In this document: in pieces, positions 1-41,363 of the stretch | Position numbering within the stretch: the stretch's first letter is position 1 | How the letters are laid out: each line of letters opens with the position of its first letter | IMG/VR virus record: IMGVR_UViG_3300045988_133265 | Origin: a virus | Strand: one strand, 5' to 3' | DNA: 41,363 nt | Program-made: the position numbers and the translations under genes | Notes under the pieces: generated by a model | Database searches by the model: none | What the model was told of the DNA's origin: nothing | The model's input: only the letters and a program-made list of their open reading frames with translations

Positions 1-55
1 CACAGGCGGCGGACGATCCGCAGCGACGCCTTGATCCGCTCCTCCTCGGTCTCCG
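1..55. repeat. Terminal 55-nt exact duplicate of 41309..41363 (circular-assembly overlap, not biological)
   Basis: nt 1-55 (cacaggcggcggacgatccg...cctcggtctccg) are identical to the last 55 nt of the window. A tail chaperone reading frame runs straight through the junction. Confidence 0.9.
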
Positions 56-236
56 TGTCGTCGTCGGAGATCATGGCGTCGGCCAGCAGGTCCAGCTCCT
101 GGTAGAGCGTCGGATCCAGGTCGATCACCTCGCCCCACAGGTCGACTTTCACGGGACGGATCTCGCCGCGGTCCTCGGCGCTCTGCGCCTCCCGGCGGGC
201 TTTCTCCGCCGGGCTGATCTTCTTGGTTGCCGTCAT
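1..236 (-). CDS. Tail assembly chaperone (G frame), 5' part; the gene continues at 41308 downwards
   Basis: ATG at 236 is preceded by AAGGAGGAG. My translation is MTATKKISPAEKARREAQSAEDRGEIRPVKVDLWGEVIDLDPTLYQELDLLADAMISDDDTETEEERIKASLRIVRRL... It runs off nt 1 and resumes in frame at 41308. The gene lies between the major tail and tape measure genes. Confidence 0.75.
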   Translation of the reverse strand, partial: MTATKKISPAEKARREAQSAEDRGEIRPVKVDLWGEVIDLDPTLYQELDLLADAMISDDDTETEEERIKASLRIVRRL

Positions 237-248
237 GGGCTCCTCCTT

Positions 249-275
249 GCCAGTTGTGCCAGTTGCGCCAGTTTG
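249..275. repeat. Three tandem 9-mers GCCAGTTGT/GCCAGTTGC/GCCAGTTTG just upstream of the chaperone RBS
   Basis: Direct reading of 249..275. The repeats sit between a hairpin (287..323) and the AAGGAGGAG RBS of the minus-strand gene starting at 236. Confidence 0.7.
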
Positions 276-286
276 TGGGGGTCTCA

Positions 287-323
287 CCCGGGACCGGGGG
301 ACTGGCAACCGCCCGGTCCCGGG
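287..323 (-). terminator. Stem-loop (12-bp GC stem) immediately downstream of the major tail gene; possible attenuator
   Basis: cccgggaccggg (287..298) is the exact reverse complement of cccggtcccggg (312..323), with a 13-nt loop. It lies 8 nt after the major tail stop codon. Confidence 0.45.
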
Positions 324-330
324 GAGTCTA

Positions 331-915
331 TCAGGCCGGGATCATGGCCGGGTGGTTCGTCAGGATCGTGAACCCGCCGATGACCTCGAGCGTGAACTTG
401 AACACAGTCAGCTCGCCGACCTTCATGGCGATTCCCTCGCGCTCACCCAGAGTCAGCCGGGGGAACAGGATCCGCCACTGGGTCGTGGAGTTCGCCGTGT
501 CGAACCCGTCCACCAGGCCAGTGAAGTCGCGGGCCGCACGGGCGGACGGGGCGACGACCTTCGCGTAGTTCGGCTTGCCACCCTGGCCCGTGATCTTCTC
601 CACCGTGGCGTCGAAGTTCCAGCCCAGAGTCTTCGCCTTCGCCTCAAGCAGCGATACCTCGAGCTGAGTCGTGGAGTCGCTCATGTAGAGACGAACGGTT
701 CCGTGGCCCTGGTGACCCTTGATCTTGTCAGACGAGTCGTTCAGATTGATCGACAGGCCGTCCTCGGAGATCCAGCCCATGTCCTCCATGGAAGTGGGAA
801 CCGCCGAGTCCAGAGCGGTCACCGGGTTCAGCAGGTCCTTCGTGTACTCGCTCAGGTAGATCGCGTCCGACTCGGAGCCGAACATGAGCGTGTTCGCGGC
901 GTCAATCTTTGCCAT
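331..915 (-). CDS. Major tail protein
   Basis: 194-aa ORF with a GAAAGGA RBS. It lies after the head-tail connector genes and before the G/T chaperones. Composition is typical of siphovirus major tail subunits (MAKIDAANTLMFGSE...FKFTLEVIGG). Confidence 0.75.
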   Translation of the reverse strand: MAKIDAANTLMFGSESDAIYLSEYTKDLLNPVTALDSAVPTSMEDMGWISEDGLSINLNDSSDKIKGHQGHGTVRLYMSDSTTQLEVSLLEAKAKTLGWNFDATVEKITGQGGKPNYAKVVAPSARAARDFTGLVDGFDTANSTTQWRILFPRLTLGEREGIAMKVGELTVFKFTLEVIGGFTILTNHPAMIPA

Positions 916-928
916 GGTTGGTCCTTTC

Positions 929-1300
929 TCACACCAATCGCGCGGTGATCTGGTAGGTGGCCGTCACTCGCTTAGCGACGGTTGAGTCGTCCACGCCCTC
1001 GGCGGGACACGTGCCAGTTACGGCGCCCACGGGGGCGTCGGTCTTGGGGAGCGTGTTCATCACGCCGTCCACGTCCAGACCGAGTTTCATAGCCCGACCG
1101 GTCGTGGGAGCGTACGAGTCGATCGTCAGCTGGACGTGGGCGGTGGCCACATGCAGACGGCCCGCACCGCCCGTGGCGATCACGCGTACGAACTCCGGTG
1201 GCGTGTTCGCGCCCTCGGGGCGCTTGCTCACCACCGGGCAGGGCAGGACCACCCGCAGGCGGTTCATGACCTCGGCCTTCACGTCAGGTACCTGGGGCAC
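929..1300 (-). CDS. Tail terminator / head-tail joining protein (position-based)
   Basis: The ORF track frame is 929..1456. I chose the GTG at 1300, 4 nt after the upstream stop (1305); an ATG at 1270 is the alternative start. The call rests on synteny directly upstream of the major tail gene. Confidence 0.5.
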   Translation of the reverse strand: MPQVPDVKAEVMNRLRVVLPCPVVSKRPEGANTPPEFVRVIATGGAGRLHVATAHVQLTIDSYAPTTGRAMKLGLDVDGVMNTLPKTDAPVGAVTGTCPAEGVDDSTVAKRVTATYQITARLV

Positions 1301-1304
1301 GGCG

Positions 1305-1571
1305 TCAGTCCTTCGTCGACGGGGGCAGGGAGCCCAGGACCCGCTCGAGCGCGTGATCCCGGAGCTTGGCCCGCGCGATCTTCGAGCCAGAGTCCGCGGA
1401 CACGTAGGCGCGGGCACGGGTGGAGCCGTGTCCCTGGTGGGTGTGGAAGCCCTCACCCACGCGATCCCGGAGCTTGCGCGCCCCGTCGTTCACCGCGGCG
1501 TACGCCGCCGGGGAAGTCAGAATCTGACGAGCCACCCGCTTGTTCGGCTTGTAGTTGACCGAGCCCATCAC
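1305..1571 (-). CDS. Head-tail connector-region protein (hypothetical)
   Basis: 88-aa ORF. Its start overlaps the upstream stop (GTGATG at 1566..1571). It lies in the head-tail joining block. Confidence 0.55.
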   Translation of the reverse strand: MMGSVNYKPNKRVARQILTSPAAYAAVNDGARKLRDRVGEGFHTHQGHGSTRARAYVSADSGSKIARAKLRDHALERVLGSLPPSTKD

Positions 1572-1900
1572 ACGCCTCTCGCCTCTACCGCTTCGATCTT
1601 CACCTTAAGGCCCTTAGGCCAGTCGTACGGCCGCCCGATCACCGCGTACTCCACGCCGTCTACCACGAGCCGGTCCGAAGCCACGACGTCCGGGTGCGAC
1701 CCACGCCAGTATAGAGCCACAGACGACACGACCTGGGCCAGGCCCGGGCTCGTAGACTCGAGGCTGTCGTCCGGCGCGAACAGCGCCTGCTCACTGATTG
1801 CCTCCTCGGTCCACGAGCCCGGGACCGGCTCGCCGTACTGGTCCACGCCGTCCGGCGCACGGCGGCGCCTGGTGACCTGTACCCAACCGAACGCCGTCAC
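1568..1900 (-). CDS. Head closure / head-tail joining protein (position-based)
   Basis: The C-terminal 110 aa of the track ORF 1568..2236 form the gene. The GTG at 1900 makes a GTGA overlap with the stop of the upstream gene (1897). The N-terminal extension in the track is Arg/Pro-rich and overlaps a better gene. Confidence 0.55.
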   Translation of the reverse strand: MTAFGWVQVTRRRRAPDGVDQYGEPVPGSWTEEAISEQALFAPDDSLESTSPGLAQVVSSVALYWRGSHPDVVASDRLVVDGVEYAVIGRPYDWPKGLKVKIEAVEARGV

Positions 1901-2355
1901 GGGACCACGCCCCCAAACAGCCAGACCAACTCGTCGACCTGGCTCATGGGGCGAGCCCCGTGGAGGAGGTCGACCTCGTGCGCGCGGGAGCGAGCGCCCC
2001 CGAGCGCCTGGATCTCTTTGGCCTTCAAGAACAGGTCCCCGTCCGGGTTCGAGTACGTGTAGTTGTCCGTGTACGGGCCGGTCGTGTGCGACTCCGCGGA
2101 CAGAGTCCCACGGGGCTCCGGGTAGGCGCCCAGGTTCGAGCCACCCATGCCGGAGTCTCCCTGCATGGCCCGCTTCACGACGGCGCACGTGATCCGGCGG
2201 CGAGTCAGCTCGGTCGCCCTGTCCCACCGCGGGCACGTCGCCATGATCAGGTCCGTGACGTCGCCGATCAGGACCTCGGCCCGCCGACGCTCCTGGTCAG
2301 ACAGGGGGCGCCAGCGGGCCTGCAGGTCCTCAACGGTAGCGAACGGCTCGGCCAA
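1897..2355 (-). CDS. Head-tail adaptor (gp6-like connector)
   Basis: The N-terminus AEPFATVEDLQARWRPLSDQERRRAEVLIGDVTDLI matches the familiar pattern of phage head-tail connector proteins. The start is a TTG 4 nt after the upstream stop. Confidence 0.6.
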   Translation of the reverse strand: MAEPFATVEDLQARWRPLSDQERRRAEVLIGDVTDLIMATCPRWDRATELTRRRITCAVVKRAMQGDSGMGGSNLGAYPEPRGTLSAESHTTGPYTDNYTYSNPDGDLFLKAKEIQALGGARSRAHEVDLLHGARPMSQVDELVWLFGGVVP

Positions 2356-2358
2356 CCG

Positions 2359-2577
2359 TCAGCCCTCGTGGTCCTCAGCGGACTCGGGAGCGGGCGGGTT
2401 GAAGACCGTGAACCCGGGGGAGGCCGGGGCCTCCGTGGTGATCCCGAGGCGCTCACGCACCGGGTAGATCCGGGCGTAGGTCTCCTCGTCGATCTCCGCG
2501 CGTCCGCCGGAGAACTGGATCTCCGGGATCGCGATCTTACGGTCCTGGTTCCCGTCGGTTGTGTAAACGGTTACCAC
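2359..2577 (-). CDS. Hypothetical head-module protein
   Basis: 72-aa ORF with a GTG start 5 nt after the upstream stop, tightly packed in the structural operon. Confidence 0.5.
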   Translation of the reverse strand: MVTVYTTDGNQDRKIAIPEIQFSGGRAEIDEETYARIYPVRERLGITTEAPASPGFTVFNPPAPESAEDHEG

Positions 2578-2581
2578 GTGA

Positions 2582-2776
2582 TCACTTCCTTCGAGTCTTC
2601 GGGGCGGGGGTCTCGTCCTCAGGCTCCGCGAACGGGTCCGAGTCCTCGGTCACCCCGGCTGGGGTCTCGGGATCAAACGGAGCCCAGTCCGGGTGACCGA
2701 GGGCGAACGGGTGGTCGTCCGGTACGGTGACCACCGACCGGGAGTCCACGTGAATCAGGTCGGCCATGGCGATCAC
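2582..2776 (-). CDS. Hypothetical head-module protein
   Basis: 64-aa ORF whose start overlaps the capsid gene stop (GTGA at 2773..2776). Confidence 0.45.
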   Translation of the reverse strand: MIAMADLIHVDSRSVVTVPDDHPFALGHPDWAPFDPETPAGVTEDSDPFAEPEDETPAPKTRRK

Positions 2777-3699
2777 GCGACCTTGAGTAGAGCGAACCGG
2801 TCGACGAACACGTACCAGCCGTAGACGATCTCGAGCCGGAGCGCCACCTGGTTCTGGCGCTTCAGGTCGCCCTGGCCGTCCGGGTCACCGAAGCGGATCA
2901 GCTCGATCGGGAGCTGGCGCTGGACGCCCCAGCGGACTCCGCCGCGGAAGTCGCCGACGATCGCGCGAATCTTCGAGTCGGTCGCGATCTCCGGCAGACC
3001 GGAGACCGTGTCACCCTGAGCCACAGGCACGCCCATGAAGCTCGTCACGTTCGTGCCGAAGCCCAGCTCGGGGTAGCGGCGGTCGCTGGTCGCGCCCGCG
3101 CCGTCCTTGCGCTTGAGCTGGGACAGAGCCCAGGAGAACTTCGGGTCGAAAGCCGCGCCGGACACGCCCCAGGACTCGGGCTGGTTCACCAGCAGGCCCA
3201 CGGCGGAAGCGAAGTCGTCGTCCGGGTCAGCACCAGCCTGAGCCAGAGTCACGGACTTCGTGGTCTTCGCCACGTAGTTGTCCCAGGAACTGATCTCCGC
3301 GCCCGTCAGCGGGTTCACGCGGTGGATCATGCCCAGGTCCAGGGCGCGAGACAGCGCCACGGAGCCCTCGGAGGCCAGCGAGTTGACGATCTCGAGCTGG
3401 TAGTCCTCGTCGGTCCAGATCGCCTCCTCGGAGAACCGCATCGTCACCTGGGCCTTGTGGGGGACCGCGGTGACCGAGCTGAAACCGCCCTTAGTCGGAG
3501 ACTTCTGAGCGCCCTCCTCGACGAACTCGGCCTTCGGGAAGTCGTTGAAGACCAGGTAGTCCTTCTTTCCGAAGCGCATGGGCTCGCGGTTCGACAGGCG
3601 CGCGATCACCGACTCGGTGCGCGTGCGCTTGATCATCCCGTCCGCGATCTCGCGCGGCATGAGGACCTGTGCGTCAGTCGACGTAAAAATCGTCGCCAT
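2773..3699 (-). CDS. Major capsid protein (HK97-fold type)
   Basis: 308-aa ORF directly downstream of a scaffold-like gene. Size, position and sequence character (MATIFTSTDAQVLMPREIADGMI..., ...LRLEIVYGWYVFVDRFALLKVA) fit actinophage major capsid proteins. Confidence 0.8.
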   Translation of the reverse strand: MATIFTSTDAQVLMPREIADGMIKRTRTESVIARLSNREPMRFGKKDYLVFNDFPKAEFVEEGAQKSPTKGGFSSVTAVPHKAQVTMRFSEEAIWTDEDYQLEIVNSLASEGSVALSRALDLGMIHRVNPLTGAEISSWDNYVAKTTKSVTLAQAGADPDDDFASAVGLLVNQPESWGVSGAAFDPKFSWALSQLKRKDGAGATSDRRYPELGFGTNVTSFMGVPVAQGDTVSGLPEIATDSKIRAIVGDFRGGVRWGVQRQLPIELIRFGDPDGQGDLKRQNQVALRLEIVYGWYVFVDRFALLKVA

Positions 3700-3721
3700 G
3701 TGTTAAACCTTCCGTGTTGGT

Positions 3722-4234
3722 TCAGGAACCGCCGAACAGCGCCTGCAGGAACTGCCGAGCGGCGTCGGGACTGGAATCGGGCTGGTCACCCGCCTGCGGA
3801 ACAACCGGGCCACGAGGCGCGGACTTCCACGCCTGAGCGATCAGCTCGCCATGCGCCTGCAGGTCCTCGAGAGACTCGCCACGCAGCAGATCGACCGGCA
3901 CGTGAGTGGCCGCGGAGACTTGCTTCTTCCAGTCAGCGATCTGCGCAGCCTTCTCGGCCGCCACAGCCTTGCTCTTGAACTCCGCCAGCTCGGCCACGGC
4001 CTTCGCGTGCTCCGACTGGAGCGCGTCGAACTTGTCAGCCGCCGCCTTGTTCGACTTGGCTCGGTTCTCCCACTGCCGGGCATAGGACTTGTACCGGGCG
4101 GCCTCGGCCTCCCAGTCGGTCTCCGGCTCCGACGCCTGGGTCGACTCAGTCGGCTCGGGCGGGGCGGTGGGCTCCGTGCTGTCAGTCGCGGAGTCTGGTG
4201 CGTCCGGTGCGGACGCGTCTCCCGGGTTGTTCAT
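3722..4234 (-). CDS. Scaffolding protein
   Basis: 170 aa. It has an acidic/Pro-rich N-terminus followed by a long Ala/Lys/Glu helical segment (AEAARYKSYARQWENRAKSNKAAADKFDALQSEHAKAVAELAEFKSKAVAAEKAAQI). It lies immediately upstream of the capsid gene. Confidence 0.7.
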   Translation of the reverse strand: MNNPGDASAPDAPDSATDSTEPTAPPEPTESTQASEPETDWEAEAARYKSYARQWENRAKSNKAAADKFDALQSEHAKAVAELAEFKSKAVAAEKAAQIADWKKQVSAATHVPVDLLRGESLEDLQAHGELIAQAWKSAPRGPVVPQAGDQPDSSPDAARQFLQALFGGS

Positions 4235-4301
4235 GATTTAGTTGTTCTCCTGTCCGTGCGGAAGGTCCGGATCGACTGTGACAGTCCTCCGGTGGTTTCA
4301 A

Positions 4302-5102
4302 TCATACCAGCAAGTCTTTCATCGCGCCACTGGTCCACCCGTCCGACACGCCGTCCGTGTAGTCGTGCGGGAACAGGCGACGCATGGTCGCCAGCAGCAT
4401 ACGCGGGTCGTTCGGGTCCCCACCCAGGTCCTTCGTCAGTTTCCGGGACTCGTCGTACCGGCGCTTGAGCTCCGCCGGATCATAGCCATCCACCGCCACC
4501 TGCCGCCCCTTCCACGCCGGGACCACCTGGCAGCGGCAGTGATCGTGGAACTTGTTCTGCGTGGCTCCCCGACCACGGTGCTGAGCCTCGAACTCGGTCG
4601 TATACGTGAAGCCCCGGGACGCCAGCATTGCGCAGAACGCACACGTGCTGGTCCCCGACGGGACACGCGCCCAGCCACTGGACCGCGGGTCACGCACCGA
4701 GTTATGTGCCACCACCGACTGGGCTGCAGTCTGTACGTGCCGGTCCACCGCCCCACGTAGGATCGACAGCGCCCGCGTCGGGTTCTCCTCGAACAGGGAG
4801 CCCGACGCATAGCGCACGTTCTGGCGAACCTGCTCCGGAGTCACCGCCTCAGTAGTCGTCGCATAGAAGTGCTTGCCCAGCTCATCCCTACGGACCCGCT
4901 CGTACCACTCCGCCGCGGCCACTCCCGCCGTGTCACCATATACGGCCACCAGGCGGGGGAGGAACTCCACCAAAGCCTCGCGACAGGCGACCGGGTTCGA
5001 CCAGTCCAGGCTGTTGAAGAAGATCGTCAGGTCGTTGACCGCTAGCGAGCTGGTGCGCGTGATCGCCCCACGGATCTGGTTGATCTCAGCCCTGGTCACC
5101 AC
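4302..5102 (-). CDS. MuF-like minor capsid / head morphogenesis protein
   Basis: It lies downstream of the portal gene. The C-terminal CAFCAML...FHDHCRCQVVP matches the Phage_Mu_F style H-x-x-CRC motif. Confidence 0.7.
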   Translation of the reverse strand: MVTRAEINQIRGAITRTSSLAVNDLTIFFNSLDWSNPVACREALVEFLPRLVAVYGDTAGVAAAEWYERVRRDELGKHFYATTTEAVTPEQVRQNVRYASGSLFEENPTRALSILRGAVDRHVQTAAQSVVAHNSVRDPRSSGWARVPSGTSTCAFCAMLASRGFTYTTEFEAQHRGRGATQNKFHDHCRCQVVPAWKGRQVAVDGYDPAELKRRYDESRKLTKDLGGDPNDPRMLLATMRRLFPHDYTDGVSDGWTSGAMKDLLV

Positions 5103-6591
5103 CGGCGCTCACCCCCGCAGCGGAAGCACCCACGGACGAGGTCTCCCCGGCCACGGGAGCGCCTGGAGCGCCCTCGCCGGTACGAACCCCCGACATGATC
5201 GTCTCGAGGACGGACGGAGCCCGACGGCGCTCGTGCTGCGCCTCCATCTCCTCGATCTCCGGCTGGGTGAAGCCCGCTTTACGCAGAGCCACGGTCGTGT
5301 CAGCCACCTGCGGCAGAGCCTGGACGATCTTGGTGATATAATCGGACGCCGCAGCCGGGGACACGTACCGAGCCGGAGTCCAACGCACCTGCAGGTCCCA
5401 CGACTCCTGTGGTGGCTCGCTCAGGCCATCACGCAGCATGACCGCGTTCTGGGCCACGCGACGCAGAGCCGGGGCGAACACGCGCCACTGGAACTCCGCC
5501 TCGTCGCTCAGCGCGTACTCCGCCGCCTGCATGGCCTCGGCGCTCGCCGGGTTGTCCGCGAACAGGCCGACCATGGACTGCGGCATGTTCGTCGCCGCGC
5601 ACAGGTTCTGCGCCAGCTGTCGATACATCTCCCAGTGAGGCGACATGGACGACTGGGGGAACTGACCCACGGACGGCGCGTCGCCGTTCTCGTTCACCGT
5701 CAGGACCTGCAGGCGGCCCATGACCGCGCTCCACCGGTCCATATCGTCGAACGCCTCCGGGTCCACGCCCAGGGCGTAGCGCTGCGGGGACGCGAAGAAC
5801 TCCGCGCTGGTCTCCGCACGCACCATGGTCCGGATCGCCGCGTCGGTCAGGTAGCGGACCTCCCGGCTGATCCGCGAGCGCCCCAACGGGCGACTCAGCT
5901 GCGGGTCGTAGACCAGCGGCTCCACCAGGACCCGACCGGTCGGGTTACCCAGAGACCGGGCCACCCAACTGCCGGCAGCGCCCCGCTCGAGCGCGATCAC
6001 GTCGTCCGGCAGGTACAGGACCGCCGCGCTGGGCGCGTCCTTAGCCACGTCCGTGATCGTCAGCGCCGCGGAGATCTGCCGACGACGCCGGTCCCACAAG
6101 GCCGCGGACCACAGGGCGTCGCGCGCCTGCAGAACCACCTCGGGATCCCCGGCGGACGGGTCGCCCAGCGTACAGGTGATGAACGAACAACAGTGCTTAT
6201 AAGCACTGGTTATGCCCTGACTCAGCTCCAGATCGAACGAGTTATGAGCCAGCAGCGGGGACAGGTCGAACGGGTCCGTGTCGCCGTCCAGGCTGAACCC
6301 CTCGAACACATGCTTACGCGCCAGCGACTGGACCGCCTTGAACGGCCACGCCAGCGCCGCACGGACCCGCGTCATCTGCGGCGGGACCGAGATCCCCAGG
6401 TCCTGCAGCGACCGGTGCCCGTCGTAGTACACGTCCAGCAGCGCGTTACGGGCCCGCCGGGACGACCACAGCTGCCACAGCTTGTCCAGCACCGCCTGCC
6501 GGCTGGAGTCCAGGCCAGCCACCTGCGGGACTCCCGGGTCCGACTGGACGATCGGATCCGAGCCGTCCAGTCCTTGTGTATCCAGGATCAC
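5086..6591 (-). CDS. Portal protein
   Basis: 501-aa ORF with a GTGA overlap with the terminase large subunit stop. Size and position are canonical. Confidence 0.8.
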   Translation of the reverse strand: MILDTQGLDGSDPIVQSDPGVPQVAGLDSSRQAVLDKLWQLWSSRRARNALLDVYYDGHRSLQDLGISVPPQMTRVRAALAWPFKAVQSLARKHVFEGFSLDGDTDPFDLSPLLAHNSFDLELSQGITSAYKHCCSFITCTLGDPSAGDPEVVLQARDALWSAALWDRRRRQISAALTITDVAKDAPSAAVLYLPDDVIALERGAAGSWVARSLGNPTGRVLVEPLVYDPQLSRPLGRSRISREVRYLTDAAIRTMVRAETSAEFFASPQRYALGVDPEAFDDMDRWSAVMGRLQVLTVNENGDAPSVGQFPQSSMSPHWEMYRQLAQNLCAATNMPQSMVGLFADNPASAEAMQAAEYALSDEAEFQWRVFAPALRRVAQNAVMLRDGLSEPPQESWDLQVRWTPARYVSPAAASDYITKIVQALPQVADTTVALRKAGFTQPEIEEMEAQHERRRAPSVLETIMSGVRTGEGAPGAPVAGETSSVGASAAGVSAGGDQG

Positions 6592-8060
6592 AGAATCCTC
6601 ACCCCTCGGTTACCGGCGCCCCGCGGGCGTCGCCTAGTCGTACGCGCCGTCCAGTTCGCGGCGCTGATCGCCTCGATCGGGAGCTCATCCCCCTCCGGCG
6701 AAGTCGCCTCCCAACCGAACGCCCCGTCCCTACGGCGCTTCTGTCTGTCGCACGAGCCCACTGACGCGTCCAAGGCATCGCCCTCCTGGCCCGCCGGGTG
6801 AGTCGTCTGGCCACTAGCCACCGACTGGACCAGCATAGCACACGAGTCCAGGTACTCGCCCGTGCTCATCACGTGGATCATGCGAGGCGGGAGCTTGCGC
6901 GCAAGCAGCGCGTCCTTCAACGGAGCCGAGCCCGCCCCACCCAACAGACTCACCTGCGCCGTAGACGACCGGCGCTCAGCCAGCCAATCCGCCAGCCGCT
7001 CCACGCCCTGCTCGAGCGGACCCGACCACGCACCGATCAGATTCACGTGAACCCGCTGGCCGTCACGCATCGCCCCAGCCACCGCCTGCCGCATGCCATC
7101 CTGACTGAACACCACAGCGAACGACTTGACCCCGTCCGCCGGGGGATCCGCCACACACGACTTCCACGCCTCCGCGCTGATCGCCCGAGTCCGGCCACGC
7201 TTCAACGGCCACACGCCCAGGCGCTCGCGGGCGAAACCATCCGGGCTGAACCGCTTGCGCTCACCCTCCACCACGATCATCTGCAAGCGACCAGCCGCAA
7301 GCGCCGGGTTGTTCGCCCGCCACAGCTCACGATCATCCAGATCCAACAGACCCGGGTTCCCATCCGGCGACCACTCATCCCAACAGGTCCGCCCTGGGTT
7401 GTCACCCAGGGCGTCGTCACGGACACGCGTGAAGACCTCGCCATCAGCCTGCGGGCCCGGCGGGGTCCCCGTGAACAGCCACTGCGGGTTACGTAGCGGA
7501 GCCGCCGACGTCGTCGGCATCAGAGCCTCCAACGCGTCGTCGTTCATCTCCTGTGCCTCGTCCATGACCAGCGTGTCGACCGTGAAGCCACGCGCCGAGT
7601 TCTTCGACCGGGCCACGATCTCAATCGACCCGCCGTTAGACAGCAGGACCGCCTCCTGGCCGTTCACCGACCGGATCGTCTTCACCAGGGCGTTCAGCTC
7701 CGGGAACTGCGCAGCCGGGTCGTTCGCCTTCTCGCCGAAGAAAAACTTCAAACGACGGAAGTGCTTCTGAGCCGTCTTCACCTCATGAGCCGTGTGGAGA
7801 ATCCGCTCCCCCAGGGCCACCGCCCCGAAGACCTCGCGGACCTCGAGGCACACGTTCTTCCCATTCTGGCGGGGGACCGACAGGCCACACGTCAGGTGGG
7901 CCCAGCGGCCGTGCTCGTCCAGCGCCAGCCACGCGTCCAAGACCTGAGCCTGCCACGGATCGGGCACCAGGCCGTGCTTGGTGATGAACTCGCACGCCAG
8001 GTCCCCCATGGTCCGGTCGATCGCAGTAGACCGGACGGTCTTAGGCGCGCTGGCGGGCAC
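6588..8060 (-). CDS. terL: Terminase large subunit
   Basis: 490 aa. The GTG start at 8060 is preceded by AGGAGG. VPRQNGKN is a Walker A-like motif and TLVMDEAQEM is Walker B, followed by a nuclease half. It lies upstream of the portal gene. Confidence 0.85.
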   Translation of the reverse strand: MPASAPKTVRSTAIDRTMGDLACEFITKHGLVPDPWQAQVLDAWLALDEHGRWAHLTCGLSVPRQNGKNVCLEVREVFGAVALGERILHTAHEVKTAQKHFRRLKFFFGEKANDPAAQFPELNALVKTIRSVNGQEAVLLSNGGSIEIVARSKNSARGFTVDTLVMDEAQEMNDDALEALMPTTSAAPLRNPQWLFTGTPPGPQADGEVFTRVRDDALGDNPGRTCWDEWSPDGNPGLLDLDDRELWRANNPALAAGRLQMIVVEGERKRFSPDGFARERLGVWPLKRGRTRAISAEAWKSCVADPPADGVKSFAVVFSQDGMRQAVAGAMRDGQRVHVNLIGAWSGPLEQGVERLADWLAERRSSTAQVSLLGGAGSAPLKDALLARKLPPRMIHVMSTGEYLDSCAMLVQSVASGQTTHPAGQEGDALDASVGSCDRQKRRRDGAFGWEATSPEGDELPIEAISAANWTARTTRRRPRGAGNRGVRIL

Positions 8061-8355
8061 GCACGGCCTCCTGGAAGTCGACCAGGCCGCTGGCCGGATC
8101 CTTGGACTCCGCGGCCTGCTTCACCTCGGTCTTCGAGGGCCGCTGGGCCGTGGGGATCCCCAGCGCCTGACTGATCGAGTTGGTCAGCTTGTGGGCCTCG
8201 CCGATCAGCGGACCACGCCGGTACTTGGGTGTCCCGGCCATGGACTGGAGCGACAGGTTGTACAGGCGTACGAGCTCGGCGATATGGTCCCAGTCACGGG
8301 CGTCCTCGGGCACCGGGGCCAGCAACTCGGAGTCGTCGTGAATCTCGGTAGCCAT
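8041..8355 (-). CDS. Terminase small subunit (position-based)
   Basis: 104-aa ORF overlapping the terL start by 20 nt. No motif was recognised, so the call rests on synteny only. Confidence 0.45.
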   Translation of the reverse strand: MATEIHDDSELLAPVPEDARDWDHIAELVRLYNLSLQSMAGTPKYRRGPLIGEAHKLTNSISQALGIPTAQRPSKTEVKQAAESKDPASGLVDFQEAVRARQRA

Positions 8356-8412
8356 AAGAGCCCCTTATGGAGTTGTTGCTAGTTAGCATGCGCAGTTATG
8401 AACTTTATCACA

Positions 8413-8486
8413 CCGGGGGGGTACTGCACTATGCCTCCGGGGGTGCTCTGCTACCCCGAGGAGGTTTCCCTCCCCGGGGTGCTCGG
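8413..8486. repeat. Three direct G-rich repeats CCGGGG(G)TRCTC in the HNH-terS intergenic region (candidate terminase recognition / cos-proximal sites)
   Basis: The copies are ccgggggggtactgc (8413..8427), ccgggggtgctctgc (8438..8452) and ccccggggtgctcgg (8472..8486). They lie inside a 280-nt non-coding gap. Confidence 0.4.
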
Positions 8487-8635
8487 GTTGCGTCTTGATC
8501 TCGCGCTGGACTCGGATTCTCGAGTGATCAAAGTAGACGCGGCTCTTCGACCGTTCCGTGTCCGGCGGTGCTTTATTCAGTTTTGGGCTGAGGAGCGCCG
8601 TGGCCTTGGGCTTTCCTCAACCTCTTGACTCAAGG

Positions 8636-8932
8636 TTACCACACGACGTCCGTGGTCGCAATCTTGACTTGTGTGGCGTTCACCACATCGCGGCTTCCGT
8701 CTCCTCGGCGCTGGTTGCAACGGCGACAAAGCGCGCGGCCGTTGCTCAGTTCGTAGCCACCGCCGAACTTGAACGCGACGACGTGGTCAGGCTCTGCGCT
8801 GTTCGGCCTCATGCTGTGCTCGTAGTCCAGAGCCACGCCGCAGATCGGGCAGTTGACGACGCCGCGGGCTTGTTCCGCCGCCAGCACGCGTCTGCGCCAA
8901 CGCCTGTGCTGGCCGCTGGCCGTCCGTCCCAC
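8636..8932 (-). CDS. HNH endonuclease
   Basis: CPICG...EPDHVVAFKFGGG...NGRALCRRCN carries the Cys pairs and the H-N-H core. Its position next to the terminase genes is typical of cos phages. Confidence 0.85.
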   Translation of the reverse strand: MGRTASGQHRRWRRRVLAAEQARGVVNCPICGVALDYEHSMRPNSAEPDHVVAFKFGGGYELSNGRALCRRCNQRRGDGSRDVVNATQVKIATTDVVW

Positions 8933-9063
8933 GATCCCCTCGCAGTCTGTGCCCGCAGCGTCGTCTCCCCAGCGGTCCCACCAGGAGACACGTTGGTGGG
9001 TGCTTGGGCACCAGTATAGCGCGGGCCATGGGGTGGGCGCAAGCCGGGAGTAGGGTGGTCTTC

Positions 9064-9103
9064 GTCACATACCCGGTGCCGGGCCACCCACCGGGTATGT
9101 GAC
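9064..9103. repeat. Perfect 15-bp inverted repeat with 10-nt loop
   Basis: gtcacatacccggtg (9064..9078) is the reverse complement of caccgggtatgtgac (9089..9103). The half-site TCACATACC recurs at 9144..9155, and a variant TCACGCACC recurs at 9184..9196. Confidence 0.6.
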
Positions 9104-9422
9104 CGACCCGCCCCCTGTCGCTCGGACCCATGGGTGGTCGCGATCACATACCTGGGCTGGCGCTCACCCATGGGCGCTCGCGCTCACGCACCTGGGTGCT
9201 CGTGCGTCGTGCGTGCGTCGCGTACGTACGTGAGACGACCTCTCCCTACCGATTGGTCGGCTCGTGTGTTCGACAGATTTGGTCCGAACCCGTTCGCGCG
9301 TACGCGCACTACAGACCCCCTCTCCGTAGTCGTTTCATACTAGAAGTAAAGAAAAAAACCAACTAATAATCAAAACTCAAGTCGTTATGTACGGTGGTAT
9401 TTCGGTTCCTCTGTTTAAACTC

Positions 9423-9652
9423 GGTCTAGATTGAGCGGTCCGACCTGTCTCTGAGCGGCGTCATGACGCGGTTGTTCTGGGAGACTCTTGGTCTGACTCA
9501 AACTACGAACTAGAAATCGATCGACTGACGGTCGATCGGCATGGTTGGGTCTAACAGGCCCAACCCGGAGAGACTTCCGACTTGCGGAATCTGGAGCGCT
9601 CTGCTAAATTTAGTACGTGCCCGACGGGCGATTTCTGGTCTGACTCAGACTA
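9423..9652. promoter_or_regulatory. Divergent control region with a lower-GC tract and four GGTCT(A/G)A repeats, including two 17-mers TGGTCTGACTCA(A/G)ACTA
   Basis: The copies are ggtctaga at 9423, tggtctgactcaaacta at 9489..9505, ggtctaac at 9548 and tggtctgactcagacta at 9636..9652. ACTAGAA recurs at 9340, 9509 and 9649. An 8-bp hairpin lies at 9518..9538. No credible ORF is present. Confidence 0.5.
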
Positions 9653-9678
9653 GAAGTACCGAGAGATAGGAGAGAACC

Positions 9679-10284
9679 ATGAGTACACCGATTGCTGGAC
9701 ACCGCGTGGGACCGTGTCCGCCCCAGTTCCAGGCGCTTGTGGAGGAGGACTACGCGGATCACGCGGCGGCCATGGCTAGATCGGGACGTGTGTCCACCGG
9801 ACCCGGCAGTGGCCCAACTACGGCGCTGGAGCGCATGGCGCTGGAGAGCCTGGTGCGTAACCTGGTGGACCGCCCCCGGTGCTGGGGCCGCCTGTACGGT
9901 CCGTGGGAGGCGTGGCGCGAGTCCACAGCTAAAGCGGCGTTGTCTAGGCTGCGTACCCGTCAGTCCCTGGCTAGCGAGTTCGACGTGGCGCGTACGCGTG
10001 GGCATCTGAATCTGCGGCTGCTGCTGGACACGCCCATGGCTCCGACGCTGCACGGACAGCGCTGCTGGTGGGTCTGGGGCCAGTTCGTGCCCGGCGTCCC
10101 GGACGTGGGCGTGGAGTCGGATCGTGACCGGTTCCTGCGGCTGGTGAAGGTGCTGAGCGACCGGGGTGAGACGGAGCTGATGACGGACTTGCTGATCCGG
10201 GGCGAGGACTTCCCGGACGGTTACCCGGACCGGGCGTACGTGGACCGGTGGCTGGGGGACTACGGGCTGCCGATTGATCTGTAG
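9679..10284 (+). CDS. Hypothetical early protein (paralogue of the next gene)
   Basis: 201-aa ORF, the first gene of the plus-strand arm, with RBS GGAGAGAACC-ATG. It shares the W-x-R-x-YGPW...WWV...F-x-P signature with 10310..10675. Confidence 0.65.
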   Translation: MSTPIAGHRVGPCPPQFQALVEEDYADHAAAMARSGRVSTGPGSGPTTALERMALESLVRNLVDRPRCWGRLYGPWEAWRESTAKAALSRLRTRQSLASEFDVARTRGHLNLRLLLDTPMAPTLHGQRCWWVWGQFVPGVPDVGVESDRDRFLRLVKVLSDRGETELMTDLLIRGEDFPDGYPDRAYVDRWLGDYGLPIDL

Positions 10285-10303
10285 TTATCACGCGTGATAG
10301 ACT
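10274..10303 (+). promoter_or_regulatory. Candidate sigma-A-type promoter TTGATC-N18-TAGACT with extended -10 (GTGATAGACT)
   Basis: The -10 element ends 6 nt before the ATG at 10310. It overlaps the perfect palindrome tatcacgcgtgata (10287..10300). Confidence 0.45.
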
Positions 10304-10309
10304 CGGATC

Positions 10310-10675
10310 ATGAGACCGATGAGTGCGCCCGGGCCGGTCGTGGCCGCAGACGGGCTGACGGAAGAGGAACTGACTGGCCTGCAGGACCCGCGCCTGTACG
10401 AGGCGCCGATGCCGCGGGGGAACAAGCACCGCACGGTGCTTGAGGCGGCACGGGTGCTGGAGCGCAGCCCGGGGCTGTGGTTCCGGTTCTATGGGCCGTG
10501 GCCGCTGCAGTCGCGTGGCGCCCACCAGGCGGCGAGCCACCTGCGGCTGGGTCAGCGGTATGGCGCCCAGCTGGGTGGTCGTCGGCTTGAGTTCCGGGCT
10601 ACGGCGTGGCGCGGGCACTGGTGGGTGTTCGCGCGCTTCAACCCGGACGCGGAGCCGATCCCGACAAGAGACTGA
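10310..10675 (+). CDS. Hypothetical early protein (paralogue of 9679..10284), probably leaderless
   Basis: 121-aa ORF with no SD sequence. The ATG lies exactly 7 nt after the last base of the -10 hexamer. Confidence 0.6.
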   Translation: MRPMSAPGPVVAADGLTEEELTGLQDPRLYEAPMPRGNKHRTVLEAARVLERSPGLWFRFYGPWPLQSRGAHQAASHLRLGQRYGAQLGGRRLEFRATAWRGHWWVFARFNPDAEPIPTRD

Positions 10676-10700
10676 CAGAGAGTAACAGGAGACACAAACC

Positions 10701-10982
10701 ATGTGTGATGAACGTAACACAAACGAATCTGCCGACGTAGGACCCCGGTCCTATGCTCTGCGCATGACGAGGGCGGAGTGGCCCGAGGCCCGGTTGATCC
10801 GGGTCCTGATCGGGACCGCCGGTGGGCGCCTGGTGAAGGACCTGCTGGCGCTGCGCGGGCCCTCCACGCCCCGCGGCTTCCAATACCTGCTGGAGGACGG
10901 GCGGGTGCTCGACCCCCGCGAGGACGGCGACGTGATCGAGGCCTACCACATGGTAGAGCACGTGGGGAGGCGAGTCTGGTGA
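10701..10982 (+). CDS. Hypothetical protein
   Basis: 93-aa ORF preceded by the consensus leader AGGAGACACAAACC-ATG. Confidence 0.6.
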   Translation: MCDERNTNESADVGPRSYALRMTRAEWPEARLIRVLIGTAGGRLVKDLLALRGPSTPRGFQYLLEDGRVLDPREDGDVIEAYHMVEHVGRRVW

Positions 10983-13150
10983 CCACGAACACACGTGTGG
11001 AGCGCCTGAACCCCCGCGGGTTCATGCGTATGATCGCCGCCGCCGGGCTGGTTCGCCCCACGGTGGCTCTGGATACCGAGACGTCCGGGCTCCACCCGGA
11101 TGACGGGGCGCGGGTCTCAACCGTGTCCGTGGCTCTGGTCCTGGAGGGCCGGGAGCTCGAGTTCATCCGCCGCCACCTGCACGAGGGCCAGCACGTGTGG
11201 GACTCGGGCGTGGTCACGCTGCAGGAGGAGACCTACGCGGACGGCGTGGACCCGGTCTGGATCCTGTCGGCTGCGTGGCCGTTTGACCAGGGCGTGGAGG
11301 GCACGGGCAAGCCGGAGGACTCGGGGCAGGGCGAGCTGGTCCCGGCCACGTCGAACCAGCCGCACAGCCAGTGGCGCGGTCTATGCGAGGGCTTGACGGG
11401 CCCGCCGCCCGGGTCCAACGACGGTCCGCCGCAGGGCTGCGACCTGGTCTTCCACCACGCCCGATTCGACCTGGCTATGATGGCTGCGGGCGTGCGCAGG
11501 TGGCCGGGCGACGGCGTGGACCTGCTGGACCGGTTCCTGTGGGACACGCAGAACGTGTGCGCCCAGTTGTACGCCCCGTGGGTGCTGCGGCGTGGCCCGA
11601 AGGGCGCCATGGTGGGTACGACGGCGTTGAAGCCGACTTGTGAGTTCCTGTTCGGGACCGAGGTGGGCGATGAGTCGCGTACGGTCCACGACTACCTGAG
11701 GCGGGCGAAGCTGCCGGCTGGGCGCTGGGATCTGATGCCGTGGGACCGTGTGGGTAAGTACGCGGACTTGGACGCCCGGCTGACGCTCATGCTCTACCTG
11801 CGTCAGAACCACGACCTGGACGCGTATGGCCGGGGCGAGCTGTGGGATCTGCCGGCTCCGTCGGGTCACGTGTTGGATCACGCCTACCGGCGTATGGAGG
11901 TCACGCGTATGCTGGTGCGCACTGAGCGCCGGGGCCTGCCGTACGACCCGGAGGCGGCGCGCGCGGCTGGGGACCGGCTGAGGTCCGAGCTGGAGACCCT
12001 GGGTCGGTCGCTGCCGTTCGAGCCGAGCGTGAACGCGGCGAAGCGGTTCTGGTTCGCGCCGAAGTCCGAGGGCGGCATGGGTCTGCCGCCGTATGCGACC
12101 ACCGCACAGGGGGCGCCGTCTCTTACGGCGTCGATCCTGGACCGTATGGTGCGTGATCACATGCCGCATGCGGAACAGTTCGCGCGTTACCGGGGCTGGG
12201 ACTCGGCGGTCTCGCGCTGGTACGAGGGCTGGACTTCCATGGCGGGTCCGGACGGGCGGCTCCACCCGACTTTCCGGCAGAACGGGACGGTCTCGGGTCG
12301 GTTCTCGGTGGAACGGATCCAGTTGCAGGCGATTCCGCACGATTACCGGCTGGCTCTGCCGGAGGGCGTGCCGACGCCGCGTGGTCTGATCGAGCTGGGC
12401 GTGCCTCGTGGTTGGCGCCTGGTGGAGTGCGATCTGGCTAACGCGGAGGCTCGCGTGGCTGCGCTGCTTGCAAACTGCCGGCCCATGTTGCAGGCTTTTG
12501 CACAGGGGCGGGATCTGCACGGTGAAACGGCGAAGGCTTTGTTTCACGTGTCGGAGGACCGGCCGGATTGGTCGCAGTGGCGGACGCTTGCAAAGCGTGC
12601 AAACTTTTCTTTCATCTTCGGCGTGGGGGCGGACACGTTCCGTGAAAGCCTTGCAGCGGAGGGGACGGAGATCAGCCGTGCGGAGGCGCAGCGGATCGTG
12701 GCGGACTGGAACTCGCTGTACCCTCAGTACCGGCGTGCGATCCGGTTCCATGAGGAGCGGGTGAAGCAGCGGGTGGCCCGGTACGGTGTGGGCTGGGTCG
12801 ATCTGCGTAACGGCGAGCGCCGGTGGTTCACCAGGGACGAGGACACGCACAAGGCGTTCAACCAGCGGGTCCAGGGGAATCTGGCGCAGCTGGCTCAGGA
12901 CTGGTGGCTGGAGGCGACGGACAAGGTCGACCAGTTGCTGGCCCCGTGGGTGACCGACGGCGTGGACCGGGACGGCACGTACGTGGGTGGCGTGGGTGGT
13001 GTGCTCATGGTGCATGACTCGCTGGACGTGCTGGTCCCGATCGGTGAGATCGGGGACCGGTGCGTGGATGAGGTGGTGCGCGTGGGCGGCGAGGCGTGGG
13101 AGCGCTGGTTCCCGGAGGTCCCGGGCCACGTCGACCCGTCAGCGTGGTGA
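10979..13150 (+). CDS. Family-A DNA polymerase with 3'-5' exonuclease domain (DpoZ-like by context)
   Basis: The GTG at 10979 makes a GTGA overlap with the upstream stop. Motifs seen are ExoI VALDTETSGL, motif A VECDLANAEARV, motif B RTLAKRANFSFIFGVG and motif C LMVHDSLDV. Confidence 0.85.
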   Translation: MTTNTRVERLNPRGFMRMIAAAGLVRPTVALDTETSGLHPDDGARVSTVSVALVLEGRELEFIRRHLHEGQHVWDSGVVTLQEETYADGVDPVWILSAAWPFDQGVEGTGKPEDSGQGELVPATSNQPHSQWRGLCEGLTGPPPGSNDGPPQGCDLVFHHARFDLAMMAAGVRRWPGDGVDLLDRFLWDTQNVCAQLYAPWVLRRGPKGAMVGTTALKPTCEFLFGTEVGDESRTVHDYLRRAKLPAGRWDLMPWDRVGKYADLDARLTLMLYLRQNHDLDAYGRGELWDLPAPSGHVLDHAYRRMEVTRMLVRTERRGLPYDPEAARAAGDRLRSELETLGRSLPFEPSVNAAKRFWFAPKSEGGMGLPPYATTAQGAPSLTASILDRMVRDHMPHAEQFARYRGWDSAVSRWYEGWTSMAGPDGRLHPTFRQNGTVSGRFSVERIQLQAIPHDYRLALPEGVPTPRGLIELGVPRGWRLVECDLANAEARVAALLANCRPMLQAFAQGRDLHGETAKALFHVSEDRPDWSQWRTLAKRANFSFIFGVGADTFRESLAAEGTEISRAEAQRIVADWNSLYPQYRRAIRFHEERVKQRVARYGVGWVDLRNGERRWFTRDEDTHKAFNQRVQGNLAQLAQDWWLEATDKVDQLLAPWVTDGVDRDGTYVGGVGGVLMVHDSLDVLVPIGEIGDRCVDEVVRVGGEAWERWFPEVPGHVDPSAW

Positions 13151-13158
13151 CCGTCACG

Positions 13159-13188
13159 TTGACATGTGATAACACGAGAGTTTAGGAT
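13159..13188 (+). promoter_or_regulatory. Candidate promoter TTGACA-N18-TAGGAT
   Basis: The -35 hexamer is a perfect TTGACA at 13159..13164. The -10 TAGGAT at 13183..13188 ends 6 nt before the ATG at 13195. Confidence 0.45.
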
Positions 13189-13194
13189 TGAGAC

Positions 13195-13743
13195 ATGGAA
13201 CAGGGAGACAAGACCGAGACGCGGACCGGCTACAGCGCCGAGACGCTGAGGCGCCTCGCCAGCTGGTTCGACCCGACCGGCTACCTGATGGTCAATTCCG
13301 CGCGGCGGCTGGCCACGGACAGGTCGTTCGCCACGATCCTACTGACGAAGACCAACGACCGGGAGGACTCGCTTGAGGTCCACCACCTGGCGCCCGACCG
13401 GTCCTGGCCCGTCGGAGTCGGCGGGACCAGCAGCCAGCCGCGCCGGTTCTACCAGGTGCCCGTGGTGATCTCGAAAGCACGAGACCTGCTGCTGGACATG
13501 CAGCCGTACGTGCACGTACAGAAACGGTCGCTCGAGATCATGATCCGTGCGCTGGCGGACTACGAGATCATCAAGGACCCGCAGTTCCTGCCGGAGGACC
13601 CGATCGTGAAGCGGGCCAAGCGGCGGATCCAACGGGCGCGTAGAGACCTGCGCGCCGCCAACCAACAAGCCTCCCGCCGCAAGCGGGAACTCCGCCAGCA
13701 GTTGGCGGAGATTAAGAAACACGAACAGGAGACACAGCCATGA
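13195..13743 (+). CDS. Hypothetical protein with very basic coiled-coil C-terminus, translationally coupled to the purZ-like gene
   Basis: 182-aa ORF. The C-terminus is KRAKRRIQRARRDLRAANQQASRRKRELRQQLAEIKKHEQ. There is an ATGA overlap with the next gene at 13740..13743. Confidence 0.65.
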   Translation: MEQGDKTETRTGYSAETLRRLASWFDPTGYLMVNSARRLATDRSFATILLTKTNDREDSLEVHHLAPDRSWPVGVGGTSSQPRRFYQVPVVISKARDLLLDMQPYVHVQKRSLEIMIRALADYEIIKDPQFLPEDPIVKRAKRRIQRARRDLRAANQQASRRKRELRQQLAEIKKHEQETQP

Positions 13744-14840
13744 GCAAAGTCGTCGTAGTCGCAGGCGCCCAGTTCGGGTCCGAGGGCAAGGGCCACGTGG
13801 CCGCCCAGTTGATCCAGCTGGAGCAGCGCGCCGCCCACCCGGTGCTGAACGTGCGAGTCGCCGGGCCTAACGCGGGCCACACGGTGGTCGACAGGGACGG
13901 GCGGGCGTTCGCCCTGCGTACCGTGCCGGTGGGCGCCGCCCTGGACCCGTGCCGGTGCGCGATCGCCCCGGGGTCGGAGATCGAGCTGGCGGTCCTGCGC
14001 CAGGAGGTCCAGGACCTGCGCGCCGCGGGCCACCGCGTGGACATGGTGATCGCCGCGGAGGCGACGGTCCTGACGGATGAGCACAAGCAGGCGGAGGTCG
14101 AGGCGGGCATGGCGCAGCGCCTCGGGTCCACGGCTAAGGGGATCGGGGCCTGCAGGTCGGACCGCGTGTGGCGCACGGCCACCCGGTTCGGGGACTCGCC
14201 CGAGGCGGTGGCCCTCGCGGAGGAGCTCGGCTTCGAGGTGATCGAGAACTGGGTCGCCTACATGAACGACTACCTGGACCACGTGCCTCAGGCGATCGTC
14301 GTGGAGGGCACGCAGGGCTACGGGCTGGGGCTCCACGCGGGCCACTACCCGCAGTGCACGAGTAGCGACACGCGTGGGATCGACTTCCTGGCTATGGCGG
14401 GCGTGAACCCGTGGCACGCGGGCGTGAGCGAGTTCAAGATCGTGCTGGCTACCCGCGTCTACCCGATCCGCGTGGCTGGGAACTCGGGCCCGCTCGAGGG
14501 CGAGACCACGTGGGAGGAGCTGGGCCTGCCTCAGGAGCGCACGACGGTGACTCACAAGGTCCGCCGCGTGGGCCAGTTCGACCCGGCGGCGATCAACCGG
14601 GCGATCCACGCGAACGGCGGGGAGCCGACGGTTGAGATCGCGATGACCATGGTGGACCAGGTCCTGCCGCAGATCAAGGACGCGGACGGGGACTCGGCGG
14701 ACTGGGCGTCGGCCCAGTTGGAGTCCCAGGAGGGGACGGCCGCGGCCACGGCGCTGTTCGAGTACCTGACCACGGTGCGGGCGGCGCTGGACGCGCCGAT
14801 CACCATGGTGACGACCTCGCCGTCGACGGCGCTGTACTGA
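13740..14840 (+). CDS. purZ: Adenylosuccinate synthetase homologue, PurZ-like (candidate N6-succino-2-amino-2'-deoxyadenylate synthase)
   Basis: The ORF aligns by eye along the whole length of E. coli PurA. Matches are VVVAGAQFGSEGKGHVAA (PurA VVVLGTQWGDEGKGKIVD), RVAGPNAGHTVV (RYQGGHNAGHTLV), GSTAKGIG (GTTGRGIG), VVEGTQGYGL..HYPQCTSS (MFEGAQGTLL..TYPYVTSS), IAMTMVD (FCLTKLD) and ITMVTTSPS (IDIISTGPD). At 366 aa it is shorter than the roughly 430 aa of PurA. Confidence 0.7.
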   Translation: MSKVVVVAGAQFGSEGKGHVAAQLIQLEQRAAHPVLNVRVAGPNAGHTVVDRDGRAFALRTVPVGAALDPCRCAIAPGSEIELAVLRQEVQDLRAAGHRVDMVIAAEATVLTDEHKQAEVEAGMAQRLGSTAKGIGACRSDRVWRTATRFGDSPEAVALAEELGFEVIENWVAYMNDYLDHVPQAIVVEGTQGYGLGLHAGHYPQCTSSDTRGIDFLAMAGVNPWHAGVSEFKIVLATRVYPIRVAGNSGPLEGETTWEELGLPQERTTVTHKVRRVGQFDPAAINRAIHANGGEPTVEIAMTMVDQVLPQIKDADGDSADWASAQLESQEGTAAATALFEYLTTVRAALDAPITMVTTSPSTALY

Positions 14841-14850
14841 GGAGGCGGAC

Positions 14851-15432
14851 ATGCTCAGGGGTGCGCTGGACGGCGTCCGCAATCGACTGGCGGACTGGAT
14901 CCGGGTCCCGGGGGACGACCCCGTGGAGCCGCCGGTCTGGGAGTTCCTGGTGGAGGAGGACCCGGGTCCGGTCTCGACCCAGTCGGGTCGGTTCATGGGG
15001 CAGGAGCGGGTGGCTCCCTGTTGCGAGCCGTGGCTGACGGACCTGGTGGGGTCGGCTCCGACGGCGGCCAGCCCGGACGACCCCGGGACCTCGGTGGAGG
15101 CGCTGGCGGATCTGCGTGACTGGTGGCTGTCGACCGCCCAGGCGGACATGGCCATGGTGGCGCCGAAGGCCGTGGAGTACGGCTCGGTGGAACTGGAGGA
15201 GATGGGCGCGGCGCTGGCCCGTATGATGGGCCGGTCGGACCTGTCGGCCGCCCGCCGGGTGGAGCTGGCGTGCTGGTTCTACGCGATGGGGAAGATGCAG
15301 CGGTGGACGGCGGCGGTCACGCGTGGTGAGTTCGTCTCGGACGACACGCTTACGGACCTGGGGGTTTACACGCTCATGGTCCGCCGCGCCCGTGAGGCCG
15401 GGACCTGGCCGGGTGGCCCGGACCGGGACTGA
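14851..15432 (+). CDS. MazG-like nucleotide pyrophosphohydrolase candidate (MazZ/DUF550-like by context)
   Basis: 193-aa ORF with a GGAGG RBS. The C-terminal roughly 100 aa (KAVEYGSVELEEMG...ELACWFYAMGKMQRW...DDTLTDLGVYTLMV) resembles the all-alpha MazG-like pattern, from memory only. The N-terminal roughly 90 aa is unassigned. Confidence 0.45.
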   Translation: MLRGALDGVRNRLADWIRVPGDDPVEPPVWEFLVEEDPGPVSTQSGRFMGQERVAPCCEPWLTDLVGSAPTAASPDDPGTSVEALADLRDWWLSTAQADMAMVAPKAVEYGSVELEEMGAALARMMGRSDLSAARRVELACWFYAMGKMQRWTAAVTRGEFVSDDTLTDLGVYTLMVRRAREAGTWPGGPDRD

Positions 15433-15441
15433 TTAGAGACT

Positions 15442-15478
15442 GGCGCCCCGCCTGGTGATCGGGATCGGGCGGGGCGCC
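15442..15478 (+). terminator. GC-rich hairpin (11-bp stem) between the MazG-like and dUTPase-fusion genes
   Basis: ggcgccccgcc (15442..15452) is the reverse complement of ggcggggcgcc (15468..15478), with a 15-nt loop. The T tail is weak. Confidence 0.35.
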
Positions 15479-15500
15479 TCGAAACTTTGGAGACAGAACG

Positions 15501-16385
15501 ATGACTTTGGTATACGTGGCTCAGGCGGTCGACAGGGACGCGCCGCAGATCCCCGCGAGGTTCGAGGAGGTGCTGGACTGGTTGCGGCACGATTTCGTGC
15601 TGTATCGGCCCGCGAGCGCCTTCCAGGTTTCGCCGGGTGGCGTGGGCACGGACTCGTGCGTGCGTGACGTGAACATGGCGGCGCTGGATCGTGCGGACGC
15701 GCTGCTGGTTCTGCTGCCGGTGGAGGAGCCCCGGTCTTGGGGCGTCCCGGCGGAGGTTGAGCGGGCGATCATAGCGGCAAAGCCGGTGACTTTCCTGGTG
15801 ACTCGGGGGAGCCGTGTGGTGGGTGGCTGGTCGACCCAGTACGCGTCCACTGAGGTGGAGGTGATTGCGACCGAGTCCGTGCCGCTGTTGCGGGTGGTGG
15901 AGTTGGTGCGTGCGTCGTTGACTCGCAGGACTGCGCTGGTGCCTCACCGCCCTGTGGCGGATCTGCCGGTCCGTATGGATTCGGGGGCGGCGAGGCTCCC
16001 GACTCGGGGTCACGACGATGACGCGGGTCTGGACCTGTACGTGTCGGCTCTGACGACTTGCCCGCCGGGGCAGTTCGTGGACGTGCCGTGTGGCGTGGCT
16101 GTGGAGCTGCCGGCTGGCACGTGGGGGCTTCTGACTGGTCGGTCGTCGACGATGAGGCGGCGTGGTCTGCAGACGATTCAGGGGGTGATCGATTGTGGTT
16201 ATCGTGGCGAGCTTTTTGCTGGCGTGTTCAATCCGGGCACGGAGGAGGTCGTGCTTGAGGAGGGCGAGCGCGTCAGTCAGTTGATCGTGCTACCGAATCT
16301 GACGGCTGGCTTGCGCCCGGTTCTGGCGCGGGAGCTGTCGGACTCGGATCGGGGTACTGGGGGCTTCGGCTCCACCGGTCTGTGA
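15501..16385 (+). CDS. Fusion protein: N-terminal nucleoside 2-deoxyribosyltransferase/dNMP N-hydrolase-like domain plus C-terminal trimeric dUTPase
   Basis: The C-terminal half has all five dUTPase motifs: AGLDL, GRSS, GVIDCGYRGE, RVSQL and RGTGGFGSTG. The N-terminal roughly 145 aa (VYVAQAVD...DVNMAALDRADALLVLLP...SWGVPAEVERAIIAAKPVTFLV) fits the NDT/Rcl-like Rossmann pattern. Confidence 0.75.
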   Translation: MTLVYVAQAVDRDAPQIPARFEEVLDWLRHDFVLYRPASAFQVSPGGVGTDSCVRDVNMAALDRADALLVLLPVEEPRSWGVPAEVERAIIAAKPVTFLVTRGSRVVGGWSTQYASTEVEVIATESVPLLRVVELVRASLTRRTALVPHRPVADLPVRMDSGAARLPTRGHDDDAGLDLYVSALTTCPPGQFVDVPCGVAVELPAGTWGLLTGRSSTMRRRGLQTIQGVIDCGYRGELFAGVFNPGTEEVVLEEGERVSQLIVLPNLTAGLRPVLARELSDSDRGTGGFGSTGL

Positions 16386-16392
16386 TTTGTTT

Positions 16393-16430
16393 CACGTGGG
16401 CGTTGGGTTGTGTGACCTGACGCCCACGTG
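16393..16430 (+). terminator. Hairpin (11-bp stem) after the dUTPase-fusion gene, overlapping the next promoter motif
   Basis: cacgtgggcgt (16393..16403) is the reverse complement of acgcccacgtg (16420..16430), with a 16-nt loop. Confidence 0.4.
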
Positions 16431-16437
16431 ATAAACT
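16408..16437 (+). promoter_or_regulatory. Candidate promoter TTGTGT-N18-TAAACT with extended -10 (CGTGATAAACT)
   Basis: The motif CGTGATAAACT lies at 16427..16437. It is followed by the palindrome gataaacttgttttatc. Confidence 0.4.
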
Positions 16438-16484
16438 TGTTTTATCAACGGGGGAAAGGCCCCCGGGGATAGGAGACACAAGCC

Positions 16485-16628
16485 ATGATCACCAAGACCG
16501 ACCTGGACCGGGTCCTCAGCGAGCACTTCGGCCACGAGGGAGACAGCCTGACTGACCTGGGGATCGGCTACCGCGCCTACAGCGCCGAGTCCGACACCTA
16601 CTGGGCGACATGGTCTACGCTACGATGA
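16485..16628 (+). CDS. Small hypothetical protein (47 aa, below ORF-track cutoff)
   Basis: The ATG at 16485 is preceded by the consensus leader AGGAGACACAAGCC. My translation is MITKTDLDRVLSEHFGHEGDSLTDLGIGYRAYSAESDTYWATWSTLR*. A further 30-aa ORF (16625..16717) follows with an ATGA overlap. Confidence 0.45.
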   Translation: MITKTDLDRVLSEHFGHEGDSLTDLGIGYRAYSAESDTYWATWSTLR

Positions 16629-16781
16629 CCGACAGCACGTGGACCGAGGTCAAGCACGGGCGGACCGCGGACGACGCGGACGACCTGGGGACCTTCCTCG
16701 AGTTCATGCTTTCCTGACCACCCACCGCCGGGGGCGGGCGCCACCGCCCCCCGGCACAACACAGAAACGGAGACACAAACC

Positions 16782-17129
16782 ATGCCGGCAATTACGATGA
16801 CACAGAACAAGACCGGGCGGGTGCTGCGCACGCCGCTGGCGGGCCGGATCCTGGCGGGCTGGCTCATGCGTTACTACGCCGGGGACGCCGAGGTCGAGCT
16901 GGACTACATGGACTCCCGGTTCACGGTCGACGACGGGACCGCCCGGGTCGTAATCTGGTTCGAGTCCGGTGAGGTCACGGGCTACAAGGGCTGGACCGTG
17001 GACGTGTGGGACGCGGTCAGCGAGGCCCCGCGGTTCCTGCAGCAGTACCGCGTGGAGTACACGGGCCAGATCGCCGCGATCATCGGCGCCTACGGCGCGC
17101 TGAAAGGAGGAACCGGCCATGTCGCGTGA
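16782..17129 (+). CDS. Hypothetical protein
   Basis: 115-aa ORF preceded by the consensus leader CGGAGACACAAACC-ATG. Confidence 0.6.
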   Translation: MPAITMTQNKTGRVLRTPLAGRILAGWLMRYYAGDAEVELDYMDSRFTVDDGTARVVIWFESGEVTGYKGWTVDVWDAVSEAPRFLQQYRVEYTGQIAAIIGAYGALKGGTGHVA

Positions 17130-17340
17130 ACCGAGACAGGACGACCGGATCGTGTTCTTTATCGCCCGGCACGGCTACGCGGCCGTCGTGGCTCTCGTGT
17201 TCGTCGCGATCACGATCATCGCGCTCCTGGGCCTGTCGCTGGGCGCCTGGGCCGCCTCGGGCTCGCCCAAGCCGTTCATCCTGGCCCTCGGGTTCGCGGG
17301 CGTGATCTACTGGCTCTGGTTCAGCGACCAGAGCGAGTGA
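17119..17340 (+). CDS. Small membrane protein (two predicted TM helices)
   Basis: 73 aa with an AGGAGG RBS. The hydrophobic stretches are AAVVALVFVAITIIALLGLSLGAWA and FILALGFAGVIYWLWF. Confidence 0.6.
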   Translation: MSREPRQDDRIVFFIARHGYAAVVALVFVAITIIALLGLSLGAWAASGSPKPFILALGFAGVIYWLWFSDQSE

Positions 17341-17372
17341 ACAAAACAAACAACACACGGAGGAGACAAGCC

Positions 17373-17912
17373 ATGGGCTTCCCCACAGACAAAGCCATAA
17401 AGACCTGGGAGCACGCCGGGCTGCAGTGCGCGATCGCGCCAGCCGGCTGCAACCCGAACGGCGGGACCGCCTACAACGGGTACGTGCGAGTCCCACAGGG
17501 TAGCGACTGGCACGGCCGCAACTACGACACGATCAACCAGATCATGTGGGACAACGAGGGCGACTGGCCCGAGTCCGCCCGGCTCGTGGGCGGCGCCAGC
17601 GAACTGACCTACAACAACCGAGACGGCTGGATCGGGTTCGACACGCTCCACGCGGGCGACCGCTGGCCCGAGGACATGCTCGACCCGATTGGCATGTCGA
17701 CCGGCCCGTACGAGACCGCCTGGACCATGGACCGACTGCAGGACGCCGTCAACGCCTGGGCCGAGATCGTTGCCCACCGCAGCCCCCTGTGGTGGCTCCT
17801 GGACCACTATAGCAAGGCGTTCGAGGACGCGATCCAGACTGCCGGCACCCACATGAAGCAATTGGCCGCGGTCGCCCAGCGGATCGCCGAGATCGCCGGG
17901 AGCACGCGATGA
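17373..17912 (+). CDS. Hypothetical protein
   Basis: Internal ATG of track ORF 17337..17912, preceded by GGAGGAGACAAGCC. Notable sequence is NGYVRVP...WIGFDTLHAGD. No function is assigned. Confidence 0.6.
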   Translation: MGFPTDKAIKTWEHAGLQCAIAPAGCNPNGGTAYNGYVRVPQGSDWHGRNYDTINQIMWDNEGDWPESARLVGGASELTYNNRDGWIGFDTLHAGDRWPEDMLDPIGMSTGPYETAWTMDRLQDAVNAWAEIVAHRSPLWWLLDHYSKAFEDAIQTAGTHMKQLAAVAQRIAEIAGSTR

Positions 17913-18445
17913 GCCACACGACCAACCAGCCACAGATGACCAGGAAGAAAGCCCGCGAGCTGATGCCCGGAGACTACGCGATCACGAGCGGGCAGATCGA
18001 CAGGATCCTCAGCGTGGAGCGCCAGTTCAGCAGCAACGGGACCGAGCGGGTGCACGCCGAGATCACGACCTTCGACGGCTACGCCGCCCAGGCCGACTGG
18101 GACGGGAATCAGGAGTTCTGGTGCGTGGACACGCGGACCAACTGGCCGACCGCCCGCCTGATCATCGTGTTCCGCGCTCACGAGCGGAACCTCGAGCCCG
18201 CCGTGCTCGCCCTGCGCTTGCGCGACGGGGACTACGAGGTGATCGCCGCCCACGAGGACTCGCCGCTGGCGGTCGGCACGGTCCTGCGCTCCCAGGACGG
18301 GCCGATCTACTGGCACGACGCCGCGTGGCTCCCGGTCGCCCACGTGAACGCCCTGTCCCGCGTGGACGACAGCGACCACAGCGACCTGGCCGGGCGGGCC
18401 CGGCTGATCGCCTCCTGGTACCGAGTGAACAGGCTGGTCTCATGA
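17909..18445 (+). CDS. Hypothetical protein
   Basis: 178-aa ORF with an ATGA overlap with the upstream gene. Confidence 0.6.
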   Translation: MSHTTNQPQMTRKKARELMPGDYAITSGQIDRILSVERQFSSNGTERVHAEITTFDGYAAQADWDGNQEFWCVDTRTNWPTARLIIVFRAHERNLEPAVLALRLRDGDYEVIAAHEDSPLAVGTVLRSQDGPIYWHDAAWLPVAHVNALSRVDDSDHSDLAGRARLIASWYRVNRLVS

Positions 18446-19830
18446 GCCGCCCGCCCATGCTGGAGCACCAGCGGTTCGCGGTCGACTGGCTGCAGCACGT
18501 GAACCGCGGGCTGCTGGGGGACGAGCCGGGACTGGGCAAGACTCGGACCGCGATAGAGGCGTACGGCGGTGGGGACCGGGTCCTGGTGATCGCGCCCGCT
18601 CTGATCCTGAACTCCGGGACCTGGCAGGCGGAGGTCGCCAAGTGGGCGGACCGGCCCGAGGTCTTCACCTTCGCCCCCTACAGCCGGCTGAACGCCCGGG
18701 AGCGGACTGAGCGCGGCGGTACCCGCCCGATTGCTCGCCCCCGACCCGAGTTCGACCAGCCGTGGGACGCGGTCATAATCGACGAGGCTCACTACATAAA
18801 GGGCCGCAAGACCTCGTGGACTGGGGCCACCGAACAGATCACCCAGCGGGCGGACTGCGTGCTCGCCATGACTGGCACGCCGGTCCCCAACTGGGGCTAC
18901 GAGCTGTTCACGCTGCTGCGGTTGCTCCACCCGGACGAGGCCGCCCCGGGTAGGCGCTATGGCTCCTACTGGCGCTGGGCGCTGTCGTGGTTCCGTAACG
19001 AGCCGACCCGGTTCCAGCGTTATAACCTGACGGGGCTGCGGGCCTGCACCCCGGCGTGCGACCTGGTGAACCGGACTGGGACGTGCGAGCACTACGCCGA
19101 GTTCATCCGGGAGAACCTGGACGGGAAGTTCCTGAGGCGTGAGCGCTCCGAGGTCCTGACCGATCTGCCGCCGCTGACGGAGACGGTCGTGGAGACCCCG
19201 ATGGACGCGGCGGGCCGCCGGGCCTACCGGGACCTGCGTGCCGAGTGGCTGACGCAGGTCGGTGATTCCCAGGTGGTGGCCTGGACGCCCGGTTCACGTA
19301 CGGACCTGCTGGACCTGATCACGGTCAGCCCATGGTTACTGAACCCGGACGGGCCGCCCGCGGGCGGGAAGTTCGACCAGCTCGCCTACGACCTGCAGTC
19401 CCGTACCCGCCCGGTCGTGGTCTTCGCCCACCACAGGCAGGTGGTCCAGGCGTGCGCCGATCTGGCGCAGTCGCTGGGCCGCCCCGCCCGGGCGGTGCAC
19501 GGGGGTAACTCGGCGGAGGAGAACGGCCAGGCGGTCCGGGACTTCCTGGACGGGCGCGTGGACGTGCTCGTAGGCTCTCTGTCGGTCATGGCGGAGGGCC
19601 TGACTCTGACGCGGGCGGACACGCTGATCTTCGTGGAGAAGAGCCACCGCCCGGCGGTGAACGAACAGGCGATGCGTCGCGTGCACCGCATGGGTCAGAC
19701 CCGGCCGGTCACGGTCCTGGACTACGTGACTCCACGGAGTCTGGACCTACGTAAGCGCTCGCGACTTGCGAGCAAGATCGAGCACGCGGGCCACATGCTG
19801 GACGCGGAGATTCTTAGGGAGCTGGTATGA
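18442..19830 (+). CDS. SNF2/DEAD-box family helicase
   Basis: The ATG at 18442 makes an ATGA overlap. Motifs seen are motif I LGDEPGLGKT, motif II IIDEAHYIKG and motif III MTGTP. The C-terminal helicase lobe carries VLVGSLSVMAEGLTL...RVHRMGQTRPV. Confidence 0.85.
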   Translation: MSRPPMLEHQRFAVDWLQHVNRGLLGDEPGLGKTRTAIEAYGGGDRVLVIAPALILNSGTWQAEVAKWADRPEVFTFAPYSRLNARERTERGGTRPIARPRPEFDQPWDAVIIDEAHYIKGRKTSWTGATEQITQRADCVLAMTGTPVPNWGYELFTLLRLLHPDEAAPGRRYGSYWRWALSWFRNEPTRFQRYNLTGLRACTPACDLVNRTGTCEHYAEFIRENLDGKFLRRERSEVLTDLPPLTETVVETPMDAAGRRAYRDLRAEWLTQVGDSQVVAWTPGSRTDLLDLITVSPWLLNPDGPPAGGKFDQLAYDLQSRTRPVVVFAHHRQVVQACADLAQSLGRPARAVHGGNSAEENGQAVRDFLDGRVDVLVGSLSVMAEGLTLTRADTLIFVEKSHRPAVNEQAMRRVHRMGQTRPVTVLDYVTPRSLDLRKRSRLASKIEHAGHMLDAEILRELV

Positions 19831-20267
19831 GCGAGTCGATCTGGTACAGCGTGGACCCGGGCTCGGTCCACACGGGCGTGTGCACGTGGGACGGCGTTCA
19901 GGTCGTGGAGTCGCGTGAGCTGCGGCCGCAGGAGTTCACTGAGTGGGTGAGCGCCATGATTATCGCGGCTTTGACTGGGGGCGGCCGTCCCCAGCGGGTC
20001 GTGGCTGAGGAGTTCCGGCTGGAACCGGCTCGAGCCACGGCGCTGGCGGGTTCGACGCTGGGCGTGGTGCGCCAGCTGGGGGCGCTGGAACTGTTCTGCT
20101 GGCTGTCGTCCACGCCGTTGGTGCTGCAGCCGAACAAGATTCTGAACCCGGCTAAGGGGCTCGCCCGCGCCCGCGGCTGGGCGTACCACACACGGGACGG
20201 CTCGGAGCACGCTCGGGACGCCGAGCGCCACGGTCTGTACTTCCTTATCAAGGAGGGACTGGTCTAA
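19827..20267 (+). CDS. RuvC-like Holliday junction resolvase
   Basis: Notable sequences are WYSVDPGSVHTGVCTW, VAEEFRLEP and EHARDAERHGLYF. These are acidic catalytic residues in the RuvC-like order. Confidence 0.65.
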   Translation: MSESIWYSVDPGSVHTGVCTWDGVQVVESRELRPQEFTEWVSAMIIAALTGGGRPQRVVAEEFRLEPARATALAGSTLGVVRQLGALELFCWLSSTPLVLQPNKILNPAKGLARARGWAYHTRDGSEHARDAERHGLYFLIKEGLV

Positions 20268-20482
20268 TGGCGACGCTTATAAACGCCTCGGGCCACGAGG
20301 CGCAGCTGGTGAGCGGCGAGACGGTCTCGCTCGAGTGGATCACAGTGGGTGCTTTCGTAACGAACGTGTCGTGGAAGCAGGACGGTCGGCACGTGTTCGG
20401 CACGTCCCAGGACGTGGTCCTGCCAGAGTCGCTCGCCAGCCGCGTTACGCGTGCCGAGCGTCACACCCGGCGGAGGGTTTGA
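20267..20482 (+). CDS. Hypothetical protein
   Basis: 71-aa ORF with a TAATG overlap with the upstream stop. Confidence 0.5.
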   Translation: MATLINASGHEAQLVSGETVSLEWITVGAFVTNVSWKQDGRHVFGTSQDVVLPESLASRVTRAERHTRRRV

Positions 20483-20507
20483 CGGACTCCGCTCCACGTG
20501 ATAAACT
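20479..20507 (+). promoter_or_regulatory. Candidate promoter TTGACG-N17-TAAACT with extended -10 (CGTGATAAACT)
   Basis: The motif lies at 20497..20507, with the -35 at 20479..20484. A leader follows that carries the AGGAGACACAAACC RBS. Confidence 0.5.
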
Positions 20508-20541
20508 TGAACTACAACAACACGGAAAGGAGACACAAACC

Positions 20542-20964
20542 GTGAGAACCTACCGAATCCGACCGACCTCGGTCGCCGAACTCGAGGACGACGACGTCGT
20601 CATCGGCCACGACGGAAAGCCCACCCTGTGGCGCAACCACCCGGAGCGGCTCGTCATGCAGGACGAGTCCCCCTGGCGCTACCCCGTGGTGGTCGACCCG
20701 CTGGACCTGTGGCCCACCGAGGAACTGATCTGGATCCACGAGGGCCTGCACGACCGCAAGCCCGTCCAGGGCGTCATGGCGATCCGCAGCGTCGCCACCA
20801 CCGACCACACGCGCCACCTGTACACGCTGCTGGACCGTGGGACGATCAGCCCCGAGGTCGGAGCCGACCGGGACTGCGTCTACAGTTACGAGCCCGTGCC
20901 GTGCGCCCTGCCGATCGGTCGCAACAAGGACAACCCGGACGACCTGGTCTACACAATCAATTGA
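20542..20964 (+). CDS. Hypothetical protein
   Basis: A GTG start follows the consensus leader AGGAGACACAAACC. This is the C-terminal 140 aa of track ORF 20335..20964. Confidence 0.55.
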   Translation: MRTYRIRPTSVAELEDDDVVIGHDGKPTLWRNHPERLVMQDESPWRYPVVVDPLDLWPTEELIWIHEGLHDRKPVQGVMAIRSVATTDHTRHLYTLLDRGTISPEVGADRDCVYSYEPVPCALPIGRNKDNPDDLVYTIN

Positions 20965-20976
20965 GGAGACACGACC

Positions 20977-22596
20977 ATGACCGACGACAACGAGTTCCGA
21001 GTCAAGCGAACCAAGCGCAGCGACCTCGAGCCCAGCGACTGGCTACTCACGCCCGAGGGCAAGCCGTTGCGTGCCCGCTACATGCCGCGCACCGCCGAGG
21101 ATGACCCGCAGGTCCTGCGGTTGCTGGGTTACCAACCGCCCCGCCCCAGCGCGCCCGTGATCCGCGTCGACCGCGGGATCCAGACCCGTGGGGACCACGT
21201 GGGCGACTCCCTGGTCGGGAGGATCCTGGCCGCCGGGCCGAACTCGACCGCCGGGTACCCGATCTACTGGGAGATTGGGACGCCCGTGGTGTACGACACG
21301 CGGGAGGGTAGCGCCCACGAGATCGACGAGTGGACCGAGTTGCGGATCGTGGAATCCGACCAGGTCACCCGGTGGATTCGCACGCAGGAGGCGTACGACG
21401 CCCAGTTGGACGAGCGCCTCGGGATCGACACGGACAGCCACGCCGAAGACTTCCACACCGGCTGGCCCGACCACGACGGCGACATCTGGGTCCTGGACGG
21501 CGAACTCAACGGCGTGACGGTCGACGAGCCGATCCGCTGCTGCCGCGCGGGGGCCGCCCACGACCACCCCACCTACCGGTGCCCCGACGGCTCGTTCGTG
21601 TACAGCTGCGACCAGATCAACAGCTGGCGCCCCGCCGTCGACGGCGACCCCGGGGAGTGGCCGACTCTGGACTACCCGCGGATCGTCGTGATCGGCGGAC
21701 TCCTGGACGACGCCCAGGTCCGATACATGATCGCCGACCGCAAGACCGGACCCGACGACGAGGTCCAGTGGGAGGCGCAAAACCTGACGGGCGACCGGGT
21801 CGGCACGTTCTGGGAGGGCTTCGACCGGATCGACGACTGGGTCCGCTGGGTGCCCGTCGCCAGCCCCTACTGGCCCACCGCCCAGCGAATCATGATCCTG
21901 GCGGGCCGGATCGGGGTCAACACGGTCAAGACCGCGCAGGTGGCTGAGCGCGTCGACTACAAGCCCGGCGACCTCGAGCCGGAGACCTACCCGCGCTACC
22001 GGATCACGCACGGCACGCACGCCGGTGCGGTCCTGTGGGAGGGCGGAAGCGCCGTCGGCTCCTACGTCGTGCTTGAGGAGGGGACCAAGCCGGTCACGCC
22101 CCCGGCCCGCCCCGCCTGGCCTGCCGAGGAGCGGATCCTCGTGCGCAAGGCCCGCCTGGACGGCTTCGAGGTTGAGGACCTGATCGGGACACGGATTGAC
22201 CACCCGAGCGGTGAGCGTGTCACGTCGTACCCGCGGTACGGGCTGCACGACCTGGACGGGGAGCCCGCGGGCGAGTTGTGGAGGGACCAGCCCGAGGACG
22301 TCGACCAGGTCATCGACTGGGTCCCCTGCCCGATCCGTGAGGGCATCACCGAGTGGCCGACCGCGAAGCGGATCCAGGTCCTGGCGGGGACGATCGACAA
22401 CGAGCGGATCACCGCCCCGGTGGTCGCCGAGCGGGTCGACTGGCACGACGGCGCTTTCAGTAAGCGGGAGTGCTTCCCCAAGTACCGGATCGTCCAGGGG
22501 ACCGCGCCCGTGGGAGCGACCGACTCCTTCTACAACAACTACGACTCCGACCGGATCACCCGGTACGCGGTCCTGGAAGAGGGCGACGATGACTGA
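20977..22596 (+). CDS. Large hypothetical protein with four tandem modules of about 75 aa
   Basis: 539 aa. Modules beginning (E/Y/A)WP(T/A)..RI recur four times in the C-terminal 310 aa. Examples are WPTAQRIMILAGRIGVNTVKTAQVAERVDY...YPRYRI and WPTAKRIQVLAGTIDNERITAPVVAERVDW...FPKYRI. Confidence 0.7.
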   Translation: MTDDNEFRVKRTKRSDLEPSDWLLTPEGKPLRARYMPRTAEDDPQVLRLLGYQPPRPSAPVIRVDRGIQTRGDHVGDSLVGRILAAGPNSTAGYPIYWEIGTPVVYDTREGSAHEIDEWTELRIVESDQVTRWIRTQEAYDAQLDERLGIDTDSHAEDFHTGWPDHDGDIWVLDGELNGVTVDEPIRCCRAGAAHDHPTYRCPDGSFVYSCDQINSWRPAVDGDPGEWPTLDYPRIVVIGGLLDDAQVRYMIADRKTGPDDEVQWEAQNLTGDRVGTFWEGFDRIDDWVRWVPVASPYWPTAQRIMILAGRIGVNTVKTAQVAERVDYKPGDLEPETYPRYRITHGTHAGAVLWEGGSAVGSYVVLEEGTKPVTPPARPAWPAEERILVRKARLDGFEVEDLIGTRIDHPSGERVTSYPRYGLHDLDGEPAGELWRDQPEDVDQVIDWVPCPIREGITEWPTAKRIQVLAGTIDNERITAPVVAERVDWHDGAFSKRECFPKYRIVQGTAPVGATDSFYNNYDSDRITRYAVLEEGDDD

Positions 22597-23527
22597 CCAG
22601 GTGGTCGTCTCCTACAGCGAGCTGGACGCCTACAGGCAGTGCCCGCTCAAGCACCAGCTCGCGTACGTACAGCGATGGACCCGCCCGGCCCAGCCGGGCG
22701 GGGCCCTCGCCCGCGGCTCCCTGTGGCACGCAGTCATGGAGACCCACTACCGGGCGCTGGCCGACCGACGGACCCGCGAGCGCGTCTACCAGGAGGGGCT
22801 GGACGCCGTGATCCGGCCCCTGATCGACCCATGCCTGTCGGACGGCTCAGGCCACCGCACCGAGGACCAGGAACTGATCGCCTGGATCTACGACGGCTAC
22901 GTGGAGGCGTACGACATGGACGCCCAGTGGCTGCCGCTCTACGTGGAGGAGAAGTTCGAGGTTCCGCTACCTGACGCCTTCGGTCGCGACAGCCGCTACC
23001 GGCTCAAGCTCCGCGTCGACCTGATCGTCCTGGACATACGGACTAACTGCGTGTGGATCGTGGATCACAAGTCCGGCGCGGCGCTACCCACGCAGATGGC
23101 GCTCGAGATCGACGACCAGTTCGGGCTCTACCAGTGGGCGATCAACCGGCTGGCGGGCTCCGGTCAGATCGACCTGGGCGGTCGCCCGATCATGGGGACG
23201 ATCCACAACGCGGCAAAGACTAAGCAGAACGTCGGAGACAAGCCCGGCGGGCGGGGCAGGCCCCAGAGCCTGGACCAGCGGTTCCACCGGACTTTTATGA
23301 ACCGAACCGCGGCCGAGCTGGAGAACCTCGCCTACGACGCCTACTGCACGGCGTACAACGCGTACCCACCCAAGTCCAGGACCCGACCGATCTACTCGAG
23401 CCCGGACCCGCGGACCTGTTCGTGGAAGTGCGACTTCAAGGAGGCGCACGTCGCGGCCCGGACCAGCGGCGACATAGTCGACGCGGTCCAGCGGTTCGGG
23501 TTCGCCCAAGACTTCACACGTCACTGA
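22589..23527 (+). CDS. Cas4/RecB-family PD-(D/E)XK exonuclease
   Basis: The ATG at 22589 overlaps the upstream gene end. The N-terminus is YSELDAYRQCPLKH, the core is VDLIVLD...IVDHKSG, and C-terminal Cys residues occur in YCTAY...RTCSWKCDF (a Fe-S-like cluster). Confidence 0.7.
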   Translation: MTDQVVVSYSELDAYRQCPLKHQLAYVQRWTRPAQPGGALARGSLWHAVMETHYRALADRRTRERVYQEGLDAVIRPLIDPCLSDGSGHRTEDQELIAWIYDGYVEAYDMDAQWLPLYVEEKFEVPLPDAFGRDSRYRLKLRVDLIVLDIRTNCVWIVDHKSGAALPTQMALEIDDQFGLYQWAINRLAGSGQIDLGGRPIMGTIHNAAKTKQNVGDKPGGRGRPQSLDQRFHRTFMNRTAAELENLAYDAYCTAYNAYPPKSRTRPIYSSPDPRTCSWKCDFKEAHVAARTSGDIVDAVQRFGFAQDFTRH

Positions 23528-23547
23528 TTAGAAGAGAGGAAACAACC

Positions 23548-24387
23548 GTGGCGAAGATTCAGAGAACCAGCGCCTCAGCGCAGCCGGCGGCCCCGACCCC
23601 GGCGCCGTCGCCCCGCCCCGTGGCGGGCCTGTTCAAGCCGTTGAAGGGGCGCACCGAGTACGTGCGCGCCCTGTTTTGGGGCCGGGAGGGCTCCGGTAAG
23701 ACGACCGCCGCCCTACGCGCCAGTCGCAACGGCCGGATCCTGGTGATCGACTCCGAGGGCGGGCTCAAGGCCGACGCCCTGGAGCGACTCGGCGTCGACC
23801 CCGACCGGGTCGTGGTCCTCAGCCCGCCCATGGGTGGCTCGCTGGACTACGAGACTCTGGACGCGGCCTTCCACCAGGTCAAGACCGACCTGGCCACCGA
23901 CCCCGAGTCGTGGTACGCGGTCGTGATCGACTCGCTCACCGAACTCGTGGCCGCCCTCGTGAACTTCGCGGCCGACGACCGCGTGACGAAGGCCCGAGCC
24001 CGCGGGATCCAGATCGACCAGGTCGCCCAGTTCGACACCGACCGCGGCGACTACGGGACGGCTTCGAAGATGTTCCGAGACCTGCTGCGCAAGTTCCGGA
24101 CTCTGGACTGCCACCTGATCGTCACGGCGCTTGAGCGCCGCACCGTGGACGCGGACACGGGCATGACCGTGTACGGGCCCGAGGTTCCGCCCGCCGTCAG
24201 CAGCGACGTGCGCGCCTACATGGACGAAGTCCTTCACTTCCGGGCCGCCAGCGACGACAAGCCGTTCCACGCCGTGTCCGGGGGCACGAGCCGTTACCAC
24301 GTGAAGGACCGATCTGGTAAACTCCCGACCACGATCAACAACCCGTTCTTTGACACAATCGCCGACCTGATCAACAAGGAGAACTGA
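23548..24387 (+). CDS. RecA-like AAA ATPase (Sak4-like recombination protein)
   Basis: A GTG start follows GAGGAAACAACC. Walker A is GREGSGKTT and Walker B-like is AVVIDSLTE. It is adjacent to an SSB-like gene. Confidence 0.6.
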   Translation: MAKIQRTSASAQPAAPTPAPSPRPVAGLFKPLKGRTEYVRALFWGREGSGKTTAALRASRNGRILVIDSEGGLKADALERLGVDPDRVVVLSPPMGGSLDYETLDAAFHQVKTDLATDPESWYAVVIDSLTELVAALVNFAADDRVTKARARGIQIDQVAQFDTDRGDYGTASKMFRDLLRKFRTLDCHLIVTALERRTVDADTGMTVYGPEVPPAVSSDVRAYMDEVLHFRAASDDKPFHAVSGGTSRYHVKDRSGKLPTTINNPFFDTIADLINKEN

Positions 24388-24390
24388 ACC

Positions 24391-24996
24391 ATGCCACGCC
24401 TGAACGCCGCTCTGCGCCAGATGACCGAGAACGCCCAGGAGCGCTCCTTCGGTCCGATCCCCGCGGGCAAGTACGTCGCCCGCCTGACCGCCGTGGAGGC
24501 CAAGCAGAGCCAGTCCGGCAACCCGTACTGGAACGCCACGTACCAGGACCTGGAGGCTCTGGACGGCCGCAAGCAGCCCGGCTCCCAGTGGCTCGTGCTG
24601 AACCTCCCGGACGATGGCCCGGTCCCGGAGAACTACCGGCCCGCCAGCTCGAACAAGCCACCCGCTGAGGCGTGGCGCGCCCGCCAGGAGATCGCTGCGA
24701 GCCGTCTCAAGTCTTGGTTCCACGCCCATGGCTTCACGGTCGACTCGGACACGGAGGAGATGATCGGGTCGTACGCCATGATCACCGTGGTCCAGGAGAC
24801 GATCCAGCGCGGCTCGCGCGCGGGCCAGGTTGGCAACCGCGTGACTTTCGTGGAGGAGGTCCCGGCTGGATTCGATGAGCCCCAGGACCGCGTGTCCCAG
24901 GAGCCGTCGTTCAACGGACCGGCTTCGGCCCCGGCTGCAGACACGTACAGCCCGTGGGACGCCGCCGGTGATTACGACGGCGACGACGCGTTCTGA
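24391..24996 (+). CDS. DUF669-like / SSB-like protein with acidic C-terminal tail
   Basis: 201 aa. The N-terminus FGPIPAGKYVARLTAVEAKQSQSGNPYW is typical of the DUF669 proteins that accompany Sak4. The C-terminus DYDGDDAF resembles SSB tails. Confidence 0.5.
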   Translation: MPRLNAALRQMTENAQERSFGPIPAGKYVARLTAVEAKQSQSGNPYWNATYQDLEALDGRKQPGSQWLVLNLPDDGPVPENYRPASSNKPPAEAWRARQEIAASRLKSWFHAHGFTVDSDTEEMIGSYAMITVVQETIQRGSRAGQVGNRVTFVEEVPAGFDEPQDRVSQEPSFNGPASAPAADTYSPWDAAGDYDGDDAF

Positions 24997-25074
24997 CGCG
25001 CCCGTGTGCTAGACTTGGTGGGCGGCTCGGTGACTTAAGTTCCCAGGCCGCCCACCGGCTTATCGGAGACAATT

Positions 25075-27759
25075 ATGAGACTGAGTGATTTCACGCAGGC
25101 ACTGAGCGACGACGCCCCCGCCGCCCCCGCGGCCGACATGCTGCAGGCGGCCCTGGACTGGGCCGCCGCCGGTTGGTACGTGTTCCCGCTGCGCCCCGGG
25201 AGCAAGGCCCCGCTGCTGCCCCGGAGCCGTGACTGCGACAAGAGCTGCCACGGCACGTGTGGTAAAGACGGCCACGGCGCCTGGGACGGGACCGTCGACC
25301 CCGAGCGGATCCGCCGCTGGTGGGGAAACAACCCGAACGCCGGGATCGGCGGCGCCACCGTCGGCCGAGTCGTGATCGACCTGGACGTCCAGCACGGCGC
25401 CCCCACCGACCTGCCGTACCCGCCCACGCGCGAGCACCTGAGCGGCCGCGGTAACGGGAACAAGCACCTGATCTACCGGGCGATCGACGGCGGACTCAGC
25501 GAGCGGATCCGATCGGGCACGAACGTGCTCGGACCCGGCGTCGACATACGCGCCGGGGGAGGGTCGTACGTGGTGCTACCCCCGACGCCACATGAGGCTA
25601 CTGGACTACCCTACCGGGTCGCCGACGCGGACGTGCCCGAGGCCGAGTTGACCGACGACGGCGTCGTCGCGCTATGGACCGCCGCCGGGGCGCCCGTCCC
25701 CGGGACGGACCCGCGCACGCGCCCCCGCGGGCGAGGCGGTCTGCGCCTGGCCGTCGACAACAGCCAGCAGGTCGCCGACGCCGCTCCCCGGCGGCTGCAC
25801 GAGCTGCTCGGCTCCATGCCGGCTGAGGGCGGCCGTAACGATTGGCTCACCCGCCTATGTGGCCACCTGGCCCGCGTCCACCGGCACGACGAGCCCGGCT
25901 ACTTCGCGCTGGTCCGGTCAATCGCCGCGAACCTGCCGGATCCGCTGCCCGCCCGCGAGGTCGAACGGACCGCCGAGTCTGTGTGGAACACGGACCAGAC
26001 GAACCACGCACCCGCCGAGGGGGTCAGTGCCGACACGGGCTGGCTCGCCGGGGACGGCGTCCACCTCACGTGCCAGGTCCGCGTGAACGCGCCGACCGGG
26101 AACGTGCTCGAACAGGCCGACTACGGGAACTTCGACCTGCGTGCCCTGGGGGTCTCCACGGACGACGCGGGCGTGCGGTCCATGCACGTGGAAGTCCTGC
26201 GCGACGGCCGGTCCGTCACCACCGTGATCCCAGCCACCCAGTTCGGGGATGACCGGGCCACACGCAAGTGGCTGACCGGGTTCGGGGCCAGCGCCGTCGC
26301 CCCGCCCAACGCGTACCCGCCCATGGCTCTGGGGGAGCGGCTGCTGCGCTACCTGGACGCACAGGCCCCGCGGGAGACCCGCGTCGTGGAGCACCTGGGT
26401 TGGGACGAACAGCTGGGTGGTTTCATCACCCCGGACTTCGTCCTGACGGGGGCGACCGTGGAAGACCTGCGTGACTCGGGCGTCTCGCTGGCGCCTTCGC
26501 TGGGAGCGCGCAACCTGTTCACCCACCGGTACGGCCGCCACAAGGACTTGGAGGAGGCCCGGCGGGTCCTGCGCGAGGTCCTGACCTTCCAGGAGCCGGA
26601 GACGGCCTCCGTGTTCGGTGCCTGGTGGGCGGCTTGCTTCCTGCGCCCCCAGATCCAGTCGGAGGCCAGCCTGTTCCCGTTCATGGGGCTGGAGGCCACG
26701 GCCGAGTCCGGTAAGACCACGGGGTTCTTCGATCTCATGGTCCAACTGAACGGGAACGTGCGCGGACAGACCGCCCCCACGCGGGCGGTCCTGCGTGACT
26801 CCATGAGCGCCAACTCGAGCGGGATCGTGTGGGTCGACGACATGGACGACCTGGACGCCTACGGGGAGCTGCTGCGGGCCTCCACGACCTCGGGCGTCGT
26901 GGCGAAGATGGGCGCGGACAACACGAGCGTGACGGCGGTGAAAGTAGTCGCCCCGGTCCTGATCTCGGGCGAGTCGCTGGGGCTGCGGTCGCAGAAAGCG
27001 CTCGCGGACCGCTCCTACGTGCTGGACGTGAAGAGTCCGAAGGGGCGCAGATCGCTGCACGGCGACTACCCGCAGTGGGACGACGTCGTGGACCTCATGG
27101 GCAAGTACCCGCGGGCGCAGGGCGGTCTGGCGGTCCTGTCCGGCCACCTGCTGCAGGTGGCTCTGACTCACCGGGGCGTGATCGTGGACTGTTTGCGAGA
27201 GATGCGTCGGGACCTGCGCGGCCGGTTCGGAGACCGCATGGCAGTGATCCGAGCTGGGGCGCGCCTGCTGGACGAACTGGTGGGGGCGGACCCGACCCCG
27301 TGGGAGGGGACGGGCGAGCACGCCCAGCGCGTGGACGCGTGGGTGAAGGCGCAGCTGGCGGGCCACCTGGACCGGGACAACTCGCTGACGCTGAAACTCG
27401 TGCCGTGGGCGCTACGGGCTTGGGGCTTCCCGACCGCTCCTGGGGCCTCGGAGGCCACGGGACGGTTCTCTGGTGTCGACACCCCGGTGTTTGTCCAGGA
27501 GTTCGGTCCTGAGGCTCTGGACGGCTCGGGCGGTACCTGCGTGTGGGTGTCTACGTCGCTGCTGGCCGACGCATGGCGCCGGGAGGTCGGCCGCGGGGTC
27601 TCGGAGCGAACGGAGACCTCCTCGGCACTGGAACAGCAGGCGCAGGCGTTGGGGGCGTCGGACCAGTTCCACGTGATCCAAGGGTCGACCAGGCGCATGC
27701 GTTACTTCTGCCTGCCGGCTCGTTACTCGCAGGCGGTCCTGGACCGGGCGCGCGGCTGA
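25075..27759 (+). CDS. Bifunctional primase-polymerase / SF3-type helicase
   Basis: 894 aa. The N-terminal Prim-Pol motifs are GWYVFPLRPGSKAP, VVIDLDV (DxD) and GGGSYVVLPPTPH. The central P-loop is GLEATAESGKTT. Confidence 0.8.
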   Translation: MRLSDFTQALSDDAPAAPAADMLQAALDWAAAGWYVFPLRPGSKAPLLPRSRDCDKSCHGTCGKDGHGAWDGTVDPERIRRWWGNNPNAGIGGATVGRVVIDLDVQHGAPTDLPYPPTREHLSGRGNGNKHLIYRAIDGGLSERIRSGTNVLGPGVDIRAGGGSYVVLPPTPHEATGLPYRVADADVPEAELTDDGVVALWTAAGAPVPGTDPRTRPRGRGGLRLAVDNSQQVADAAPRRLHELLGSMPAEGGRNDWLTRLCGHLARVHRHDEPGYFALVRSIAANLPDPLPAREVERTAESVWNTDQTNHAPAEGVSADTGWLAGDGVHLTCQVRVNAPTGNVLEQADYGNFDLRALGVSTDDAGVRSMHVEVLRDGRSVTTVIPATQFGDDRATRKWLTGFGASAVAPPNAYPPMALGERLLRYLDAQAPRETRVVEHLGWDEQLGGFITPDFVLTGATVEDLRDSGVSLAPSLGARNLFTHRYGRHKDLEEARRVLREVLTFQEPETASVFGAWWAACFLRPQIQSEASLFPFMGLEATAESGKTTGFFDLMVQLNGNVRGQTAPTRAVLRDSMSANSSGIVWVDDMDDLDAYGELLRASTTSGVVAKMGADNTSVTAVKVVAPVLISGESLGLRSQKALADRSYVLDVKSPKGRRSLHGDYPQWDDVVDLMGKYPRAQGGLAVLSGHLLQVALTHRGVIVDCLREMRRDLRGRFGDRMAVIRAGARLLDELVGADPTPWEGTGEHAQRVDAWVKAQLAGHLDRDNSLTLKLVPWALRAWGFPTAPGASEATGRFSGVDTPVFVQEFGPEALDGSGGTCVWVSTSLLADAWRREVGRGVSERTETSSALEQQAQALGASDQFHVIQGSTRRMRYFCLPARYSQAVLDRARG

Positions 27760-27769
27760 CCGGTTGTTC

Positions 27770-27816
27770 AGTTTATCGCGCGGAGATTGTGATCGACGAT
27801 CTCCGCGTGATAAACT
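27770..27816 (+). terminator. 18-bp imperfect inverted repeat after the primase gene whose right arm contains the CGTGATAAACT motif
   Basis: agtttatcgcgcggagat (27770..27787) pairs with atctccgcgtgataaact (27799..27816) with one G-T mismatch and an 11-nt loop. Confidence 0.45.
27787..27816 (+). promoter_or_regulatory. Candidate promoter TTGTGA-N18-TAAACT with extended -10 (CGTGATAAACT)
   Basis: The -10 ends at 27816, 6 nt before the ATG at 27823. Confidence 0.45.
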
Positions 27817-27822
27817 TTGCAT

Positions 27823-28128
27823 ATGGCAAAACGACTGACTTTCGGGATCCGGCGGAAGCTCACGCCAGACGACGACCACCCCGGCCACTTCACGTACACG
27901 TGGGCCTGCATGCCAGACACGCCGCTGGCCCAGCAAAAACTCCTGGCCGGGGAGGACCTCGTGGAGCTCGCCGACCAGCTGGCCTACGTCGTGGTGGGCT
28001 GCAGTCCGTTCCGCGTCCACCACGTGGAGAACGCCTACCTGTCGGCCCAGGTCCGACTGGCCGAGAGAAACCGAACCACCAAAGCCGCCATGAACCGGCG
28101 GCTGCGACTCAAACAGGAGACACGATGA
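27823..28128 (+). CDS. Hypothetical protein, probably leaderless
   Basis: The track ORF starts at a TTG at 27817. I prefer the ATG at 27823, which lies 7 nt after the -10 hexamer and has no SD. Confidence 0.55.
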   Translation: MAKRLTFGIRRKLTPDDDHPGHFTYTWACMPDTPLAQQKLLAGEDLVELADQLAYVVVGCSPFRVHHVENAYLSAQVRLAERNRTTKAAMNRRLRLKQETR

Positions 28129-28556
28129 CCGTCTACAGACTCGATTTTACCGACTCCCCCGGGCGTTACCGGGTGGTTAACGCGGACCTGGACTACAAGC
28201 CCGCCGTCCTGCCCGAGGACACGATTCTTCCCAGCGGGGAGCCCCACCCGTACGCGGGCCGCGCGATCTCCGCCGGGACCAACGGGGAGACCAAGACCTG
28301 GATCATGCTGGGCGGGTTCACCGCCGCCGTCATAGAGCGCGCTCCCCAGTCCGCCCAGAACCCCCGGTCCGGCGACTACATGGAGGAGACCGTCCTGCGC
28401 CCCTGGTTCGCCGTCCCCACCGCCGCGGACCCGTCCGTCTCTACGTCGTGGCACCCCCACCAGTTGCCGCGGTGGCAGGACCGCCACGCGGCCGCGATCG
28501 CCCACGCCTCGAACACGTGGGACCTGCTCTACCGAGCCGCGAAGGCGCTGGGCTGA
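28125..28556 (+). CDS. Hypothetical protein
   Basis: The ATG at 28125 makes an ATGA overlap and follows AGGAGACACG. This is the C-terminal 143 aa of track ORF 27543..28556. Confidence 0.55.
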   Translation: MTVYRLDFTDSPGRYRVVNADLDYKPAVLPEDTILPSGEPHPYAGRAISAGTNGETKTWIMLGGFTAAVIERAPQSAQNPRSGDYMEETVLRPWFAVPTAADPSVSTSWHPHQLPRWQDRHAAAIAHASNTWDLLYRAAKALG

Positions 28557-29407
28557 TGAACTGGCTAGCAACCGGCGGACACGCGGTCCTGTCCCTGTGT
28601 AGCGGCTATGGCGGCCTCGAGCTCGCCCTGCAACGCGTCCTGCCGACCTCCTACGTGGGCGCCTACTGCGACAACTACGGCCCCGCCCAACAGGTCCTGC
28701 AGGCCTACAACCCGCGGGTGGACGTGTTCAAAGACGTGCGAGACCCGGAGCTGCTGAACCTCAAGGCCCCGATCGTCACGTTCGGCTTCCCGTGCCAGGA
28801 CCTGTCCGTCGCCGGTAACCGAGCCGGGCTGGACGGAGAGCGCAGCGGCCTGTTCTATACGTGTATGGCCATAGTCCGCGCCGCGTACCCCGATCTGGTG
28901 GTCGTGGAGAACGTCCCGAGACTCCTGCGCTACCAGGACGTCGTCGACGCCCAGTTCCACGACGCCGGTTTCGAGACCGCCTGGGTGACCAGGCGCGCGT
29001 GCGACGCCGGGCTCCCACACAAGCGCGAGCGAGTCTTCATCGTCGCCAAGCGCCCCGGCGTCCACTTCCTGGGCTACTGCAAACCCGTTCACCCCGAGCC
29101 CGTGGAGCCCGTCTGGCCCACGCCCACCGTGGTCGACATGGGCTGGGGACGAACCGCCCAGGAGTGGCGCGACTGGACTGAGGCCATGCGAGAGCGACAC
29201 GGCAACGGAAACGGCCACGGGCGGAGCCTGTACCAGCTCTGTGGCGAGGGCACGCTCCTGGTCATGGAGCACCTCATGGGACTCTCGACCGGTTACATAA
29301 CCGGGCTTGGGCTGAGCACCGCCGCGCAGCGACGGCTGCTGGGCAACGGCGTCGCCCCCGCGCAGGGCGCGCTCGCGATCTGGGAGGGACTGAACGCACT
29401 GGGCTAA
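28556..29407 (+). CDS. DNA (cytosine-5) methyltransferase
   Basis: Motifs seen are motif I LSLCSGYGGLELA, motif IV FGFPCQDLSVAG, motif VI VVVENVPRLL and motif X RRLLGNGV. Confidence 0.85.
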   Translation: MNWLATGGHAVLSLCSGYGGLELALQRVLPTSYVGAYCDNYGPAQQVLQAYNPRVDVFKDVRDPELLNLKAPIVTFGFPCQDLSVAGNRAGLDGERSGLFYTCMAIVRAAYPDLVVVENVPRLLRYQDVVDAQFHDAGFETAWVTRRACDAGLPHKRERVFIVAKRPGVHFLGYCKPVHPEPVEPVWPTPTVVDMGWGRTAQEWRDWTEAMRERHGNGNGHGRSLYQLCGEGTLLVMEHLMGLSTGYITGLGLSTAAQRRLLGNGVAPAQGALAIWEGLNALG

Positions 29408-29408
29408 G

Positions 29409-29446
29409 ACGGTTCGACCCCGGGGTTCTCCCCGGGGTCGAACCGT
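29409..29446. terminator. Bidirectional intrinsic-terminator-type hairpin at the convergence of the two arms
   Basis: acggttcgaccccgggg (29409..29425) pairs perfectly (17 bp) with ccccggggtcgaaccgt (29430..29446) around the loop ttct. It lies between the stop codons at 29407 (+) and 29448 (-). Confidence 0.75.
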
Positions 29447-29447
29447 A

Positions 29448-29984
29448 TCAACCAGCCGACTGCGCCAGCCGGTGCGTCTCGAGCGCCGCGATCCGTTCGT
29501 CCAGCCGGGCGTGAGTCCGCTCCGAGTTCGCCGTGATCGCCCGTATGTCGTCACATAGGCCGTCGATCTGGTTCTCTGCGCGCTGGTCCCGGCGCTCACG
29601 CTCGCTGCGCTCCTCGATCCGGTTCGACTCAGCCACGTCCATGCGCTCCAACACCGTGGTCAGAGTCCGCTGGACCGCGCGCACGTCTTCCCGGATCTCG
29701 TCCATGTCGTCCCGTATGTGAGTCCCGTGGGAGTTCGTCGTGGCCTCCACCGCTCGGGTGGCCGCCTCCTTCGCCCCCTCAGCCCGATCCCCCACGCGGA
29801 CGACCTGGTCGTGGAGGGCGTCGATCCGGGACTGGATCCACGACCGGGACCAGCGTAGAACCAGGTTCCCGAGCGACAGCAGTCCCACGACCAGGGTCAC
29901 CAGCCCAGCCACCACCTCGCGGGAGGTGAAGACCTCCACGAGGGGCGGCTGGGCGTGAACAGGCAGTGCCTGCAGGAGCTCCAC
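29448..29984 (-). CDS. Membrane-anchored coiled-coil protein, last gene of the lysis cassette
   Basis: The GTG at 29984 overlaps the holin stop. An N-terminal TM helix (VVAGLVTLVVGLLSLGNLVL) is followed by a long helical, charged region. Confidence 0.55.
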   Translation of the reverse strand: MELLQALPVHAQPPLVEVFTSREVVAGLVTLVVGLLSLGNLVLRWSRSWIQSRIDALHDQVVRVGDRAEGAKEAATRAVEATTNSHGTHIRDDMDEIREDVRAVQRTLTTVLERMDVAESNRIEERSERERRDQRAENQIDGLCDDIRAITANSERTHARLDERIAALETHRLAQSAG

Positions 29985-29985
29985 G

Positions 29986-30336
29986 TCAGTCGGCCTCGTG
30001 GCGCGGCTGGTAGGTCTCCCGGGTCTCGCCACCGGGGGTGACGATCCCCGCCCAGTTCAGGAGCGAGACGCCCCCGATCCGGATCCGGGACAGGAACTGA
30101 TAGGCGACCCACGCGAAGCCCAGGAACTTCGCGACCTGGGTGGCCAGGACCTCGGCCTGCATGGGGTAGGCGGACAGGGCCCACGCGCCCGCGGTCAGGA
30201 CCACGGCGGCCCCGATCACGAGAGCCACACGGCGGGCGGGAGTCCACCAGGGGCGGTCCAGGGCGGCCTGCACCAGGGGCCACAGGACGCCCAGGACGAC
30301 GGTGGTGACGAAGGGGTCTGAAACCAGTGACTTCAT
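29986..30336 (-). CDS. Holin-like membrane protein
   Basis: 116 aa with a GAAAGGA RBS and three hydrophobic helices. It lies immediately downstream of the endolysin gene. Confidence 0.65.
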   Translation of the reverse strand: MKSLVSDPFVTTVVLGVLWPLVQAALDRPWWTPARRVALVIGAAVVLTAGAWALSAYPMQAEVLATQVAKFLGFAWVAYQFLSRIRIGGVSLLNWAGIVTPGGETRETYQPRHEAD

Positions 30337-30358
30337 CCGTTTTCCTTTCTGTTGCCGG

Positions 30359-32080
30359 TCACCATAGGCGACCGGAGTTCGTGCGGGAGTTGTTCAGGGC
30401 GCGCTGCAGCGCTCCGATCGTGGCGGGGCCGGGCTCCCCGTCGACCCAGTCCGCGAAGTCCCAACCGGCCGGCAGGTACTCGCGGTGCCAGGCGATGATC
30501 AGGTACTGGAGCGTCCTCCACGTGTCCGGTCCGAGGACGCCGTCCTCGTCCAGGCGCGGGGCGTCGTTCAGCGCCTCCTGCGTGTCGGTCGGGACCGCGG
30601 AGTTCAGGAACTGCTGGAGCCGCTCGACGGCGGGGGAGCCGTCCTCGTCTAGGACGCCGTCGATCGTGGTCCCCATGACCTGCTGCAGGCGCCCGATCGT
30701 CGCCATGCCGAAGTTCCCGTTACACACGAGCTCGGCCTGGCCGTCGGACTTGTTCTTCTTACCCGTGTACGGGCTGACCGACGGGGCGGCTGAGGCGGGG
30801 GCCGAGCGGAAGCCCGTTGACCCCCCGCCCCGCATGGCGTCCCACGCGGACCGATCACGCAGCCGGTTCAGGTCCAGCGTGCCGGAGTAGCCGGGCAGTC
30901 TGCCGTCCTCCGTGTACTGGTGGATCAAGGCACCAGACCCCCAGTAGGGGACGGACGGGACGGCCGGGTCTGAGTAGGCGCGTCCGTAGTCGCTGTACTC
31001 CGGGCCACCAGCCACCCACAGCGGGTAGCGGGCGGCGACGGCTGACCAGTCGTAGGAGTTCAGGACGTTCTGGTAGGTGTAGAAGCCCGGCGTGGTGCCA
31101 GTCTCTGCAGCCACCTGGTTCAGGAACGCCAGCGCGGGGCCGGGGCCGAGTCCGACGGCGTCGGACTCCCAGTCCAACCAGAACGTGGCGCGGCCGACGT
31201 ACGACTTCGCCCGGTCCAGGAAGTAACGGGCCTGGGCGCCCGCGTCCTCGTCGTTCGCGAAGTGGTAGAAGCCGAGTCGCTTGCCCGCGGCCAGAGTCGC
31301 CTCCGCCTGCTGTCGCCAGAACGGGTTCTCGTAGCCGGTCCCCTCCGTGATCTTCACGATCACGAAATCGGCCCAGATCGCCCGCAGGTTCAGGCCGCCC
31401 TGGTGGGACGACACGTCGATCCCGTGGGCGTGCTTGGGCTCCGAGCTCGTGATCGCCGGAGTTGGAGAGCCCGCGGGCTTGGACTTCGCGAACTCGGGCC
31501 ACTGCTGGAAGAATTTCGCCTCGTTGAACCGGTGACAGGAGGTCCAGGCGCCACGCAGCGTGTACGGGTGCCCGCTGTAGCGGGCGGTGCGGGTCTCCTG
31601 ACCGGTCTGGTCGCCGCGCTCACCGTATATGTCGCCGGTCTCGGCGATCCAGGCCTCGGACTCTAGCGGGTCGTAGCCGTTCTCGACGATCACGATCACG
31701 TGACCCACGCCGCCCTCGTTACCGGCGGACAGGACGATGTCGCCGACCTGGAAGCCGCCGTCCGGCGTCAGGTTCTCGTCAGCCCACGGCACCTCCTCGA
31801 AGCCCCGGGCCTCCATACCGGACCGGAGGTTCCCAGTCCAGAAATCGTTCGGCTCGAGGAGCGCTTGGTGGCCCCATGGTACGCCGTACGTGTGGTGGAG
31901 GCCATAGGAGATCGACCCGGCGGCCAGGCTCGAACAGTCCGCGCTCTGCGGACTGGGGACCCGCCCGTAGGCGTCAGCGGCGGCGTACCAGCTACGCCGG
32001 TCCTCGCCCTGGCTGTAGCCAACCGGCTGGTTGTCGCAGATTTCCCGCGCGATCTGCGCGGTGACTGTTCCGACGCTCAC
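30359..32080 (-). CDS. Modular endolysin: N-terminal cysteine peptidase (CHAP/NlpC-P60-like), central GH25 muramidase, C-terminal peptidoglycan-binding repeats
   Basis: The GTG at 32080 makes a GTGA overlap with the upstream stop at 32077. Domain signatures are ADCSSL...GHVIVIV for the peptidase, HGIDVSSHQG...VIVKITEGTGYENP...GFYHFA...LDWE for GH25, and MATIGRLQQVMG..DGVL...DGVLGPDTWRTLQ...PATIGALQRAL for PG binding. Confidence 0.8.
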   Translation of the reverse strand: MSVGTVTAQIAREICDNQPVGYSQGEDRRSWYAAADAYGRVPSPQSADCSSLAAGSISYGLHHTYGVPWGHQALLEPNDFWTGNLRSGMEARGFEEVPWADENLTPDGGFQVGDIVLSAGNEGGVGHVIVIVENGYDPLESEAWIAETGDIYGERGDQTGQETRTARYSGHPYTLRGAWTSCHRFNEAKFFQQWPEFAKSKPAGSPTPAITSSEPKHAHGIDVSSHQGGLNLRAIWADFVIVKITEGTGYENPFWRQQAEATLAAGKRLGFYHFANDEDAGAQARYFLDRAKSYVGRATFWLDWESDAVGLGPGPALAFLNQVAAETGTTPGFYTYQNVLNSYDWSAVAARYPLWVAGGPEYSDYGRAYSDPAVPSVPYWGSGALIHQYTEDGRLPGYSGTLDLNRLRDRSAWDAMRGGGSTGFRSAPASAAPSVSPYTGKKNKSDGQAELVCNGNFGMATIGRLQQVMGTTIDGVLDEDGSPAVERLQQFLNSAVPTDTQEALNDAPRLDEDGVLGPDTWRTLQYLIIAWHREYLPAGWDFADWVDGEPGPATIGALQRALNNSRTNSGRLW

Positions 32081-32427
32081 GCGACTCCTCCCTGCTGCTC
32101 CTCCCAGCCCGCGGCGAAGTTGACCGGTCCGGCCTTGAACGGATTGAGCCACGCGCGCGCCACGTTCTTGTAGGTCCGCTTGTCGACGACGATCCGCTCG
32201 CCGGGGCCGACCACGGCACCGGGCTGCAAGCTCTTGAAGTCCTTAGCCTCGTGGGAGACCGACGCCTCGTAGGCGTCGATCCGGGCGTCGACTTCCTTCT
32301 TGCAGTCGCGCAGGTACTCACGTCGGCTGTTCTCGGCTGAGACGCGCTCAGCGAGGGCGACGAAGTCGGCGTCCGCCATGAAGCGCAGGCCGCGCTCCGA
32401 CGTGTCCATGAATCCGGGGTTTGCCAT
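32077..32427 (-). CDS. Hypothetical protein (between tail and lysis genes)
   Basis: 116-aa ORF with a TGATG overlap with the upstream gene. Confidence 0.55.
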   Translation of the reverse strand: MANPGFMDTSERGLRFMADADFVALAERVSAENSRREYLRDCKKEVDARIDAYEASVSHEAKDFKSLQPGAVVGPGERIVVDKRTYKNVARAWLNPFKAGPVNFAAGWEEQQGGVA

Positions 32428-33077
32428 CAGGCCATGCTCCTTGGGTGGGCTAGTGCGAACAGGGTGGAGTAGGCGGAGTCTCCGCTGATGGAGAAAGTTC
32501 CGCCTGTTCCGTACGCTCCGGTGAATCCGCAGCGAATCTTCGGGTCCTGACCGGCGGGGACCACGCGGATCCCGGTGACCGTGACGGTCGCGCCGGTGGA
32601 GTCGTTAGGGAAACGAGCTCGGTACGGGCGGTCCAGGAGGAGCACGGTCGCGTCCACGTCGCCCGCCGCGACGCGCCCCCACACGGTGAAAGAGACCTGG
32701 ACGATCCGGTCGTATGGGCGGACGCCCAGATCGACCTGGGCGGCTCCCGAGTACTGGCCGTTCCCGAGTTTGAGCGTGTTGTTGATCGGCACGCTGGCTT
32801 CCACGGCCTGGACCTCGTTGATCGGTCGCAGGATCCACGTGTTGCCGTTCTTCGAACCGTCCGATCGGTACAGGACGCCGCCGACGTCCAGATACGCGGG
32901 GTGCGCGGCCGTGGGCGGGTGATCGGCGGCCTCCGCCTTCGACAGGATCTCCCGGCCAGCGGCTACGGACTGGGCGGGGAAGACGATCCCCGCGGCGTCC
33001 AGGGCGGCGGGCCACGCGGACAACAGGTCGTCCCCGGCCTCCGGGACCGGGACTCCCTTCCAGTGAGTCGTGGGCAC
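32427..33077 (-). CDS. Minor tail protein (position-based)
   Basis: 216-aa ORF with a GTG start preceded by AAGGAGG. It lies downstream of the large tail fibre-like gene. Confidence 0.55.
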   Translation of the reverse strand: MPTTHWKGVPVPEAGDDLLSAWPAALDAAGIVFPAQSVAAGREILSKAEAADHPPTAAHPAYLDVGGVLYRSDGSKNGNTWILRPINEVQAVEASVPINNTLKLGNGQYSGAAQVDLGVRPYDRIVQVSFTVWGRVAAGDVDATVLLLDRPYRARFPNDSTGATVTVTGIRVVPAGQDPKIRCGFTGAYGTGGTFSISGDSAYSTLFALAHPRSMA

Positions 33078-33089
33078 GTGTCCTCCTTG

Positions 33090-35138
33090 TTACTTCGTGT
33101 AAGAGATTTCGATCACCAGGTCGTGGGACCAGTAGCCGTACGACGCGTTCCCGACTCCCTCGAAAGAGATGCCGCGGTACGTGCCGTCCTTGAATCCCGG
33201 CCAGAGGTTTCTGGGGACGCTCACCCACCGGCCCTCGCCACGGCCCCAGCCGCCAGCCTCGTGCCAGCGCCACGCGCCGTTGGGGTTGAACGACCCGGGC
33301 GCGGAGGCGTATGGGTGCACGCCGATGGAGGCGACGCCGGTCTGCCCGTACCAGTGGAGCGCGTACGCGTAGACTCGCATGCCCGTGATCGTCGCCCCGG
33401 CCAGGTCGCCCGTCATGCTTGGGAAGCCGATCAGACTGCTGTAGTTCCAACTGGCGTAGCGGCCCTGCGGCATGTTGTCCGGCCAGGCCGAGTCGGGTGA
33501 GCCGTTGGAGTAGGCGCGCCACCAGTTGGAGCGGAACTGCTTCGTGTAGTTCTGTTTCGGCTTGGGCTGCTCCACGGGCTTGGTCACGCCCAGCGAGACG
33601 GACTTGTTGATCTGTAGAGTCGGCTCCACCGCGCGACCCAGGTCTTGCACCAGGGCGTACGGCTGGGGCAGTCCTTGGTCCTCTACGGTCAGAGTCACGC
33701 CCTCGGATCCGTAGGTGGAGGCCACGAGGAACAGCAGCCGGTACGTACCGGACTCCGGGGGCGTCCATATAGGGAAGACGGCCTGGCTGGTCTGAATCTG
33801 TCGGACGTTGTCCGAGGTGGCACGGAATCGGTGCTCGGTCTGGTGCTTCCCGCCGTCCGCGGTCGCGTAGCGCAGCCAGAACTCGAGCATGGCGTTCGGC
33901 TTGTTCGAGAACCACGGGATCACGGCCTCGGCCCGGTACGCCCGGTCGGCCTCGGCGTCGAACACGAGTTCGAACACGGAATCGGTCACGCCCACCTGGT
34001 GGCGATTGTTACCTGGCCACGGCCACACGGACCCGTGGGCGACCACGCCACGGGGCATGGCGGCCAGGGTCTCAGCCAGGTCCGTACCGCGCCAAGTGAG
34101 CCGGTCGGCCACGGACAGGGACTGGGTGGACACGACGCCGTCACCGGTGATCGTGGCCTTAGCCAAGCCGTCCGTGCCCGTGATCGACAGAAAGTCCGCA
34201 CCGGCGGTACCGAGCGTGACGACCTCGGTGGGCTGGTTCCTGACGGCCTTCACCACGTGGAGCCCCGTGGAGTCCATAATCGCCGCGTCCCCCGACGGGT
34301 CACCAGCCACGATCCGCGTCGACAGGCGGATCGTGTCAGCCAGGAGCTCGCCCGTGATCTTCGCCTGCCCAGCCTCGAGCATGGCGGTCGTGACTTTCGC
34401 GAAGGTCGCGAGCTTCGCCCACAGTTCATCACCGGCGACGACTTTCGACGCGGTTACCGCGCCGTCGGCCAGTTGAACCGAGCCCACCGAGCCCGGGACC
34501 AGGACACGCCCGGCCACCAGCGTGTGGTCCTGCCACGACTTCGCCGCGGCGTCCCAGACCTTGATCCCGGTGGCCTGTTTGTTCGCGCCGGTCACCACCC
34601 ACACGTCCCCGTCCACGGGGGAGTTCGGGGCGGTGGCGGCGACGGTCACGCGACCGATCGCCCGCTTCAGGGCGTTCGCAGCCGCCTCGCCGGAGGTGGT
34701 CGCGGCGTCCTTCGCGGCCTTGACCTCCTGGTCCAGGCGCTTCTGCGCCGCCTCGATTTCTTTCCGGGTCGCGTCCAACTCGGCACGCGTACCCGCGGCC
34801 TCGAGCGCGTACCGGCCCGTCAGACCCGTTGGGCGGGCTGCAGCCCCTTCGGGCAGAGCCACCGGGGCCACCACCTGGTAGACGCGGCCGTCCCCGGACT
34901 GCAGGCACGTGCACTCCGCACCGACGGCGGTCACGCCGCCGTCGGCCGGGGCCACGACCTCGCTGGCCGGGTCGTCTGCCGGCAGTTCCACACGGACCAG
35001 TCCGCCGTCCAGGACTTCCAGGACACGGCCCGTGGTCCACGTGCCCGCCTGACTGCCGGAGCCATACGACGCCTGCTGACTGGCGACCGCCGTGGCTGAG
35101 GACGGCTTGCGGTCGATCCACAGGTTCGGGTTCACCAT
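33090..35138 (-). CDS. Minor tail protein / receptor-binding fibre candidate
   Basis: 682 aa. It has a central coiled-coil (LEAAGTRAELDATRKEIEAAQKRLDQEVKAAKDAA) and a beta-rich C-terminal domain. It lies in the distal tail gene block. Confidence 0.65.
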   Translation of the reverse strand: MVNPNLWIDRKPSSATAVASQQASYGSGSQAGTWTTGRVLEVLDGGLVRVELPADDPASEVVAPADGGVTAVGAECTCLQSGDGRVYQVVAPVALPEGAAARPTGLTGRYALEAAGTRAELDATRKEIEAAQKRLDQEVKAAKDAATTSGEAAANALKRAIGRVTVAATAPNSPVDGDVWVVTGANKQATGIKVWDAAAKSWQDHTLVAGRVLVPGSVGSVQLADGAVTASKVVAGDELWAKLATFAKVTTAMLEAGQAKITGELLADTIRLSTRIVAGDPSGDAAIMDSTGLHVVKAVRNQPTEVVTLGTAGADFLSITGTDGLAKATITGDGVVSTQSLSVADRLTWRGTDLAETLAAMPRGVVAHGSVWPWPGNNRHQVGVTDSVFELVFDAEADRAYRAEAVIPWFSNKPNAMLEFWLRYATADGGKHQTEHRFRATSDNVRQIQTSQAVFPIWTPPESGTYRLLFLVASTYGSEGVTLTVEDQGLPQPYALVQDLGRAVEPTLQINKSVSLGVTKPVEQPKPKQNYTKQFRSNWWRAYSNGSPDSAWPDNMPQGRYASWNYSSLIGFPSMTGDLAGATITGMRVYAYALHWYGQTGVASIGVHPYASAPGSFNPNGAWRWHEAGGWGRGEGRWVSVPRNLWPGFKDGTYRGISFEGVGNASYGYWSHDLVIEISYTK

Positions 35139-36193
35139 GCCAGCTCCTCCACGTCCACACGCATCAGCCCGCCCGGCTTGTCCACCGGCAGGCTGTAGGC
35201 GACGATCTTGCCCACGACGATCTCGTCCGCGTCCGTGTGTACAGCGATCACGTCGCCGACCTCGAGCCGCGGGTCCGGGACGATCTCAAGCGACCGCTTC
35301 GAGGCGGCCGACAGCGCCGTGAGCATGTTCGTGTTCGCGGCCTGTCGGACGGCCGCGGCGGAGGACGCGGCGTTGAACTCGCGCCGGTCCGTGACCCACC
35401 CGTACACGGACGGCTCGTACGGCCAGGACGTGTTCAGCGCGGTACCGGTCCAGCGCACGGCGGGCGCCTTGTCGTCAGTCTGTTGCGGGGAGCCGACGGA
35501 CACCCACCGGTTTGGGCGGCGCTCCACCGACTTGCGGGGCGCCTCCACCAACAGGTCACGACCCGTGTAGCGGGCCACCGGCTCGCGGGCGTCGGTCTGC
35601 TTCCACAGGTGGAGTTGGCCGTCTGCCTTCACCGCCCAGTTCAGCCCCCGGGCCACACACAGGTCCCGGATCGCCTCGGACCGGCTGTGACCCCACTGGG
35701 TGGAGGGACTGACCAGCGGGTCCGGGGTCCCCGGGTCCAGGACCACGGGCAGAGCCCCAGCCAGGCGCTGCGCCTCAGTCAGGACGGTCGCCCCACGGGG
35801 CGGGGACGACGGCCAGGCCATCGGGTCCTGCTCAAGCAGCTGCATGAGGTCCAGGGCCTCGACTTTCACCTTCCCGGAGGCGTCCTCCTCCCACGTCTGG
35901 TGCTGCCACCAGCCCAGGTCGACCGAGTCGCGGCCGGTCGGAGTCTCGAGAACCATGAGCACGTGACTGCGCTGCCCGTAGTTGTTCAGGGCGGCCGCGG
36001 GGGACTCGGGCACCCAACCGGACGGGCACGTGTACGTCAGTTTCCCGGGGACGACCCGGTCGGACGCCCAGTCGATCTGTACGTCCTCGCACGGCACGTC
36101 CAGTGCGACGACGGTCCGACCCAGGTGGACGTCGATCCGGGCCCCGACGGCGACGACCCCCTTGAGCACCTCGGTGCTGGGGCCGGGTCTCAC
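35132..36193 (-). CDS. Minor tail protein (Tal/hub-like by position)
   Basis: The GTG at 36193 makes a GTGA overlap with the upstream stop at 36190. The 353-aa protein follows the Dit-like gene. The track's N-terminal extension was rejected. Confidence 0.6.
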   Translation of the reverse strand: MRPGPSTEVLKGVVAVGARIDVHLGRTVVALDVPCEDVQIDWASDRVVPGKLTYTCPSGWVPESPAAALNNYGQRSHVLMVLETPTGRDSVDLGWWQHQTWEEDASGKVKVEALDLMQLLEQDPMAWPSSPPRGATVLTEAQRLAGALPVVLDPGTPDPLVSPSTQWGHSRSEAIRDLCVARGLNWAVKADGQLHLWKQTDAREPVARYTGRDLLVEAPRKSVERRPNRWVSVGSPQQTDDKAPAVRWTGTALNTSWPYEPSVYGWVTDRREFNAASSAAAVRQAANTNMLTALSAASKRSLEIVPDPRLEVGDVIAVHTDADEIVVGKIVAYSLPVDKPGGLMRVDVEELAW

Positions 36194-36888
36194 GGCATCC
36201 CCTGTACACGGCGGGCGACCTCGAGCGCGGACCACGCTTGCCAACCCGGTTCGTCCGGGTGGCTCTCCCCGTAGTCCGCCCACTCGCCCCAGGTGGTGAC
36301 CGGGACGGCCCCGAGGCCGGTCCGGTTGTCCTGGGGCTCGAACTCGGTCCACTTCACGGTGAACTGCAGGTCCTGGTCCCACAGGCGCTTGCGTGCGACG
36401 CTGTTGACCACGACGGTTCGGGGCGGTACGCCGTCCGTGGGGGCGGTGGGGACCAGCGTGATCGGGTTATGCGACTGTAACAGCCACCACATGTACGCCT
36501 CGTAGGCGGGCGGGCACACGATGACGCCCTCGCCGGTGACGGGCTCGTCCCTCAGCGCCCACCGGGTCACGCCACCCACGCGAGCCACCTGGGCGGACCA
36601 GTCCAGCGGGTCGCTGTTGTGTACGTAAACCAGGCCGGGGATCGACCGGCCGTCCCGGCTGGCTACGTGTACGCCGTACCAGTCCCCCACGGGGCGCGTG
36701 AGCTCGGCACTCTCCGTGCCGATCCGGTACGTGATTGGGACGCCGGGGGCGGCCAGGGCGTCAGCCACGAGGCGCTGGCCCTGACCGACCACGGCCAGGA
36801 GGCGGTCCCCGGCCATGACCTGGCCAGGTCCGTCCACAAGCAGGGACGGCAGTCCGGAGACCTCACCGATCCAAGCCTTTATAGCCAC
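36190..36888 (-). CDS. Distal tail protein (Dit-like by position)
   Basis: 232-aa ORF, the first gene after the tape measure. Confidence 0.55.
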   Translation of the reverse strand: MAIKAWIGEVSGLPSLLVDGPGQVMAGDRLLAVVGQGQRLVADALAAPGVPITYRIGTESAELTRPVGDWYGVHVASRDGRSIPGLVYVHNSDPLDWSAQVARVGGVTRWALRDEPVTGEGVIVCPPAYEAYMWWLLQSHNPITLVPTAPTDGVPPRTVVVNSVARKRLWDQDLQFTVKWTEFEPQDNRTGLGAVPVTTWGEWADYGESHPDEPGWQAWSALEVARRVQGMP

Positions 36889-36898
36889 CGCGCCCCTA

Positions 36899-39800
36899 TC
36901 AGTTGTCGCTGGAGGCGGCGATCACTACGCGCTCAGCCTCCACACGCATCCTACCGACTAGTTTACCGTCCACGTCAACGACTGTCAACTCGGACGGGCT
37001 GTTCTGGCGCGTCAGGAGCTCGTCGATCTTGTCCCACTGGCTACCGGTGAAGACCGGCTCGGGCTTGCCCGTCGCGTTCAGGACCGGCGTGATCCCGGGC
37101 TGCAGGAAGCCGCCGTCGTCGAACTTGTACAGGCCGGTGGACGGCGACCCGTAGATCGGGACCTCACGGACCGGGATCCCGAAAGTCGGAGCCTCGACCA
37201 TCATGCCGTTACCGGAGGCGATCGCTATGTGGTGGGCGGGAGCGCCCCAGAACAGGAGCGTGCCGGGCGTGTTGTAGGAGCCACCGGGCGTGGAGCCCGC
37301 TTGGTAGCCCGCGGCCGTCAGGCGGGGGATCTGGGACCCGAGTTGGTGGGCCGCCCAGTAGACCAGGCCGGAACAGTCGACGCCGGGCGGGATCGACGAC
37401 CCGCCCCATACGTAGGTCGCGCCAATCGCTTTACGCGCGGCATTGACTATGTCGCTGGCCGCCATGTTCGCGGTCTTTCCTTTGAGCCACTCGCCGAAGC
37501 TGTCGACCCACTTACCAGGGATCGCGCCCGCCATGTCGTGGAAGAACGCCGAGCCAGGGAGAGCCTTCATAGCGAGGTTCATCGGGACTCGCATCAGGTT
37601 CTCGACCGCCCCAAGCGGGTCGGAGATGATCGAAGAGACCGCGTCCGCCGCGCTGGAGATCCAGCTGGTGGCCGAGTCCCAACCCGACTTGGCGGCGCCC
37701 TTGACCTTGTCCCAGATACCACCATCCGCGAATGCCGCGAACTTCGCACCCCGGTCCCCGCCGGGGATCGAACGGCCGGAGCCGCGAGAGGCGGCGTCAT
37801 TCATTCGTTCGATAGCCGACGGGCCACCGACGGCACGGACCCACTCGGGCCGCATGATCGCCTCGCCACCGGACAAGGCAATGGCTCCGCCGCCGTCGGG
37901 GCTATAGAAGTGGAAGACGTCGCGCCCAGGCGTGTAGCCAGGCAGGACACCACCGGACGCATATCCGGGGATCCCGGAGACTGCCGGCAGTCGCAGACCT
38001 AGCCCGAGCTTGTCCGCGATAGAATCGGCCGTCTTCTTGATCCCGTCCCGGTAGACGGTGTTGATAATGAAGTTGATCGGCTTGGCGGCGACCGACTTGA
38101 CCCCATCCCACACGGTCTGGATACCGGACTTCATGGTCTCGAAGGCCTTTTTGATGTTCGTGGTGACCGTGTCGAAGATCGGTTTGACGGTGTTCTGGAA
38201 CCAGGTGACGACCGTGTTGATCGTGGCCTTGATACCATCCCAAATGGTCTTCAACCCGTTCCACAGCGTGTCCGCACTGGACTTGATCCCGTTCCACACC
38301 GTGGAGATGACGGGTTGCACGTAGGTCTGGAACCAACTGACGACCGTGAGTACGGCTGATTTGATTCCGTTCCAAGCCCAGTTGATCCCGTCCCACAGGA
38401 GCTGGGCCCCAGCCTTGATCCCGTCCCAGACTAGCGACAGGACGGGCTGTACATAGGTCTGGAACCAGGACACGACCGTGAACACGGCCGTCTTAATCCC
38501 CGACCACACCCACTGCATCGCGGCCCACAGCAACTGTGCGCCGACTTGGATCCCCGACCATACAAGGGACAGGACGGGTTGCACGTACGTCTGGAACCAT
38601 CCGACCACGACGGCTGCAGCCGCCTTGATCCCGTCCCAGACCCAGACAATCCCGGCCCATAGGGCCTGAGCTCCGATCTTAATCCCGTCCCACACGGCGG
38701 ATAATACTGGAGCCACGTAGGTAATGATCCAATCGACCACGGTGGAGATCGCGACCTTCCACGCCTGGAAGTACAACGCGATGGCCGTAGCCAGGACCCA
38801 CACACCAACCTTGATCCCGGTCCAGACTCCGGACAGGACCGGACCGACCCAGGAGGAGATCCAGCCAACCACACCACTGATCGCGGTCTTGATCCCGTTC
38901 CATACGGTGGAGACCGCGGTGCTCAGTACCGACCAGACCGTGCTCAGGACGGAGACCGCGCCGGAGATCACTGGCACGACATAGGACGTGAAAAATCCGC
39001 TGACCGCCCCCCAGACCGTGTTCCACGTGGAACCGAGCGCGTTGATCGTGGTGTCCCAGTAGGGCGCAATCCAGTCCAGGAACTTCTTGAACTCGGCGGT
39101 GATCGACGCCCACGCCTTCTTGCCCGTCTCGGTCTGCGTGAAGAACCAGGCCAGACCGGCAGTCACCGCGGCGATCGCAGTGACGACCAGGAAGATCGGG
39201 TTCGCGTTCATCACGACGTTGAACGCCGCCTGCGCCCCCTTAGCCAGGTCGACGGCCCGCTTCATGGAGTTCAGACCAGCCACGAACTGCAGCAGACTGC
39301 CGGCAGACTGGATCGCCGCCATCGCCTTGGTCGCCGTGTTCAGGGCGTAGAACGAGGCCACGACCGTGCCGATCGTGACCCCCAGGGTCGACAGCACGCC
39401 CTTGTTATCAATCACCCAGCCGGAGAACTTCAAGGCCGCGTCCACAGCCTTACTGACCGCGTCCCTCAGTCCCTCGAAGAAACCCATGAGCGCCGAGTCC
39501 GGCTTGATCCCCAGAATCGGCTTGTTCGTATCCCCCGTGAAGACCAGGGACGCCAGCCCCTGGACCGACGGGATTAGCGTGTTGTTTATCCACTCCCCGG
39601 CGGCCATCGCCCCGTCCCGGATCCGGAACAGGAAATCGACCAGGCCGCTGTCCTCCTCAAGTCCGAACAACTTGTCCGGTCCCTGGTAGTCCCCGGAGAA
39701 CAGGATCGACGCGACGCCCTGCAGGCCGGGCATGAGCGTGCCGGTGATCCAGTCACCAGCGGCCCGGGCGGACTCGCCGATCTTGAACAGGAAGTCGACG

Positions 39801-40771
39801 ACCCCGCTGTCCTCCTCGAGTCCGAACAGTTTGCTGGACCCGTCGAACTGGCCCTTCGCCAGGATATCCCAGACCGCGCCGATTCCCGGGATCAGTTTGT
39901 CGTTAATCCAGCCGAAGGCCGTCTCTGAGCCGGTCGCGATCTGGCTCATGAACCCGGTGAGCGCGGGCTTGATCTTGTCCAGGACGCTCATGCCGCCCGA
40001 GACCAGAGCCGCCTCGAGGTTCCCCCACGCGCCCTCGATCGTCTGGGTCGACGTGGCCGCTTCTTTGGCGACGTCCGTCATGCCCAGTTGCATGATCGCC
40101 TGGTTGAACTCCTCGGCGGTGATCTCGCCCTTCTGCATGGCGTCACGGAAGTTCCCCGTGTAGGCGCCGTTCTTGAGCATCTGCTCCTGCAGCGGGCCGG
40201 AAGCACCGGCGATCGCGTCGGACAACTGGTTCCAGTTCTCCGTCGTGAGCTTTCCTTGACCGGCGGTCTGAGTCAGAACCATGCCGACGGACTTGAAAGT
40301 CTCGGCGTTTCCACCAGCGACCGCGTTCAAGTTGCCCGCGGCCTCGGCCAGTTTGTCGTAGTTCGCGACGTTGTTGGACGCGAGCTGAGCCGTTATGTTC
40401 TGTATGTCGCCGAGGCCGTAAACGGTCTTGTCCGCGTAGTCCTTCACGGACGCGCTCAGTTGCTTGACTTCCTCGGACGACTTACCCGCGAACTTGAGCG
40501 TGTTCGCGAACTTGTTCGTCGCGTCGCTGGCGTCGATAGCCTGCTTCGCTATGTCACCGAACAGCAGACCCGTGCCGATCGTGGCCGCCGTGGTCAGCGT
40601 GGTGGCCGCGATCTTCCCGACCTGCTTGAACGCCCCGCCCAGGCCACCGACGATCCGGTTCTCGGCGGGGCGCGTGTCCACGCCGCCCATGGCCTCGCGA
40701 ATCTGCGACTGCAGTTTGTTCGTGGAGATCGCAACCTGGATCCACGCAGTTCCGAGATCGTAACCAGCCAT
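36899..40771 (-). CDS. Tape measure protein with embedded NlpC/P60 peptidase domain and internal tandem repeats
   Basis: At 1290 aa this is the largest gene, located after the G/T chaperones. It has Gly/Ala-rich helices and TM-like segments. An NlpC/P60 signature YVWGGSS...GVDCSGLVYWA...HHIAIA lies at aa ~1104-1210 (nt 37142..37462). Confidence 0.9.
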   Translation of the reverse strand: MAGYDLGTAWIQVAISTNKLQSQIREAMGGVDTRPAENRIVGGLGGAFKQVGKIAATTLTTAATIGTGLLFGDIAKQAIDASDATNKFANTLKFAGKSSEEVKQLSASVKDYADKTVYGLGDIQNITAQLASNNVANYDKLAEAAGNLNAVAGGNAETFKSVGMVLTQTAGQGKLTTENWNQLSDAIAGASGPLQEQMLKNGAYTGNFRDAMQKGEITAEEFNQAIMQLGMTDVAKEAATSTQTIEGAWGNLEAALVSGGMSVLDKIKPALTGFMSQIATGSETAFGWINDKLIPGIGAVWDILAKGQFDGSSKLFGLEEDSGVVDFLFKIGESARAAGDWITGTLMPGLQGVASILFSGDYQGPDKLFGLEEDSGLVDFLFRIRDGAMAAGEWINNTLIPSVQGLASLVFTGDTNKPILGIKPDSALMGFFEGLRDAVSKAVDAALKFSGWVIDNKGVLSTLGVTIGTVVASFYALNTATKAMAAIQSAGSLLQFVAGLNSMKRAVDLAKGAQAAFNVVMNANPIFLVVTAIAAVTAGLAWFFTQTETGKKAWASITAEFKKFLDWIAPYWDTTINALGSTWNTVWGAVSGFFTSYVVPVISGAVSVLSTVWSVLSTAVSTVWNGIKTAISGVVGWISSWVGPVLSGVWTGIKVGVWVLATAIALYFQAWKVAISTVVDWIITYVAPVLSAVWDGIKIGAQALWAGIVWVWDGIKAAAAVVVGWFQTYVQPVLSLVWSGIQVGAQLLWAAMQWVWSGIKTAVFTVVSWFQTYVQPVLSLVWDGIKAGAQLLWDGINWAWNGIKSAVLTVVSWFQTYVQPVISTVWNGIKSSADTLWNGLKTIWDGIKATINTVVTWFQNTVKPIFDTVTTNIKKAFETMKSGIQTVWDGVKSVAAKPINFIINTVYRDGIKKTADSIADKLGLGLRLPAVSGIPGYASGGVLPGYTPGRDVFHFYSPDGGGAIALSGGEAIMRPEWVRAVGGPSAIERMNDAASRGSGRSIPGGDRGAKFAAFADGGIWDKVKGAAKSGWDSATSWISSAADAVSSIISDPLGAVENLMRVPMNLAMKALPGSAFFHDMAGAIPGKWVDSFGEWLKGKTANMAASDIVNAARKAIGATYVWGGSSIPPGVDCSGLVYWAAHQLGSQIPRLTAAGYQAGSTPGGSYNTPGTLLFWGAPAHHIAIASGNGMMVEAPTFGIPVREVPIYGSPSTGLYKFDDGGFLQPGITPVLNATGKPEPVFTGSQWDKIDELLTRQNSPSELTVVDVDGKLVGRMRVEAERVVIAASSDN

Positions 40772-40789
40772 GGGCGGCTCCTTCGTCAG

Positions 40790-41218
40790 TTATACGGACA
40801 GACCGAGCTCGGGGTGACGAGCCAGCCAGTTACGGGCTTTCGCCTTCTCCCTCTCAGCCTTCTCCCGGATCCGGTCCTGCCAGCCGGGCTCCGGCGGCTC
40901 GGGCGGACTCGGGAAGTCTCTTCGTTTCGCCCCCGGGATCGTGGACACGATACGGGACTCGACGCGCCACAACCCGTACAGGATCGCGGCGGTCTCGTCG
41001 GACCAGGCGGCGGAGCCACCGGCCGCGCGCCCCAAGCAACTGCCGGCGGGCAGTCCCCGTAGCAACACGGCGATCCGACGGAAACTGAGGCGGCCCCGCC
41101 ACAGGTCTGACAGGTCGACCCCGTAGACCCGCTGCAGGTCCGCCTCAGCCTCATCCCAGTACCGGTTCAGGACTCCCGGGAGCCCGATGATTCCGGGGAC
41201 TGGGCGGCCTCCGCGCAC
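40790..41218 (-). CDS. Tail assembly chaperone T-frame ORF (expressed as a G-T fusion by -1 frameshift)
   Basis: The ORF is open in the -1 frame relative to the G frame. It overlaps the G 3' end (41167..41218) and ends 19 nt before the tape measure start. Confidence 0.65.
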   Translation of the reverse strand: MRGGRPVPGIIGLPGVLNRYWDEAEADLQRVYGVDLSDLWRGRLSFRRIAVLLRGLPAGSCLGRAAGGSAAWSDETAAILYGLWRVESRIVSTIPGAKRRDFPSPPEPPEPGWQDRIREKAEREKAKARNWLARHPELGLSV

Positions 41219-41363
41219 TTCTCCATGATCTCGCGCATGGCGGCCAGCGGGGCGTGCCCGTCGTTGGCGCGCTTGAGGGCAGCCATGACGTGCGCCCAGC
41301 GGTTACCACACAGGCGGCGGACGATCCGCAGCGACGCCTTGATCCGCTCCTCCTCGGTCTCCG
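41167..41363 (-). CDS. Tail assembly chaperone (G frame), 3' part of the gene that starts at 236
   Basis: This is the in-frame continuation across the junction: ...CGNRWAHVMAALKRANDGHAPLAAMREIMEKCAEAAQSPESSGSRES*. The stop is at 41167..41169. Positions 41309..41363 duplicate 1..55. Confidence 0.7.
   Translation of the reverse strand, partial: ETEEERIKASLRIVRRLCGNRWAHVMAALKRANDGHAPLAAMREIMEKCAEAAQSPESSGSRES
41309..41363. repeat. Terminal 55-nt exact duplicate of 1..55
   Basis: Direct comparison of the two ends shows they are identical. Confidence 0.9.

Follow-up and report, generated by a model that had tools for sequence, protein, structure and literature searches.

The Z (2-aminoadenine) gene clusters of phages S-2L, phiVC8 and SH-Ab 15497 comprise PurZ, MazZ or DUF5664-DUF550, DatZ and a phiVC8-like DpoZ. 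Their logic consists of dZTP formation from dGMP via a PurA paralogue with a serine in the P-loop, depletion of dATP, and a Z-selective PolA. Another gene set, of the PurZ0 type, is carried by Arthrobacter phage Wayne (Korravirus) and Gordonia phages Ghobes and Archimedes, and activities have been described for the homologous enzymes of Wayne and Ghobes (PMC12884076). In particular, Ghobes DutZ alone hydrolyses both dATP and dGTP, and a dNTP diphosphatase activity has been measured for DUF5664-1 (PMC12884076). The absence of DatZ is expected for PurZ0 genomes, according to the published study.

The window analysed here, a whole stretch of viral DNA of 41,363 nucleotides, represents an uncultivated siphovirus of ~41 kb, probably with an oral Actinomyces/Schaalia host. 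Its positions 10979..16385 are best read as a PurZ0-type Z-genome cluster of the Wayne/Ghobes kind, in which an unnamed protein family (X) would take part as proposed below; we regard this combined reading as quite probable. The cluster is assigned to this type because the PurZ and DpoZ_2 profile models are passed, the nearest known structure is a PurZ0, the polymerase resembles that of Wayne, and a phenylalanine is found in its helix O. The gene set is thus a known kind of Z module, of which family X is the uncharacterised part.

The PurZ0-type gene set

The five ORFs of the region, all on the + strand, are intact and show a strong coding bias at GC3, and in many metagenome contigs their proteins are conserved with 90-98% amino-acid identity. 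When genes were called independently on a metagenome contig of 94-98% identity, the identical gene set resulted. The original prediction had placed a PolA, a purZ-like and a MazG-like gene at 10979..13150, 13740..14840 and 14851..15432, and all three ORFs are present there. As a trio, they were only partly borne out: the polymerase and synthetase exceed the curated cut-offs for DpoZ and PurZ, whereas the third gene is not detectably MazG-like.

The polymerase gene (10979..13150, GTG start) encodes a 723-aa family A enzyme of the Wayne-like DpoZ-1 clade (Pfam DNA_pol_A, 3.8e-32). It scores 678.3 bits against NCBIfam NF038381 (phage_DpoZ_2), above the cut-off of 350, whereas NF038380, the model for the phiVC8-like DpoZ clade, gives 43 bits and misses its cut-off of 500; the NCBIfam PolA equivalogs also stay below their cut-offs. 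The predicted proofreading domain is indeed present, with the 3'-5' exonuclease motifs DTE (aa 32-34), FD (163-164) and YxxxD (261-265), and is accompanied by polymerase motifs A, B and C. In motif B (AKRANFSFIFG), Phe547 occupies the position of Klenow Tyr766, and this helix-O exchange of Tyr for Phe is a DpoZ signature (PMC8599892).

The 366-aa product of purZ0 (13740..14840) contains every PurA-type block that had been quoted for it, GAQFGSEGKGH (aa 9-19), GPNAGHT (42-48), GSTAKGIG (129-136), EGTQGYGL (189-196), HYPQCTSS (202-209) and TMVD (303-306). Ser14 stands in the P-loop where PurA has Asp, and a serine at this place has been reported for all 147 phage PurZ sequences. Profile searches agree with its identification as a PurZ: its score of 334.1 bits exceeds the NF038379 (amino_Aden_PurZ) cut-off of 300, whereas all NCBIfam PurA equivalogs are failed (183 vs 368 and 131 vs 396 bits). 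Further matches are Pfam Adenylsucc_synt (1.5e-39), which like the polymerase match to DNA_pol_A is far outside chance expectation, and phrog_1211 (6e-89). The best PDB match is 7VF6 (300 bits, 1.7e-88), the PurZ0 of Gordonia phage Archimedes (PMC12884076). The PurZ structures of phiVC8 (111 bits, 8e-31) and S-2L (99 bits, 3e-27) and the PurA structures of P. horikoshii (3e-30) and E. coli (4e-19) score lower. The protein is therefore classed with the PurZ0-type succino-amino-deoxyadenylate synthases, for which a 2026 paper contradicts itself on the phosphate donor, ATP or GTP.

The last gene (15501..16385), whose stop marks the end of the region, encodes a 294-aa DmtZ-DutZ fusion. Its N-terminal part (aa 1-~150) is an NDT-like domain of the dAMP N-glycosidase/deoxyribose-5-phosphate transferase type. 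All six key DmtZ residues are kept (Y5, D11, P37, N58, E85 and W110), aligning to Ghobes Y6, D12, P57, N77, E103 and W124, the roles of which were tested functionally or modelled (PMC12884076). The C-terminal part (aa ~160-294) is of the dUTPase-fold dATP/dGTP/dUTP diphosphatase type (Pfam dUTPase, 5.5e-24), with the motifs AGLDL, GRSS, GVIDCGYRGE, RVSQL and GGFGSTG; it lies slightly under the curated NCBIfam Dut cut-offs (100.5 vs 102.55 and 87.4 vs 103). By analogy with the characterised PurZ0-type systems, the fusion is the putative dATP/dGTP-hydrolysing component. Since PurZ0 systems employ such a fusion for this hydrolysis, the composition of the module, which had been said to differ from those described, is not unusual for PurZ0 phages, and its gene order is that of Wayne and Ghobes.

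The order PolA - small ORF - purZ0 - slot gene - (dmtZ)dutZ is common to the window, Wayne, Ghobes and Curtobacterium phage Parvaparticeps, and is also that of Hiyaa, where ten small ORFs separate PolA and purZ0. Wayne also has the dmtZ-dutZ fusion. Identities to the window are 43% for its DpoZ (gp47, full length), 48% for PurZ0 and 35% for the fusion (gp53, NDT-Dut; full length, E 1e-50). In contrast to the window, the Wayne slot holds DUF5664-1 (Pfam PF18909, 3.5e-32), to which X has no detectable similarity, and an HNH endonuclease occupies the place of orf182. Ghobes/Archimedes share with the window a PurZ0 (43-47% identity), a Wayne-like DpoZ, DutZ and the lack of DUF5664, and Ghobes has an X gene directly downstream of purZ0 (48% identity in the domain) and an NDT-like DmtZ with identical catalytic residues. 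Unlike the window, however, Ghobes encodes DmtZ and DutZ separately and has several small ORFs scattered among these genes, and its PolA gene is ~4.4 kb upstream rather than adjacent. Parvaparticeps is the closest isolate by PurZ0 (51%) and is co-linear in its polymerase (44%), small ORF, PurZ0, X (42% in the domain) and dUTPase (57%). Its X is a 300-aa protein with a different N-terminal extension, and its 155-aa dUTPase stands alone, with no NDT-like domain detected by tblastn.

The likeness to S-2L and phiVC8 suggested by the original prediction gives way to this comparison. The locus does follow the logic common to those clusters and SH-Ab 15497, but its PurZ belongs to another subgroup and its DpoZ to another clade. 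It has neither MazG/DUF550 nor, among the window's larger ORFs, an HD-domain DatZ, and dATP/dGTP hydrolysis would fall to a dUTPase-fold enzyme.

Family X in the purZ0-dut slot

The 193-aa X protein (14851..15432), whose ATG is preceded by a GGAGG Shine-Dalgarno sequence, consists of a variable N-terminal part of ~85 aa, predicted to be disordered, and a conserved C-terminal domain of ~105 aa (nt ~15103..15414), which is modelled as a four-helix bundle (AF2, pLDDT 90.8, pTM 0.77). Bundles of this kind are a generic fold. An exhaustive HMM search yielded 935 clusters at 50% identity. Among 175 members, W91, W92, K106, Y110, G119, E138, Y144, K148, R151, D165, T166, D169, Y173, M176, R181, G184 and W186 are at least 97% conserved; charged residues conserved to at least 90% include the acidic E109, E138, D165 and D169 and the basic K106, K148 and R151. 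Profile searches of X against Pfam, PHROGs, NCBIfam and PDB sequences gave no match, and Foldseek found no significant fold match for the domain. X is accordingly a member of an unnamed family and not a recognisable MazG.

The genomic context of X was examined in 60 X-seeded loci and in 80 PurZ0-seeded loci from IMG/VR. A purZ0 homologue lies directly upstream of X in 58 of the former, while the other two loci start at a contig end. In the PurZ0-seeded set, the slot is occupied by X in 66 loci and by DUF5664 in 14, never by both or neither, and dut follows downstream in 80/80. De-replication at 70% PurZ0 identity leaves 27 lineages with X versus one with DUF5664. Among isolated phages, X occurs in 18 Microbacterium, 6 Gordonia and 5 Streptomyces phages, equal to the PurZ match counts for these genera, and in no Arthrobacter phage. 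X thus occupies this position in almost every PurZ0 lineage, and DUF5664-1 replaces it only in Arthrobacter phages. It represents an uncharacterised component tightly linked to PurZ0; the Ghobes member, gp51, is annotated as hypothetical and is not discussed in the 2026 study.

Predicted pathway and alternative explanations

By homology at 35-51% identity, PurZ0 would join dGMP and aspartate to form dSMP, which host PurB and host kinases could convert to dZTP. DmtZ, the N-terminal half of the fusion, would destroy dAMP with release of adenine, and deoxyribose-5-phosphate from dAMP might be transferred to free Z base. A Wayne-like DpoZ is predicted to prefer dZTP opposite T, so that virion DNA would be expected to be ZTGC. 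Z cannot be read from the sequence itself, and the DNA might instead be ordinary ATGC or partly substituted, with the PurA-like gene serving auxiliary purine metabolism or the module being a decaying relic. We consider this unlikely in view of the intact ORFs with their coding bias and conservation across contigs, the retained catalytic residues, the wide failure of the PurA models, and the complete co-adapted set of DpoZ, PurZ0 and DmtZ-DutZ. Even harder to sustain is an S-2L/phiVC8-type cluster in which 14851..15432 would be, by homology, a MazG-type (MazZ/DUF550) dGTP pyrophosphohydrolase. Its ORF is small, mostly helical and directly after purZ, the mazZ place in some Z-phages, and the MazG-family structures 7mu5, 2yfc and 7ody are among 60 sub-threshold Foldseek matches. 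However, these three (E 7-9, TM 0.19-0.34) do not outrank unrelated helical bundles; Pfam, including the MazG, PRA-PH, DUF550 and DUF5664 models, gives no match at E<=10 for any of 34 members of the family, hhalign gives a probability of 0.1% for DUF5664, and the PDB-sequence profile searches are empty. Moreover, PurZ, PolA and Dut all group with the PurZ0/Wayne clade, and DatZ is missing among the larger ORFs.

Within the PurZ0-type cluster, X most likely serves as a second pyrophosphohydrolase converting dATP and dGTP to dNMPs, which would supply PurZ0 and deplete dATP, as judged from its position and its mutual exclusivity with DUF5664: because X shares its slot with DUF5664-1, which replaces it, an equal role is most likely. 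X might act otherwise, since DutZ already handles the hydrolysis of both dATP and dGTP. DUF5664 occurs widely, but X seems limited to PurZ0 contexts, and this may hint at a task more specific to the pathway. It is possible, though doubtful, that X is not an enzyme but a PurZ0-specific accessory of whatever form, for instance a PurZ0 or DutZ subunit, a regulator of either, or an inhibitor of a host enzyme supplying dATP or degrading dZTP. Such a function would suit a small generic bundle without enzyme-fold match, the highly variable, often Cys-rich and adaptor-like N- or C-terminal extensions, and the neighbouring purZ0 in 58/58 loci having upstream sequence, with no other setting found; Ghobes, whose DutZ alone hydrolyses both substrates, has X too. 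On the other hand, the perfect mutual exclusivity in the same slot involves a measured dNTP diphosphatase, and ~7 highly conserved charged residues within ~105 aa would fit better with a site for catalysis or ligand binding. The domain also weakly resembles viral DUF6378/'nucleotide modification associated domain' folds (probability 0.77-0.99, TM ~0.5, E 0.2-3).

Intergenic elements and orf182

A promoter-like site, TTGACA-18-TAGGAT (13159..13188, + strand), lies between the PolA stop and orf182. It matches 10/12 sigma-70 positions, a consensus match only that may not be of the host's type, and is the single such match in 9000..17500, where 0.3 are expected by chance. X and dmtZ-dutZ are 68 nt apart, and this spacer contains an RNA hairpin (15442..15478, + strand) with a 15-bp stem, a 7-nt loop and no U-tract, which is 98% conserved across five close relatives without informative covariation. 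Its MFE is -36 kcal/mol (z-score -4.66), and 0/200 shuffles are equally stable.

The small ORF of the cluster, orf182 (13195..13743, + strand), overlaps the purZ0 start with its stop (ATGA). Searches of Pfam, PHROGs and NCBIfam gave no match, and homologues form only 4 clusters among 5.8 billion proteins, all 64-97% identical. Among the loci compared, only the close relatives L007-L009 and L065 have it. It is a lineage-specific protein, with a GC3 of 0.87 and a basic, coiled-coil-like C-terminus.

Assignment of the module to the PurZ0 type

The 366-aa PurA-like protein encoded at 13740..14840 (+) matches Adenylsucc_synt of Pfam (1.5e-39) and phrog_1211 (6e-89). It scores above the curated PurZ threshold (NF038379, 334.1 bits for a cut-off of 300) and fails the PurA equivalogs (182.7 vs 368, 131.2 vs 395.6, and 125.8 vs 402 bits). 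In its P-loop, GAQFGSEGKGH, Ser14 replaces the catalytic Asp13 of PurA, and this exchange is a hallmark found in 100% of phage PurZ (PMC12884076). The curated models and the Ser P-loop bear out the original assignment to PurZ, and an ordinary PurA carried as an auxiliary metabolic gene is rejected on these grounds. The PDB ranking is led by 7VF6, the PurZ0 of Gordonia phage Archimedes (PMC12884076), with 300 bits, well ahead of all other structures, including phiVC8 PurZ (111 bits), archaeal PurA (109), S-2L PurZ (99), and E. coli PurA (72). In addition, the protein is 47-55% identical to PurZ0 of Wayne, Ghobes, Hiyaa, and Parvaparticeps. Judged by these scores and identities rather than by a tree, it is grouped with PurZ0 and not with the PurZ of phiVC8 and S-2L. 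The proposal of a module for 2-aminoadenine (Z) DNA was therefore correct with respect to PurZ and DpoZ, whereas the system is of the PurZ0/Wayne-like type and not of the S-2L/phiVC8 type to which it had been compared.

The alignment shows that the guanine-specifying (N/T)KxD element keeps its Asp, as TMVD in the window protein and SMAD in 7VF6, which is no more than suggestive of the choice of phosphate donor. PurZ0 reportedly prefers GTP as the donor, a preference ascribed to Tong et al. 2023. The wording in PMC12884076 is inconsistent: PurZ is said to use ATP, yet PurZ0 and PurZ are said to prefer 'ATP and GTP, respectively', and the second wording conflicts both with the first statement and with the reported GTP for PurZ0. 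The donor of the window PurZ0 should not be assumed.

The PolA gene, which starts with GTG at 10979 and extends to 13150 (+), encodes a protein well above the curated DpoZ_2 model (NF038381, 678.3 bits vs a cut-off of 350) that fails the phiVC8-type DpoZ_1 model (NF038380, 42.9 bits vs 500). Its identity to Wayne gp47 is 43% from end to end. The exonuclease motifs (DTE, FD, and YxxxD) are intact, and the polymerase motifs A (ECDLANAE), B (AKRANFSFIFG), and C (HDS, as in Wayne) are present. Phe547 of the window protein, within NFSFIFG (NFSLIFG in Wayne), occupies the position of Klenow Tyr766, and this Tyr-to-Phe change in helix O is the one substitution common to both DpoZ clades (PMC8599892). 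The predicted identity of PolA as DpoZ is borne out by the passed NF038381 cut-off and by the helix-O Phe. Motif C (13013-13027) contains HDS instead of the usual HDE of family A, reading VHDSL in the window and VHDSM in Wayne, which may be characteristic of the Wayne-like DpoZ clade.

The region is closed by a 294-aa ORF at 15501..16385 (+), a DmtZ-DutZ fusion collinear with Wayne gp53 from end to end (35% identity, E 1e-50). Its C-terminal part matches the Pfam dUTPase family (5.5e-24) and keeps the five motifs of the trimeric dUTPase fold; the ORF narrowly misses the curated Dut thresholds, in keeping with a diverged DutZ. DmtZ is recognized by the Tyr/Asn/Glu triad of the NDT superfamily together with Asp12, Pro57, and Trp124 (Ghobes numbering). 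All six residues mutated or modelled in Ghobes are present, with Y6, D12, P57, N77, E103, and W124 corresponding to Y5, D11, P37, N58, E85, and W110 of the window protein. The activities, namely dATP to dAMP to adenine, dGTP to dGMP, and deoxyribose-5-phosphate transfer to Z, were measured for the Wayne and Ghobes proteins only (PMC12884076). In the published survey, 98/98 PurZ0 genomes carry dutZ, usually with dmtZ (PMC12884076), and the window carries both in this fusion. Moreover, no HD match that would indicate an HD-type DatZ was found among the ~37 larger window ORFs in Pfam or PHROGs searches, which fits the published rule that DutZ/DmtZ occur in PurZ0 genomes instead of DatZ/MazZ.

All of the predicted ORFs were recovered on the + strand and each predicted motif string was located where expected; the same gene set was called independently on a 41.6-kb metagenome contig that is 94-98% identical. 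Compared to known phages, the cluster joins a slot gene of the Ghobes type, between purZ0 and dut, to a DmtZ-DutZ fusion of the Wayne type and an adjacent DpoZ, a combination also present in four IMG/VR contigs (L011, L014, L021, and L023). PurZ0, Wayne-like DpoZ, and DmtZ-DutZ were characterized in 2021-2026, and NCBI curated models exist that proteins of this phage pass; considered as a Z-genome module, the cluster adds little beyond these systems.

Family X, the gene between purZ0 and dut

The slot is occupied in the window by a 193-aa protein gene at 14851..15432 (+), preceded by a GGAGG Shine-Dalgarno sequence ahead of its ATG. This protein, whose family we call X, had been labelled MazG-like, a label that is not supported: HMM searches gave no match to MazG, PRA-PH, DUF550, or DUF5664. 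No match was obtained in Pfam (even at E<=10), PHROGs (E<=1), NCBIfam, or PDB sequences searched by phmmer and profile hmmsearch, and none of 34 sampled family members matches any Pfam model at E<=10. The comparison with Wayne gp51 (DUF5664-1) gave a BLASTP E of 0.48, and PF18909 (DUF5664 / dGTP_diPhyd_N) matches Wayne gp51 at 3.5e-32 and window X not at all. Profile alignment of X with DUF5664 by hhalign, using 175 vs 120 sequences in local and global modes, gave a probability of about 0.1%. Homology of 14851..15432 to MazG, DUF550, or DUF5664 is rejected, all sequence and profile comparisons being negative. A resemblance noted by eye between PKAxEYG...RW..A..RGE..SDDT in X and GAxKY...RH....W.GE..D.E in DUF5664 lies in a stretch that hhalign aligns as well, at a probability of 0.12%, and it is not claimed as homology.

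The C-terminal ~105 aa of X (domain at ~15103..15414) are homologous to the C-termini of the genes directly downstream of purZ0 in three isolates, Parvaparticeps (E 1e-22), Hiyaa (gp68, 1e-30), and Ghobes (gp51). At their N-termini these proteins are unrelated and predicted to be disordered, and the extensions of the family are variable and Cys-rich, with zinc-finger matches only below threshold. An exhaustive HMM search recovered 935 clusters of the domain at 50% identity. Residues kept in >=90% of 175 members include the acidic E109, E138, D165, and D169 and the basic K106, K148, and R151 (numbered in the window protein). The full-length model is poor (pLDDT 55, N-terminus disordered) and its Foldseek matches are meaningless; the domain-only AlphaFold model is a four-helix bundle with pLDDT 90.8 and pTM 0.77. 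With this domain, Foldseek returned nothing below E=1.6 in the PDB, the MazG-type entries DCTPP1, DR2231, and S-2L MazZ, from a class defined by a four-helix fold with an EXXE...EXXD metal site, appearing only at E 7-9 with TM 0.19-0.34. In BFVD, the significant matches are family members only, annotated "uncharacterized", followed by weak matches to DUF6378 and "nucleotide modification associated domain" proteins (E 0.2-3, probability 0.77-0.99, TM ~0.5). The latter give only a hint that X might be distantly related to other helical domains of phage nucleotide metabolism.

An IMG/VR search with the X domain alone recovered 60 loci, in which a PurZ0 homologue lies directly upstream in 58/60 (the other two start at a contig end) and Dut lies downstream, again in 58/60, the other two being truncated. 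The reciprocal search with PurZ0 alone gave 80 loci with dut present in 80/80; the slot holds X in 66 and DUF5664 in 14, with both in 0 and neither in 0. After clustering of PurZ0 at 70% identity, these represent 27 X lineages vs a single DUF5664 lineage (Arthrobacter isolates), and the shared slot is read as positional and functional analogy, not membership of one family. Among isolated phages, X is found in Microbacterium (18), Gordonia (6), Streptomyces (5), Curtobacterium (1), and Micrococcus (1 record), and its counts equal the PurZ match counts exactly in the Microbacterium, Gordonia, and Streptomyces phages; the Arthrobacter isolates have none. Throughout the range of PurZ0 sequences, the ~105-aa helical domain is what normally lies between purZ0 and dutZ, and it and the DUF5664-1 dNTPase exclude each other. 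Two recent surveys based on Pfam annotation, one of them PMC12884076, do not mention X. As no model for X exists in Pfam, PHROGs, or NCBIfam, surveys that start from annotation would overlook it. One locus, L043 (IMGVR_UViG_3300020042_006344, 342-2853), is the sole one with the PurZ0 homologue downstream of X-Dut on the opposite strand (2853-1969), an order that may reflect rearrangement or an assembly artefact at the contig end.

Possible roles of X in the PurZ0 route

By homology to the Wayne and Ghobes enzymes, DutZ would lower dATP and produce dGMP, and DmtZ would remove dAMP and could salvage Z. PurZ0 would convert dGMP and aspartate to dSMP, host PurB and kinases would finish dZTP, and Z would be inserted opposite T by DpoZ-1, for which a kinetic preference for dZTP over dATP would be expected. 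As far as the sequences indicate, the hydrolase role in the window module would be carried by DmtZ-DutZ, with X sitting in the "MazG" position.

For X, the reading we favor is a second pyrophosphohydrolase converting dATP and dGTP to dNMPs, and we give this analogy an even chance of being right, because only DUF5664-1, an enzyme of exactly that activity, has ever been found in its place. The alternative, that X is a non-catalytic partner of PurZ0 or DutZ or an inhibitor of a host enzyme, is plausible but less likely; it is suggested by the generic fold, by the seeming restriction of X to PurZ0 contexts, and by the fact that both hydrolyses are already done by DutZ. None of 179 family members examined for Rosetta-stone fusions joins X to DmtZ, DutZ, or PurZ0. 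Whether as a dNTP/dNDP pyrophosphohydrolase of a new class, with no sequence relationship to MazG, DUF550, DUF5664, Dut, or HD enzymes, or as a dedicated partner of PurZ0, X could be an unrecognized core component of the PurZ0 route, a proposition for which we consider the chances evenly balanced. The family is present in about 27/28 PurZ0 lineages and seems confined to the PurZ0 context. If X is such a core component, Wayne, the best-studied PurZ0 phage, would be the exception in which DUF5664-1 serves as a replacement, and published schemes of the PurZ0 pathway would miss a near-universal player. Descriptions of the pathway, or its engineering for ZTGC DNA production, may then be incomplete without X, which is a cheap and well-defined biochemical target.

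Genome setting, host, and cellular PurZ-like genes

The window (41.4 kb, ~68% GC) encodes a complete siphovirus, with terminase, portal, protease, scaffold, major capsid, tail, tape measure, and endolysin among its (-) genes and a replication block (+) spanning ~9.7 to 29.4 kb; no integrase was seen among the scanned ORFs. The structural genes (331-8355 and 29448-41218, -) are closest to those of Actinomyces phage LC001 (L148; host Schaalia odontolytica), with 60% for portal, 63% for capsid, and 44% for tail, whereas LC001 has no DpoZ, PurZ0, X, or DutZ, which suggests modular acquisition of the Z cluster. A close relative, IMGVR_UViG_7000000046_000018, bears a sample id in the style of the Human Microbiome Project. 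Together with the LC001-like structural genes, this makes a human oral actinomycete (Actinomyces/Schaalia) a likely but unproven host. A predicted ZTGC-DNA phage is thereby placed in what is probably a human oral Actinomyces/Schaalia environment, and comparing it with the structurally related isolate LC001, which is without the module, offers a natural way to ask how Z-DNA benefits a phage.

A single-protein query of 185,579 species genomes found no close relative (prophage copy), only distant cellular PurZ-like genes. Thirteen bacterial chromosomal loci (L066-L078) encode PurZ-like proteins with 31-42% identity. The phage-type Ser P-loop GAQFGSEGKG is present in 12/12 readable loci, L078 ending at a contig edge, and neither X nor Dut nor DpoZ lies near the 13. 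In Rhizobium mesoamericanum (L069, NZ_JAUSWE010000009 9434-11741), an N-terminal P-loop kinase-like domain is fused to the PurZ-like domain, followed by DUF7002, with a RelA/SpoT-like gene nearby. In a Pseudomonadales MAG (L066, OY282379 7884-13504), the PurZ-like gene lies between RNase_H_2-DUF429-kinase-like and dCTP-deaminase-like proteins, beside an HD protein. These loci may represent cellular systems for nucleotide modification or defence that are based on a PurZ-like enzyme.

Several smaller features were also observed. A near-consensus TTGACA-18-TAGGAT site is located at 13159-13188 (+), after the PolA stop. It is followed by orf182 (182 aa, 13195..13743, +), which has no detectable family, only close relatives (4 clusters), and takes the place held in Wayne by an HNH endonuclease. 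Its stop and the start codon of purZ0 share the sequence ATGA, which suggests that their translation is coupled. A very stable hairpin at 15442-15478 (+), after the X gene and ahead of dmtZ-dutZ, has a 15-bp stem (-36 kcal/mol, z -4.66) and no U-tract, and is 98% conserved across five relatives, more than the coding sequence on either side. It could act in termination or attenuation without a U-tract, or in stabilizing the mRNA. A 78,020-bp contig (L009/L081, IMGVR_UViG_3300045988_137126) carries a ~94-99% identical module copy, the other relatives being ~41-42 kb, and could represent either an assembled concatemer or an element that is integrated or larger. Finally, a C5-cytosine DNA methyltransferase (PF00145, 1.9e-30) is encoded at 28448-29407 (+), where the replication block ends, so the phage may combine Z substitution with site-specific 5mC.

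Follow-up and report, generated by a model that had tools for sequence, protein, structure and literature searches.

A putative DmtZ-DutZ fusion enzyme in the PurZ0 gene cluster of a phage genome from human oral metagenomes

We analyzed a 41,363-nucleotide viral contig (IMG/VR record IMGVR_UViG_3300045988_133265; hereafter, the window) and conclude that the product of one of its genes is probably orthologous to DmtZ-DutZ, a bifunctional enzyme of Z-genome phages of the PurZ0 type, and that together with PurZ0 and DpoZ-1 it would replace DatZ/MazZ; we assign this reading a probability of about 0.82. The architecture of the protein, the folds of its two domains, the conservation of the experimentally validated residues, the synteny of the gene, and the absence of DatZ, MazZ, DUF550, and DUF5664 from the window are established by the analyses described below, and the substrates and both activities are those expected by analogy with the biochemistry of the Wayne and Ghobes enzymes. 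An earlier note on this DNA had suggested that the fusion could take a dNTP to a dNMP and then to base plus deoxyribose phosphate, possibly standing in for DatZ. Homology supports this route, through a full-length Wayne homologue that has the same residues and the same neighborhood; the idea was right but had already been published, and the fusion is, as judged by sequence, a new and fairly distant DmtZ-DutZ homologue.

The DmtZ-DutZ protein of Arthrobacter phage Wayne has been characterized biochemically (Poubanne et al., NAR 2026; PMC12884076). Its Dut domain converts dATP, dGTP, and dUTP to dNMPs, with the highest kcat on dUTP, and its NDT-like domain is dAMP-specific, converting dAMP to adenine (PMC12884076). 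The NDT-like domain can also pass deoxyribose-5-phosphate to the base Z (dAMP + Z base → dZMP + adenine), a transfer that amounted to only about 20% in vitro (PMC12884076). The earlier note had anticipated a dNMP-destroying N-terminal domain, which homology bears out, and had not foreseen this transferase activity. DmtZ of Gordonia phage Ghobes, unlike that of Wayne, also hydrolyzes dZMP; its Y6A, D12A/R, P57A, N77D, and E103A mutants have been studied, and the roles described are those of a triad (Tyr6/Asn77/Glu103), a proposed reader of the adenine 6-NH2 group (Asp12), a transferase-type water shield (Pro57), and a lid (Trp124) (PMC12884076). More generally, PurZ0-type phages carry DutZ/DmtZ(/DUF5664-1) in place of DatZ/MazZ, and dmtZ is fused to dutZ in 77 of 85 dmtZ genes (PMC12884076). 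An independent preprint likewise describes a dual protein, NDT plus dUTPase, from dZ phages of the Wayne type with neither DatZ nor MazZ (10.1101/2025.10.22.683976).

Table 1. Coordinates in the window of the fusion gene, its domains, and the neighboring genes
Feature	Position	Strand	Remarks
Family-A DNA polymerase, DpoZ-1 (Wayne-like) type	10979..13150	+	PF00476; Wayne similarity
PurZ (PurZ0 subgroup)	13740..14840	+	commits phage to 2-aminoadenine synthesis; NCBIfam NF038379
Conserved gene between PurZ0 and DmtZ-DutZ (upstream ORF), function unassigned	14851..15432	+	conserved C-terminal domain
Shine-Dalgarno-like GGAGA	15489..15493	+	direct sequence reading; 7 nt upstream of the fusion-gene ATG
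dmtZ-dutZ fusion gene	15501..16385	+	294 aa + stop codon; ATG start; continuous ORF
DmtZ domain, residues 1-141	15501..15923	+	NDT/DNPH1 fold; predicted to act as a dAMP N-glycosidase and to transfer deoxyribose-5-phosphate
Flexible linker joining the two domains, residues ~142-156	15924..15968	+	low pLDDT in the full-length AF2 model
DutZ domain, residues 157-294	15969..16382	+	trimeric-type dUTPase fold; predicted dATP/dGTP/dUTP diphosphohydrolase

The fusion gene closes a cluster with the order DpoZ, PurZ, upstream ORF, and fusion gene (Table 1). More specifically, the PurZ ORF scores 334 bits against NF038379 (cut-off, 300), its motif GAQFGSEGKG has a Ser where PurA has Asp13, and its identity is 46 to 51% to the PurZ0 proteins of Wayne, Ghobes, and Parvaparticeps versus 34% to PurZ of phiVC8. 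The polymerase, whose start was borrowed from a 723-aa gene call on a homologous contig (L008) encoding an identical fusion protein, aligns over 729 aa with Wayne DNA polymerase I (gp47) at 43% identity, whereas phiVC8 DpoZ matches only part of it, at 26%; the Wayne-type polymerase is classed as DpoZ-1 (PMC12884076). The PolA-PurZ-unknown-fusion synteny was kept in all four distant metagenomic homologues that we checked, and scans for terminators and promoters around the fusion gene gave nothing beyond shuffle expectation. The chance that an assembly or frameshift artefact joined two genes here is negligible: split arrangements do exist (in Ghobes; Parvaparticeps, Rasovi, and Olihed also have a Dut that stands alone), but gene calls on 13 independent contigs, drawn from several samples, give the very same 294-aa protein, its length and architecture recur in over 100 metagenomic homologues (~280 to 330 aa, covering 99 to 100% of the fusion protein), and the fused form predominates in the published count cited above (77 of 85).

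Along residues 4 to 293, the fusion protein is 35% identical (E=1e-50) to Wayne DmtZ-DutZ (ALY10777.1, gp53). Both proteins (294 and 306 aa, respectively) consist of an NDT-like N terminus, a flexible linker, and a C-terminal Dut, they agree at every catalytic and specificity residue, and both are encoded at the end of a DpoZ-1/PurZ0 cluster in an actinobacteriophage-like genome without DatZ or MazZ. They differ in that (i) their N-terminal domains are only about 30% identical and their Dut domains about 50%; (ii) the connection between the domains is shorter in the window, with about 20 fewer residues past the Trp lid; (iii) the window protein has the non-consensus residues A9, T101, and G109; (iv) PurZ0 is separated from the fusion by a gene for an unrelated uncharacterized protein in the window and by DUF5664-1 in Wayne; and (v) the window derives from human oral metagenomes, whereas Wayne is a phage of soil Arthrobacter. 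Contigs of 41 kb from human oral metagenomes encode the identical fusion protein; the host is probably a high-GC actinobacterium of the mouth. In Ghobes, DmtZ (gp53, AOE44404.1) and DutZ (gp55, AOE44406.1) are products of separate genes, in contrast to their fusion in the window, and Ghobes DmtZ has an insertion of ~20 residues past the first strand that the window protein lacks. The two genomes share the same unknown-domain gene directly after PurZ0 (Ghobes gp51), and by analogy both enzymatic activities would be expected alike in the window.

The N-terminal domain had been read as an NDT/Rcl-like fold, and several lines of evidence bear this out. Taken alone, the domain matched PF05014 below threshold (E=0.027 to 0.099; cut-off, 28.8 bits). 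Despite this sub-threshold single-sequence match, the NDT/DNPH1 assignment is significant, as (i) a 40-sequence family profile matched rat Rcl/DNPH1 (E=2.5e-4) and an NDT (E=5.5e-4) among PDB sequences; (ii) PF05014 was matched by 27 of the 40 family members (best E=2.2e-8); and (iii) an AF2 model of residues 1 to 144 (pLDDT 88.8, pTM 0.86) returned only DNPH1/Rcl, MilB, or NDT structures among its top 50 Foldseek matches in the PDB (E from 1.5e-5, TM 0.5 to 0.75). Searching BFVD with Foldseek placed Ghobes DmtZ itself at rank 2 (A0A1B3B077; E=1.2e-6; TM-score 0.72 by query and 0.66 by target), between an unnamed 291-aa protein at rank 1 and the Archimedes homologue of Ghobes DmtZ at rank 3. 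Homology of this domain was established by targeted pairwise, profile, and structure comparisons: its identity to the two characterized DmtZ proteins (Wayne and Ghobes) is only 25 to 30%, and the targeted alignment to the Wayne N-terminal domain scored 43 bits (E=1e-10). A tblastn search of 50,697 phage records with the N-terminal domain only gave no match, nor did a search of 5.8 billion proteins, a null result that must in part stem from a limit of the word index, given the existence of a full-length protein (P0001) at 95% identity.

Residues Y5, D11, P37, N58, G81, and E85 were invariant in a 40-sequence alignment of the N-terminal domain that included Wayne and Ghobes DmtZ, and they align with Ghobes Y6, D12, P57, N77, G99, and E103, respectively. 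Thus, all residues validated by mutagenesis (Tyr5, Asp11, Pro37, Asn58, and Glu85) are kept. These positions were conserved in 108 to 110 of 110 fused homologues (D11 in 109, P37 in all 110), and W110, which aligns with the lid residue W124 of Ghobes, was kept in 103. The domain shares with the DNPH1/Rcl and NDT superfamily the fold (Foldseek E~1e-5, TM 0.6 to 0.7), the Tyr...Glu nucleophile pair within the G-x-x-x-E motif (SWGVPAE in the window versus SLGVGYE), and the phosphate-binding Ser (S79, corresponding to Rcl S87). Unlike DNPH1/Rcl, to which its identity is 15 to 20%, it has Asn58 in place of the catalytic Asp (Rcl Asp69) as well as the transferase-type Pro, and by homology to DmtZ it would be adenine-specific and capable of deoxyribose-5-phosphate transfer. 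The sequence signature quoted in the earlier note, NMAALDRADALLVLLPVEEPRSWGVPAEVERAIIAAKPV, lies at residues 58 to 96, and two details given with it need correction: the spacing described as D-x7-A is in fact D56-x8-A65, and the catalytic residue is not an Asp but Asn58, the equivalent of Rcl Asp69. D66 of 'ADALL' was considered as the catalytic Asp and ruled out; both the Rcl alignment and the published triad put the catalytic position at N58.

Several positions of the N-terminal domain depart from the family consensus, namely, A9 (Pro in 100 of 110 homologues), T101 (Asp/Glu in 95 of 110), and G109 (Ser/Thr in 95 of 110), together with a four-residue insertion (105 to 108) immediately ahead of the Trp lid; each of these features is common to about 2 to 11 of the 110 homologues at most. 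G109 aligns with Rcl Ser117, which we take to be a phosphate ligand. Judged by sequence, these changes might shift affinity or specificity. A lineage in which both domains are active and the specificity or activity balance of the N-terminal domain has shifted, so that it also accepts dZMP, dGMP, or dUMP or acts as a pure hydrolase without Z-base transfer, is unlikely. The proximity of the rare features to the phosphate and lid region, the alignment of G109 with Rcl Ser117, and the precedent of Ghobes DmtZ, which already departs from its Wayne counterpart by hydrolyzing dZMP (PMC12884076), speak for such a shift. In contrast, Asp11 (the proposed 6-amino selector) and all mutagenesis-tested residues are unchanged, and the deviating positions are not implicated in the published model (PMC12884076).

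In the full-length AF2 model, mean pLDDT was 59 at residues 141 to 150 and below 50 at residues 147 to 149, in agreement with the published linker of the Wayne protein (PMC12884076); because pTM was 0.64 versus a pLDDT of 90, the relative placement of the DmtZ and DutZ domains is not fixed by this model. The C-terminal part had been described as a complete trimeric dUTPase with five motifs, a description that our searches confirm. Residues 164 to 293 matched Pfam dUTPase (PF00692, E=5.5e-24) and PHROG 135 dUTPase (E=1e-42), motifs I to V were all readable and canonical in appearance in alignments to solved dUTPases, and Foldseek with the full-length model retrieved dUTPases only (E~1e-15; target-normalized TM-score 0.7 to 0.9). 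The Dut domain falls just under the NCBIfam dut cut-offs (100.5 versus 102.55 and 87.4 versus 103). It has the same fold and the same five motifs as canonical homotrimeric dUTPases (Mycobacterium tuberculosis, human, and Escherichia coli Dut), to which it is 33 to 36% identical; unlike these, it is fused to a DmtZ domain and belongs, on sequence grounds, to the DutZ group found in PurZ0 phages. More specifically, it is 50 to 55% identical to Ghobes DutZ, the Wayne Dut domain, and Parvaparticeps Dut, and in the phage database 45 to 60% identical to Duts of PurZ0 actinophages (E 1e-23 to 1e-42), with identity falling to 34 to 42% for Duts of phages outside PurZ-carrying groups; by this ranking, the domain groups with DutZ. 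Base recognition by dUTPases is largely via backbone atoms, and purine acceptance is therefore unreadable from the Dut sequence. A candidate signature for it (the ELFAGVFN hairpin with Gly241) proved uninterpretable, with small residues there in canonical Duts too. Characterized DutZ members also hydrolyze dATP and dGTP (PMC12884076).

It is very unlikely, in our judgment, that the protein is an ordinary dUTPase that excludes uracil from phage DNA and carries an N-terminal domain that lacks catalysis or has a purely regulatory or structural role. This reading draws on the canonical appearance of the five motifs, the best matches to solved structures (true dUTPases), the sub-threshold Pfam match of the N-terminal domain alone, and the fact that the Wayne enzyme itself has its highest kcat on dUTP (PMC12884076). 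Against it, essentially all 110 homologues keep the nucleophile Glu with its Tyr and Asn partners, the Asp that reads adenine, the Ser for the phosphate, and the Trp lid, and because catalytic residues are so conserved, a silent domain would be unexpected. Moreover, the orthologous Wayne domain is active and dAMP-specific (PMC12884076), the fusion gene is always PurZ-linked, and no other dATP-clearing enzyme was found in the genome. The conservative reading of the earlier note, a genuine dUTPase with an added domain, is thus partly true, because kcat of the Wayne enzyme is still highest on dUTP, but residue conservation disfavors an N-terminal domain that is an accessory only.

The absence of an HD-type dATPase, likewise noted earlier from the letters alone, is upheld by profile and homology searches. 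A Pfam scan of the 145 ORFs of at least 90 aa (E≤0.01) found no HD, HD_3, YfbR-like, MazG, DUF550, or DUF5664 domain, and phiVC8 DatZ searched against all six frames (phmmer --max and tblastn) gave noise only (best E, 0.34 to 2). DatZ and MazZ/DUF550 of PurZ-type phages do the same job, removal of dATP and supply of dGMP for PurZ, with folds unrelated to that of the window enzyme and by a different chemistry (dATP → dA + PPPi).

The upstream ORF had been labeled MazG-like, a label that sequence comparisons do not support. It was unrecognizable as MazG by every sequence method used: it had no match in Pfam, PHROGs, or NCBIfam, family profiles built from two alignments found nothing among PDB sequences, and hhalign against the Wayne DUF5664 protein gave a probability below 1%. 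Pfam scans of ten multi-domain relatives showed no informative partner domains. Conservation of its C-terminal domain (~105 aa, residues ~85 to 190) extends to the gene following PurZ0 in Ghobes, Hiyaa, Parvaparticeps, and Microbacterium and Micrococcus phages and in all four metagenomic clusters checked, and this domain family, which comprises 936 clusters at 50% identity, lies between PurZ0 and DmtZ-DutZ in all non-Arthrobacter clusters examined. We tentatively entertain a reading, possible but doubtful, in which DmtZ-DutZ is the only recognizable dATP-clearing enzyme of the genome and the upstream ORF encodes a fourth, undescribed component of the PurZ0 pathway; its product could then be either a new nucleotide-pool enzyme in the place of DUF5664-1 or a protein that works with the fusion or regulates it. 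This conserved, uncharacterized gene is the more open lead.

Under the favored DmtZ-DutZ assignment, the DutZ domain would convert dATP to dAMP and PPi; it would act also on dGTP, thereby supplying dGMP to PurZ, and on dUTP. The DmtZ domain, tethered through the flexible linker, would then attack dAMP through the nucleophile Glu85, which Tyr5 and Asn58 would position, with Asp11 presumably reading the adenine 6-amino group and Ser79 and backbone atoms holding the 5'-phosphate. Free adenine would leave, and the bound deoxyribose-5-phosphate would pass either to water, destroying dAMP irreversibly, or to the 2,6-diaminopurine base, yielding dZMP. Together with PurZ0 and the DpoZ-1 polymerase, DmtZ-DutZ would keep adenine out of the DNA, replacing HD-type DatZ and MazZ.

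Among deoxyribose-5-phosphate transferases, DmtZ is the first to come from nature, and it opens a way to dZMP and modified nucleotides; given this practical interest of the class, a divergent, compact variant such as the one described here could be a useful additional specimen for structural and engineering work. Across more than 100 metagenomic homologues, all the residues defined by mutation are retained. For the phages themselves, the assignment would extend adenine exclusion by DmtZ-DutZ to sequences about 35% identical to the characterized enzyme and would add phages of the human oral microbiome to those that use it.

The C-terminal part of the 294-aa protein (residues 164-293) is unambiguously a dUTPase: it matched Pfam PF00692 (E = 5.5e-24) and PHROG 135 (E = 1e-42), and alignments to solved dUTPases recovered all five dUTPase motifs. 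Its score lay slightly below the NCBIfam cut-offs for canonical dut. It shares 50-55% identity with Ghobes DutZ, the Dut domain of Wayne, and Parvaparticeps Dut. Phage-database matches fell into two tiers: an upper one (45-60% identity) of Duts from Microbacterium, Arthrobacter, Gordonia, and Streptomyces phages carrying PurZ0, the PurZ subgroup of Wayne-like Z-genome phages, and a lower one (34-42%) from phages outside the PurZ0-bearing groups.

Features of the fusion gene, its neighborhood, and two further genes of the window
Feature	Position	Strand	Remark
Family-A DNA polymerase	about 10979..13150		first gene of the neighborhood order
182-aa ORF	13195..13743	+	between polymerase and PurZ; no Pfam, PHROG, or NCBIfam match
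PurZ	13740..14840		NCBIfam PurZ-specific model
193-aa ORF	14851..15432	+	between PurZ and fusion
C-terminal ~105 residues of the 193-aa ORF	about 15112..15411		residues ~88-187
GGAGA ribosome-binding motif	7 nt before fusion ATG	+	seen in sequence
DmtZ-DutZ fusion gene	15501..16385	+	one ORF, 294 aa, ATG start
PrimPol/PriCT_1 primase-polymerase	25075..27759	+	894 aa
C-5 cytosine DNA methyltransferase	28448..29407	+	PF00145, E = 1.9e-30

The earlier note had assigned the N-terminal half to the nucleoside 2-deoxyribosyltransferase (NDT)/Rcl-like enzymes from motifs. Since the N-terminal 140 residues matched Pfam Nuc_deoxyrib_tr below threshold (E = 0.099 with the full protein, 0.027 with the domain alone), this assignment required independent support. 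The full-length query retrieved 192 proteins at E ≤ 1e-10, most of them 280-330 aa long with 99-100% query coverage, so the fused architecture is common to these homologues. A word-indexed protein search with residues 1-160 gave no matches, though a 95%-identical full-length homologue (P0001) sits in the same database; for short divergent domains, an empty result from this search does not signify absence. We aligned 40 N-domains from full-length homologues together with Wayne and Ghobes DmtZ, and the first matches of this profile among PDB sequences were rat Rcl/DNPH1 (E = 2.5e-4) and an NDT (E = 5.5e-4). Individually, 27 of the 40 family members matched PF05014 (best E = 2.2e-8). Foldseek comparison of the AlphaFold2 model for residues 1-144 (pLDDT 88.8, pTM 0.86) with the PDB gave DNPH1/Rcl, MilB, or nucleoside 2-deoxyribosyltransferases at every one of the top 50 matches (E from 1.5e-5, TM 0.5-0.75). 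Among predicted viral structures (BFVD), rank 1 went to an unnamed 291-aa protein, rank 2 to the 161-aa Ghobes protein A0A1B3B077, and rank 3 to its Archimedes homologue. Judged by profile and model, the N-domain has the NDT/DNPH1 fold, and the domain architecture described in the earlier note is borne out at both ends. In the full-length model (pLDDT 90.1), confidence is high in both domains and low in the linker that connects them (~residues 142-156); as the model's pTM was only 0.64, relative domain placement is not fixed.

Such a protein has been characterized biochemically. The study by Poubanne et al. (Nucleic Acids Res. 2026; PMC12884076) worked with purified proteins: from Arthrobacter phage Wayne, the 307-aa "NDT-Dut-like" protein (ALY10777.1) and each half of it, and from Gordonia phage Ghobes, the pair of stand-alone proteins. 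The Dut-like domain, DutZ, converts dATP, dGTP, and dUTP to monophosphates; its kcat is ~10-fold greater for dATP than for dGTP, with dUTP still the preferred substrate of the Wayne enzyme (PMC12884076). DmtZ, the NDT-like domain, is specific for dAMP, from which it releases adenine or moves deoxyribose-5-phosphate to the 2,6-diaminopurine base, yielding dZMP (PMC12884076). Of 98 PurZ0 genomes surveyed, all carried dutZ and 85 carried dmtZ, fused in 77 of these 85 (PMC12884076); our own survey of the architecture found >100 fused homologues. Independently, a 2025 preprint described an "NDT or dUTPase/NDT dual protein" in Wayne-like dZ phages without DatZ and MazZ (10.1101/2025.10.22.683976). 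The Wayne enzyme aligns with residues 4-293 of the window protein (35% identity, E = 1e-50), and in targeted comparisons the window N-domain matched that of Wayne at 43 bits (E = 1e-10) and Ghobes DmtZ at 28 bits (E = 3e-5). The earlier note had envisaged irreversible degradation of an unwanted deoxynucleotide by a pyrophosphatase joined to an N-glycosidase-like domain; by homology to Wayne and Ghobes, and with the catalytic residues kept, this idea appears right, and it re-derives a system already published in February 2026.

Residues Y5, D11, P37, N58, G81, and E85 of the window protein are invariant in the 40-sequence alignment and share columns with Ghobes Y6, D12, P57, N77, G99, and E103, while W110 corresponds to the Ghobes Trp124 "lid"; these seven positions are kept in 103-110 of 110 fused homologues. 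Ser79 aligned to Rcl Ser87, a 5'-phosphate ligand in Rcl, and this fits a nucleotide rather than a nucleoside as substrate. In the Ghobes protein, activity was lost when Tyr6, Glu103, or Asp12 was mutated and was reduced by N77D and P57A (PMC12884076). A plain dUTPase with a silent N-domain would account for the complete dUTPase motifs, and we give it small weight beside the retained catalytic residues. The window protein also departs from the family consensus at A9 (Pro in 100 of 110 homologues), T101 (Asp/Glu in 95), and G109 (Ser/Thr in 95), and by a four-residue insertion (105-108) immediately ahead of the Trp lid. At these sites 86-91% of the 110 homologues carry the consensus residue and lack the insertion, and each deviation recurs in a few of them at most (about 2-11). 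The counterpart of position 109 in Rcl is Ser117, a phosphate ligand contributed by the neighboring subunit. These deviations could alter affinity or specificity, and published mutagenesis implicates none of them; a variant of DmtZ-DutZ with shifted specificity likewise receives small weight. We therefore favor a functional DmtZ-DutZ orthologue, at a probability of roughly 0.8, in which purine acceptance by the Dut domain is predicted by homology rather than legible in the sequence.

The gene neighborhood is that of a PurZ0 phage. PurZ scored 334 bits against a cut-off of 300, carries Ser at the position of PurA Asp13, and is 46-51% identical to the PurZ0 of Wayne, Ghobes, and Parvaparticeps versus 34% to phiVC8 PurZ. 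For the polymerase, identity is 43% to Wayne DNA polymerase I (gp47), a type classed as DpoZ-1 (PMC12884076), while the alignment to phiVC8 DpoZ is partial and reaches only 26%. The order PolA, PurZ, small ORF, fusion recurred in all four more distant fused homologues (39-50% identity) on metagenomic contigs. PurZ0 phages carry DutZ/DmtZ/DUF5664-1, and PurZ phages DatZ with MazZ or DUF550 (PMC12884076). A Pfam scan of every six-frame ORF of 90 aa or longer in the whole window (145 ORFs; complete family list, 15 per window half) contained no HD, HD_3, YfbR-like, MazG, DUF550, or DUF5664 family at E ≤ 0.01, and unfiltered phmmer and tblastn searches of every frame with phiVC8 DatZ returned only noise. 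The claim that an HD-type dATPase is missing thus holds, and the lack of DatZ and MazG-type enzymes is the state expected of a PurZ0 phage. Where the window has the 182-aa ORF, Wayne encodes an HNH endonuclease, and other PurZ0 phages have short hypothetical genes. In an 89-kb contig (L014; JGI 3300046782), a Lyase_1 gene (PF00206, 6806..8164), of the family that includes adenylosuccinate lyase PurB, lies ~1 kb downstream of a fused DmtZ-DutZ in a PurZ cluster, which suggests that in some relatives a PurB-like step is phage-encoded and not left to the host. Given its methyltransferase, the presumed Z-genome phage of the window may also methylate cytosine.

The label "MazG-like" for the 193-aa ORF found no sequence-level support: searches of Pfam, PHROG, and NCBIfam gave no family for the ORF, two profiles, one of 11 and one of 51 relatives, had no PDB match, and hhalign against Wayne DUF5664 gave a probability <1%. 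In Wayne, DUF5664-1 fills this slot. Even so, relatives of the ORF exist. Its C-terminal domain is 40-48% identical to the gene directly 3' of PurZ0 in Ghobes (gp51), Hiyaa (gp68), Parvaparticeps, Goodman-like Microbacterium phages, and Micrococcus phage Olihed, with W91, W92, K106, Y110, G119, E138, K148, R151, D165, D169, Y173, M176, G184, W186, and P187 invariant. Each of the four metagenomic PurZ0 clusters examined encodes this domain between PurZ and the fusion (E 1e-40 to 1e-50), and an exhaustive profile search placed its family at 936 clusters at 50% identity. The main text of PMC12884076 does not discuss this domain.

Gene calls on 13 contigs, 10 of which fall in the 20-50 kb class, gave exactly this 294-aa sequence. 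One of the 13, L008 (41.4 kb, human oral metagenome; ENA ERZ988860, run ERR589461, PRJEB6997), also has the same flanking genes, and close relatives of the neighboring ORF (91-96% identity) occur on many 40-43-kb contigs, which suggests a PurZ0-type, presumably Z-DNA, phage that occurs commonly in the human mouth. No close relative turned up in a search of 50,697 deposited phage genomes, the best nucleotide match being 76% identity over 278 bp of purZ. G+C content is 62-71% across 2-kb windows and 67-70% in most of them, which makes a high-GC oral actinobacterium the probable host. What the window adds is a divergent DmtZ-DutZ member from a new habitat, and of its loose ends the conserved gene of unknown function adjoining the fusion holds the most promise, more than the fusion itself.
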